A stretch of 64,000 nt of DNA. Origin: Lepidodermella squamata (taxonomy: Eukaryota; Animalia; Gastrotricha). The notes under the pieces are model-generated. The model did no database searches, was not told where the DNA came from, and was given only the letters and a program-made list of their open reading frames with translations. Position 1 is the first letter of the stretch; every line of letters begins with the position of its first letter. Position numbers and translations under genes: made by a program. Positions 1 to 64,000 of this stretch are shown here, in pieces. The stretch spans positions 1,984,001-2,048,000 of the forward strand of contig JBLDXI010000004.1 in assembly GCA_047495785.1 (NCBI GenBank). The letters are read 5' to 3'.

Positions 1-81
1 CGTTAGCGGCGCGCCAATAAACCGCACTTTACTATTTATAGATTTTATGAGGAAAGTACGTTCGAAATTGGGAAAAAATCG

Positions 82-900
82 GTGCGCAAAAGGCCTAACG
101 TACTTCACCATTACGTTAGGCGACTAAAAGTACGATCGAATGAGTCATCTAAGTGGTTGTTTTGGCGCGTCGTTAACGATATGACATTCGGAGCGGGCAT
201 CTGGGGCTTCAAACCTAGAAAATCAATGCCGCTGTTAAATATATTATTTGCGAAAACAGTCCTAAATCTACCTACTAGTACCAGGAACGAACTCGTAGCG
301 CGAGAATTTTATATAGAGCCGCCATATATAACATTGATGATAACAGCCCTAAAACATTACTTGTCACTGAAATTCCGTACGAAAAACTCGCTATTGCAAG
401 AGAGTTTCAAAGTTCTTGAAGTGAATGACAGCCTGTGCCGTCACATTTACAAAAACCTAAAGACTGAAGTCACAAAGGACAATTTTGAACATATTTTCGA
501 CGCATCTGAGCGTGAAATATCTGAACTGATTGAAGAATATAAAAAATTTCTCATTTTACGAGATAAAAATAAAATGTTAGATAACCTGAAACCGCTTACT
601 GCGACAACAATTTATTTAGCAACAACTATTTTTCCAAATGGACAGAATATTTTGAAATTTTCGACATTCACAAGCTCTGGCTAAAATTAGAACGATCACT
701 TTTTAAACCTTTCCAGTACGTAATTGGCGTAACTAAATAATGAATATACCGTGACATGCAATTATAAAATCCCTACGATCTACTACTTCATCTTATCTTC
801 AACTGCAATGAGACCTTGGCGTCTAGACAGAATTTTAGATATCCTATTGTTAACCACGCGAACCTGCTTCTCATAGACAACACTGAAACAGATAGGACAC
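82..900 (+). pseudogene. Degenerate non-LTR retrotransposon (LINE) ORF2 C-terminal fragment
   Basis: ORF 82-684 contains 'FGAGIWGF...FAKTVLNLPTSTRNELVAREF', resembling the post-RT 'YGxEIWG...KxxLxLxxSTxNxxVxxE' segment of LINE ORF2; the reading frame breaks downstream. Confidence 0.55.
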
Positions 901-1088
901 CAACGATCTTTCCATAGTGAATTTATTCGAGCTGACTGATTTCGAGCGACGGTTGGCTCTTTCGGAAAAATTTTGAAAAATTTGCAAAAATTAGTTTATC
1001 CATATTGAGAATTTTCTCTATTCAACGATATAAAATTTGTAGGGTAAATAATTTATATCGATTTTCCGATTTTTTCTTAGCTCCTTAG

Positions 1089-1558
1089 CGTTTCGGTATA
1101 ATTCTCCATTTGACGGTAACTCCATCTCGCCATTGTTCTCTAGTTGCGGTAAACAATTTACCGTAAACGGCACTACCTCGACTCTGAAGCATACAAATAC
1201 TCGCGCGCGGTAAAATTAATGTTTCCGCGGTAAATTCAGCTCATACTGTGGAGGAATAGAAATAATGGAAATAATGGAGTCGGAACTGCTCGCGTTCTTA
1301 CAATAGAGCGTGTTACGAACCGCTGAGCATGAGTAAAACGGAAAGGTTGCCTGTTGGTTTAGGGTGTTATAAAATGATGTTACCATGGTGATGCGCGCGG
1401 GATTTCTCCATGACTCATATGCAGCATGCTTCTTAACGCCACGTGCGGTAAAATGTACAAACGTGGCGGCGTTCGTTATACCGCACAGGCATTGATGTGA
1501 CCTTGTTTGCGTGCTGCGGTAAAATAATTACCGTCAAATGGAGAGTTATACCGAAACG
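1089..1558. mobile_element. MITE nested in the left TIR of the MULE
   Basis: 31-bp inverted repeats cgtttcggtataa(t/c)tctccatttgacggtaa at 1089-1119 and 1528-1558, with one mismatch. Confidence 0.75.
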
Positions 1559-1783
1559 GGCAGACCGCCGGAACAGCAAATACCGAAAACAGCGAAACCG
1601 ACATGACAGCGAAAATTTAATTTGCGCATAACAGCAACCGACGTAATAGCTAATAATCCCTTTTGCGTCAAAACAGCGACGATTTATTAATATCATTATG
1701 AGTTAGCGACATAACAGCAAATATGCAAAATAGGAAAGCAACAAAACAGCGAGTCATAAATTTTATACAAAACAAAGCATAAA

Positions 1784-4221
1784 TTAATTAGTCAACAATT
1801 CTAAGGGAATGTTCCGATTTTTGTCTTTTTTCATTTCGAAGTGTAAAACAATAGTCACAAGGTGCGCTTCCAAAGATTTAAAATCATGTAGTGATTCAGT
1901 ATCAAGCGACGAGCAAATTTTTTGCAAAGCAAGATTGTGTTTGACTTCGGCTGGGTAGGACCTCTTATATTTTTCGCCAGCCGCGCGAGCCATAAGACGG
2001 CTCTCACATAGGTCCTGCTCTTTTAATAAGAAGGAGAGAAGCTCGTATGGCGAGGGGTGGGGTTTATCTTTGGAAAACTTTGTGCCACACTTCGGCCTCG
2101 TTGTCCGTGAGGGGCAAGCCAGCTAAAGCGCGGGAAAAGCAAGTCCACATAGCCGGATCGAAGCGCGGCCGATGGGTCAGCTCGCCGTGATGATAAACGC
2201 CGATTTACGTTTCCTGAAAGTACGTATATAGGCGGGTCAAACCGGGCGCCTCGTGTTCCGCCGCGATCTTCGCAATTTGCGCGTCGAGTGCGTAGAAGGA
2301 GCTCGCTACTCGGTCTAACGGCAAGAAGGCAAGCGCCGCCAGATATTAACACCACCTTTTAACAACGACATTGGATGAATACAAGCCTTGCAACCCGTAG
2401 GCACCAACACGGCGATAAATGGCCTAAAAAATAATAATAAATTTAGCAACAGCCTTTAATTTTAATTTTTTACACAACCTGACAAAGATGGAAAAAGCAC
2501 GCCAAAATCATCGCATTAGGCCACGTTGTTGCTATTGCTGAAATTGCGGCTTGCTCGAAGTCGAGCGTGACTTGATCGAAGTATAAGTCAGGTATTAACA
2601 GCCGCAGATTGTGAAACAGCTTCTCGTAGATCGGCCCGTCCTTGCAGGGGAGAAGGGCGTAAGCAACAGGGAACTGGGCGCCCTCGGTAACGGCGTGTAA
2701 CGTGTATACCTGGCTGAAGAGAGTCGGAGAAATCCAGAATGTCCCATCCCCGGACATGCGGCGACACTCCTTCAACAACTCAAGATTTCTGCGAGTTCCG
2801 AAGCAGATAATGCGGTCCTCGTCTTTAGTGTCGAATAAAACGAAGTCCTCGCCGCGGGTTGTCTTTAATAAGTGCGGAACAGACTCTAAGTCAATATCTG
2901 CCACCGACACCGGCGCGCCAGGCTGCGGATTAGTCTTAGCTCGCACGCGCTCACAAAGACGTTGAGTGGCTCGTTCTGAACCAACAGCAACAAGTACACC
3001 CAGGCTAACGCCGCTTATCACACCGGTACGCACCTCACGCGGCTTGTCTCGACTAGTCGCAGCGCGTTGTTTGAAATCGCCACGCAATGAGCGCCCACTC
3101 GATTTATCGTTGTCTGCTTCATGCCCATGCTCCGGCCAACTTTCTTCCGCCACCGGCCGCATTTCGGAGTCAAAGATAGCCGTACCTTTTGAAGAAAAAT
3201 AACAAATAAAGGTAAAAAATTCAAAATTCAAATTGTCTTACCTGGGCAGTTTTTAGTTTTGAAAAGCGCCTTACTGACACGGCCGGGTTTCGGCTTCACT
3301 GGCTCGTTTGTTTTGAATATGCGACAACAGCGCCAGGTTTTGTTGCCCGTGTCCTGCTGTGAGTATGACGTTCGGTATTCATAACCTCGATAGACAAGAT
3401 GGTCCGCACCTTTATTACTAGGGATTAGCGTCGGCGTATCGAAGACTACAACAGCACGGCCAGGTGCAAGAGCCAAATCGGCCACAGCCGTAACAAACAG
3501 ATTCGGCCCCTGTTTTACAACGTCGCGTTTCAATCGCCGTTTTGAACTATTAGCAGTTGTTGCAGCCGTAGTAGTCGTAGTAGTTGTAGTCGTCGTCGTA
3601 GATGCGGCAGTATCATCAACATTCGAAAATACTTCGTCAACAACAACTCGCGGAAAAATAGCTGCTGGAGGCAACGGTAATTGCGGTGGTGGTGGCGGCG
3701 GCGCTTGATCGTGGGAAATATCACCGGCAAATAATCGAAATTCTGGGGGTGGCTGTAAATTTTCGATGAAAAACTCCGAAATTATCAAAAATATAGTCGT
3801 CGTCGTGTAAAACCGGATTTCGAGGTTGCGTAACGAGTGAGGTGAGGGCGGTTTTTTCATCGGGAACGTCGATGGGGGTCGAAACCTTTATTGCCATGGG
3901 ACCCGGGGGAGTCCGAGCTAGTTCTCCAAAAAATGACTCGTCGGCAACACTCGGCGAAGTCGAGAAAAGTTCAGGCGACTCTGGCGGGTTGTAAGTCGCG
4001 TCATTTTCCTCTCCCGCTGCCACTGCTGCTCCCAGTGAAACACCCGCGGCTGGGCTGTCGCCGACTTGCTTTTTCTTTCGAATAACCCTAGCTTTCTTGG
4101 GTTTCACGGCTTGCTCAGCCTCGGCCTTCAACGGCTCGGCTCTAGTTCGAAGAACTCTAGGCGTTGTGGCCTCTTGAGGCGGCTCTTTAGGTTTATTTTT
4201 TGACCCGAGTTTTCGACCCAT
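1784..4221 (-). pseudogene. MULE transposase (AT-hook-like N-terminus, FLYWCH-like zinc finger, MULE DDE domain), spliced, with premature stops
   Basis: MGRKLGSKNKPK start; 'SNKGADHLVYRGYEY...WRCC' (FLYWCH-like); 'DGTF...QVYTLH...PVAYALLP...DFEQAAISA...CFFHLCQ' (MULE domain). A GT-AG intron follows CFFHLCQ; the next exon reads AIYRRV...KRWC*YLAALAFLP...YFQET*IG with in-frame TAA stops. Confidence 0.9.
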
Positions 4222-4261
4222 AATAAAATAACAACGACAACGGTGATAAAATCAGATGAAA

Positions 4262-5043
4262 TCTATAATACTAAAGAGAGAAGGTTTTCGGGAAAGGAGG
4301 TTTGTACGGATTTATTTCATAACGCTGAGGGATAACGGAAAAATAAAAACATGGTTAGATAGATATTAAAATTGTAGACATCAGAAAAATAATAGCACAT
4401 CCAATGGCCTCGGTTGGGGTGGACTTTTAAGCAAAAAACACATTTTCCGGAAGCAGTACCGGAAGCACACCAAGTTGCGTAACGCGCGCGCGAACAACTA
4501 AAATTTTGTAGTGCGCGTAAAACTTATTTATTTTGATTTTTCCACGCGAGAAACCCATATTCATTTGAAAGAGAATTATCTGAAGTTTATTTTGATATTA
4601 AAACCGCCATGAAACTCTGATGTAACCCTTTGACATCAGCGCGCGCGGCCAAATTTCTTTAAAAATTTTGATTTTGTGGTTCGCGCACAATACGGAATAC
4701 TAAGGTAGCGCACGCGCGCGCTCACACAGCACGAGCAAAAGGCGGCAACTTTCCTCAAATTAAAATCGTTCATGCTCTTAAATGTTTGATATTGGTAACT
4801 ACAATTGAGCGCAAAGTGTTGAAAAAAAATTCATATACGCCTTATTTTTTTATTTTTCGACGTTGATAATCAAAAATTTCAAAAGTAACAATCTGAAATA
4901 GATGCATTACACTTTTCCTTCTTCCCCACGGTGTCCATGAGCAGAAAGATTTCCTGTTTCTAATTTATTTGCTTTCTTTGCGGTTTATTTGGATGCCATA
5001 TTTTGGATGGCCGGACCGAAGGGCCGGCCCCTGCTATTGCTAG
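4262..5043 (+). mobile_element. Non-autonomous Helitron
   Basis: Starts TCTATAATAC after an A (4261) and ends CTAG (5040-5043) before a T. A GC-rich hairpin ggccggaccgaagggccggcc (5009-5029) lies 10 nt before CTAG. No TSD. These are the canonical Helitron hallmarks. Confidence 0.9.
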
Positions 5044-5589
5044 TATAATAAAAAGTGAGATGAGATGCAGTTGAGTTGATAAATTGGTTTCAGAAATTTA
5101 TTGCTTCTACGTAACATATTGAGAACGCGTGGTTAATATTTTATTGACGGCACCTGGTCAATAATAAATATTCGCTGTTATGAGGCTTCCGCTCGCGTTC
5201 TTGTCTAGTAGCTGCGCTATTTCGATGAAATATATTTATTACGTTGCTGGTCTGGCGCTTTCGCTATTACGTCGGTTGCTGTTAGTGGTTTCGCTGTTAT
5301 GTCGGTTTCGCTGTTCTGCGCGTTTGCTGTTCTAGCGCCGTGCCCCGAAACGCTAGCGAGCTCGAAAAAGTATTATTTGCCAACATATTTCTGAACAAAA
5401 CAACGCTATGAGAGAATTCAAAGTCCAATATGCACGGCCTGAAAAAATCGGAAAATCGAAATAAATTATTTACCCGACAAATTTTATATCGTTGAATAGA
5501 GAAAATTCTCAATATGGATAAACTAATTTTTTCAAATTTTTCAAATTTTTTTTTGAAAGAGCCAACCCGTGGGGCGTCAACGCATCTGG

Positions 5590-7560
5590 CTTAGTTCCCT
5601 TTCCGTGGCATCCCTAAATGAAAACTCCTGATTGTTCGTGTTTTTCCGGTCGAAGTCCAGGCAAATTCGAAAGCAAATCTGCTATCTTTTTGCCAAAGTT
5701 GGAGAACATCTGATTGAAAGTGGTAGACATGACATACACGCATACGACTCATCTTTATCCAGAGATGGGAACTCATTGCGGTTGGACGATTTCTTCGGTC
5801 TGGACTCATTGACTACTTTCCAGATTTTTTTGGAATCCCGCCCTGCCTCAGTAACTTTACTGCGCCATTTGGCCCTTCGCGATTTCCGGATTTTTCTATG
5901 TTCCTTCCGTTGTTTGCTAAGTGAGTGAAAAGTTGGTCTGTGTTTGGTGCGGCGGTGCGTAGATTTTCTAACTGTTTCTGGTGCAAGTTTATCAAGAAAA
6001 TTAACAATCGCTGTCTAGATTTTATCCCAGCAATTTTGTGAGCTATCTCCGGCTTCGATGCCAGGACTTCCTAGTACCTTACCGAGTTCATAATAGAATT
6101 GGTCTGCCTTGATAGCTTTCAAGTTACTACTTATACTTAGATTCGGTTACGACTGGATTTGTTAACCTTTTTGTTTCCTGGTCCGTGATAATTAACAAGA
6201 TCCCGTGATGGTCGCTAAGCCCATGTATTGTTCCCGATAAGATGATGTTTTCTTCATTTTCAGTGGTCCAAAAATGGTCGAGCATGGTAAGAGCGGCTGG
6301 AAAGCTATGTTTCAGATCAAACGTACTGAATGTGTCTCGTAATTCTGAGTCAACTTTGATATCGAGAAGGTCCCAATTGAAATCTCTGCCTATAAATCGA
6401 TGATTGACATACATCGATTTTGCAGTAAGATCAACGATCAACTGAAACACTGTTTAGTTCTTCGACTGGAATTTTGGGCATTACTGTTGGTGATCGATAT
6501 ATCAAGGATGCTGTGAATATCATTCCATTTGGTGATTCGATTAATGCTTGAATGTTTTCGATTGTGGATGAGGTTGACCAATAATTTTTGATCGCCAAAT
6601 TTTTGCGGACTAATATTGCTACACGACCACCACCAGAATTTGTCGGTCCAACCCAAATGCAACCATAGTCTGAGAACATATCCTCGACAAATTTCGGTGT
6701 AGAATTCGTCTCCGAAATTAGGATTAGATCAGGCTTATTCACTGAGCAGAATTCAGCGAGGGCTTCATATTTGAAAAAAACTAAATTTTTCCAGTTTACA
6801 TGTCAAGCCATTCACATTGAAATGAACCGCGTGAATGAATTTCAGTTTTTCGTCCTCATAATTCAATTTCTGAACTACATCGCTCAACTCATGATTTGGT
6901 GTGACAGGTAATTCGTGTCTAGCAGGTGGCCCCGGATTTTGTTGAACCCCCGAAATCAAGAGTAAAATTAGAATGAAACCTCTTATGCGCGTAATTTGAC
7001 GTTTTGGATCGCGTGCCAAATAACAAAAAAAGATCGAAAAACCTTCATGCGTCGTAGTTTCTGTTGGCCTGCCGTCGTGGCCAAGCAAACTATAGTCGTC
7101 TTGACCATAGATGGTCTTGACCGTTGATTTCACGGCACCACATTTCAAACGGCATTCACACGCGCCTTGAGTGGCGTAGTAGCAGCCAAGATCGAATTTG
7201 AATGAGTCTGTCCTGCCAGGTCAACAGCGAGAAATGACCCAGCCAAGGACAAGTCGACAGTCCATAGGATAACCACAGCGCCAAAAATCGACAGTAGCAG
7301 GAGGCATGAGGCATTCCGGCTTCATCTCGGCGATGCTGGTTACAGTCCGTTGTAGTGTTCAGTGTTCAGTTGATGCCGTATCCAAGCCGAACGAGATGCG
7401 AAATTAATAAGCTGGTAGCAACAGCACCCCATGCAGACTGATCTGATGCATCTGATGCAGACAACACCATCTATGAAGGCAAATCCTAATATTGCTAAAG
7501 GTAGACGAATGTGTGGATTAACTCTGCAACAAGGGATTAATCGAATATGAAAGGCTCGAC
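5590..7560 (-). pseudogene. Degenerate CR1/L2-group LINE fragment (2A-like NPGP motif plus AP endonuclease)
   Basis: 'LLLISGVQQNPGP' is followed, across frameshifts, by endonuclease motifs HFNVNGL, PDLILISET, GGGRVAILVRKNL, IYRSP, RDFN and SDHHGI. Confidence 0.8.
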
Positions 7561-8836
7561 CTGTAAAGAGGGACAATTCCCGCCATCAAAAGAACGACAT
7601 TGATCTTGTGGAGATTCACAAATAAACTCTTCTGACGCAGCCCAAGCCTGTAAAATTAACCGGATGCTTATTCCCGCTAAACTGAAACGCCTGGCAGAAA
7701 CCGAGTTCGAATCCACTTGGCGCTATTCATTCTGGTGTGAAAAAGGTTCAGTGCTGGATGGCAGTGCTGCACTGTCCAGCACCTCATTCAAGATATTTGT
7801 CCATAACTTTCATGGATTTATACCACCATGAAAGCACTGTGATGGATGGATGTTGGACAGATGCTGGACAAAATGGTGGCGGAGCAAAAGTTAAAATAAT
7901 ATACAGCGTGGAAAGTAGCACCAGGGACGCCAAGGACGCCAAGGACGATGAGGGTAGTACCAGGGACGCGTACCTGGTAGGTTTGAGGGTCAAGGCGTCC
8001 CCGCCAGGGACGCTGAAATCCCCGGTAGGTTGGCTGGTAGAGCGTAGTTGTATCGCAAAACGAGTGTAGCAAATGCTATTTTCAGCGTTATTTACGGCAA
8101 AATGTCTTCAGCTAAGCTCGCTTCGCTCGCTATAACAACAGCACAGGCTAATTTGAAGTTTGCGCTCGGCTTTCAGAGTAGAACAGAAGTATTAACTTGA
8201 GTTGAAAACTTCATTCGTAACCAACTTGGAAAACTAAATTTTCTCCATCAAGTTTCAAGTCCTTTAGAGGTGAATTAAGGTCGATTTTGTTGTTTATTTT
8301 TAAAATTGTATGAGATTTTGAGCATTTTCAGGCCATCCTTGCTGCAAAATCTCTTAAAATAGCTCGCTTCGCTCGCAAAATACGAAATAAAATCCGAAGT
8401 TCTCAATCAAATGACTATTTCAGGCTAATCGGGGGCAAAAAATAGTGGGGAAAAAATTCGCAAACCAGCGTTCTCGATACTCGATAATATGAAATAGTTT
8501 AGGTGTTCGCGAGCGAGCGGCAAATTTTTTTACAGATAAACTGCGTCCCTGGTAGGTTGGCCGGCCTACTTTCCTCGCTGATAATATATATTCTAATATT
8601 TTTATCAATTCAACTTAAAATAAAAAGTTTGACAATAGAAATTCCTCTTTTATTTAATTTTCGCTAAATAACCAACTAATCACTCATTCGATGCACCACT
8701 TGGTCCACTTGCGAAGCACGGGCCACAACAGTTAGTCAAAAATTATCGTTCTTCACTCATCGTAAATCCTCCGAGAAGATTCAAGAAGTAGTCCATCTGG
8801 GTTCTCCGATCGAGTTATCGGTCGAGCTAGTTAATT

Positions 8837-11800
8837 TCAACATGATGACTTTGCTCTACTTGCTCCTTGCGATCTCAGCAAATCGGCAATAAGTGTTTCA
8901 TTGTTGCACATCGCAATATCTAGAGCAGTTTTACCATCTGAATTTCTGGCATCCTTGTTTGCACCTCTATCGAGCAACAATCGAACTACGTTGGCTCGAT
9001 CATACTGTGTGGCCAACCCGTATGATATGTCAACTTGCGCCTCTACTTGTTTATAAATAGAGTGTAAGAGCTTCCCAATGTCATCGCCAGGGTCGTCGGC
9101 CGGGTCAACGTCATAGTCCCGTCTAAAATCAGTTGCCGCCCGCATCAACGCCGTCCCCCCATCGTTATCCTTGGCATCGATAGCAGCGTTGCGATCCAGC
9201 AAAAGTCGAACTACTTCTAATTGGCCATGCCGAGCAGCAACCATCAACGCCGTTCCCCCATCGTTATTCTTGGCCTCGATGGCAGCGTTGCGATCCAGCA
9301 GCAGGCGAACTACTTCGACTTGCCCATTATATGCAGCAACCATCAACGCCGTCCAGCCATTCTTATCCTTGGCCTCGATATCAGCGTTGCGATCCAGCAA
9401 CAGCCCAGCTACCTCGACTAGCCCATTATAAGCCGCAATCATCAACGCCGTCCTACCATTGTTATCCTCCTTCAAATTCGCATCGGCTCCTCGATCCAAG
9501 AACAGCTGCGCAATTTGAAATCGCTGGTCTGATCGTGTCCGATTGCACAATGCACTGTGCAGCAGCATGCCATTTTGAATTACAAATCCAGCATCGCAGA
9601 AAAACAGCTCCGGGTTACGCCAGTTCGGGTCGAATCCACCGCCAGTGGATTCTTCAATCTCGGCAACGAGCTGGCGCACCTGCGACACGTCGTCCGCAAT
9701 GACTGTTACATTCCACAACTGTTCGAACACTTCACGGATCTAAATGTGGCAAACAGTAACTTAATGACTAATGTAGCAAATATGTAGCAAATAATATACG
9801 TAAATGTTCAAATACTAGCATGTTCGTGAAATTTAGCTTGAACTGAAGCATAGACAGTATCTATGCCCATTCTTCCCCATTTTGGTAGACAATCGTGCAC
9901 AAATTTGCACCCAGCCCTAACTTTTTGCGCTGATTCAGATTGTTTTTTCAAAATTCCCCATAGTTTAAAAGTTTAATTTTTCGCATGCGCATGCCGTTAA
10001 GGCTTCCCCAGCGAAACAATTCGAACTTGAAATGCGGTGAAGGATAGAATATGACGAAACGAGATGGTTTATAGCAAAAATCGTTTCATTTCCCCAGCGA
10101 TAGTGAAGGGGAATTTTGTGCAGCTTTCACAAGGCAAAAATTGACAAAAAAGACCAAAAATCGCCCCATTTTCCCACACGTTTAGGACACATAATTTTTT
10201 TCCCCAATCCCATTGGGATCTAGGGATGGCATTTTTTTCCATCCCTGAAAGATACATTGGCTTGAAAGTTGCAAGCCCATCTCGAATATTAGCCCGGGCT
10301 ACTAAAAAAACCGTCTCATGAAACCGGGCTCATTCGATAGAGGAGTATTTCTAGTATTTCGGAAAATCATTTGCGAATTTGTTGGAAATCAAAGATTTGC
10401 TCTGGGAATTTTAGAAAATAATTTAAAATCAGAAAAATTGCAATGGGCGGATAGGGCGATGAGCGAATAAAAATAAAGGTCGCGTGCCCACTTTTTCACG
10501 TTATGGTGTGAATTTATTTACCATAGGAAGATCGCTAGTTTCCGATCTGTATAGAGTTGTCTATGCTAACTTCCCATTCCAACATTGAGGGTTGTTTTCG
10601 AAGCTCCCTTTATCATAAAGTCGACTTTATGACGTCGATAACGCAAGTTTTTCTAACCCGAACCACAGTAATTTTTGCAAATCTGCGTCATTTTGACGTC
10701 ATAAAGTCGACTTTATGATAAAGGGAGCTTCGAAAATAACCCTCATTGCAACTTTGTGTCGAATTAACCAACGACCTGATTTTCGTGGAAAACTTACAGG
10801 TCTTCGCTGCCTTGGGACGCAAGAACCAGGCTGGGACCAGGTTACATTCGAGAGGCACGATACGACAGCATTTCCTCGAAGCTTGAAATTCTGGTTGCAT
10901 AGTATGGTTCGAGTGGCCCCGACGCTCGATAGACCAGCAGATACGATGCCGTTTGGTATCGAGGGTGGCGGTCCACAAACTGTATACGATAATTTGTTAG
11001 AAGAATGAAGAATCGACAATGAGGGGAAAATGAGTCACCTGCTGCTTCACAGCTACCAGTCGCAGACCAGCTGCCGTTTGCTTGGCACTGACTTGTTCCC
11101 TGGCCAATGACTTTGAAGCCTGGATTGCAGACCAACGTCATTGTGGACAAGTAAGATGTCGATCTGTTGGAGCTCGTCAAATATCCATTACTCAGTACAG
11201 GAGCGGGGCCACAGTCTTGATATCAAGCTTGAAATATCAGTTTAGAAGAGCTTTTGTTACTTACTTAATGGGTTACACCTTCCGTTTATCACCGGTCGAA
11301 ATGGAGGTACGCACGTGGCGATTGAGACAGCAGAGGACGAATAGGTGTAACCAGGGTTGCATTTCACGCTAACAGCCCCTCCTCTTTCAACTGCAGTTCC
11401 AGGCCTTAGAACTGCACCGGTATCTTCCGATGTTTCCGGGTCCACTCGGGTCACAAATCCCGCCGACACGTTAGGCACAGGGCAAGACTGCTCGGGTGCA
11501 CTTGTCTGGCTGCGAACATCTGTGTTGTTCGAAATCCAATCGAGAACTTTGCAGACTCTGCTGTAGATGCCAGGAATATATCCGGTGCAAAACGCATCGC
11601 CATTCGAAATTATGCCAAGCAAGTAAATCTGTCTCGATTTTAAGCACATGAGAGGGCCGCCAGAATCCCCGGAGCAAACGTCGCTGCTGCCCTCGGCGGC
11701 TAGGCACATTTTCGAGTCGGTGATGGTGACAGATTCCGAACGGCTGCGGGAATACTCGAGCGAGCAATTTCGGTACGATCGAACTTGAAGATTCAGCTTC

Positions 11801-14001
11801 CTCGGAGTCTCAGACAATGTAGCTGAAATATCAGAAAGCATTTATTAGACTATGTAACAACGCCGGAATTGTCCTTATACAGCATTCATTCTAAAAGGGC
11901 TCATTATGAAGGGATGATTATGAACTAGCAATGAACGTGAATAAACCGTTTCCAAATCCTATATATTTCTTTTCTACCCTGGCTTGATCTAAATTTGACA
12001 ATGGGATAAATTGTACGGGTTCGACTTTACGTAGATAGAAGGGTGAAGTTAGGACCCACTCAAGCTCATTGTTCATAATCGGACTACCACTTTCTGTAGT
12101 GGAAATGATAGAAATGGGTCCATATTATAAGCTGGGATATGTTCTTCCCCGTAGCCACCGTTAAAAAATTTTTCATTGGTTTAGCATGTCGTTAAACCAA
12201 TGAATAATAATGGTTTCGGAAGCATTTTTTCGGGATTCTATTATTGAATATGGCTGAAGTGCAAAGGCTGAAATCGTTGCTATTTTGTTTACGAAATTTC
12301 CCCATTTTTTGATACGAAGCGCGAACACGCTTTCTCATTTGGAATGGCGGCTCGAATGACGGTTTAGTGGTTAAGCTATAAAGCTATAAAGTACGTAAAC
12401 AAAACAATTCATCCGAAACTAATAAATAGTTTTTGAACAGTGGCTTTTGTAAACAAATTATTTCACACGGTGATAATATGGACTCGGTCCTATCATTTCC
12501 ACTGCAGAAAGCGGTAGTCCGATCATTGTTGTGGCCGTGGAGCCAAGGCAAAAATACCTATTTTTTGTTATCAAAGAAATATCAAAAAAAAACATTTGAA
12601 CAAAATAGGGATTACAAATTTAGATGAGGCCGACGCCCTGGCCCAGGATAGAACTACTTGGAGACAAACAATTCATAGTTATTTTGGTGAAATTAAAATA
12701 TCAGAGTAAGTGTGAGTTTTTGAGGTGGGTGATCAGGATAGGTAGCTTTCTACCGGTCCTCCTCCGACACTCGGTTCACTTGGCGTGAACAAAATTTAAA
12801 TCACGCCCGGCGAACCGGGTACACCGGAGTGAATTTTATTTTATCATTTATCCTTCCTTGTACTCAATTGTTACTGTTATGTTACTGTTGATCAATTAAT
12901 GAAGGAAAAGATAAAATAAAAAAAATGCTATGCTATGCTACGCTAAGTTTCAAAAATCGCAAAAAGAAGTGATTTGGCGCGGTTTCCGAGACGCTACAAA
13001 GAGGAGATTAGCAAAAGAAATATTTGGTTTGGATGGAAAATAATGACATGATTCATCTCATTGATTTTGAAACGATTAACTTTGCTCCTTATTAGTCTAA
13101 CTTCAGTTTTTCGTGTCAAAAACCTCTTAGTGCGGCGTCCTATCTACGTCACATGAGCATACCAGTTCAGATTTCTTCATAAAGACTCTAGATTTTACAT
13201 ATTTTCATACGCTATGCACTAGGAAAAATGGGAGACTATTTAAAAATAAATTGCTGTGTACGGCATTTATGGTTGTTCGTTCTACACTATAACTAAAGTA
13301 CAGAGGAATTTGAGCATACTGCTTTTAAAGTAACCCCAGCCAACTGCAACCGCTGAGTCGCATCCGTCGATCGAATTGGCGGTGACGGAGTTGGTTCGGC
13401 ACATAGTGGCCGCATCGGGCAAACAAATCGGTTTGATTTGCTGCGAGAATCTGGGAACTGGGGTCGTCAGTCGCAGCAGAGCAAAATCAAAGTCGTAGAA
13501 ATTCTGACTGCCGTTGTAAAGTGGATGCACCAAAGTGGATTCCACGAGAGATTCGTAAGAGCCCGCCTCAAAACGAACATAGACGTTATGGCGACCTATC
13601 AGCGCTTTGATACTGTAAAAATGAAAAATATTACATCGAACGTGTAAATGAACACTTGCACGTACAAAGTCGGAGTCTTGCCGGCATTCCAAACGCAATG
13701 AGCAGCTGTTATCAGCCATTGCCTCGAGATGAGAGAAGCTCCACAGTAAGACGCTGAAGTTTCGCCACTTTGGTAAATTTCAAGAAAAACCTAGAACAAG
13801 CATCCTGTTTGTTTAGCATTACAATGTTAAATGGAAGCGAACCAGCCACGGAAACTCGTGTGCTCCTGCTGGTTGACTTCCTGTTGATTTCGCCATTTGT
13901 GAAGGGTTCATAACCCCGCATCCGATCGCATTATCTTGAGCAACGACTAATCCAGATACCAGGACAAGAAAGCCGATTATCAAAGCTGTTAGGTAACGCA
14001 T
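8837..14001 (-). CDS. Secreted trypsin-like serine protease - 3x sushi/CCP - ankyrin-repeat protein, copy 1 (predicted 798 aa)
   Basis: Exons 14001-13843, 13790-13666, 13612-13320, 11822-11265, 11215-11039, 10979-10798, 9739-8837; all introns GT-AG; total 2397 nt, in frame. Signal peptide MRYLTALIIGFLVLVSGLVVA; triad motifs TAAHC / DFALLRL / GDSGGP; three 4-Cys CCP modules; ankyrin exon entered via tttag|ATC CGT GAA. Confidence 0.85.
10587..10744. mobile_element. Small palindromic MITE in intron 6 of copy 1
   Basis: About 50-bp inverted arms starting gagggtt.../...aaccctc, each holding the perfect 20-bp palindrome tcataaagtcgactttatga; flanked by 'att' on both sides. Confidence 0.7.
12076..12522. 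mobile_element. MITE in intron 3 of copy 1 (ends approximate)
   Basis: atcggactaccactttctgtagtggaaatgatag is matched by the inverted ctatcatttccactgcagaaagcggtagtccgat. Confidence 0.6.
12590..12945 (+). mobile_element. 5'-truncated RTE-like LINE 3' end
   Basis: Encodes 'ADALAQDRTTWRQTI', a typical RTE ORF C-terminus, followed by a 3'UTR and an A-rich/(tgcta)n tail. A related 3' motif (tcacgcccggcgaa...gggtacaccggagt) recurs inverted at ~55403-55433. Confidence 0.65.
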
Positions 14002-14537
14002 TTTGGAAACTTTACAAAAAAGCTATGATAAAGCTACAAACAAAGGCTTGATAAATTCTTCTCCATATACGCGTAAACGTGCAGCCTAAGTATTTTGCAT
14101 ATATTAAGCTTTTATTCGTGTCTTTTTGCATAGTGATATATTACCATCACTATATTACTATTCGTGTTTTTTCTTAGTTTATAATATTGACGGAATACGC
14201 AATAGTCAAAGACCATGTTGGCAATACTCAAACTAGATTATCGTTGAAGATCTCGGAATAGATTGAAAACATCCAGTTAATGTTTGCGCTGCAGCTTGGC
14301 TATTCTGAGGTCGGGCCTCGATCGCTTCGCAACCGGCGACTTCAACCAGTACAGCAAAGCGTGTGTTGTGATTGTAATAACCGCATCGGTCATAGTTCGC
14401 ATGCTGAAACCCGGACTCGTCGATAGCGTCGGCTATGCTTAAATGTATCATTCATCACAGATCGCTTCGCTAATTAGATCCCAGTGACCCCTACACTAGA
14501 ATTTACTAGAGATAGAACGGTATATACCCATATTGGC

Positions 14538-14693
14538 GGAGCTTCTCTCATCTCGAAGCAATGGCTGATAACAGCTGCGCATTGCGTTTGGAATGCTGGA
14601 GAGACTCCGACTTTGTGCATGGAAGTGTTCATTTACCTCTTTGATGGTATATTTTTCATTGGCATAGTATCAAAGCGCTGATAGGTCGCCATA
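14538..14693 (+). pseudogene. Inverted fragment of a protease paralogue (part of exon 2, intron 2, start of exon 3)
   Basis: GASLISKQWLITAAHCVWNAGETPT, then an intron remnant and tag|tatcaaagcgctgataggtcgccata. Opposite strand to copy 1; no other exons present. Confidence 0.85.
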
Positions 14694-15464
14694 CTCCCAT
14701 TTTGCCTGAAAGCGGATAACTGATGTAGCCATCGCGAGATGGAATTTTCTCAATTTTGTGTGTAACTTGATTGCCGATTTTAACTTGAGAAGTCCACACT
14801 GAAGAATAGCCTAGAAAAGCCCAGAAAACTCCTAGAAAAAAGAAGCCTAGAAAAATCGATACTATTATTATTATTATTATCTTTATTTCGAAAAATATTC
14901 TATCGTATAAAAATCGGTACAAAAGATTCGTGGTTTCAAAAGGGCACGCAGGCCGCTAACTTTGAACCAATTATTACAATATAAGTATTTTGAGTAGTGC
15001 AACAGAAGGAATAAGGTTTTAGATCAGAAGAATCAGAAGAATCAATAGGAATGAAATTACTACGAATAAATGTACAAAGGATGATTTGTTTGAACACAGT
15101 TAGTTATTAGACGGACAGAATTTAGAGAAATCGAGTTTAACAATTTTTGATTTAAAAAAGGTGGATTTGGTAGTAAAGTTGTCAGAGGTAATAAAAACAG
15201 AATCAGGAAGGCTGTTCCAAATAGGCAAGACACGATTTATAGAATAATTTTTAAAAATAGGTTTCGTAGCGTTACGATAGGTTCCGTTAGGTAGGCAAAA
15301 CATAAGGCGATGAGAATGGCCACGAGTATGAGAGTTCACAAGCTCTAGATTTTGAGAGATGGAGGAATCGATTTGATTATTGTAAATTTTAAAAAGAAGA
15401 TAGAGATCCAAGTGAATGCGACGTGTTTCGAGTGAGTCGAGTTTTAAAATACGAAGCCGTTCTT

Positions 15465-18400
15465 CCCGGACAAAAAAGTTTGAGTAAATTAACATTGTAA
15501 ATTCCTGTAATTTCGGGTATTTTGCAGTTTATTTTGGTATTTTCATGTAAGTAGATCAGGAACCAGCTCAGCGATCCGGAATTCAGCGTTGTAAAACAGG
15601 TTTTGTCGTTTTTCGGCCGAGGAAACTCATGGAAATTCGTGTAAACGCTGAAATTCGGTCATGTAAACTCGTGGATTTTCGTCTTTCAGTTATTTCTTCG
15701 ATGTATTTTCATGGTAACTGTATGATTTCTCGTCTGAAACATCCCCACATGATTTTACATCCTGGAATAGACGTTGTATTCTCATGTAAGTAGATCGAAT
15801 GAATAAAGATATTAATTAATTTTGGAAAATTCAGCCGAAAATCCCTCATTTAGCAGCCGAAATTTTCGACATTGGCTTTACATGAAATTACACGAACAGA
15901 AATGTTACGGAATTTTAAGGATTTCGTCTTATTGTATTTCTGGAGAAAACAGAGTGGTTACACGAAAATACACGGAGTTGAAATGATGAATACGGGCGAT
16001 TTATTGCTCGAATAAACACCATGTAAATTCATGTAGATTGATTGCGAAAGTAAAGCTTTGAACGATGACAAGAGTCTGATAAAATTTAAGTATTTTCGCA
16101 AAAAACGGAGTTTAGGGGATTACAGTTTAAATTATGCGAAAATGTAGGAAAAATCTGGACACAAATATTACATTTTAGTGGATTTTCGTCGAATTTTAAA
16201 ACGCTGCGTTAATAACTCGTGTAGAGTGCACAGTACGTGTGATCAGGCAAATAACAAATTTCGCAGTTTTCCGTGATTTTCCGAATAAAATTACTAGGGC
16301 ACTTCAAATGCTACGGTCTTTCATAAGAAGGCTTCATTTCTGCAGGTTGAATATATGCTAAAAATGAGAAAATTGCATAGAATGCCAATCAGAAAAATAC
16401 CTGATTTTGCCTATTCTTGTCATGTTCACAATTTTTCGAAATTTAAAGCGAAGTTCGGCAGTATCCTATAAATTTCGTATTTTCAATCGGTCGAACTGAG
16501 GTTTTTTGCTCGTTTCGAGGTTTTTGGACACCGGCAATCGACCGAAGTGAAATTTCGACTTGAAACAATCACTGTTCAGGTTCAGGGTAAAAATAGGTGA
16601 TGCTTGATTTCAGCGTACTGTGAAGATCGGGCTTCTTCAAAGTCATAAATTTAGACCTTAAATCACAAATGCGTATCGAGTGACCTATATATTTATTATA
16701 AATTACTCCTTAAATGAATAATTTTTGCGGGTCATCTTCGAGTCGGCTATATTCTCTCCTTCGTTGCTTGTTCAGGCTGTTTTTGTCAATGTCCGATCAG
16801 AACTTTATTGAAAAATCTTGAATCAAATTTTTAATAATGGGAATTCCAACCAAAGCAAACGATTAATCTTGAAAATAATGGGTTTCATTTACAATTAACG
16901 GTAAAATTATTAGCTTGAATTGGAGAAAATTACTGATGATAAATCAATAGAAAAATTGCAGAAAAAGAATTCAGTTATTTACGAAATTCAAGCTTAAATT
17001 CAGGGCTTTTTCCTAAAATAATTTAGTTGTATTCTGCTCAGGGTAAAGTTGGTATGGGATTGAAATGTGGCACAAGGCACAAGTATTGGAACAAAGATAA
17101 TTCAAAATTATGAATTTTCGAAATTATTTTGGATTGGCTAATAAATTTGTTAAGCTGGAAGATCAGGAGAAACAATTCCTATAAATAATAGCCATTTAAA
17201 TTCCACCAGCATATAAAATTAAAATAATAATAATAATAATTTGCCGTGAAAACGATACGCCCATGTGAGCGTTGAGGGCGATTGACCATTAAAAGCCCGA
17301 AGTACCCGGACTAAAAAGTTTCAGCTTGTAAACTCGTGTAAAATGGGGTTAAAACACGTCCTTGTATTTTCATGTAATTTCATGTAGAAATGGAATCGAG
17401 TCCTATGAATTTACATGATCATTTTATTGATTCAGCTCACATGAATTTACATTTAGACCATAATTAGCCGCCGTTCACCCTGCGCTTCCACGGAATTACA
17501 CGGAGTTGTGAGTCTGGTTGATTTCGCCGGAAACGTTGGAAAAACTTGTCTTGACTTGCTTCTCCCAGCTGAATCGTCAAACTTGAGTTTCCAACGGAAT
17601 TTCGCCGTTGTAAACCAGTGTAGAAAGTACGGTTCGGATGCGTTCGGATCATCCGAACCTAAAATTTGGGAAAATGAAATTTTTGTGCCGAAGTGTAAGG
17701 GTCCCCCCTGTGGATTTGTCACCCAAGGCGCCGAAATCCGTACCTTTGCCGTCTTCCTACTTTCTACACTGTTGTAAACTCATGTAAGAAGATTCAGCCA
17801 AGAAAAGCAAGTCAAGACAAGTTTTTTCAGCGTTTCCAGCGAAATCAACCAGACTCACAACTCCGTGTAATTCCGTGGAAGCGCAGAGAGATGGCTCAAA
17901 AATATAGTATTTTTCACACAGACTGCGCGAAAATGGCACAAAAAGTCGAGGAACATCGTGTAATTCCGTGTAAGCACGGGCAGAACAGCGCAGAAACAAC
18001 AATTTCCACACAAAATTCGCGAAAATGGGAAAAAAATCGTGAAAAATAGTGTGATAAGCAGAGAATTGGCAGCACGGAAACAGCAAGAGAAAATAGTAAT
18101 TTCAACAGAAATGACGATTTTCGGATCAACGGCATTTTTTATGAAAATATCAAATTTCACAGATTTCGCGAAAAGCACAAAAATAGAGAAAAATCGTTTT
18201 TTTGTCTTATCTTCGGCGCGCTTTTGCGCTCAAATGCGAATCATGTGGCATTCCTAGAACAGCCAAAATTCAGTTTAATGTGAACAGCTTCAGTCTGCGG
18301 TTACAACAGAATTCAGCTGAAAATAACGAAAAATGAAGTTATAATCGAAACGTGGCATCGGCGTATGATCACCTGAATTTCAAAATCAGCAACAGTAGCA

Positions 18401-21400
18401 ACAATATCATGTCGTGTGCTTAGTCGGCGTCAGCAGCCGGTCTTTTGCAAAATCCCTGAAAATCAACACAATTTAAATTCAGAATGAATCGACAACATCC
18501 GAAAGTTGTTGCTCAATTAGAAAATTTTAGATTAAATTTATAATTAAAATGTGTGGTCTTTTGAAGTAAAATTGCAAAATAACCTAAAGTTTTCTCCAGC
18601 TTGTTGTAGTTCTATTCAGGATCAAAGTCTGGCCCAACCTGATGTAGGGGACCGCAAACTCGGAAATTGCCTGAGCATGAAAATGGCAATAATTTTTTAA
18701 TCAAAAATTGTCTCACCAATTTCCAGAGATTATTCACCTTCATTGCAGTATATTTTCGGGTTCGATCAACGACGCGATCATTCCATAATGCAGTCGTTCG
18801 GGGACATTTGTCCTGAGTGAAAACGTCAATTAATTAAATAATTTAATTAATTTAAGGTGGATTATGGCTCACCACGTTTCAGGAAATGTGTGAGGCTCGG
18901 CGAAATTCTTGGCCATTGCCCACAAACTACAGTGATTCAGAAATTAAATTGAATGTAAATTATGCAAAAACAAAATAATTTTTTTAAACCTTTGCCCTCT
19001 TGAGACATTTTAGATTGGGTCTTACTTTTAGCGGAACCAAATTCAAAAATTTGACTGTGCGGGAACCAAATTTGCGTGTTAGCGGAACCGAATTTGACTG
19101 TGGCGAAACCAAATTTTCAATGGATCTAAAACCACTTTTCGAACCTATTCAAGATGCCATGATTGATCAGCAGAATTCAAAATAAACCATCTTTAAATTC
19201 AGCGTGAAATTCCGTGAAAGGCGCGTTCATCACTATAGAATTCATACTTTGCCCCAATTTCGTAGAAATATTCGATAAGTGACGTTTTGCTCATCTAAAA
19301 TTAGTTTCCGCAAGGTGCGGATTTGGTTCCGCTACAGCAACATTCGGATCCGCAACAAGAAAACTAGGTTCCACTAAAAGATATACTATTCGGTCCACCT
19401 TGTACCGGAACCATAATAATTAGCCATAATAATTAAAAAAATCACCAGGAATTCAACGAAATCTGAAATCTGAAATTGTTCACTTCAGAACTCTTCCTTT
19501 GTAGAATTATTTATATTTAAATTATAGCGCGGAAAGAATTTCCGGAAATTTCAATTTTTTTAATCTAAAAACTGCCTGGGAAGATGAAGAAATCTTAACA
19601 AATTTGTTGCAATATGTTAGCAGCTGAAACCAAATTCTTCTTTATTTTAAAATTCTAATTTCAAAGAGGAATTTTTTCAAATTCAAGAAATAAATTTTTA
19701 GAGAATTTTTTCAAGTCACGTGATTGATATTTGAAATTACGGCTATTTTTATATGCATTTCCGCGAATTGGCGTGGCGTGAAGCCATCGACAGTTATGCC
19801 TTGACTATCCCAAATTCACCTCGAACTATCGGATTCTAACAATATTATGTAACCTCAAAGGTTCAATTTTCATAAATTAAAAATCCCTAAAATATTAAAT
19901 ATTAAATCATACCGCTAAAAAACTTAATTACTTATTAAACAAGAATGTTTAGTCTAAGAAGCTGGCGATGGCGATAGCAAATTTCGAAAACGAATTGCAA
20001 GGTTTGGATCACACGGAAAATGACCTGTTCCAATTCTAGCTCAGTCGCTAATAATCGCCTATCCCTAACTGTAGCCCAGAGTGGCTTGAGAGTTGATGTC
20101 GGCTCGAAAACATTAACGATTTATCAAAGATAAATTTAGAAATTTAGTCTTGAAGTTAGCAAGGTGAGTTGAGCGTCAAAAACCACGAAGCATAATCGTG
20201 ATAAGAATCCAATCAAATAGTAGCTAAAATTATTTACGTTGCACTTACCTGTCGAAATCATAACTAACTGAGGTAGAAGTAAAAAGTTGGCTTCGAAAAG
20301 CTGGAATTCTCGCGGGCCAATGCCGTAAAATCCGAAAATTGCCGGAAGTCCCGGAACCAACGAGAAGCGGCCAATTAATGAAAACGGGGCAATAAATAAA
20401 TGTCGACAATTATTAACTTTGTCTGCTTACCTTTGACCTCGCAAACCTATGTCGAACAGCCTATTTTTCAATCAAAACGCCAGCAACATGAAATAAAAAG
20501 TTGACCTGATTTTAAACGACGGAAAAAGAGTGAATAGCTGTGTTGTTCTCATTCCGTTGAGTTTGTCCTAAGGCGCACGTGCCAGATGACACGTAACACA
20601 TGGCCCGCTTCAGTTAAAATGAGTTTTTATTACATTTTTATCATTTTTTATCTCTCTCATTTCACATTTAGTAGGAATTTTCTCGGGACATCGTGTAAAT
20701 CCATCCGCAGGTCTATTATTTGCTGGGTACTAGTATAGCCGAAGGCAAGCTCTGAAATGATTTTTTTAAACACAATTCAAGGTTGACGTTTTTCGAGAAT
20801 TTTCCTTGGATTTGGATTGAAACTTAGCTGATTTTTTGCGAGGTTAAATTAAAAATTGCGAAATTAATTGCGCAAATCAAGAACATTTGCTATTAGATAT
20901 TAAGTACTCCTAGTTTGATCAGTGTTAGCCCTGGAATCCAACCGCCTTTCAAAATTATAAAAATAGATTATATCCACATTTTTCCAATTTTTTTACCTCC
21001 TCCTGACACATTTACGTAGGAGAAAATTCCTACTAAATGTGAAATGAGAGAGATAAAAAATGATAAAAATGTAATAAAAACTCATTTTAACTGAAGCGGG
21101 CCATGTGTTACGTGTCATCTGGCACGTGCGCCTTAGGACAAACTCAACGGAATGAGAACAACACAGCTATTCACTCTTTTTCCGTCGTTTAAAATCAGGT
21201 CAACTTTTTATTTCATGTTGCTGGCGTTTTGATTGAAAAATAGGCTGTTCGACATAGGTTTGCGAGGTCAAAGGTAAGCAGACAAAGTTAATAATTGTCG
21301 ACATTTATTTATTGCCCCGTTTTCATTAATTGGCCGCTTCTCGTTGGTTCCGGGACTTCCGGCAATTTTCGGATTTTACGGCATTGGCCCGCGAGAATTC

Positions 21401-24253
21401 CAGCTTTTCGAAGCCAACTTTTTACTTCTACCTCAGTTAGTTATGATTTCGACAGGTAAGTGCAACGTAAATAATTTTAGCTACTATTTGATTGGATTCT
21501 TATCACGATTATGCTTCGTGGTTTTTGACGCTCAACTCACCTTGCTAACTTCAAGACTAAATTTCTAAATTTATCTTTGATAAATCGTTAATGTTTTCGA
21601 GCCGACATCAACTCTCAAGCTGTTCTAGGAATGCCACATGATTCGCATTTGAGCGCAAAAGCGCGCCGAAGATAAGACAAAAAAACGATTTTTCTCTATT
21701 TTTGTGCTTTTCGCGAAATCTGTGAAATTTGATATTTTCATAAAAAATGCCGTTGATCCGAAAATCGTCATTTCTGTTGAAATTACTATTTTCTCTTGCT
21801 GTTTCCGTGCTGCCAATTCTCTGCTTATCACACTATTTTTCACGATTTTTTTCCCATTTTCGCGAATTTTGTGTGGAAATTGTTGTTTCTGCGCTGTTCT
21901 GCCCGTGCTTACACGGAATTACACGATGTTCCTCGACTTTTTGTGCCATTTTCGCGCAGTCTGTGTGAAAAATACTATATTTTTGAGCCATCTCTCTGCG
22001 CTTCCACGGAATTACACGGAGTTGTGAGTCTGGTTGATTTCGCTGGAAACGCTGAAAAAACTTGTCTTGACTTGCTTTTCTTGGCTGAATCTTCTTACAT
22101 GAGTTTACAACGGCGAAATTCCGTTGGAAACTCAAGTTTGACGATTCAGCTGGGAGAAGCAAGTCAAGACAAGTTTTTCCAACGTTTCCGGCGAAATCAA
22201 CCAGACTCACAACTCCGTGTAATTCCGTGGAAGCGCAGGGTGAACGGCGGCTAATTATGGTCTAAATGTAAATTCATGTGAGCTGAATCAATAAAATGAT
22301 CATGTAAATTCATAGGACTCGATTCCATTTCTACATGAAATTACATGAAAATACAAGGACGTGTTTTAACCCCATTTTACACGAGTTTACAAGCTGAAAC
22401 TTTTTAGTCCGGGTACTTCGGGCTTTTAATGGTCAATCGCCCTCAACGCTCACATGGGCGTATCGTTTTCACGGCAAATTATTATTATTATTATTTTAAT
22501 TTTATATGCTGGTGGAATTTAAATGGCTATTATTTATAGGAATTGTTTCTCCTGATCTTCCAGCTTAACAAATTTATTAGCCAATCCAAAATAATTTCGA
22601 AAATTCATAATTTTGAATTATCTTTGTTCCAATACTTGTGCCTTGTGCCACATTTCAATCCCATACCAACTTTACCCTGAGCAGAATACAACTAAATTAT
22701 TTTAGGAAAAAGCCCTGAATTTAAGCTTGAATTTCGTAAATAACTGAATTCTTTTTCTGCAATTTTTCTATTGATTTATCATCAGTAATTTTCTCCAATT
22801 CAAGCTAATAATTTTACCGTTAATTGTAAATGAAACCCATTATTTTCAAGATTAATCGTTTGCTTTGGTTGGAATTCCCATTATTAAAAATTTGATTCAA
22901 GATTTTTCAATAAAGTTCTGATCGGACATTGACAAAAACAGCCTGAACAAGCAACGAAGGAGAGAATATAGCCGACTCGAAGATGACCCGCAAAAATTAT
23001 TCATTTAAGGAGTAATTTATAATAAATATATAGGTCACTCGATACGCATTTGTGATTTAAGGTCTAAATTTATGACTTTGAAGAAGCCCGATCTTCACAG
23101 TACGCTGAAATCAAGCATCACCTATTTTTACCCTGAACCTGAACAGTGATTGTTTCAAGTCGAAATTTCACTTCGGTCGATTGCCGGTGTCCAAAAACCT
23201 CGAAACGAGCAAAAAACCTCAGTTCGACCGATTGAAAATACGAAATTTATAGGATACTGCCGAACTTCGCTTTAAATTTCGAAAAATTGTGAACATGACA
23301 AGAATAGGCAAAATCAGGTATTTTTCTGATTGGCATTCTATGCAATTTTCTCATTTTTAGCATATATTCAACCTGCAGAAATGAAGCCTTCTTATGAAAG
23401 ACCGTAGCATTTGAAGTGCCCTAGTAATTTTATTCGGAAAATCACGGAAAACTGCGAAATTTGTTATTTGCCTGATCACACGTACTGTGCACTCTACACG
23501 AGTTATTAACGCAGCGTTTTAAAATTCGACGAAAATCCACTAAAATGTAATATTTGTGTCCAGATTTTTCCTACATTTTCGCATAATTTAAACTGTAATC
23601 CCCTAAACTCCGTTTTTTGCGAAAATACTTAAATTTTATCAGACTCTTGTCATCGTTCAAAGCTTTACTTTCGCAATCAATCTACATGAATTTACATGGT
23701 GTTTATTCGAGCAATAAATCGCCCGTATTCATCATTTCAACTCCGTGTATTTTCGTGTAACCACTCTGTTTTCTCCAGAAATACAATAAGACGAAATCCT
23801 TAAAATTCCGTAACATTTCTGTTCGTGTAATTTCATGTAAAGCCAATGTCGAAAATTTCGGCTGCTAAATGAGGGATTTTCGGCTGAATTTTCCAAAATT
23901 AATTAATATCTTTATTCATTCGATCTACTTACATGAGAATACAACGTCTATTCCAGGATGTAAAATCATGTGGGGATGTTTCAGACGAGAAATCATACAG
24001 TTACCATGAAAATACATCGAAGAAATAACTGAAAGACGAAAATCCACGAGTTTACATGACCGAATTTCAGCGTTTACACGAATTTCCATGAGTTTCCTCG
24101 GCCGAAAAACGACAAAACCTGTTTTACAACGCTGAATTCCGGATCGCTGAGCTGGTTCCTGATCTACTTACATGAAAATACCAAAATAAACTGCAAAATA
24201 CCCGAAATTACAGGAATTTACAATGTTAATTTACTCAAACTTTTTTGTCCGGG
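15465..24253. mobile_element. Giant non-coding foldback (palindromic) element
   Basis: Termini cccggacaaaaaagtttgag / ctcaaacttttttgtccggg. Arms 15465-18263 and 21619-24253, and 20084-20684 and 21020-21620, are near-perfect reverse complements; central spacer 20685-21019. Many catgtaa/cgtgtaa motifs; no credible ORF. Confidence 0.9.
17616..17771. mobile_element. hAT-type MITE (156 bp)
   Basis: TIR cagtgtagaaagta / tactttctacactg; 8-bp TSD ttgtaaac at 17608-17615 and 17772-17779; absent from the mirror arm of the foldback. Confidence 0.92.
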
Positions 24254-24476
24254 TATTGTGTTAACACTATTGTAAGCCTTAGTTATAATAGAATTGTAGT
24301 GAGATCTAAAAGTAAGCTCATCGTCAACAACAATGCCGAGATCTTTGTATGAATTAGATATAGCATGTTTATGTCCGCCTAGAGAATAAGAAATACGAGG
24401 ATTATTGTGGCCTAGATGCATGACGGCACATTTTTCAAAAGAAAGACCAAGCTGCCAATCGCTAACCCAGGCAAAG

Positions 24477-25534
24477 CAGTGATCCGACTAGGTCTGAGTG
24501 CTAGGGGGTACGCCTAAAAGTGGTAAAAAGAATTTCGCTCGCGAACTTCGTTCGCTCGCATTGTCAGCTAACATCTATACTTACTATTAATATACTTTCA
24601 TTTTTCATTAGAAATTGGCAACGTGCACTAATTTTACAGGTGTATACATAGTTGAACTGAAGCGGTATATTAAACAGGCTATCCTTCTTGTGTGCGAGCG
24701 AAGCGAGCAAGAAAATTTTAGATTTTCAAAGCAATTCTGCCCAAAATTGCATTTAAATTGATATAAATTATTAACAAACTGTTGAAATTACTTTAAATTT
24801 TCAATAGATATCGTCTAAAAAATGTAGCGCGTAAAAAATTAAAAATCAAAATTCAAAATTGCGGAATTTTTAAAAATAAATTAGATATTCTGAATCAGCA
24901 TGAAAAGTTAGGCTAGTGTGCAAATTTGCGCGCGATTACATTGAAAATTCAAGAAGAAATGAGACGTTGAAGAAGCGCGCTTGTGAGTGTGTGACTAGCA
25001 CGCGCACGTCAACTGCGAGCGCTTTTCTCCGGTTAATGCGTGTACAACCTTGCGCGCGTTTGCGAGGAAGCTGATTTCGTAGTGCGCGCACTCACTAAAA
25101 TGCTTACTTTCCACTACCTATTTCTCTCTCAATTTTCAATGTAATCGCGCGCAAATTTGCACACTAGCCTAACTTTTCATGCTGATTCAGAATATCTAAT
25201 TTCTTTTTAAAAGTTCCGCAGCGTTTAAATTTTGATTTTTAATTTTTACGCTCATTATCGGAAATTTATTAGGGTACTCCAAGTTGTTTGGATTCTCGCT
25301 GTAAGCTTGGTTATCGAAAGCCACACCAATTATTATACGTAAAACGCTTGGAAAGCTGATAATAGTGTCATTTAGAATGAAAAATTTCAAATTTTGACCC
25401 ATGGTGAAGCCAGATTTTTTCATAAAAATTTCCTTTTTCAAATCTGCTAGGGGGTACGCGGCACCCCTTCCACTTTTTGGGTCTTCTCCAAGGGGGTACG
25501 CGCCACCCCCGTACCCCCCGCACTCGGAACACTG
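24477..25534. mobile_element. Non-autonomous hAT element inserted in the CR1 RT
   Basis: TIR cagtg(a/t)tccga; 8-bp TSD aggcaaag at 24469-24476 and 25535-25542; contains a nested palindromic MITE at ~24827-25252. Confidence 0.9.
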
Positions 25535-28500
25535 AGGCAAAGATTTTTTCGAGAGCGAGAGATAAGTTAGAAGAAGAAAATAATGCATTATCGAAGGAAA
25601 ATTTAATATATAATTTACAATCATCAGCAAATAGTTTGACTTTGACTCCAGCAGGAAGAATAGGCACTAAATCGTTAATGTAAATTAGAAAGAGTAATGG
25701 GCCCAGGACAGAACCTTGGGGGACGCCACTTGTGACAGGCGTAGTAGAGCTAGACGAATTATTTACAACAACATATTGCGTGCGGTTGGAAAGATAGGCG
25801 GCAATCCAATTTAAAATTTCACCATCAAGACCAATAAGAGACAATTTTTTAAGAAGCTTTAAGTGACATATAGAATCAAAGGCCTTAGCAAAATCGATAT
25901 ACACGATGTCAACAAATTCACCGCATTCAATAGCAAAGCACCAATCAAGGGAACACTCGAGCATCTGAGAGGCAGTGGACTTGCGAGATAAAAAGCCATG
26001 CTGCTCGGGAGTAATAAATGAATTTTCGAGTAGGAAATCAAGAATAGCCGATTTAATTATTGATTCTAGGATTCTGCAGGCGGCTGAAGTCAAGGAAATG
26101 GGTCGATAATCAACAGGCTTTTTAGAATTAATTTTCTTTGGAATCGGTTTGACAGACGCGATTTGCCAAATTTTCGGGAGGTGAGACTGAGAAAAGGAAG
26201 ATCGAAATATATGAGCGAGAGGCTTGTACAGTGAGTGGGCGAGTTTTTTTAAGAATATGGTAGGCAGACCGTCAGGACAAATAGCGTAGGAATCAGACAG
26301 GTTTAGAATCGTCTTAAGAACTAGGTCATCGCTGATGTTAATAGAAGAAAGATTCAGAGTAGGTTTAGAGACATTTTCAACTGTAGAAGGTAATATTTTG
26401 TTGTCAACGGTAAAAACGGAGGTGAATTGAGCGTTTAACGCCTCGGCCTTATCTACATCCGAGGTGCAAATATTGTTTAGAGAATCTACAAGAGCAGGAA
26501 TATAAGGACGAGAATTAAGACGATTATTTGCATAATTGCATAACAGACGAATATTGTTAGCAGCGATCAGGGTGGCCACACTTTTATTATTAAAGTCTTT
26601 CACGGTTTTTTCATATTTTACAGATATTTTTTTATATTTAGTTAAGAGAATAGAATGATCAAAGGAATTTTTTTGAGCTTGGAGAACGAATAATGCGATT
26701 AGGCACGTGCACTTGTACGAGTGAATCAAGAAGGCTTAACAATTTATTATACATTAGATCGACGTCATTGCGATGCCCGAGAAAAAAGTGACCCAGTCAA
26801 CATTGTTAAGGTCGCGAGATATGGCATCATAGTTGGTTTTTCTGAAATTTTTATTGAAATTATTGAAATTATTTTCTGTTAAGACTGGATGTTCAAGTTT
26901 AATTTTGAACGTGACGGCATCATGATTTGAGAAGATAAACGGACAATTTACATCGACGTCATGAATAAGAGATACGTTGTTAGTGAGAAGAAGGTCAAGT
27001 ATGCTATTGGACAAAGGGAAAGTTGGTTTTGAAACTAATTGGCTGAGAGAATTTTTCTGGCAAAAATTCAGAAACGTTGACTCTAATGTTTTATCACTGA
27101 AATTGTTTGAATCCGGATGAAGCCAGTCAATGCGAGGAAAATTAAAATCACCGAGAAAGATAATAGGAGAAGTTGTAGTTTCACACAAATAATTCATACA
27201 TTTGGTTAATTCAGACAGATAACGCACATCATTATAAGGTGGCGATATACACAGGCAATAGTTATCGACAGATTATTTGAACAAATTAAGTTTATGGCGA
27301 CAATTTCAGAGTCGTTATTTAAATTATCAATTTTGTAAAATTGGAGATTATTTTTAATAAGAATACACACGCCACCGGCCCTTGAAGGCCGATCGCGACG
27401 AGCCGCAACGCGATAACACCCCACTTCTAACATAGCATCGGTGATGCCAGCGTGCAGCCATGTCTCACAAAGGCAAATAACGTCATATTTACAAGAAAGC
27501 AAAAAATCAGTTAACGCAAATTATGTTTTTTAACACTCCTACAATTCAGACTATAGACAGAGATGGCAAACAGAATAAAAGAAAGTGCACTCGATTGTTT
27601 TTGGTCCAAAGGAAGTCCTGCTGAAACCTAAGCGCCGGTCTTGCCGCGCCGATCGGTTGAGACGTTGTCCGTGCCAAGGTCGATCGGGACGAAAGCATCA
27701 GCCACGTGATCGTAGGCGAAAGTGCCAGACCCCACAGTCTCGAGCCGAAGCCCGTTAAGCCGGATTTTAAATTCTAGCTCCTTCCTGACAACCTGGTCAG
27801 CCGAGGCGCCTTTGACGACGATCTTGACTAGTTTTGGAGCTTGGCGAGACATGCGGAAAGCCTCGAACTCGACACCAGCCAGGTCAGGGACCTTTTTCTC
27901 CACCAGCTGGGCGAGAGTAGCGGCCGTTTCGCTTGCCTCCGGCTCGACATTATGAAGCACCACAGTATGCCGTAGACGATGTTCTTCGCCTTCGTTGAGT
28001 CGCAGCTCAAGCTTGAAGATTCGATCACCCTGCTCTTTTATCGTTGCAGCCTGTTTGGTATTTTGTTTTTCCAGTTCGGCGAGACGAGTGAGGAGTTGTT
28101 CGAGCCTTTCAAGCAATGGCTTGTTCGAGGCTTCATGAATTTTTTTAATTTCTCCCAGGTCTTGCTGTGAGAGTGTCATTAAGCACGCGACCAAGGTTAA
28201 AAATTGATAAAAAATTGATGTTGTGTTTAGAATGAAAAAGTTAAAAAAATGGCTTTCGGGCTTTCAAATAAAAAGCCTTAGTTTTCTCTTTCGGGCGTGT
28301 TTTTGCTAAATCGACATCTTTTTATACATGAGCTGAATCATGAGCTGAATCGAGCCTTCTGCACTTTCCCCCCCGCCCAGGTCATATTACCTTGATGAAC
28401 GCACGCAAACTTCCGGCTGTTTGGCAAACTAAATTTTCTCACATCTGTCTCGGCGATTGCAGTTGCAAGAAATTCAAAGTCTGAGCCAATGCCGTACAAC

Positions 28501-28735
28501 AATTCAGCGATGGCTAATGGCTAGTGGAATGCCAGGCGGCGGCTGCGTGGAGGCGTACATCGAAGACGGGGGCTTCGCCACGGTTAGGCAGTACTCCACG
28601 ATTTGAGCGCCAAATCAGTCGCAGATCGGTTAAACTATATAGTGGCTTGTTCCGAAATTTGGTGTATTGGAACTGCGATCTTCCCGTTCCATAGTTTAGT
28701 AAACCTGATCATCAGCTACTTTTGTCTCTCTGTTC

Positions 28736-28889
28736 CAGTGTGCGAAGTAGGATCCGGGAACTGAGGTGCTTTCTAGCCCCCAGCCAAAGAAACTAAAGGC
28801 TCCCCTCTGCGGCTTTTTAGCCTTCTCCTAGTTGGAGTCTCGGAGTTGGGGTGTCGCGACACCCCAGCACCCCTTTACTTCGCACCCTG
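28736..28889. mobile_element. hAT-type MITE (154 bp)
   Basis: TIR cagtgtgcgaagta / tacttcgcaccctg; 8-bp TSD ctctgttc on both sides. Confidence 0.88.
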
Positions 28890-29569
28890 CTCTGTTCTCT
28901 CTGTGCTCTCTGCAGCTGGCGTTAGCCCACGGTACGCCACTGCGAATTTAGGCTGATACGCGTGTGCCGCCCTCGAAATGGTTGTCTCTTCGATTGTCAA
29001 GTCATTGAATCATTCCCGATGATTATAGCATTTTTAATTCTCGGATTTATAGAGACCTAATATCCTTGACTAGAATCGAAGAGAACCCGGGCAGCAAGGA
29101 AAAAGTTACATATTACACGTTTGCCTACAAAAACCGCAAAATATTATAAGTATCGAGAAACGCCAAGCCAATGGTCGTTGTCGACGCTGTGACTACATAG
29201 TTAAGATGAACGGCAATTTTCTATTTGTTATCGAATCTATTTTCGCGTATCGTAGCCTGCTATTTTTCGGAGGCCGAACATATGCCACTATTGTCGGCCA
29301 CCACAATGCCTTGATAACGTCCAACGTCTCGGCTCAATATTCCGTTTTTGAGGCTGCTAAATTTCCGACGATTGAGAAGGGCGTAGTTGTTTGGACTAAC
29401 AAAAAGTATAGAGCGCAATTCACTTTTGTGATTTTAAATTACGGCACTACTATTCAATCCTCTCTTTAATTTATCGTGCTATAGTTGTATGTTGTATACT
29501 ATTTTTGCGAATAAAAATGCTATTTTCTGATCAGGATTGAATGAATCCTGATTTTTGTAAGGTTACTAG

Positions 29570-31005
29570 CAGGGCTGCAAAATCTGTTTTCCTGCCCACG
29601 AGCGTGATTTCTAGTGGTCAACCTGCCCACACGACCCTGCTTTTTCCACCATTCTGTTTATCACTAGGATTTGTCAGTTTGTGGACGAATAAGTCATTCA
29701 TCCGGCAATTATTGATTTAGAGCCACAAAACTTGGTGACATGCTAAGGGGCCCGATTCGCGAGCGGGCAATACGGCCGCGCAGCGAAATTTTTTAGGAAA
29801 TTCGGAAACATTTTGTGTTATTTGGGTGGGGAAAATGGGTCTAAAACTGCATTGAATGATAATAAATTTGTTAGAGAATGTGACATTTCACTCATAAATT
29901 TCCATCTATTGTTGAGGGGGAAATTTGAAATGTTTACAATTTTGTTGATTTTTTCGAAAAAATCAAGTTTTTGACGGTAGGGAATTTCAAAAAATAAATT
30001 AGATATTCGGATTCAGCGCGAAAAGTTAGGCTAGAGCGCAAATATGCGCGAGATTATCATTAAAATTGGGAGAGAAATGAGATGGAATAAACCGCGAGTG
30101 AGTGTGTGCGTGGGCGCGCGCACGCACTGCAAAAATCGCGCTCACTAGCAAATGCGTGGACGTTTTGTATGATGTTTCTGCCCGCAAAATGCGCGCAGTC
30201 GAGAGCGCGCTCGCGCGCACACACACACACACACACGCGCGCTCCGATATGATTAAACTTTTTCGTGTCAAATCTTCCTCAATTTTGACAACAGCCATGC
30301 GCAAACTTGCATTCTAGCCTAACTTTTTGCGCTGAATCCGAATATCTAATTTATTTTTTGAAATTCCGCACCGTTGAAAACTTGGGTATTACTTGGGCAG
30401 TCGTATTTTATTTCAAATAATTTATTAACTAATTTTGAATAAAACAATGTGGGCAGCATCAGTTAGTGGGCAGCGCTGAAATAGTTTGATGGTGCGCGGG
30501 AAGTTTCGCTTGTTACACAGTACTGCTTTGAAACAAGCAAATTTTGTAGTTGATTTATTTAATAATTTTGATTAAAATGTTAGTGATTAAAATTATGTTA
30601 GCTTTTTCATCCCAAAAATTGCCCACGACCTGCCCATGAAATAATTGTAATGAAGTGTTCTGATTTTCTTTTTTCCACGATATGGGCATATTCTTTTATA
30701 ATCACAAAAATTGCCCACGATCTGCCCGCAATATATTGGTCAAGTAATCGTCGTAAATGTAATAAAATGCCCACTCGGGAACCTGAATAAACTCGGTAAA
30801 TGAAGCTGAACATGTGAAAAATGCAGTAATTCAAGCTTTTGAATCAGCAAATTTTTTTTGACATATGAAATTTTCCGGAAACGTGAAGATAACACAGTTC
30901 CAGAGAATACAGTAGTTTTTCCGACCTGCCCACAAAAACAGGGTTCAGCCCCTTCGACCTGCCCACGAGCAATGCTCGCATGCTCGGACACTTTTTGCAG
31001 CCCTG
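29570..31005. mobile_element. Non-autonomous hAT element with nested palindromic MITE
   Basis: TIR cagggctgcaaaaa / tttttgcagccctg; 8-bp TSD gttactag; repeated tgcccac subterminal motifs. Nested inverted-repeat element at ~29964-30384 belongs to the same family as ~24827-25252. Confidence 0.9.
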
Positions 31006-31123
31006 GTTACTAGTTTTTTGTTGAATGACGGAGTGACAAACTGACGAAATGACGAAGCAACGAAGAAACCATCACCGCCTCAAAAGCTAGCTATTTTTTC
31101 ATGTCACGTGGGCACGCGCACTT

Positions 31124-32086
31124 GGTAAAGTGTCAGTTCATATTGGGCATTTCATATCGTGATCATTTCATACTTTTGCAGTGGTATTTCATACTGATTT
31201 TCCGTGGTTATTTCAATACATTTTTCTGATATTTTCGTGACTATTTCAATACATAAACATATAAATAGAAATCGTGAACATTTCATATTTATTCCAAGTC
31301 ATTTCATATCGTGACTTTTTCATACGCATCTAATAATATCGAATCACGTAAGTATTCGAATTACTCCTTCCCGCTAGTCATCCAAAGCATCACCCTCGTC
31401 GTCGCTATCACCCGTTGGATCGACGAAAGTTCAGCTGAGCTACACAGTAAAAAAACTCGGTTTTCACCCAGTTGGAAAAACGGAATTTACCTTGCAGCGT
31501 TATCGGAACCCGGTAAAAACCAGATGATAACCGAGTTTTGCTACTTTTCGCAATTACCGACCTAGTACAACCCAGTAAGAACCATGCATCTACAAAATAA
31601 CGGTTATGAACCTGATTTGTACCGACTTTGCCGCATTTGTAAAGAAATTATTTCTAAGTCCCTATTCCCATTGGATCGCATGATGAATTGTACTTCCCCT
31701 CAAATATTAGGTAGGGTATGCAGTGGGCAACTTCATACAGCTGGCAAACAGTTGGCAAACGCTAATTTGAAAAAAATGGGAAACTCATGAATTTTCATAC
31801 CGTGTGCTCAGCGGCGCATTCTTTGCCACACACATCGCATGCAATAGAAAGGGGAGTAACAAACATCTCCCGCTTTTTCGATATGAAATGATCACCATTT
31901 CTCGCACTAATAGTACCATCAATTGTTCCGTATGAAATGATCACCATTTCAACTTATATTTATGAAAAGTCACTTGTATAGATTGACACTGTATGAAATG
32001 GTCACGATTTGAAATAAAACTGTATGGAATGCTACTTGTATGGACTGATCACGTATGAAACGCCGAATATGAACTGACACCGAATC
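31124..32086. mobile_element. Non-autonomous TIR element (MULE-type)
   Basis: Inverted gtgtcagttcatatt / aatatgaactgacac near the ends; arrays of tttcata / tatgaaa; 8-9 bp TSD (c)gcgcactt. Confidence 0.8.
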
Positions 32087-32448
32087 GCGCACTTTGATCC
32101 TGCAAAACCGAAGTATAATGAAAAAAACCGGTTTTTTCACCGGTTTAAACCGGTTTATACCGGTGGGTGGTTTTTTCAACAAAAAAACCGGTCGGTATTA
32201 TACCCTGTCAGAAACTGAACTCGTTTCATGTACGCGAGAATAAGCTTTTGGTTTTGTTTAGACAGAAAAACTTTCTGGTCTGGTCTTGTAAAACTTGGTT
32301 TAGATTTAAACCGCTTCAAGAATACCACCCAATGTACTCTTGCATGCAATTGGATCTAGGATTCGTATTCGGCAATCAGAGCGGCGCGGGATAATTTTAG
32401 TATTAAAGACTGACAACTGAGCAAACATAAGCCGATTTTCGTAATATA

Positions 32449-33662
32449 CCGTAACGCGCCCTAAATTTGGACACCCCAAATTTGGACACTTTGAGCTGTA
32501 GCCCCAAATATCAATGTGTGCATAACTGATAGAAATTTAAGAATTTCACTGAAAAATAGCTCCCTTCATGGGCTTTCCAACGGTACCAAATTTGCCAATA
32601 CTTTCATATACTATCGATTTGCGAAAAATCGCCGAAGCTCGATCACTCTCGAAGAAGTTTTGGGACCCCCCTTGCCAAATGCTCACCTGTGAACGGTTGG
32701 GGCTGAAAATTGTTTAGCATATAGGGATTTACCTAAACTAAATCCTGTAAAAAAATCTCGGCAGATGGACGAGATAATTTTGATACAGGTGACTTTGAAT
32801 TTAGCCTCTAAATTTGGACACTTTTAATGATATTTTTATCTCTATGCATATGCAAATGAAATGCTTTTTATCAGTTTTTGAACAGAATGGCAACGCATTG
32901 ATGGAACCTTGGAATTAGCTTAATGACTCTTGGCCTAGGCTCTGCTTTCATCATTTTGGCTGGAGAGCATAGAGAATAATAGTGAATCCGAAAACAAATC
33001 CGACGGCGCCCAATCTTTAATTAGAAAGATGAACAGCAGGTACCATGGGACAAATGACAGTTCACTTTCGGTAAAGATCAATGGTTCAGCGATAAAGAAA
33101 CTCCATTCAAACCTCAACCCGTGGTTCAACCTCAAACTGATATCCCTGCGTCTACTTTCATAAGTCCTAAGGCTAAATTGTCAAGGCTAAGGCTAAGTCC
33201 TTCAGAGACATTTTAACCTGATTTATCATGCTTTGAGAAAAGCCATGGTCCTTTTAACGGTATTAAGAGCCTGGTGTATGGTTGGTATAGCGTACATCTG
33301 CATTAAATCCATATCAAATCTGACGATGAGTGAATCCTATCGGTAGCATTATTTTAGTTTCAAGTCGCTACTAAATCGCCTTTAAAAACACAAAAAAATT
33401 GCGCAACAAGGAATACAATTTGTGTAAGGTCTAATTAGCATACGCAAATGAGGTGTCCAAATTTGGGAACGAGTGTCCAAATTTAGAGGTTTCTTTACCT
33501 ATTTTTTAAAAATCAAGGTGAGCTCCTAAATTCTCCAAAATTTGCCTGCCGATCCAAATTCCTCGGGCGGAGGTTTGGCTATTTTTTTCTATTTTTTTAG
33601 ACGAAAACCGAATTTTTTAAAATTAAAAAAGGTGTTTTGTCCAAAGTTAGGACCCGTTACGG
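32449..33662. mobile_element. Tc1/mariner (pogo-like) non-autonomous element
   Basis: TA|ccgtaacgcgccctaaatttggaca ... tgtccaaagttaggacccgttacgg|TA, with repeated aaatttggacac motifs. Confidence 0.85.
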
Positions 33663-33961
33663 TAGTTCTTTTGAAATTGCCATTTTCAAAATTCGGTCAA
33701 AATTGACCAACATTGGTGCCAGGAATTATTTTATTGATTCTGACAGCCAGCAAAATTCTTTTCCCGATCAACTATTTTACGAAAATTTAGAAGACTAACC
33801 ACTTGGTGAAATCGGCCTTTGAAATCGATACTTTTTCCAATGCAAGTATGCGAGAGCTCACTCGTTACAAGAGCGAGAAAAGTAAACAACCACGCTCAGT
33901 AATCCCTAACATCGGATGCAATATTACGCTTTGTGTAACCCGGTAAGAAGTCGACCGTGAC

Positions 33962-34957
33962 CATAGAGCTAGTTTTAAGATAGAGGTCCTACTCCTGACA
34001 AAGCCTGCAAACGCCATGGGCGCCAGATGTTGTGATGAATCAGCATCGATGGTTGGAAAAGTAAACAAATCGGGTGATTTTTCGATTCCAGATATCTCAT
34101 TCACGGAAATTTCCTTGATGGAAAGTTTGGTGGTACCTGATATTGCTTGAAATGCTGATCATCACTATTATTTTTTCAAAATTTTTGGAGCAATGTAAAG
34201 CAGTGAAATCAAGAAAACTTAATTTTTGATTTCAAATATATCACCATGAACTAATCAGTAAATCGAAATTGAAGCATATTTATAAAAGGGTGGGTAGTTC
34301 TAATCAAGCTCTACATTTTGATGCTTGGAGCGAGCTTGGACGATTTTTTCCTGATTTCCTATAATTTTATAAATTATTCTGCTTGGTTTTTTACATTATA
34401 AAGATCGAGACTCTCGCTGGATTCCGTCCAGAATCTTTGTTGACAGCACGTGCGCCACGTGCACACGTGGTGTGGCTGGATCGGCTGGATCGAGCTCAGA
34501 GCTGGAACGGAGTTCCAATATAGTGAAAAACCATTCATTCAAGCAATAAAAAATTCCAGAAAATCAGAAAAAATTCTTCCAAGCTCGCTCCAAGCATCAA
34601 AATGTAGAGCTTCATCAGAATTACCTCGTCCATTAAAAATACCCTTCAATTTCGCTGCCTTTATGGCAGTTGTCATGTTTTATTGATTGATCAATTTTCT
34701 TTTTATGCGATTTTCCCCATTTCAAAAATCATTAAAATATTTAAAAAATATTCAATGTGTTCGTCTTTGCAAGAGCTATCTCGAACCGCCGGAAGTGATT
34801 GATGTTGATTAATCGTTAGCGAATAATGAGCGATCGAAAAATCACCCGATTTGTTTACTTTTCCAACCATCGATGCTGATTCATCACAACATCTGGCGCC
34901 CATGGCGTTTGCAGGCTTTGTCAGGAGTAGGACCTCTATCTTAAAACTAGCTCTATG
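33962..34957. mobile_element. Palindromic MITE with ~125-bp TIRs
   Basis: catagagctagttttaagatagagg...tttttcgat (33962-34086) is mirrored at ~34833-34957; a second inner inverted pair lies at ~34307-34355 / 34555-34611. Confidence 0.85.
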
Positions 34958-35264
34958 CCGGCAACATAGCGCGGCTCCACTCGACTTACATATCTACGGT
35001 TCACCGACGTGTTAGCGCGATTCCTGTAGCCGACACAGTACTTAGCTGATGTTGCGCATGATGGTTCATCATCCGGAACCAACACGGCCTCGAAAAACAA
35101 CCCATCCTTGATAGTATATAAACCCTGTTAATAATGTTGTCAGATACACAAGTTAGGTAGGTGTTTATAGTATAATAAATCCTGTCAGTTGTTGGAATCC
35201 GCTGTCTCTTGCCTCGACCATTCGAACCCGTTACATTTGTGGGAACTGTAAGTTTCCGATGTTG

Positions 35265-36029
35265 TATTAGAGCACTGCTTCTAATTTTACAATGCAAATC
35301 GCACTATTTCTAATTTTGAGTTTTTCCACTTAGAACGCGTGCGTTTTTCTAATTAGCGAATTAGAACACGTGCGTTTGATTTTTATTATAGTGCGCGCAT
35401 TTTTCTCATTCATAAAACAGCAACGCATTTTTACGCACAGCAATAATTTTATTTCTACTGCACACACAAAAACGCTGTAAATAACCGAGGCGAAAGCCGA
35501 GGTTACAAAAGGCGAGCGCAGCGATGCCTCTAAATAAAACGAGGCGAAGCCGAGTCTAGTTGTGGAAGGCGAGTGAAGCGAGCCTGAATGAGACGGTGAA
35601 ACGAGTCGAAACAAGAGTGGAACGAGGCGCAACCGAGTGTAACGAGTGCGGAGACGAGTTTCAACGTTTTCCACTTGTCACTTTTCTGACGGCTGTTTAT
35701 TGAACGTAGTATCGCCAAGCAAGAAACTCATTCATAGCGCGGCGAGTGCAAAATTATTGCTCTCAATAAAACACTCACACGCACATAATTACGCACACAC
35801 CAGTGTTAGCAATAATGCGAGCTTTGCAAAACTAGCACGAATCTCGCATTGATAGTTGCAGCGATTTCAGTAAATTGGCATCGCTCTATAACGTGGTAGT
35901 GCTTACGCTGAGCTGGGAATGTTCGGCAAGGTACTAGTTGACGCACACTTGAAGCAGGAAATGTGATTAAAATGAGGTGTAAAAACTCGTACTTATTAGT
36001 CCCTGAAAATTAGAAGCCGTGCTCTAATA
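35265..36029. mobile_element. MITE with TIR tattagagcac(t/g)gcttctaatttt
   Basis: 24-bp inverted termini; internal cgaggcgaagccgag-type motifs. Confidence 0.75.
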
Positions 36030-36030
36030 A

Positions 36031-36212
36031 TATTAGATCACTCGTTTAGATCCTAATCTCGAAAACGCTCCCTCTCGTAAACTTCGACTCATGAAAAAAT
36101 CGCGCTCCACTCGGCTGCGCCTCGTTCCGCTTGCTCGTTTTTCACTCGTCTTCGTTTACTCGAAATTATTACGCGTTTTCTCGATTAGAATCTAAACTCG
36201 GTGCTCTAAAAT
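36031..36212. mobile_element. Short related MITE directly adjacent to 35265-36029
   Basis: ttagatcactcgtttagatcctaatc...gaaaacgc is mirrored by gcgttttc...gattagaatctaaactcggtgctctaa. Confidence 0.65.
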
Positions 36213-36451
36213 ATATTATAATTATTATTGTCTATGCTTTCGACATTGAAACCGCAGATTTCCTCGGTGCAGCGCGGTAGCAACAGCACGTATTCATAGG
36301 TGTCAGGGAAACATAATAAAAAACATGCTGCTGAATCGGCACAGACACTCAGAACTCAGAGTGAATATAAAAAGGAGCGATTTTTCTTTGCGCTTGTTTT
36401 GCAAACATTAGCGAATAGAAGAAATGAGTTATTTGAGTGATTCCGCTGGTT

Positions 36452-39400
36452 TCAACAAGACGACTTTGCTCGACTTGCTCCTCTCGACCTCAGCAAATCG
36501 GCCACACCGGTGCGGTCGTTGCAAATCGCATAATCAAGAGCCGTTTTGCCTTCTGCATTCGTGACATCCTTAATTACACCTCTATCAAGCAACAGTCGAG
36601 CTACTTCGACTTGCCCATTCACAGCCGCATTCATCAACGCCGTCTCGCCATTGTTTTCCTTGGCCTCGATGGCAGCGTTGCGATCCAGCAACAGTCGAGC
36701 TACTTCGACTTGCCCCCACCCAGCCGCAACCATCAACGCCGTGCTGCCACCGTTATTCTTGGCCTCGATGGCAGCGTTGCGATCCAGCAACAGTCGAGCT
36801 ACTTCGACTTGCCCCCGCGCAGCCGCAATCATCAACGCCGTCAGACCATCCTTATTATTGGCCTCGATGGCAGCGTTGCGATCTAGCAACAGTCCAGCTA
36901 CTTCGACTTGCCCTTTCTCAGCCGCATACATCAACGCCGTCAGACCATCCTTATCCTTGGCCTCGATGGCAGTGTTGCGATCCAGCAACAGTCGAGCTAC
37001 TTCGACTTGCCCTTTCTCAGCCGCCAACATCAACGCCGTCCTGTTATAGTAATTTTCCTTTAAATTCACATCGGCTCCACGATCGACAAACAGCTGAGCG
37101 ATCTGCAATCGCTGGTCGGATCGTGTCTGATTGCACGTAACACTGAGCAGCAGGGTGCTATTTTTCACAAAATACCAATTACCACAGTAAATCTCATTTG
37201 GGTTGCGCCAGTTCGGCTCGAATTTGCCGCCAGTGGATTCGTCAATCTCTGCAACGAGTTGCCGTACCTGCGCCACGTCGCCCGTCTTGGCTGTTGCATT
37301 CCACAACTGTTCGTACACTTCACGGACCTAAATTTAAAAAGACATTAGAAAAATGACGCAATAGAAAATAGATAAAAAAGACTGCGTAAATAATCCACTA
37401 CATATTTAGCATACTTATTAATCATTACTAGCATAACAGACGCCCTGGTATCTATCGAAAATCGAAAAACTCGGAAAGGCTATGCAGGCGACAACGCCAC
37501 ACGAGATGCGAACAATGGTCAGCGAGGCGAACGTTAAGCTTAGCACGCATGCTCCCGTTAAGTCCCGCTACTTCTCTCACTGATATGCATGTGCATATCC
37601 TTCCGCGCCAAACGAAATTTGTTAAATCGGTATTGCGGCATAAAAACTGCTTTTGATTGACCATCCATTTCATTGTTTTAAGCTAATAATCACCACTAAA
37701 GAAAAGGGAACAACACGGCGAAAGGCGGCTAATGTAGACAATTCAGCCAATTAAAGTAGTAAGACAATTGCTAAGTAAGGCACTTGGTTTCAATAAAATC
37801 TCGAGAAATCGATTGAGATACAGCATGAAAACTGAAAATTATAATGAGCTACTATTCACTCATCATTGGCTTGCATCAGATAGATCTCCTCAGCTTCAAT
37901 GAATTCATCGTGTTCTCCTACAACACATTCACATCTTTGGCAGAGCTTTGGATTTGATTTAATTTGATTTACCGCTTAAATCACGGGCCTCCTTCAATTA
38001 ATCAAGATCAATCGTTGTCCCACGCTGGTACGGGACTAAATCAATCAAATCAAATCATGAAATAGGGAACCTTAAGACCATTAAATTAAGACCTTGAGGC
38101 CATTAAATTCGTTTAGCGTTTGAATACCGTATTTTATTGAATAGTATCTTGGGTTATCATTTTTTCCGAACACGAAAAGTAGTTAAAATATCGGGCAATT
38201 ATTCGAGGAGGCTTTTGTTTAAGGCAAGCTATTATTTATTCTAAAACGTGAAATCACTTCAACCGACATTTTTAGTCATCAGCTTGAATATATTCCTCAT
38301 TGTCAAAGTAATTAAGCTTGAATCACTGTAGTTACCGTCCTCGTTTTCGCAGTTTCTCTTCTCTACGTCCCAATTCTTTCCTTGAGCTGATCACACGAGA
38401 CACTAGACCTATGTGGTATGTGGCTATTATTTACCTCTGGACCCAATATTGGATGCATTTTTGGGGCTATTTTTGTTTTCGGAGACAGCTTTTTGCAAAG
38501 CTTCGAGCGACTGCGAAGTGAATTTGACGGAACAGCCCAATTTGCACTTGCATTTTGTCAGCTGAGCTACGGTTTCGAATAACCAACCCTGTTTACTTCA
38601 AACTAATTCCTCTCTAACGTGCGTAACTCCCAATCTCAATCGTTTGGTCTCTTCAATGAACCAGCGGTTCTGTCGATTTGGACGTATAGGGATTACATTC
38701 CAGAAATCTTTTTGATCAGCTTTACGAAGTATTTCATCTTTCAACGTGTACTCGTTTTCGCGACTGAAAGCCCACTCTCCCTGCTACAACAATGTCGACT
38801 AATGGCTTGCAGTATTCGCCAGTCACATCGAAAATCGTCGAAAAACATGTAACATCTGCGGTGAGGCGCCTCGAAATCACATACTGCTGATCATAGAAAT
38901 TTACCATTTGCTAACTGTTCATAACAATTTGCAATTTGCAGTTGACCGGAATAGATGCTTCACGGGGTTAATCAAACCGGAGCTATTTCCCACAATCATT
39001 TCGGAAACTCGAATAAGCAAATGAAGCAAAGTGCGAAGAGAACATTTCGCAAACAGTGGCGCTTCGCTCTTAGCAGCAGTCTTCCGTTTGGCATAACCAA
39101 TCATCTTGATTTGTTGAAAATTACTGGAATGAAGCTGGAAGATCTCGTGTTCTTTTTACTCTGATTTCACATTCCACTATTGTAACACTATGTCGACTTA
39201 ACCTACGACTAGTTTAATTTAGTGGAAAACTTACAGGTCTTCGTTGACTCGAGACGCAGGAACCAGGCTGGGACCAGGTTGCGTTCAAGAGGCACGATAC
39301 GGCAGCATTTCCTCGGAGCTCGAAATTCTGGTTGCATGATATGGATCGAGTGGCTCCGACGCTCGTCAGACCAGGAGATACACCGCCATTTTGTATCGTA

Positions 39401-41012
39401 GGCGGCTGTCCACAAACTTTATACGGTAATTTGTTAGAAGAATCAACAGTGAGTGGAAAATGAGTCACCTGCTGCTTCACAGCTACCAGTCGCAGACCAG
39501 CTGCCGTTTGCTTGGCACTCACTTGTTCCCTGGCCAACGAGTTTGAAGCCCGGATTGCAGACCAACGTCATTGTGGACAAGTACGCTGTCGATCTGTTGG
39601 AGCTCGTCAAATATCCATTACTTATTACAGTAGCGGGGCCACAGTCTTAATTATACTTATGGAGAATCAGTTTAGAAGAGTCGCTATTACTTACTTAATG
39701 GGTTACACCTGCCATTTATCACCGGTCGAAATGGAGGAAAACACGAAGCAATCGAGACAGAAGACGAATAGGTGTAACCAGCGTTGCATTTCACGCTAAC
39801 AGCCCCTCCTCTTTCCACTGCAGCTCCAGGCCTCAGAACTGCGCCAGTATCTTCTGATGTTTCAGGATCCACTCGGGTCACAAATCCCGCCGACACGTTA
39901 GGCACGGGACAAGACTGCTCCGGAGTACTCACGGTAGTCTGGCTTCGAACATCTGTGTTGCCGGAAATCCAATCGAGAACCTTGCAGACTCTGCTGTAGA
40001 TGCCAGGAGTGTATCCGTTGCAGGACTCATCGCCGTTAGAAATAATGCCGAGAAGGTAAGTCTGCCTCGATTTCAAACACATGAGAGGCCCACCAGAATC
40101 CCCGAAGCAAACATCGCTGTCATCGGCGGCGAAACACATCTTCGAGTCGGTGATGGTGACCGCGTCAGAGCGGCCTCGCGAATATTCCATTGAGCAGTTT
40201 CGGTACGATCGAACTTGAAGATCCAGCTTCCTCGGGATTTCAGATAGTCTGGCTAAAATACAAGAGAGCGATTAGTAAAGACATCAGGATGGAATGGTGT
40301 TAAATTACGAAACATACTGTATGCAAAGTGACCCCAGCCAACTGCAACTGCTGAATCGCATCCGTCGATCGAATTCGCAGTGACAGAGTTGGCCCGGCAC
40401 ATGGTTGCTGCGTCGGGCAAACAAATCGGTTTGATCTGCTGCGAGAATCTGGGAACGGGTGTCGTCAGGCGCAGAAGAGCGAAATCAAAGTCGTAGAAAT
40501 TCTGACTCCCTTTGTAAAGCGGATGCACCAATGGAGGCAGCGACACGAGAGATTCGTAAGAGCCCGTCTCAGACCGGAAACTGATATTGTGGCGACCTAG
40601 TAGGGCTTTGATCCTAGGCACAGATAAGAGATTAGACCATCAAACAGGGCAAAACAACGGGAAAATCTTACAAAATCGGAGTTTCTCCGGCATCCCAAAC
40701 ACAATGAGCAGCTGTAATCAGCCATTGCCTCGAGATGAGAGAAGCTCCGCAGTACGAAGCTGATGTTTCACCGTTTTTGTACATTTCAAGAAAGACCTAT
40801 GGCGACATCCTGTTTGTGTTAAATTGCATTAACATTGAATTGAAACAAACCAGCCATGGGTAGTCGTTTGGTCCTGCTGGATGGCTGCCAGGGCCTCGCG
40901 ATTTCGCCATAGCCGTGGGGTTTACAGCACCACATTCGGCATTGTCTTGAGCAAAGACTACTCCGGATACCAGCCCAAGGAAGGCAATTATCCTAGCTAT
41001 AACAAGGTGCAT
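36452..41012 (-). CDS. Secreted trypsin-like serine protease - 3x sushi/CCP - ankyrin-repeat protein, copy 2 (predicted 791 aa)
   Basis: Exons 41012-40851, 40796-40672, 40613-40318, 40252-39695, 39645-39469, 39416-39235, 37327-36452; total 2376 nt, in frame; same intron positions and phases as copy 1; triad intact. Confidence 0.88.
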
Positions 41013-41792
41013 TTTGTCAATTGCACAAGAAATTCTGAGGTAGAGCTACTAAAATGGCTTGATAAAACCTTCTTCGTGCGCGCATAAACGTGCAGCTTTC
41101 TCTTTAAAGAGTATGTTTCTATTATTATGAAGTTTTTATTCGTGTTTACATCTCTGTTTGTAGTTTGTAATAACATGATGAGATACATGTAAGATTTCAA
41201 AGCGGAGAATACTCTGCGGCTAGGTTTGAAACATCCTGCATCCTGTTAAAATAACCTAATGTAACGGCCAGGTCTGCGTATTACTAGAAATTATTCTGTC
41301 CGCCTTCATCAAACCGCTTAAGCCTGGGTCAAACTTTTCGTGGCTGGGCGCCAAGTGGCGGGCATTTACTATCCTCATTAAGGCATCTCGAAAACAACAT
41401 GGGCCAGCAAAAATTGTGCCCACTAATAATATGCTTTAGTAACGAATAAAGAAGGACTAATTTTCACACGTTGTTTTTTCTCTCAATTTTTTGTTTCTCT
41501 TACAGGGACAACATTTGTTTCGTGCTTTGAGCAGTCGAGAAAGTCCAGTATGCGAAAGCCTTCGTGTCGTTGTTCAACTTGGTTCCTCGAAGCGTGCTAG
41601 CGCGGTCTGGAAGTTCTTTACTCACCAGCCGTAGAGAAGTTGTTTTTCACCACTCGATAGTGTTCCTATTTTCTCTTCATGGAAATCGAACTTAGTTTCA
41701 TCTGACGCGGAAATTGTACGTCGCCTTTCCTGGGATTGCTAATACTCACCTGCGCTAAAGTGTCAGTTCTCACTGATTTGGCAGTTTTCTAG

Positions 41793-42070
41793 ATGTATTG
41801 TCTAGTGTACTCTGATCCTGTCGACAGCCTGGTCGTAGCCCTTGCTTACTTTCTTTTCGCGTCTCAGGCCGCCTGCTCAGGCCTGGCGTACAACTACTGG
41901 AAGATTTTCCAAACTATCCGGGCCCCTCGTCTCAGATTGTTGGTTGTTGGTCCCAGTAGCCGCAGAACTCTCACTGAGGCTAATTCACAGGTCAACACTT
42001 TACATTTATGACTTCTATTTTGATGATTGAATATTTCAACTATGACTCGCTTTTTCCCGTTCATTACTAA
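41793..42070 (+). pseudogene. Internally deleted remnant of the orphan 7TM receptor (copy-2-like)
   Basis: 'PVDSLVVALAYFLFASQAACSGLAYNYWKIF' is joined directly to 'VGPSSRRTLT', matching 49085-49205 and 49617-49680. Upstream ~41590-41700 resembles ~47035-47135. Confidence 0.85.
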
Positions 42071-43081
42071 CAAACCGTTGTGAATTTTACGAAAAGTAGG
42101 ACAGCAATTCATATCGCCAATCATCTGATAACGAGGAATCGAATTTAATGCGAATTTAGTAAAATCGGGGAGAAGGGAGAAACTGCGTCTGGGTTGCTCT
42201 CAGCTTTCCGCCGCCCGAGCACCCTCACGAAAACAGGAAGGTGAAATTTCACTGCGAAGTAGATGCTTCGGTCTTTTCATGTGGCTAATGCTTTCTAGAC
42301 ATCGAAACAGTAGTTAATGTAAATGAGCTTGGCTGCTGGCTAGACTCAATACTCCAAGAAGTGAAGCCAGTGTGCGAACGAAAAGGGGCCTCGAGAGGTC
42401 CAGGCGAGAAAACCCGAAAAAAACCAAATTTGTCCGAAAATTACTGAAATTACCCCTGGATCGAGAAACATGATCATACACACGCATGTTTGTGTCACGG
42501 CAAGTCTTTGTTATGCCTAAATAGAGCAGCATAATAGCAATAGCTTTCATGGTCAACTGTTGAGAGGAAGACCGACTTCACAAAATTCAGCGGAAATCAT
42601 TTGCTGTAAACAGAATGAAAACTCAGTATGTGTATCTCGGCGCCATTTCGGGGAAGTTGTTTTTTGGTTGGGCCTTTCTGCAACTGACGCCTTCCTTTTG
42701 AAACGTGGATTACTTAGCCCACTGCCAAACTGGTGACAGATGATGATGATGATGAGTTATTCAACGACGCCAACGATATCATCTTGCACTTTATGAATAC
42801 CTTCAGCAGAGCTGCGATTGATTATAGTTTTAGTTGTATGCAATCAAGAATATGTGTAGTTTCCTTCAAAGTTTACCGTCCTTCAAGTTTCCTTCAGGCT
42901 CAACATGTACCGCTATTAAAACTACGTTGAGAAGTGGGTGGACATCTTCCGGTCGTTCGCCAGCAAAAACAGTGTCAAAACTGGGGAGGGGCACCTTGAA
43001 GCAAATTGATGCTCGAAGCAACTTCCTTTCCTGTCGACTTGTTCTCGAAATATTTGTGTTTAAAAAGAGTCAATCCATCGA

Positions 43082-44423
43082 ATGTCGCAGATGAATGCAA
43101 GTGTGCTGCCAGGAGGCACGTGGCTCGTCGCCGATGTGCCTCGAAGCGATCGCGACGGACCAAGGCCGTATTTCGTTGGCTGGGTTCACGACCTAAGCAC
43201 TAGCTCAATGGCTGACCGTCTGCCTTACGTCATTCTATGTGCAGTGCTGGCCGTTTTCGCCGTTTTCGCCAGCCTGGCAAATGTCGTGATTTACTATCGC
43301 CGTAAAGTGAATCGCGACTTGCTGCTACTCAACTGCATGGCCGCTGCGAGGAACTTGTGCTATGTTGGCAACTGGATGTATGTGCTGCTCGTAACTCTGC
43401 CAACCGGCTACTGGGAGGCGAGCAACTTCGCGTGCCAGTTTACGTTCTGGCTAAATTTATTCACTGGCACCTACGGTTTGTTTGTCAACCTGCACATCAG
43501 CTACGAACGTCGCGTTTGCGTCACTTCGAACAGCATCTACCGATCTAACACGCCCAAGGTAAGACTAAAGCAGTGATGCGACTGCGGGAGGGTTTGCGGG
43601 AGTCCAAAGACCATACCAAATTTCTCAATTATGCAATGCGGCTAAGTTTAACCTTGGTCTTGCTGTCTAATTTAAATTGAATTGAAACAGCTCAACGTAA
43701 AATCGATTTCCACTTCCTTGCGAATCACGCATATACCTAATCATCTCTGCATTTCCGCAGCTCGTTGCGATGGCGCTGGGCTTGCTCGTGTTTAGTGCAG
43801 CGTCTTGCTTCCTGTTTTCCATCGCTCCGTTTCCGGTGATGAGCGTTCAACGGTTGGTACTCATCGACTACAACACATCAAACAATCACAGCCTCAACAA
43901 CACGAATCCCGCCGTGAGAATATGCGGGGCATTTGTCGATCGCCTCGTCGGGCCTCTCGACAGCCTCGTCCTGAGCGTAGCAATGTTCTTACTCGACTCC
44001 TCGACTGTGTTCATCGGCCTGGCGTACAACTACTGGGCGGTTTTTCGAACAGTCCGAGCGGCTCGCTTACGGCTACGAGGCGTCACGTCCATGGGAGACG
44101 AGTGGTACAGGAAGGAGACTTTCATCGCCAAGCAGTCGCTGGCGGCTTTCGTTGTCTACGTCGCCAGCTACGTGCCGTTGACGGTGAACGTCGCTCAGTA
44201 CTTGTCGTACCGCGTGCATGGGCTCGTCGACGCCAGTGGGCACTTGCTCAAGTACGGCCAACTGTGCTTGATTCTCGAAATTATTCTGTCAGCCATCATC
44301 AAGACGCTGAAGCCAGGGTTCTTCGATTTCAATACAATTATTTTGACGCGATTGGGTGTAAAGTGGCGTGCATTGACAATGCTCAAGTCGGCAAGATTTC
44401 GAATAGGCCAAGTGAGAAATTAA
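43082..44423 (+). CDS. Orphan class-A-like 7TM receptor 1 (C-terminal tail replaced by LINE sequence)
   Basis: Exons 43082-43558 and 43761-44423 (phase 0, GT-AG). Seven hydrophobic segments; ECL1 Trp plus TM3 Cys; ISYERR (DRY-like); ECL2 Cys; YWAVF; SYVP. Similarity to the paralogues ends at KPGF. Confidence 0.8.
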
Positions 44424-45000
44424 TAAGAATGGAGACAATATTAATAATGTGTGTTATAATACCCACCATCATTTACGCCTGCGAATCGTGGAACATATCG
44501 ATAGCCCAAGAAAATAGACTAAACACTATAGAATATCGATGGCTTCGATCTATAGTAGGTGTCCACCTAATGGACTATATTCCAAATATAGACATTCGAC
44601 TTGCGTTATGCGGAGGTCTCATTGAAGTGAGCCGCATTGTTGAAAAGCAAAGGCTAAGGTATCTAGGTCGCATAATTAGGTCACGTGACTATGACGTAGA
44701 AGGACTAATACACAAAATATATATTTGGACGCCTCCGCTTGGGTGGTTTGCTCCCAGAGGTAGACCTCGAACCAGATGGATCAACGGAGTGCATAGAAGC
44801 CTAATTAAAGTAGGTCTTACTAAGGAAATTCGCCGGAAAAAGAAAACCAATAAGAAAACACAAAAAGCAGAATCCTCGACTGTGGGGGTGGGTGAGGATC
44901 ATTCTTCGCCTGCCTTCGCCCTCTTCAAAACCGGAAACGGTATACGACGCTCAGTCTCGAAGAGGCAAAATAAAACTATTATTATACAATATTAATAAAC
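44322..45000 (+). mobile_element. 5'-truncated RTE-clade LINE fragment
   Basis: 'IPTIIYACESWN...EYRWLRSIVGV...RLRYLGRIIR...PRGRPRTRW' is the typical RTE ORF C-terminus; AT-rich tail. Confidence 0.85.
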
Positions 45001-45170
45001 CCAGGTCATTGATTAGCAGAATGTAGAATGAAACCATAGCTCTCGCTGTATCTGTACATCGATGTAAATGGCGAACCGCGTGGCCGTCAATCATTCAACA
45101 TCGGTTCACAGTTCCTTCCACGTCGGATTTACTGAAAGATAAGCGGCTGCAGTGAATTCTGCAAAAAAAC

Positions 45171-46540
45171 ATGGAAAGATTTTACATATACAGCAGCATG
45201 CCGTATGCGTGTTTTAGCTATGTAGCTGCTGTTGCCGTCCTCATTCGCGTGTCATCAGCTCAGGGCGATGCAATATCAGCGGCGGATATTAGCAGTTACT
45301 ACTATCCCCCAGGCGAGGTCTTCTCGCAAGACCTGATCAAACGCTGCAATTTGAAGACTAAAACGCGCCCGTCACGTGACCACGACGAACCCGTTGCCGT
45401 CACGATCGATACGTACCCGTACCGATTCTGCGGCATTTTCGACAAGGAACAAACGTGAGCTACTATTAACAATGCCTTCGATAATATGCCCTAGTAAAAA
45501 CTATTCTAAAGGTACTCGATGATAATCGAATTCGATTTCACGTGGTATCATCCGTGTGCGCAATGGAGCGCGAATGATAGCCGCCTGCGGTCTTTCGAAC
45601 TGCCTGCCTCCGAATGCTGGTACCCGCGAGTTCAGCACACGAATGCAAATGACGATATATCGAAGCTGTTCAGGTTGCAGATTTGGTCTTCCAATTCATG
45701 CATATTCACGGTTTCTTCATTTAGCTCGGTAGAACCAATTGGCAAAATGTTTCTGTACAGCGATGGCCGACAGGTGTTGCCGGTTGTTTTGGAAGTCAAT
45801 TCTTTCTGCCAATTGAAGTTTTACCAACACTTTATTCTAACTGTGCTGCTGCATCTGTTTTTTGTTGAAGGCTGATGAAATTCCCCTTTGATACTCAAAA
45901 CTGCCGCGTCGAAATCGAATCGTGGTATATTGCCCCTGAGGTTCGACTGCAACTGCCGGAGAATCAGAGCGATCTCAACGACAGAATCGCCGACAATTTC
46001 ATATCAGCGAATGACATTTGGGAGCTCACGGCAACTAATGCCAGCGTTGCTATCCATTCGTACAGTGGCGATGCAAAAGGTGAAAAGTACTACCGCGTGA
46101 TTTACGAGTTCAGCTACAGGCGCAAATCGGCGTCGTACATCATGAACATATTCCTGCCCAGCTTCGCGCTGCTCTCGCTGATGCTCTCCGTGTGGGTGAT
46201 GCCGCCCGAGCACCCGGACCGCCCCGGCTTCTGCATGACCGTCGTGCTCGCCTACACCGTCCTGCTGTCCATTGTCTCGGACTCGCTGCCGAAAACCTCC
46301 GAGCTCAGCTACACGCTCATCTTCATGGGCGCGCAGATGGTCATCGGCTGTCTGTGCACCATCTACGCCCTGGTAACGTGCCAACTTGCAAATGTCCCAA
46401 TGTTCAAGAAGCGGAAATTCAAACTTGGAAAGATAAAGTTGACGCTCATTCAAGCTGTTGATATGACGTTTTTCGTCTTTCTTATCATAGCGAGTTCAGT
46501 TATAAATGTTGTAATTCTTTACAACATGATAATATCTTAA
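45171..46540 (+). CDS. Cys-loop ligand-gated ion channel subunit 1 (nAChR/5-HT3-like, non-alpha; predicted 402 aa)
   Basis: Exons 45171-45454, 45512-45673, 45725-45817, 45871-46540 (1209 nt, in frame). Signal peptide; TRP, WYP; Cys-loop CQLKLMKFPFDTQNC; ESW; pre-M1 RR; four TM helices; LPKTS. Confidence 0.92.
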
Positions 46541-47515
46541 ATAAAGAATTTGCACAGGGGACAATGAATGCTTCATCAAGTTGTTTAAGCACAATGTACA
46601 TGTCGAACTTGTTTCCGTATTGCTCTCTCAAATATCTGGACGTAGCAGCACGCGGTGTCAAATCGAACAACCAAGCAAAAACTAGTGGGAGATTTAGGTA
46701 AAAAGCGTTTGAACAATAAAAACTGCATCTAAACCCCAATGAATAATTGTCGGACTTTATCCTTGGTAAAAAATAATTTCACATACTTCTGATATAGACT
46801 CAGTTCTATCATTGTCACCGTAGGAAGCGATAGTTTTTTCACTTGGCGTCGTGATTACTAGTACGCAGCAGCTGTTATTGCGTTGAAATTATCTCGCTCT
46901 ATTACGTCGCTCAATTAAGCGAGATAAGTTCAAGCCTTAAGCAATCGAGCAGAAAGAGCAAATCGACATTGTTTGATATGTGGAAATGGCGCTAAAATTA
47001 AATTTTATATCGTTTTTCAAATTGATTCTCTGAAAGCGTGCTAGCAGAGGCTGGAGGTTCTTCGTCTTGCATCCTGTGTGAAATGTTTTTTTCGCTCTAA
47101 ATGTTTCCTGTTTAGCCTCCGATCGGAAATTGAACTCTGACTCAGTTCAAATCGTGCCATTTTTTACTGTGATTGTATTGCTAAAACTCACAGAATCTGC
47201 AGAACTCACAGAGAAAAACGGTTTTCTGACGTCACAGTGATTTCAAGCTGCAAGCGGATCAATATTTACCGTATAAAATAACAGCTGCATTGCTGTATGC
47301 ATGTGATTTCAGTCCTTGATCTCGGTCATCAACACGAGTGTTTTTCATACATTTTGAACATACACGTTGATGTCAGCTGATGTGCCGCCGGAATGCATTT
47401 CCCCACATGTCACCGTGCTGTTCGTGTTCTTTCCTGTCGATCGCAATTACAATGATGGATGATGCGCTTTTGACGATGAGTCTTTCACGCTGATAGCGAA
47501 TGCACGCACGCAGTC

Positions 47516-49689
47516 ATGACAGTGCCGAATGCAACTGTTTTACCGGGCGGGTCGTGGATAGTCGCAGATTTGCCTGACCACGCGTTCAACGGCCCGAAGG
47601 CGTATTTCGTAGGATGGGCACACGATCTGAGCTCTCACTCGGTCGCAGATCGCCTGCCTTACACTGCTCTATCCGCAGTGTTGACCGTCATTGGAATTAT
47701 AGCTAGCGTTGCTAATGTTGTCATTTACTACCGCCGTAACGTGAATCGCGATTTTCTACTGCTGAACTGCATCGCCGCCGTGAGAAACATGGTTTTCGCC
47801 GTTGATTGGACGTTCATGCTTCTGGTGCCGCTCGGCAACAGCAACTGGGAGGCGAGCGATGCCACATGCCAGCTGTCGTTCTGGCTGAGTGCCGTCTCCG
47901 GGTCCTATGGCATGCTTCTCAATCTGCACATCAGCTACGAGCGGCGGGTTTGCGTCACCTCAAATAGCATCTACCGGTCGAATACGCGCAAGGTAGGTGC
48001 TAACATCATTTCAAATCTTCCGTCTTTTTCAATTGTAGTGTGCCCATCAGTTACTTTGTAGCCATTAGCGAGTAACAAGAGAGTAGCCTCGCGTGAAGCA
48101 TTGATATACAAAATACAAACGAGTTCCAGCGACAGCCTGTTTTCCAAGGCCAATAGTCGAGAACATTATTCAGCTCGATCAATTATTAAATTAAATGACT
48201 TTAAACGGGATATATCGCTGCGAGATTAAGCAGGTGTTGTAGGTCATGCCTGTTACTTGAATTCGCTTGACGCTTGGGCCAATTTTCGTCTTATATTTTT
48301 CGAGCAAAAACACAAACAAGGTTACTTTAGTTAATTATCGTATAAATAGCTTGAGAAATGAGAAATGACCAGTAATCTTTGATTAGGCAAAAAACAAGTC
48401 AACACCAGCTGCGAGATCCCCATACATACTGGGGCATTTGGCCGAGTTATAGTCGCGCACTGACTAACGCTCCATTAGGATTTTCGCCCCTCTGTTGGGG
48501 TCCACTGCTAATAGTTTTGATACCCCGATCAATATGCCGATCGAAGTTCAAAATTAAAATTAAAATTGCAAAAACAAAATTAGCCGTGAATTTAACGTGG
48601 TTGAAACACAGTTGGCTGAAACACATTTTGAAATGACCGATTAAACCGGCTAGTTAAAGCCGCGGTTATAAACGTTACAGAGCGATAGCTTTTGGGGGTA
48701 TGGCATTTTTCGAATAAAATCACGGTACCATTAAAAATAAGGCGGCTTTACATCGTTGAAATCAGCTAAAATCTTCCTGACTCATTGTAACAAAACTTAA
48801 CAAATCACCTAAACTATTTCCTAGTTACTTTATCAATCCTCACCAATCTTAATTGTTGATTTATTGTTGCACTTATCAGCTGGCCGTGATAGCGTCAAGC
48901 CTGCTCGTTTTTTGCTGCGTGTCTTCCTTCGTTTTCGCCTTCGCCCCGTTGTCACTGATGACCGTTCGAACATTTAACCTCATCGACAGCAGTAGCGGCA
49001 GAGGCGATACAAGCCATAACAGCAGCAACAACAGCGCCAATTCGCCAGTTCGACTATGCGCATTTTTCGCCGATCGCCTCGTCGGCCCTGTCGACGGCCT
49101 GCTCGTAGCCGTCTCATACTTCCTATTCGCGTCACAGGCCGCTTGCTCAGGCCTGGCTTACAACTACTGGAAATTATTTCGGGCCATCCGAGCCGCTCGC
49201 CTCAGATCACGAGGCATCATGACTATTGAAGACAATTGGTACAGGAAGGAGACTTTCATCGCCAAGCAATCACTCGCTGCTTTCATCGTCTACTTCACTT
49301 GCCACTTGCCGCTGTCAGTGCATTTCGTCATGGCGCTGTTCTACCGCGACGTGGGGCCAAAGTACGCAAGCGGGGACCTGCTCAAATACGGCCATGTCTG
49401 CTTGATAATGGAAATCTTCCTGTCAGCCTGCATCAAATCGTTGAAGCCTGGCTTTTCCGAGCATTTGCCGTGGTGTATTGGCGCCACAAAGAAAAAAGTA
49501 GGATCGCAGGCGATGAATAACACTGCTAACCGCACTCTGCAAACTGTGAATAGCAGCAAATCTAGCAGCAAGACAGGCTACAGTGTTCCTAACACAAAAT
49601 TCGACAACCCGCAATTTGTTGGTCCTAATAAGACAAGCCGCAGAACCCTTACTAGGGCTAGTTCATTTATGAAAACTTCAAATTTTTGA
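47516..49689 (+). CDS. Orphan class-A-like 7TM receptor 2
   Basis: Exons 47516-47992 and 48880-49689; same intron position as receptor 1; ISYERR, CHLP; Ser/Thr-rich C-tail. Confidence 0.85.
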
Positions 49690-50232
49690 GACTGATTCCG
49701 CTGATTGACTAATTATTTCAACCTAGCCATCACTCACATTTGCTTGCAAATAAATACCAACCCCTGAATATATCTCGCGAAAAGTGGAACAGTTATGATT
49801 TTCATAGTTAGAAAGGTCTCACTCGGCTTCACGGAAATTGAATTCCATGAAGTTGAGATTTAATTGTGATGGAAAAGCTAACCTTGAACCGTGAATGTCC
49901 TGAATTTATAGCACTCAGTGCTCAGAAGTCGCGATCAGCCATCATCAGTGGGAATATCAGTGGAAAGCTCGAATGACCTCAAACGCTTCCCTCGTAATCA
50001 CTGAGTGATCAGACTTCCGGCAAATGGTGCGAATGTCTACAGTTCTCAGTAATTTTATTTTTAGACAGCGTCAGATGGCAAACAAAACACAAAATGCATG
50101 GCACGCCCGCCATTAGTCACGTGTGGGCGACTTGTTGCGAGCAGTGACGCTGATCTCTTGAAAGCTTCCTGTCTCGGAATTTTGTAGTTCTGATGCTGCC
50201 GCCTGCGCCCGACAGCAGTCTCATCAGCAGTC

Positions 50233-52138
50233 ATGATGGCTTCTGCTGAGGAGGCAAGAGTTGCTAGAGTCCTACCCGGCGGCGCGTGGGTACTCGCCGA
50301 CCTGCCTGAGCGAGGCTTCGACGGGCCGAAGCCGTACTTTATCGGGTGGTACCACGACCTGTCAACACACTCAGTCCAGGAACGACTGTCGTACAGCATC
50401 GTCACACTGCTGGTGGCCATCGCTGGCTGCATCGCTAGCTTAGCCAGCATCGCCGTCTACTACCGTCGCAACGTCAAACGCGACTTTTTGATGTTGAGCT
50501 GCCTATCAGCTGCCCGCAACATCTACTGGGCCGTCAACTGGACATACGCCCTGTTTGTGCCGCTCGGCACTGGCTTCTGGGTCGCCTCTGACGCAGCGTG
50601 CTTGGTTACGTTCTGGCAGAACGTCTGCATGGGCACCTACGGCATGCTGCTGAGTCTGCTGATCAGCTACGAACGGCGCATGTGCGTCGCTGCGACAAGT
50701 CTCTATCGATCGAACACGACAAAGGTAATTAAAAGTATTTCACTGTAACAGAAAAGCTGCAATTTGAACTTAATTCAAAGACATCACCGGCCATTAAATG
50801 GTAGTCCGATTTCAATTTTTAAAGCTTGTGAATATGTTGGGGAAAAAACCTATCCAACTCTACATGGAAAGGTTCTGCTTGCACCCGCATTTTCGCTAAA
50901 AGTTTTCATTTCATACTGAGAATACGATTTGAATCTTTCTGCTCAATTTTTCGCGAAACATTATCAGAGCATGATCCCATACCTTAGCTCCATTTTTGCC
51001 ACTTTGGCTTTTGAGGCAGCTCAGGGAGTAGCTCTGGGCAAGCCAAGGTTTAGACCTTCAACACTCATTCAATCAACCTCATTCATATAAGAGTGGAAAA
51101 GCATCCATCAAACCTGCATCAAGGGCAAAGGGCCTGCAAGCTCAGAAAGTCCATAGGAGGCATCGAAACTTCCGAAATTCAAGTTATTGCGCACTTCCCA
51201 GGGCATTTTTTTTTCATAAAAATGATAGGAAATAGCGAACTTATTTCCACCTGAAATTTTACCCGTGTGAAAGCAACTGAATGAAATATAAACTTCGCTG
51301 AAACAGTGAAAATAGCGTCTAGAGTCTAGAGTCTAGGCCAACTGAAATGCAATGCGTAGTGACAGACATTTGTTATAAAATGTCTATGTTTCAGCTTGTA
51401 TCACTCGCCCTGGGCGCATTTGTTCTTTGTGCTGCCGGTCCTGTGTTTTTCACATTCGCCTCTTACCAGCTAATAAACATCCAATGGCTGCGACTCATCA
51501 ACAACAACAGCAAAGCCAACAATAGCAAAGCCAACAATAGCAGCAGCTTTGGCAACCTCAGTTCAGCTTCAAACGAGGAAGAAGCAGCAGCAGTTCCGTT
51601 GTGCGGCGGTTTCGCCGATCGCCTGTTCGGCCCCGTCGACGCGTTCGTACTCGGCGTGATTTGGTACACAATCGCCTCGCAGACAGCCTGCGTCGGGCTG
51701 GCCTACAACTACTGGAAGATTTTCCACACCATCCGAGCGGTACGCGTGCGATTCGGAACGTCGAGAGTCAACCAATCGAATCCGATCGAGGACGAGTGGT
51801 ACAAGAAGGAGATGTTCATCGCCAAGCAGTCCCTCGCCGCTTTCGTCGTCTACTTCGCGTGCCACATGCCACTCACCGTGCATTTCGTGCTGCAGCTGTT
51901 CTACCGCGAGCTTGGGCCCAGTTACGCGACTGGGCCGTTCGTGAAATACGGCGAGGTGTTGCTTCTGCTCGAAATGAGCGCATCGGCTGTTTTGAAGACG
52001 CTCAAGCCCGGCTTCTCGGCCGAATGGCGGTGGTTCGGCTCTAATAAGACGAGCGTTGCGCCAAGACGCACCACAGCGGCGACTTTGCAAATGACGCAGA
52101 GGTCTCCCACGGCGACAGTGTCGACGAGGCGAGGCTGA
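50233..52138 (+). CDS. Orphan class-A-like 7TM receptor 3
   Basis: Exons 50233-50724 and 51395-52138; ISYERR, CHMP; Ser/Thr-rich C-tail. Confidence 0.85.
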
Positions 52139-52783
52139 AGAGACCACTGAATGCAGACAGCAGGACAACATACGAGTGTGAATTTGTAGGCCAATTGTAT
52201 GCGCTCTGACTGAAACGCCCTACCCTCTCAAATGTGTGAGTACAAATTGATCAACCAACAACGCACTTTTTTCAAATAATAAAACTTTAAGGCTGCAATG
52301 AGCTATTTCAAATTCTTTCTCATTTATCACTGGTTGGACTTTTTTAATTTAGCTCATTAGGTGCCGACAAGCAGCTTATTTCTCATGAAATCTGCTTTCA
52401 ATGTACGTGATTCCAGATTCTCGGCTCAGCCAAGAACAGCCACGAACTAATTTCCGTATTTTCATTCAAGGAAATTAACATTTAATGAAGAAAACCGGAA
52501 ATAACTCGACGTTAGGTATTCCGATAATTTTGTTATTCCACGTGGTTTGATTTTCCACACAAGAATAAGGCCAATCGATGCCGACATTGAGCTATGGTGA
52601 ATGGTGGCCGATCGATGGCTAAGGCAAGCAAAGACAGCTGCGTCTAGTGGGCTCGCGTTAATTATTAATCGAAACTCTCCAAAGTGATTGCTTTGCAACG
52701 CATACGCTTGGCGCCACATCGAAAGATGTAATGCAAGGGCACATTTGTATACTGCTGACAACTTCCGTGTATTAGATTTAGCT

Positions 52784-54328
52784 ATGCCTTCAAAATGGTT
52801 GCTCTTGCGCCTTGTCTTTCTCAGTGCTCTCTTTCTCAAGCCATCGATGGCCCAGGACGAAGAAGTGAAGCCGGTGCTGGACAAGTATTTGCCCCCAGGC
52901 GAGGCGTTCAAGCAGTCAATAACCGAACGCTGTAGCTTGAAGACGAAAACGCGGCCGTGCAGAGATTTCGATGAAGTCACAAATGTAACAGTCGAAACTT
53001 TCCCATACCGATTCAGTGGCATTTCCGACAAGGAGCAATCGTAAACGAAATCCTGCCTCGCAATGACGCAAGAATAACGCATTTTTTTCCTTACGGTAGG
53101 TATTCAATGATGATTGAGTTGGATTTCACGTGGCAACACCCGTGTGCTCAATGGAGCGACAGCGATACGAAGCTAAAATCGTTCGAATTGATAGCAGTAG
53201 ATTGCTGGTTCCCAAAAATTCAACACATCAACGCAAATGACGATATTTCTAAGCTAACTACGTAAATTTTAAACTGGCACCTCTCGTCTATAAAATGTCG
53301 GGTACTCGAAAGAAGACTGTTGCTTCAAGGGGATTTTAGCTGCCGAATTGCTAACCTTCTGAAATGTCCGGTGGTTCCAACTGAGAATAGAACCTCAAGT
53401 AGACAAATTTATCAGTAATTATCGGTATCCATGGACCCAGATAGTTCAACACTCACGAAATCCTTGAATCACCGAAATTATGTATAACCAAATATTTGTT
53501 CTGTAGCACTATGGAAGCCAACAGCAAAATATACGTATGGCGCGAAGGGCTGATGCTGCTGCCCGTGGTTTCAGAGATCAATTCATTTTGCCCGCTCAAG
53601 TCAGTTTCGTTTTTCTCTCCTATCTGGCGTTTAAATCTTCTCACATTTTCAGGCTGGCCAATTTCCCGTTCGATACCCAGAAGTGTCGCGTTGAGGTTGA
53701 GTCGTGGTTCGCATCAACTGAAGTTCGCCTGCAACTGCCGGAGAATCAGACAAGCATCGACCACAGAATAGGCGATAATTTCATATCCGAAAACGACATT
53801 TGGGAGCTGGCAGGAACGACCGCGATCGTTGACGCCCACACTTATCCAGGTGATACGACAGGTAACCGGTACTACCGCGTGATTTACGAGTTCAGCTACA
53901 GGCGCAAATCGGCTTCGTACATCATGAACATTTTCCTGCCGAGCTTCGCGCTGCTCTCGCTGATGCTCTCCGTGTGGGTGATGCCGCCCGAGCACCCGGA
54001 CCGCCCCGGCTTCTGCATGACCGTCGTGCTCGCCTACACCGTCCTGCTGTCGATCGTCTCGGACTCGCTGCCGAAAACCTCCGAGCTCAGCTACACGCTC
54101 ATCTTCATGGGCGCTCAGATGGTCATCGGCTGTCTGTGCACCATCTACGCCCTTTTAACATGCCAACTCGCGCATATTCCAATGTTCAAGAAACGCAATG
54201 TTACGTTATTTCGAAAAGTGCAACTGACCCTGATTCGAGTGATAGACCTGGCTTTCTTTTGTATACTGCTTGTAACAAGCATAACCATGGATAGCGTTAT
54301 TTTCAGTCGAATGATGTCTCAATCGTAG
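52784..54328 (+). CDS. Cys-loop ligand-gated ion channel subunit 2 (predicted 395 aa)
   Basis: Exons 52784-53040, 53100-53261, 53507-53599, 53653-54328 (1188 nt, in frame); Cys-loop CPLKLANFPFDTQKC; same introns as subunit 1. Confidence 0.92.
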
Positions 54329-54734
54329 AAAACCTTTTAATAAAGACGATTCAAAGAAGAGGCTGTTCTGCTATCATTTGCTCTTATCTGCGAAAAATAT
54401 CATGTTTCTAACCCCTTTTAAAAACATCGAAAGTTACCATGTGTTCTCTGTTAACAGTTATCCTGTCTTCATGTAAGCATGGGGATAACAAACAGTATAA
54501 TCATGGATTATGGAATGTATCCGCTATCACAAAAGTCCGTCTTTATCGGCCATATTAGTTGGCTGAGACAATGACGTAAAACAGCTCACGTGCCGCCTCT
54601 ATCTACCGTTTTTCGGCAGAAGTTCACGCACTTTTTGCGTACTTGCGTTTGAAAAGCACGAGCTACTTTTTGTTCTTTTAAATCAACTTCTCATCACCCC
54701 TTCAAAAATAACATACTGGCACTGAGCCAGCACA

Positions 54735-56100
54735 ATGGATTTCCAAATCGCTAACAATATCATGGCGGATGTTTTCGGGCTCGAATCTGCAATCGAAGAG
54801 CTCAAGGCGGTAAAAACGCCAGTGATTTTAAGAAAATGGCCATGGTATTCCCTATTCCCCTTGATCTTTTCAAAACAAGGCAACGAACTGAGAAAGGTTG
54901 AGGAGCTCGCCGAGACAAAGGAGCGGCTGGCAGCTACGGCTAAACAGCTCGCTCTTGCCACCGACCAGCAAACCGCCGCGCCCTTCATCGTCGGCGATGT
55001 GAAAGACGATGGAAGGGAGGACCTGGACTCCCTCTACGACAAAGTGATCCCAGAGCCAGCTTGATGTTGACCTAATAATAGATATGCCCGGAAGAACTTT
55101 TAGCATTTTTTCAAGAAACATTTTACTCGATAGAAGTGGACGGGGCGAATCGACGAAGCGTAGAAAAGTCCGACGCTGACGGCCCCATCCTTGATGTACC
55201 GTCCACTACAGAAGAAATTGAAGAGTGCATCTCAAAAGCCAACTCAAATTCCTCGCCAGGCTGACTATCGATGTCTCAAAGATAGCGTTGCATTCTCTTT
55301 ATTTTATCTTTTGCTTCATTAATCAAAAATAACATAACAATAACAATGAGTACGTGTACAGAGACAAAGAAAAATGAGAAGGAAAAATGATTAAAAAAAA
55401 ATTACTCCGGTGTACCCAATTCGCCGGGCGTGATGTCTCAAAGATGTCTCAAAGATGAAAATTGTAGAGAGTGGCTCTACCCTTTTTTTAGCAAAATCAT
55501 GTACGTCTACTCTAGACTACGCCGCAGCTTTCCGCACTTTCCGCTCTAGACTTTCCGCAGCGCGTTTGATACTTTAAAAAGGTCGCTTCTAATCCCTAAA
55601 TTGGAAAACCGAGGCTTATCTCAAAAAAGCATTAGAATTATCAACGAAATGTATAGCCAAAACCAGCTGCTTCTACGATATAAAAATAAAATCTGCGCCG
55701 AAAACCCGATACAACATCGGCGTGCGACAGGGCGATCCACTATCACCGTTGCTCTTTTGCATCTTTATTGATGACTTAGTAGCGGAACTGGCGAAACTTT
55801 CCACCGGTCTATCGCTCGATACTATTACAATAATTTGTTTACTCAACGCTGATGATTTAGCAATGATCGCTAAGAATGCGGCGGAGCTGCAGAAGCAGCT
55901 TGACTGCCTGGAAACGTTTGCAAACGCCAACGGCCTAAGGATTAATGTAGAAAAAACTAAGGTTATGACCTTTCAACGCGGCAAATTCAAACCAACTGAG
56001 GAAAAACTATACGGGAAAGAAATTGAAAAAGTCAGCGAATTCGAATACCTAAAGCAGATTTATGCAGATTTATGGCAGCCTCGAGCGATTTTAAATTTTT
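54735..56100 (+). pseudogene. Degenerate LINE reverse-transcriptase fragment with a small secondary insertion
   Basis: 'TTEEIEECISKANSNSSPG', 'GVRQGDPLSPLLFCIFIDDL', 'LLNADDL', 'INVEKTKVM', 'FEYL'. An insert at ~55284-55433 is bracketed by repeated gatgtctcaaagat. Confidence 0.8.
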
Positions 56101-56786
56101 GCCTTTTCTTACTTTCACCAACAATGGTCCCCTAACGGTAAGGAATTGGCTCATGAGATTTTGTGAGCTTACTAGAACGGGCTCTGACTGTTCATGGTCA
56201 AAATATGAGTCTGTCTGGTCTGTTAAAATTTCATCGGGTTCTAAGGAACCTGCCATACTTGCCTAATGGGTGATCGTGCCCTGTGTAAATTGACCGGTTT
56301 CCGGTTGGTCCAGGTCCATAACTACCCCGTCAGGAAAATGACTGCGTTACAGTATGACAGTAGAGCAAAAGATTTGAGATCAAAGATACAGCTATTATTT
56401 GGCTTGAGAGCAGCGCAATAAGAGCAATTTTGCAAAAGAGATATTTTTCGCTATATCGGTTAATTTGCAATTAAGCTCCATCGATTTCGGCTCGCAAGCA
56501 AGGAAAATGTTTAAACCATGCGCGGGAAGTCCTGCGTGTTTTGCAGCCCTGTTTATAAACCTGGGCAATCTGATGTTGGCTGGAATACTATACGATAGCT
56601 TACGAACACGAGTATACTACTCGTATTTGATAATAGAAACTCGGCTACGTCTATTGCCGAAAAACATAGGGTTTTACAACAACATAGAGGCAGGCCGATT
56701 CACAGAAAAGGCCGACAAAAAGTTACATTTCCAACTTGGTAAACATTCCGGAACAGAAATGTGATTCAGTGTGTCTGCGCGATTCA

Positions 56787-59700
56787 TTAGGTCCAACACG
56801 TTGACGTCGCTCGACTTGCTCCTCTCGACCTCAGCAAATCGGCCGCATCAGTTTTGCTGTAGCAAATCGCAAAATCAAGAGCTGTTTTGCCATTAGCATT
56901 AGTGACATCCTTATTTGCACCTCTATCAAGCAACAGTCGAGCTACTTGGATGTACCCCCACCTAGCCACATGCATCAACGCCGTCTCGCCATATTTATCC
57001 TTGGCCTCGATGGCAGCGTTGCGATCCAGCAACAGTCGAACTGTTTCTGATTTGCCATTCGCAGCCGCCCAGATAAGCGCCGTCCTGCCATTTAGATCCT
57101 TTGCATCGATAGCAGCCTTGCGATCCAGCAACAGCCGAACTACTTCGACTTGCTCTTTCTCAGCCGCATGCATCAACGCCGTCCAGCCTTGGTTATCCTT
57201 AGCCTCTATGGCAGCGTTGCGATCCAGCAGCAGTCGAACTACTTCGACGTGCCCCCACCTAGCCGCATAGATCAACGCCGTCAAGCCATCGTTATTCTTG
57301 GCCTCGATGGCAGCGTTACGATCCAGCAGCAGTCGAGCTACTTCGACTTGCCCATTGTCAGCCGCCATCAACAACGCCGTCCAGCCATTGACATTCTTGG
57401 CCTCGATGGCAGCGTTGCGATCCAGCAACAGTCGAGCTACTTCGACTCCCCCATATCGAGCCGCATGCATCAACGCCGTCGAGTCTGCTAAATTTTCCTT
57501 TAAATTCACATCGGCTCCACGATCGACAAACAGCTGTGCAATTTGCAATCGCTGGCCTGATTGCGCCTCATTGCACGTAACACTGTGCAGCAGGGTGCCA
57601 TTTGTCACATAATACCAATTACCACAGCGAATCTCATTTGTGTTGCGCCAGTTCGGGTCGAATTTGCCGCCAGTGGATTCGTCGATCTCCGCAACGAGTT
57701 GCCGCACCTGCGCCACGTCGGCAGTGTCATGTGTCACATTCCACAACTGTTCGTACACTTCGCGGACCTAAACGTAACAAAGAACAAAAAGAAATTTAAA
57801 TCTCTATAGAGCCTGACTACATAGTTGAGAAAAACCTGAAGCTGAAAACGCACTATTTCTTTGCAAGCAAGCAGAAAAAGTAAATATAACTAACGACAAT
57901 ATAGATACAGTTTGGAAGACAAGGAAGGTTCTGGGTTCTGGCACATAAATGGGCTGATATTGAACAAAAGCAACAGTTGACGCTTGTTTATTATTGAGCA
58001 ACCCCATATTTTATTTGACTGCTGACTGCCTGTAATTGGCGTGCGTCTCAAATAATGACTCTGATATTGTCGCCATAAATCATAAATTCAACTTGCTCAA
58101 ATGTCGGGTGAAACTCGGTTCTGCACAGTCAGAAATGTCCGTCTGTCTCTACGTCTGTCCGTCCGCTTTTCTGGAGCCGCGCTCTTGACCCGCACTTGGC
58201 CTGCACACCTTCAATAAAATGCCGCGCGCACAAGCAAAATATATAGCGATTAGTAGGCACATTTATTTCTCCGATTGCTCGAGAACAATCAAGGATTTTC
58301 GATGCGATTTTTCAGCTATTGGCAGATCTAATCCGCGGTTAAAATTCTCTATAAGATTCTCTAGCAAAGGATATAGAGATGAAAGATTGAGATAAAAGTT
58401 CAGTTTTCGGGAATGTTTCTAGGCCTTCATTCAGTTGTTAAGCTTTGCAATTGAGAACCGAGAACCTCTACTCTCAGTCGTAAAACGTATTTTTCGTAGA
58501 TTTCACCATAAATTAATGAGATCTCCTCTTTTTTCGATTTTTTCGATTTTTTTTCGAGTTCACCTTAAAAGTTAAACGGGAAAAGCAAGGTGAATTGGTA
58601 AATGGCGTTCAGAAATATTCTTTAAAAATTTCTCGCGTCGCTCGGGGTAAGGTGACAACATTCCGAAATTTAGCATTTTTTGTAAAATGGGATGCCTTTC
58701 CTAAGGTTAACTCCAGCTATGGCTTGTAAAAAAATTCCAAAGCAAAATTCAATTAAAAAAGAATATTTGCCTCAAGCACCCTCTATTCCAAACAATAATC
58801 TGGAAATTGACTTTGATCATGGCTTCCCCATGTCTTTAGGCAATCTTAGTATAGGATAAATGGTGGAAGCGAAACGCGCGGAGGTCAATGAAGGAAGGCG
58901 TGAGAGCTATCAGAAATCAATCAGAGACGATTTTAATACTCATATCCTAAGTTTTTCAAGCACTGAGGGAAGTGGTAAACATATTGAAAACAGCCTGGAA
59001 CAGCCTTCTGTTTTCTTGATTCTGTTTATTCTTCTCTGACAACTTTTCTACCTTTTAAAAAATGTGCGCGCGTTCGCAGTCACGTGAGCTGAACAATGCG
59101 GGCGCCCTGCTGCGCCACTCAGCCTCTGTCCAACGATAGTGCGCGCTGATAAAGGGCAGTGCTCACTCCGTTACTATTCCTCCAAGCTGATTTCACTTTT
59201 GAAGCTGGATTCCGCGTCAAATAGCCCAATGACTGGTTTATTCTTTTGGAAAACTTACAGGTCTTCGCTGCCTGCAAGAACCAGGCTGGGACCAGGTTGC
59301 GTTCGAGAGGCACGATACGGCAGCATTTCCTCGAAGCTCGAAATTCGAGTTGCATAATATGGTTCGAGTGGCTCCGACGTTCGATAGACCAGAGGATATG
59401 GTGCCGTTTAGTACCGTGGGCAGAAGTCCACAAACTTTGAACGATAATTTGTTAGAAGAATCGACAGAATGAGTGGAAAATGAGTCACCTGCTGCTTTAC
59501 AGCTACCAGCTGCAGACCAGCTGCCGTTTGCTTGGCATTGGCTTGTTCCCGGACCGACGACTCTGAAGCCCGGATTGCACACGAATGTCACCGTGGACAA
59601 GTAAGATGTCGATCTGTTGGATGAGCTGGCCAAATAGCCGTTACTCGGTACAGGAGCGGGGCCACAGCCTTCATCATACTTATGGAGAATCAGTCTAGAA

Positions 59701-61027
59701 GAGTTGCTCTTACTTACTTATCGGGCTACACCTGCCATTTATCACCGGTCGAAATGGAGGTACGCACGTGGCGATCGAGACAGAGGACGAATAGGTGTAA
59801 CCAGGGTTGCATTTCAAGCTCACGGATCCACCTTTCTCCACAGTGGTTCCAGGTCTTAGAACCACGCCAGTATCTTCCGAAGTTTCCGGGTCCAATCGGG
59901 TCACAAGTCCCGCGGATACGATTGGTACAGGGCAAGACTGTTCCGGTGTACTCACGGTAGTCTGGCTGCGAACATCTGTGTTGTCGGAAATCCAATCGAG
60001 AACTTTGCAGACTCTGCTGTAGATGCCAGGAATGGATCCCTGGCAAAACCCATCGCCGTTCGAAATTATGCCCAGCAGGTAAATCTGTCTCGATTTCAAA
60101 CACATGAGAGGGCCCCCAGAATCGCCGGAGCAAACGTCGCTGCTGCCCTCGGCGGCTAGACACATTTTCGAGTCGGTGATGGTGACCGGTTCCGGGCTGC
60201 CCCGGGAATACTCCAGCGAGCAATTTCGGTAAGATCGAACTCGAAGATCCAGCTTTCTCGAGATCTCTGATAGCATGGCTAAAATACGAGAGAATTATAA
60301 GGAGATGAAGGTGAGAGAGGAGTGAGAGGAAGGGAAGGAAACATACTGGCTGCAGCGTAACCCCAGCCAACGGCAACTGCTGAATCGCATCCGTCAATCG
60401 AATTCGCAGTGGCCGAGTTAGCTCGGCACATGGTACGCGCATCCGGCAAACAAATCGGTTTGATCTTCTGTGAGAATCTGGAAACTGGGCCCGCCAGTCG
60501 CAGTAGGGCGAAATCAAAGTCGTAGAAATTCTGACTGCCGTTGTATTGCGGATGCACCAAAGGAGGCAGCGTCACCATCGATTCGTAAGAGCCCGCCTCT
60601 GAACGGACGTTGATGTTATGGCGACCTAGCTGCGCTTTGATCCTGTCACACTCGAAAATATACCAACGAAAAGGTGAAATTAAAATTTCACGTACAAAAT
60701 CGGAGTTTCTCCGGTATTCCAGACGCAATGAGCAGCTGTTATCAGCCATTGCTTCGAGATGAGGGAAGCTCCGCAGTACGACGCTGGTCTATCGCGGCTG
60801 TTGTAGATCTCAAGGAAGACCTGTAGCAACATCCTGTTAGTGTTGAAAAGCTTTCATATCGAATTGAAACAAACCAGCCACGGAAACTCATTTGCTTCTG
60901 CTGGTTGACTGCCTGGTCCTTTTATTTTCGCGATTGGTGTCATGACGCACTCGGAATTTTCTTGAGCGACCACTACTCCGGATAACAGCCAAAGCAAAGC
61001 GATTATACTAGCTTTTAGGTGGCGCAT
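56787..61027 (-). CDS. Secreted trypsin-like serine protease - 3x sushi/CCP - ankyrin-repeat protein, copy 3 (predicted 823 aa)
   Basis: Exons 61027-60875, 60820-60696, 60642-60347, 60278-59718, 59668-59489, 59434-59259, 57767-56787; total 2472 nt, in frame. Signal peptide MRHLKASIIALLWLLSGVVVA; triad intact. Confidence 0.88.
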
Positions 61028-61248
61028 TTTGAGAATTTGAAAAGAAAAGCTGAGATACAGTTACTAAAACCTTTTTCGTGTGAGCATTTAACGTAATGCA
61101 TTCTACAATGTGTGTATTTTTCTTCAACTAATTCACTATTTTTTCTCTTTCTGTATTATAGATGAGATACACGTGGAGAAAGCAAAATACTAAAATCCGT
61201 GTAGGTGGAGAAATACGCACTCACCCAAGAATAAAAACATCCGGTTAA

Positions 61249-62017
61249 CCCTTTCATGGCGGAATTATTTATCTGCGAGAGAAAAAATATTTGACGGCAG
61301 TTCTAGGGGTTTTCGAAGGCCCTGATCACGATTTTGAAATCCGTTTGTCTTTATCTATCACCATTACGGCTGTACAAAAACTGGCCGAAATCGTCCTATC
61401 CGCCCAGCTGATTTCAGGCGATTTTTCGAACACCCTAATTTCTGTGTCAGGTGCCTCCAGCTTTGGAATTTTAGATTATAAATTACTCCCATGAATGTCC
61501 CCAAGATCTCCCTCACTTATATCACCGAAAAAATTCAGTTCAAAAAAGTTTCAGAGGCTCAGCATTCAGATCTGAATTCAGCTTTTCCAGTTTTTGCTCG
61601 CGACAGTTTTTGCAGCACAAAAACCACGCACTCCGCCTGTATGAGTCCTGGCGGATAGGACGATTTCGGCCGGTTTGATTAAATTTCAATAGCGTCGTCA
61701 TTTTTATTTTCCAAAATTTATTCAGAGGTCAATGAGACTATGGCGGACACGGTGGTATTTTTTGTGGGATCAAAAAGTGATCAGAAACCTATGAGATTTC
61801 AAGTTGAAAAAAATCGAAATTTCAATCTCAGGTTGACTATTTTCAAATTGCTTGTATGTCCTGACCATGCAAGATAACGGCGCCCTGGTCTCAAAACCTT
61901 GTAGCAAACATCGAAAAGCAATATTCCTGAAAAGGGCGATCAAAAATTCATCGAATTCAATTTTCTGTGAATTTTCAAAGTCGAAATTCCGAAATCGTCC
62001 TTCCCGCCGTGAAAGGG
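61249..62017. mobile_element. piggyBac-type MITE
   Basis: TTAA|ccctttcatggcgg ... ccgccgtgaaaggg|TTAA. Confidence 0.9.
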
Positions 62018-62394
62018 TTAAAAATACCGGATTGAAAAGACTGTACAGAAGAGTACCGCATTTCCGCATTTCTTTAGGAACCTTCAGACCGGGCAAACCG
62101 ATTCAGCCGACCTGTAGAAAAAGGAACCACAGTGAATGCTATAACTTACCTGATTTGATCTTGTAATTTTGATTTCATTATTTGTAGACATTTTTTGTAT
62201 AGTGTAGTTGTGCTTTTCTGGGCAAATGGTGCGCAAACGAAATAAATGTCGGCTGTTGTCGCTCGGGTGGCACACAAAAAAGTGGCACGCGACTTGATTT
62301 TTTGCTTTTTTCCATCAAGTGAATCTCGAGCGATTAAGCTGTCTGAGTTACTGTTTAACCGGCTCCCACGCGTATTTAACTTGCCGTAAATCTG

Positions 62395-62890
62395 TCAACT
62401 GAACCTACGTGCCGCTCGGATCTGGCTTCTATTCCGCCTCTGACGCAGCGTGCTTGGTTACGTTCAGGCAGAACGTCTGCATGGGCACCTACGGCTGAAT
62501 CTGTCCGCTCAATTTTTCGCGAAACATTATCAGAGCCTTAACTCCATTTTTTGACACTTTGGCTTCGAGCAATTCATGGGAGTTCGGGGCAAGCCTTCTT
62601 AGCTCCTGGTTTAGACACTCAATCAAATCTATCGATATTGTGGGGGGGGGGGGAGGGCCTTATCGGCTGGGTAGGCCATTAACAGCCCCAAAGACCTTTT
62701 CGTGTCATAAATGAGGCGTATAAACTTTTTGTTGTTCGATTTTTAGTGTCGCGTTCGTCATCTACTTCGCGTGTCACGTGCCACTGACCGTGCATTTCGT
62801 GCTGCAGCTGTTCTACCGCGAATTCGGGCCTAAGTACGCGACTGGGGCGTTCTTGTCGACAGTCACAGTGTCGACGAGGCGAGGCTGATG
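62395..62890 (+). pseudogene. Multiply deleted remnant of 7TM receptor 3
   Basis: Collinear pieces match ~50555-50643 (gcctctgacgcagcgtgcttggttacgttc...), intron ~50930-51070, ~51843-51940 and the stop region gtgtcgacgaggcgaggctga. Confidence 0.85.
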
Positions 62891-63493
62891 AAAGCGTTGA
62901 ATGCAACCGCACCACAGTGTGTGACTGAATTTGTGATCAGTGAATCACCCTACTCTTGTATCAAATGCGTGGGCAAAAATTGATCAATCAACAAACCAGC
63001 CTGATCTAATAAGTCATTAAGGCTCAAATACGTGATTTCTAACTTTTCTTTTTGCTCGTTGATGCTATTAAAACCAGGCTCTGTGCATGACGACTCTGTT
63101 TTCAATGTACGTGATTCCATATTCTTGGCTGAGCTAAGAATAATTTCAGCTAATTTCCGCGTGCTTCCATGCAAGGAAATTAACATTCAATGAAGAAAAC
63201 CGGAAATAACTCGGCGCAAGGTATTTCGATAATTTTGTTATTCCACCCGGTTTGATTTTCTACACAAGAAAACTACCAATCGATAGCGACATTGAGCTGG
63301 TGAATGGTTGTAGTCGATCGATTGCTAAAGTAAGCAAAGACAGCGGCGTCTAGTGGGCTGGCGTTAATTATTAATCGAAACTCTCCAAAGTGATTGCTTT
63401 GCAACGCATACTACACTTGGCGCCACTACGTAAGATGAAGTGATGGCAGGGGGCAGGGCAATTTTTTATACATACTGCTGATTAGAGTTAGCA

Positions 63494-64000
63494 ATGCCTT
63501 CAAAATGGTCGCTCTTGCGCCTTGTCTTCCTCAGTGCTGTCTTTCTCGAGCCATCGATGGCCCAGGATGAAGAGGCGAATATGCCGATGCTGAACAAGTA
63601 TTTGCCCCCAGGCGAGGCGTTTAAGCAGTCAATCACCGAACGCTGCAATTTGAAGACGAAAACGCGGCCATGCAGAGATTTCGATGAAGTTACAAATGTG
63701 ACAGTCGAATCTTTTCCATACCGTTTCAGTGGAATTTCCGACAAAGAGCAATCGTAAACAAAATTCTGCCTCGCAATAATACAAATTGAGCCATTTTTTC
63801 CTCACTTTAGGTATTCAATGATGATTGAGCTGGATTTCACGTGGCAACACCCGTGTGCTCAGTGGAGCGAGAGCGATACGAAGCTCAAATCGTTCGAGTT
63901 GATAGCAGTAGATTGCTGGTTCCCCAAAATTCAGCATATCAACGCAAATGACGATATTTCCAAGCTAACTACGTACATTTCAAAGTAGCTCGTATCGTCC
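63494..64000 (+). CDS. Cys-loop ligand-gated ion channel subunit 3 (5' part, truncated by the window edge)
   Basis: Exons 63494-63753 and 63811-63972 are closely similar to subunit 2 exons 1-2. Confidence 0.88.

Follow-up and report, generated by a model that had tools for sequence, protein, structure and literature searches.

Three neighbouring genes of the gastrotrich Lepidodermella squamata most likely encode secreted protease-sushi-ankyrin proteins with a candidate variable binding array

Each of three neighbouring genes in the window (the whole 64,000-nt stretch of gastrotrich DNA analysed here) most likely makes one secreted protein composed of a serine protease, sushi (CCP) modules and ankyrin repeats, and the three look like members of a large and so far undescribed family whose secreted products would pair a binder with a protease. 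The best explanation overall, to which we assign a probability of about 0.6, is a family of single genes for secreted protease-CCP-ankyrin proteins in which the ankyrin array is a variable binder. Each locus would then be one seven-exon gene whose product enters the secretory pathway by a cleavable signal peptide, has no membrane span and combines an S1A (chymotrypsin-fold) protease carrying Asp189 with a three-CCP stalk and a C-terminal ankyrin solenoid. Ankyrin repeats are a textbook intracellular binding module, and the extracellular exceptions known to us are a spider toxin and effectors of pathogens. If dozens of animal genes place a signal peptide ahead of ankyrin arrays that have caps suited to an oxidising milieu and a variable binding face, and that are often linked to a protease by sushi modules, the DARPin principle would be one used naturally for secreted binders.

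The gene models were obtained by sequence reading and scripted splicing, with the start of exon 5 of locus B set from the three-locus alignment:

Locus A, 8837-14001, minus strand: paralogous seven-exon gene (2397 nt, 798 aa); exons 14001-13843, 13790-13666, 13612-13320, 11822-11265, 11215-11039, 10979-10798 and 9739-8837; intron 3 of 1497 nt, intron 6 of 1058 nt
Locus B, 36452-41012, minus strand: seven-exon gene (2376 nt, 791 aa)
Locus B exon 1 (E1), 40851-41012, minus strand: start codon, signal peptide (MHLVIARIIAFLGLVSGVVFA, followed by QD) and first protease residues (..AGPNDYPWL); phase-0 end
Locus B exon 2 (E2), 40672-40796, minus strand: protease, catalytic His (TAAHC); Pfam Trypsin 5e-07
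Locus B exon 3 (E3), 40318-40613, minus strand: protease, catalytic Asp (DFDFALLRL); Pfam Trypsin 1e-05
Locus B exon 4 (E4), 39695-40252, minus strand: C-terminal half of protease (Asp189, GDSGGP) and divergent CCP1; Pfam Trypsin 4e-17
Locus B exon 5 (E5), 39469-39645, minus strand: CCP2, phase 1-1; Pfam Sushi 5.8e-11
Locus B exon 6 (E6), 39235-39416, minus strand: CCP3, ..QRRP phase-0 end at donor gtaagt; Pfam Sushi 1.6e-10
Locus B intron 6, 37328-39234, minus strand: 1907 nt
Locus B exon 7 (E7), 36452-37327, minus strand: ankyrin exon to stop codon; Pfam Ank_2 1.8e-46
Locus C, 56787-61027, minus strand: paralogous seven-exon gene (2472 nt, 823 aa); exons 61027-60875, 60820-60696, 60642-60347, 60278-59718, 59668-59489, 59434-59259 and 57767-56787; intron 6 of 1491 nt

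These coding lengths reproduce exactly the sums given in the original prediction; all introns are of the GT..AG type and no internal stop interrupts the frames. The splice-site sequences of the predicted phase-0 join of the last CCP exon to the ankyrin exon, reading RRP followed by I/VREV, were confirmed in A, B and C (donor ...AGACCT followed by gtaagt, acceptor tttag followed by (A/G)TCCG(T/C)GAAGTG), and the domain order signal peptide, S1 protease, three CCP modules, ankyrin exon is present in all three loci. The paralogues share 77-84% DNA identity over exons and short introns. Exon 7 of locus B comprises a Cys- and sequon-bearing N-cap, four consensus ankyrin repeats in our own register (about six by Pfam), flanking capping repeats and a C-cap. 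Locus C has one repeat more than locus B, and the array of locus A is interrupted by a non-ankyrin insert of about 46 aa at 8996-9133.

The protease is recognized by Pfam (PF00089, Trypsin) in the pieces encoded by E2, E3 and E4, which cover profile positions 23-220. Its best PDB matches score about 50 bits and show no specific sequence kinship; they are chymotrypsin (5e-14), HGFA and tryptase. The His/Asp/Ser triad (TAAHC, DFDFALL, GDSGGP) is intact in A, B and C, and the Asp at position 189 is of the trypsin type; several paralogues (L005, L006, L009 and L012-L014) have lost the triad. In place of the zymogen activation motif (R/K before IVGG), the three genes read ..KSR-GPGSHPAGPNDYPW.. (B), KS-TGSQ.. 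(A) and KIK-GPGSQ.. (C), and residues at this position are not conserved across the family, so catalytic competence is uncertain. Given the dead proteases elsewhere in the family and the absence of the activation N-terminus from the three intact genes, proteolysis by the window proteins is putative rather than established. The window genes would join a binder to a potentially active protease, and in other members a dead protease would probably serve as scaffold or binding domain only.

Two of the three CCP modules that had been proposed, CCP2 (43 bits) and CCP3 (42 bits), are borne out by Pfam Sushi (cut-off 20.7) and are encoded by one exon each, phase 1-1 or 1-0. The third, CCP1 at the end of E4, is supported by predicted fold only: it scores 13.3 bits (E 0.11), under the cut-off, and lacks the conserved Trp. 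Its AF2 model (pLDDT 87) has PDB matches (TM 0.55-0.66, Foldseek E values of 0.02-0.5) almost exclusively among CCP modules, those of factor B, C2, CD55 and factor H included. On the strength of this model, CCP1 is taken as a CCP by predicted fold and not by sequence profile.

AlphaFold-type modelling of the ankyrin exon, suggested earlier as a check, gave paired helices with an AF2 pLDDT of 93. The model superposes on ankyrin-1 with a TM score of 0.82 (rmsd 2.0 A over 278 columns) and has DARPin structures among its best fold matches. Over 121 repeats, entropy is highest at positions 5, 13, 14, 10, 3, 16 and 2 of 33, and framework conservation is 85-100%, so that variation is concentrated on the concave, DARPin-type binding face. 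Non-synonymous divergence at the variable sites is about five times the framework value (p=5e-10), and dN/dS is 0.15-2.4 at variable sites versus 0.1-0.45 in the framework. In no single pair did dN/dS above 1 at variable sites reach significance (p=0.07-0.7); positive selection on the binding face was accordingly rejected as a proven result, and we limit the claim to hypervariability and exon-limited divergence. Unconstrained surface residues would produce a much similar pattern of variability.

The exon-limited divergence is seen against a twin copy of the ankyrin exon on contig C64. Identity between the two copies is 99% over the final 635 nt of intron 6 and 97-100% over the 3' flank; inside these near-identical flanks the exons themselves are only 80-88% identical (about 15% different) and differ by two in repeat number. 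The corresponding dS is 0.16 for the exon and 0.01 for the intron (p=1e-13). The variable face and the exon-limited diversity are compatible with a recognition module. In the favoured reading the array would be the variable ligand-binding part of the protein, with a near-invariant framework and with repeat number and concave-face residues differing between copies. The modular structure, together with an ankyrin exon that diverges within near-identical flanks, makes the family a good case for studying how a germline repertoire of binders is generated.

The family is extensive. At least 134 ankyrin-cap exons of the exon 7 type, 58 exons resembling exon 1 of locus B and about 46 full copies of the protease/CCP1 exon (E4) were found in the 121-Mb genome. 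The assembly contains no COX1, and its HSP70 shows an equal 76-78% identity to the proteins of molluscs (bivalves), arthropods and vertebrates. The family's modules include live and dead proteases, two or three CCPs and arrays of 3 to 26 or more repeats, all on phase-compatible exons. In our reading the family is lineage-specific: protease-CCP-ankyrin genes number 40 or more, and several dozen others share the same ankyrin exon, some of them being simple signal-peptide-plus-ankyrin genes. Database searches with the ankyrin exon returned generic ankyrin proteins only (at most 54% identity over the repeats), and the protease/CCP1 exon had no match above 45% identity among 1.84 billion cluster representatives; ten of its best multi-domain matches contained neither Sushi nor Ank. 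A search with an 80-aa junction-spanning peptide yielded no candidate, and ESM Atlas yielded trypsin or ankyrin clusters only. No close relative or published description was found in these exon and junction searches, which are not exhaustive for domain architecture.

As originally predicted, no transmembrane segment is encoded: none appeared in the hydropathy of the spliced proteins, and the search of intron 6 gave no usable extra exon. The sole hydrophobic segment is the signal peptide, with a hydropathy maximum at residues 3-21 and cleavage between V-F-A and Q; this call, like those of the glycosylation sites, was made by inspection. The next-highest windows are ankyrin helices that carry charges. 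All 28 cysteines, an even number, lie downstream of the signal peptide. Among 16 sequences, Cys48 and Cys65 of the cap are invariant, a C-terminal Cys pair is kept in 11 and jointly lost in 2, and the sequons N10-x-T and N55-x-S/T each occur in 14. Such Cys pairs and N-glycosylation sequons suggest that the ankyrin caps are adapted to an extracellular or luminal milieu, and the window proteins are predicted to be secreted.

Among the closest known systems are the mosaic proteases of the complement type (C1r/C1s/MASPs, factor B/C2 and horseshoe-crab factor C). In these, CCPs lie N-terminal to the protease in the company of CUB, EGF, vWA or lectin modules, while a separate subunit or domain provides recognition. 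The window genes share with them a putatively secreted S1A protease, CCP/sushi modules (CCP1-3 have a predicted fold like those of factor B, C2 and factor H) and, potentially, the principle of coupling recognition to proteolysis. They differ in that the candidate recognition element is the ankyrin array and the IVGG activation motif is absent. The reversal of module order noted at the outset holds: the order is protease-CCP-CCP-CCP, and no exon carries a further Pfam domain. The window proteins are hence not members of the C1r/C1s/MASP, factor B/C2 or factor C type, and the resemblance is one of functional analogy only. Of the earlier interpretation, the structural part (a single gene with a signal peptide and without a membrane span, CCPs C-terminal to the protease and ankyrins at the C-terminus) is well supported. 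'Complement-like' holds as an analogy and not as membership; a role as complement-like recognition protease, effector or toxin may be proposed.

Other systems resemble the ankyrin part. DARPins are man-made, and lamprey VLRs consist of LRRs assembled somatically. With both, the window family shares a fixed repeat framework, variation (at positions 2, 3, 5, 13 and 14 of 33) and variable repeat number; it differs in having germline diversity spread over at least 134 exons and in that binding is putative. Alpha-latrotoxin of widow-spider venom is an animal ankyrin solenoid that works outside cells, with 22 extracellular repeats (PMC13611351). No sequence relation to the window genes was seen beyond the repeat. 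The toxin has neither protease nor CCP, is not made with a classical signal peptide, and uses its ankyrins as the scaffold of a tetramer that forms pores. Secreted ANK effectors of Phytophthora sojae (PMC11139960), like those of Anaplasma, Ehrlichia and Legionella, are exported ankyrin arrays that are expanded and fast-evolving; these effectors act inside the host cell and have no protease-CCP part, in contrast to the window genes, which are spliced, belong to an animal and encode caps that bear disulfides and sequons.

The most likely role of the family would be that of a germline repertoire of secreted binders, and the family would offer a new candidate recognition or effector system. More specifically, and only tentatively, the repertoire may serve recognition by ankyrin arrays, many of them with an effector protease of their own attached by the CCP stalk, so that the sensor and the first protease of a complement-like reaction would be united in one chain; exchange or selection limited to the exon would maintain diversity, as it does for MHC genes. 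If this were true, ankyrin would be a third animal scaffold for the recognition of non-self or of ligands, beside immunoglobulin domains and LRRs. A doubtful alternative is that the same fusion is offensive, a gland-secreted effector or toxin directed at prey, host or competitor, whose ankyrins act on or inside the target and whose protease aids entry or damage. The eukaryotic precedents for signal-peptide-bearing or extracellular ankyrin proteins are offensive (PMC11139960, PMC13611351), and large tandem families with fast-changing surfaces and both live and dead enzymes are typical of venom and effector arsenals. Against such use, the proteins contain no pore-forming or translocation domain, and the conserved disulfide and sequon caps suggest an oxidising extracellular milieu and not the cytosol of a target cell.

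The one-gene reading, in which CCP3 is spliced to the ankyrin exon, is well supported by comparison of loci. Of the 46 full E4 copies in the genome, 41 are followed on their own strand by an ankyrin-cap exon no more than 12 kb downstream, and in 20 of these 41 the distance is within 1 kb. The exon order E1-E2-E3-E4-(E5)-E6-E7 is conserved in all 17 loci examined, 14 of which gave stop-free models in an automatic phase-aware builder. In 16 of the 17, a GT..AG intron in phase 0 separates the ankyrin exon from the last CCP exon. That intron measures 50 nt in L008, 57 nt in L007 and 116-505 nt in others, reaching 1907 nt in locus B; at 50 and 57 nt it is too short to contain an exon for a membrane span or one with a promoter. 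The ankyrin exon begins exactly at the splice acceptor and has no start codon of its own, the first ATG in exon 7 of locus B occurring no earlier than residue ~100. Taken together, these observations lead us to infer the E6-E7 splice in loci A, B and C.

Intron 6 of A, B and C is far longer than the 47-65 nt usual in this genome, which makes alternative polyadenylation to a protease-CCP-only product possible; read-through would add six codons before a stop. In locus B the length is inflated by dispersed repeats, which make up most of the intron, and depth of the RNA-like run X1 (taken as RNA by guess only) is about zero across it. The three introns are alignable only over their first ~50 nt and, as had been claimed, contain no common extra exon. 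A TM-like exon candidate in locus B (37567-37442) was rejected as absent from the paralogues and lying nearly entirely in a bin of zero X1 depth (37397-37567), and a short signal-peptide-like candidate in locus C (58262-58209) is likewise absent from the paralogues. Two matches on contig C10 resembling intron-less (retrocopy) CCP3-ankyrin junctions proved to be open frames running through the acceptor pyrimidine tract, not CCP sequence.

None of the RNA records examined crosses from E6 into E7 at any of the three loci (39235^37327 in locus B); X1 contigs identical to E4 and to the 3' end of locus B are present. One 250-nt X1 contig matches window positions 37251-37324 and continues beyond, the first 27 nt of the overhang being identical to the end of an E1-like exon at G000:C64:610303-610329, followed by the codon ATT. 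This locus (L015; G000:C64:607904-610440) consists of the E1-like exon and, after an intron of 635 nt, an ankyrin exon with 17 repeats, which differs from that of locus B at exactly the five positions seen in the contig. Splicing of a signal-peptide exon to an ankyrin exon is therefore real in the family. A single X1 contig joining 37249 to 39283 is ambiguous, with 30 letters on its shorter side, and an X2 joint of 37332 to 39228, rejected as a splice, is best read as coming from the genomic DNA of a paralogue in which this intron is short.

It is improbable, against this background, that a protease-CCP protein ending in intron 6 and an ankyrin protein (made by skipping from E1 to E7 or from another first exon) are mostly separate, the fusion being rare or absent. 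Since E1, like E6, has a phase-0 end, an E1-E7 join would be in frame, and the X1 contig documents a join of this type in the C64 sister gene; the 1.1-1.9 kb of intron 6 in A, B and C and the lack of a listed junction-crossing record for locus B point the same way. The C64 RNA, however, comes from a gene with no protease or CCP exons between its two exons, and so reflects a two-exon gene and not exon skipping. In addition, CCP3 and the ankyrin exon are separated by nothing but the 50-57-nt intron in paralogues, 41 of 46 protease exons retain an ankyrin exon behind them, and no signal-peptide-like first exon is common to the three copies of intron 6.

Retention inside the cell after entry into the ER (in a secretory granule, extrusive organelle or lysosome-like compartment, with the ankyrins organising cargo) is very unlikely: a signal peptide without a membrane span is in itself no proof of release and the conserved C-terminal cysteine could form the covalent multimers typical of packed granule contents, but the hydrophilic C-terminus (..AKSSC) has no KDEL-type or other known retention motif and the diversity of the binding face is hard to square with a housekeeping role in packing.

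Within the favoured family of secreted protease-CCP-ankyrin genes, the C64 gene shares the ankyrin exon type and the E1-type exon with the window genes and differs in having neither protease nor CCP and in being the member with direct RNA evidence. Its E1-type exon still encodes the start of the protease (..PAGPNNYSWL), a sign that the gene descends from a protease-CCP-ankyrin ancestor that lost E2-E6.

The window, which in the 121-Mb assembly (151 contigs) lies at C4:1984001-2048000, is eukaryotic DNA with short GT..AG introns. COX1 is absent from the assembly, and its HSP70 shows 76-78% identity to that of many phyla. A blastn comparison of the gene's stretch with the window recovered three paralogous loci, 77-84% identical to each other across exons and short introns:

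Locus A, about 8.8-14.1 kb, minus strand: protease-CCP-ankyrin gene.
Locus B, 36.4-41.1 kb, minus strand: the gene under study.
Locus C, 56.8-61.1 kb, minus strand: protease-CCP-ankyrin gene.

The seven-exon models originally predicted for them, of 2397, 2376 and 2472 nt, were reproduced exactly by sequence reading, three-copy alignment and scripted splicing, with GT..AG borders throughout and no internal stops. E1 encodes a signal peptide, E2-E4 the protease (E4 also CCP1), E5 and E6 CCP2 and CCP3, and E7 the ankyrin repeats. The three-locus alignment places the start of exon 5 of B at 39645 (acceptor ..attaag, then ACTGTGGCC..), making CCP2 a complete four-cysteine module. The final CCP exon ends in ..CGAAGACCT before the donor gtaagt, and the ankyrin exon follows the acceptor tttag with (A/G)TCCG(T/C)GAAGTG; these borders are as first described, both sides being in phase 0 and reading ..QRRP from the CCP side and (I/V)REV.. 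from the ankyrin side.

Comparison with other family members makes it highly probable that E6 and E7 are joined in A, B and C. Genome-wide we counted about 46 full copies of exon 4, at least 134 ankyrin N-cap copies and 58 E1-like exons; 41 of the 46 E4 copies are followed on their own strand by an ankyrin-cap exon no more than 12 kb away (3 kb or less in 33, 1 kb or less in 20). Fourteen further loci were fetched, giving 17 for comparison, and the colinear order E1-E2-E3-E4-(E5)-E6-E7 is kept in all 14. An automatic phase-aware builder returned stop-free models of six or seven exons at 14/17 loci, the other three (L011 among them) comprising one truncated locus and two with boundary problems. 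At 16/17 loci the CCP-ankyrin intron opens with a phase-0 GT donor after the final CCP and closes with a phase-0 AG acceptor ahead of (I/V)REV.

Two other arrangements, a separate ankyrin gene with its own first exon and a membrane-spanning exon hidden in intron 6, fare poorly. The CCP-ankyrin intron measures 1058-1907 nt in the window genes, 116-505 nt in others, and only 57 nt in L007 and 50 nt in L008, within the 47-65 nt of ordinary introns in this genome; neither a membrane-span exon nor a promoter or distinct first exon can fit into 50 nt. The 1907-nt intron 6 of B is made up for the most part of dispersed repeats that recur dozens of times in the genome, and scanning intron 6 for signal-peptide-like first exons or transmembrane-like phase-0 exons yielded just two chance candidates, neither of them shared, in agreement with the original observation that the three intron-6 sequences have no extra exon in common. 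Moreover, conservation of the ankyrin exon starts at the acceptor and its first Met lies about 100 residues in, so the exon is unable to start a protein. In A, B, C, L001, L004, L010 and L011 the E6/E7 join is preceded by a basic R-(Q/R)-R-R and then Pro or Thr (B has S-Q-R-R-P), a motif similar to a proprotein-convertase site and placed between CCP3 and the ankyrin part; the corresponding residues in other subfamilies are QQRS, KQRP or RLP.

Public sequencing runs containing the stretch number two, X1 (2015, labelled 'RNA?') and X2. The latter covers introns at about single-copy depth and is therefore DNA, and X1 covers exons with essentially nothing in intron 6. A 250-nt X1 contig matches window 37251-37324 with 5 differences and then runs on; in reverse complement the overhang reads ..GCAGGACCGAACAACTACTCATGGCTG-ATT, the end of an E1-type exon (..AGPNNYSWL) joined straight to the ankyrin exon (I-REV..). 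Its 27-mer has zero mismatches at G000:C64:610303-610329, in the gene described next, and at the duplicate C64:641363-641389:

L015, contig C64: two-exon gene with a signal-peptide exon ending ..CATGGCTG before the donor gtttgt, a 635-nt intron, the acceptor ..catatag followed by ATTCGTGAA.., and a 587-aa ankyrin exon.

Protease and CCP exons are absent between its two exons. Over the 74 nt the L015 ankyrin exon differs from that of B at exactly 5 positions, which together with the 27-mer identity identifies the contig as spliced mRNA of L015. X1 thus holds RNA of this species, the ankyrin exon type is transcribed, and its acceptor joins in frame to a signal-peptide exon. Further X1 contigs match B without a difference in E4 and at the 3' end, which makes expression of B or its near-twin probable. 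Among the X1 and X2 records listed, none crosses the E6/E7 junction of B itself: an X1 joint from 37249 to 39283 has 30 letters on one side only, with the intervening letters unknown, and an X2 joint from 37332 to 39228 was rejected as a B splice, as it fits paralogue genomic DNA with a different short intron.

Just one segment of the proteins is strongly hydrophobic; it is N-terminal and carries a small-residue cleavage motif (V-F-A, then Q-D); the next-highest hydropathy windows are ankyrin helix pairs containing charged residues. The C-terminus (..AKSSC) has neither a GPI-type tail nor KDEL. Each protein has 28 cysteines, all past the signal peptide; the protease accounts for 12, the CCPs together for another 12 and the ankyrin exon for 4. 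All of the 16 ankyrin exons compared have the cap cysteines at about 48 and 65; a C-terminal pair at positions -23 and -1 occurs in 11 of them, while 2 have lost both of its members, and the sequons N10-x-T and N55-x-S/T each occur in 14. Such cap cysteines and sequons are unusual among cytosolic ankyrin domains and offer circumstantial support for an oxidising, glycosylating route.

That there are three CCPs, as first proposed, proved correct, the first being divergent. Pfam Sushi scores are 43 bits for E5 and 42 bits for E6; CCP1, at the end of E4, has the spacing C-x40-C-x14-C-x11-C, highly conserved among paralogues, and scores only 13 bits. Its AlphaFold model (pLDDT 87) is all-beta, and its PDB matches are almost exclusively CCPs, those of factor B, C2, beta2-glycoprotein I, CD55, CR2 and factor H (TM 0.55-0.66). 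Three CCPs are present in A, B, C and L001 and two in most fetched loci; in at least one locus, L011, the intron from E4 to the next CCP exon seems to have been lost, leaving an open frame of 259 aa.

Exon 7 matches Pfam ankyrin families at E 2e-46 and is modelled as a continuous solenoid (pLDDT 93; TM 0.82 and rmsd 2.0 A to ankyrin-1 over 278/291 columns). The number of repeats per locus varies from 3 to 26 or more. In 121 repeats placed in register, positions 4, 6, 8, 22-26 and 28 are 92-100% conserved, and Shannon entropy is highest at positions 13 (3.86), 5 (3.84) and 14 (3.79), followed by 10, 3, 16 and 2. DARPin design randomises positions 2, 3, 5, 13, 14 and 33 for target binding. Nei-Gojobori dN/dS between paralogue pairs is 0.10-0.30 in the protease, about 0.24 in the CCPs, 0.11-0.45 in the ankyrin framework and 0.15-2.4 at the face positions, where dN is 5-10 times that of the framework; between B and its twin the proportions are 0.43 (face) and 0.086 (framework; p=5e-10). 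At face positions dN/dS exceeds 1 significantly in no single pair (p=0.07-0.7), and positive selection is accordingly not claimed as proven. The array looks like a variable binder. In exon 7 of locus A the repeat preceding the C-cap has given way, in frame, to about 46 aa of inserted acidic sequence that is not ankyrin (TDFRRDYDVDPADDPGDD...; window 8996-9133, minus strand).

Trypsin (Pfam) matches pieces of E2, E3 and E4, and A, B and C all retain His (TAAHC), Asp (DFDFALL), Ser (GDSGGP) and Asp189. The activation motif R/K-IVGG of chymotrypsin-family zymogens was not found at the equivalent site, which reads ..KSR-GPGS.. and is unconserved across the family. By profile and catalytic residues the domain, with its 12 cysteines, is assigned to S1A without a canonical activation site; proteolytic activity is possible, not assured. 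L005, L006, L009, L012, L013 and L014 are pseudo-proteases that lack the catalytic His, the serine motif GDSGGP or both: in L005, L009/L014 and L012/L013 Gln, Asp or Arg stands in place of His, and GDSGGP is missing from L005, L006, L009 and L014. Reading frames in these six are open and the protease domain is under purifying selection (dN/dS 0.16-0.30). Proteolysis is thus dispensable in part of the family, and the ankyrin exon is the constant element.

On the established gene structure, domains, family linkage, variability pattern and sister-gene splicing, we propose, with a probability of roughly 0.6 for the whole, a single secreted polypeptide whose variable ankyrin solenoid would bind a target and hold a trypsin-type protease beside it on a three-CCP stalk; in other members the protease domain would be a dead scaffold, and the family overall would form a germline binder repertoire. 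The structural part of the earlier reading is well supported (the join is conserved in paralogues and no extra exon is shared). As for its functional part, complement-like or effector/toxin, the targets may be microbes or other non-self, which would mean recognition or defence, or else molecules of prey or host, which would mean an effector or toxin. The known eukaryotic examples of exported ankyrins, Phytophthora ANK effectors (PMC11139960) and alpha-latrotoxin (PMC13611351), have offensive roles. A, B and C do not belong to the C1r/C1s/MASP, factor B/C2 or factor C groups, whose other modules they lack and to whose proteases theirs has no special kinship; as originally noted, their order, protease and then CCPs, is the reverse of that in complement-type proteases. 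No close relatives were found among 1.84 billion protein cluster representatives (the best, at 34-45% identity, are poly-trypsins without Sushi or Ank) or, within length limits, in a 5.8-billion sequence collection. Among about 8.4 million full-text papers, the 8 in which 'secreted ankyrin' or 'extracellular ankyrin' was found deal with bacteria, oomycetes or latrotoxin only, and the architecture may still occur elsewhere. Among secreted mosaic serine proteases and secreted repeat-protein binders, the domain architecture appears new, as does this use of ankyrin repeats.

One further paralogue was compared with window 36100-41200:

L017, G000:C64:780300-789300: near-twin of B.

The two are 94% identical in the 5' part of the gene, 99% over the final 635 nt of intron 6 (with 7 differences among 660 aligned columns) and 97-100% in the 3' flank, as against 80-88% in the ankyrin exon, where synonymous divergence is 0.16 (exon synonymous vs intron, p=1e-13) and L017 has two extra repeats (357 vs 291 aa). 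Divergence begins about 26 nt into the exon and ends about 28 nt ahead of the stop codon; the assembly contains no paralogue more than 86% identical to the ankyrin exon of B. Either flanks were homogenised with exon diversity retained or the exon was exchanged in patches; both fit, and both suggest that diversity of the ankyrin exon is favoured. Such a pattern is known from MHC genes. Intron 6 of L017 also carries an additional insertion of about 3.4 kb.

The first exon of the two-exon signal-peptide-ankyrin genes retains initial protease-domain residues (..PAGPNNYSWL), which suggests descent from protease-CCP-ankyrin genes by loss of E2-E6. Since E1 and E6 end in phase 0 and CCP exons are 1-1, exon reshuffling is frame-safe. 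At G000:C4:1825541-1828627 and C64:649799-653692, all that precedes the ankyrin-cap exon of exon 4 is its CCP1 half (query residues 96-185), the protease half being absent; these are probably signal-peptide-CCP-ankyrin variants. L012 (G000:C64:370500-374400) and L013 (C4:1557000-1562400) are near-identical (dS 0.04-0.1), and L012, whose ankyrin exon ends after 162 aa vs 657 aa in L013, probably represents a truncated copy. A stray, inverted fragment of protease exon 2/3 (window 14496-14609, plus strand; DNA similarity 14536-14691) was seen some 500 nt upstream of locus A, and L012 and L013 are likewise preceded by inverted fragments, of E1-E2; they may reflect recurrent head-to-head partial duplication. 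The window also contains:

2470-3860, minus strand: probable Mutator-like DNA transposon, formed by two neighbouring ORFs in which a MULE transposase domain (1e-08) and, weakly and under the cut-off, a FLYWCH zinc finger (4e-04) were matched.
25368-26729, minus strand: retroelement between loci A and B, a 453-aa ORF with reverse transcriptase RVT_1 (1e-25).
45875-46540 and 53537-54328, plus strand: two exons of tandem ligand-gated ion channel genes between B and C, each exon encoding the last part of a Cys-loop receptor ligand-binding domain and the first membrane helices.
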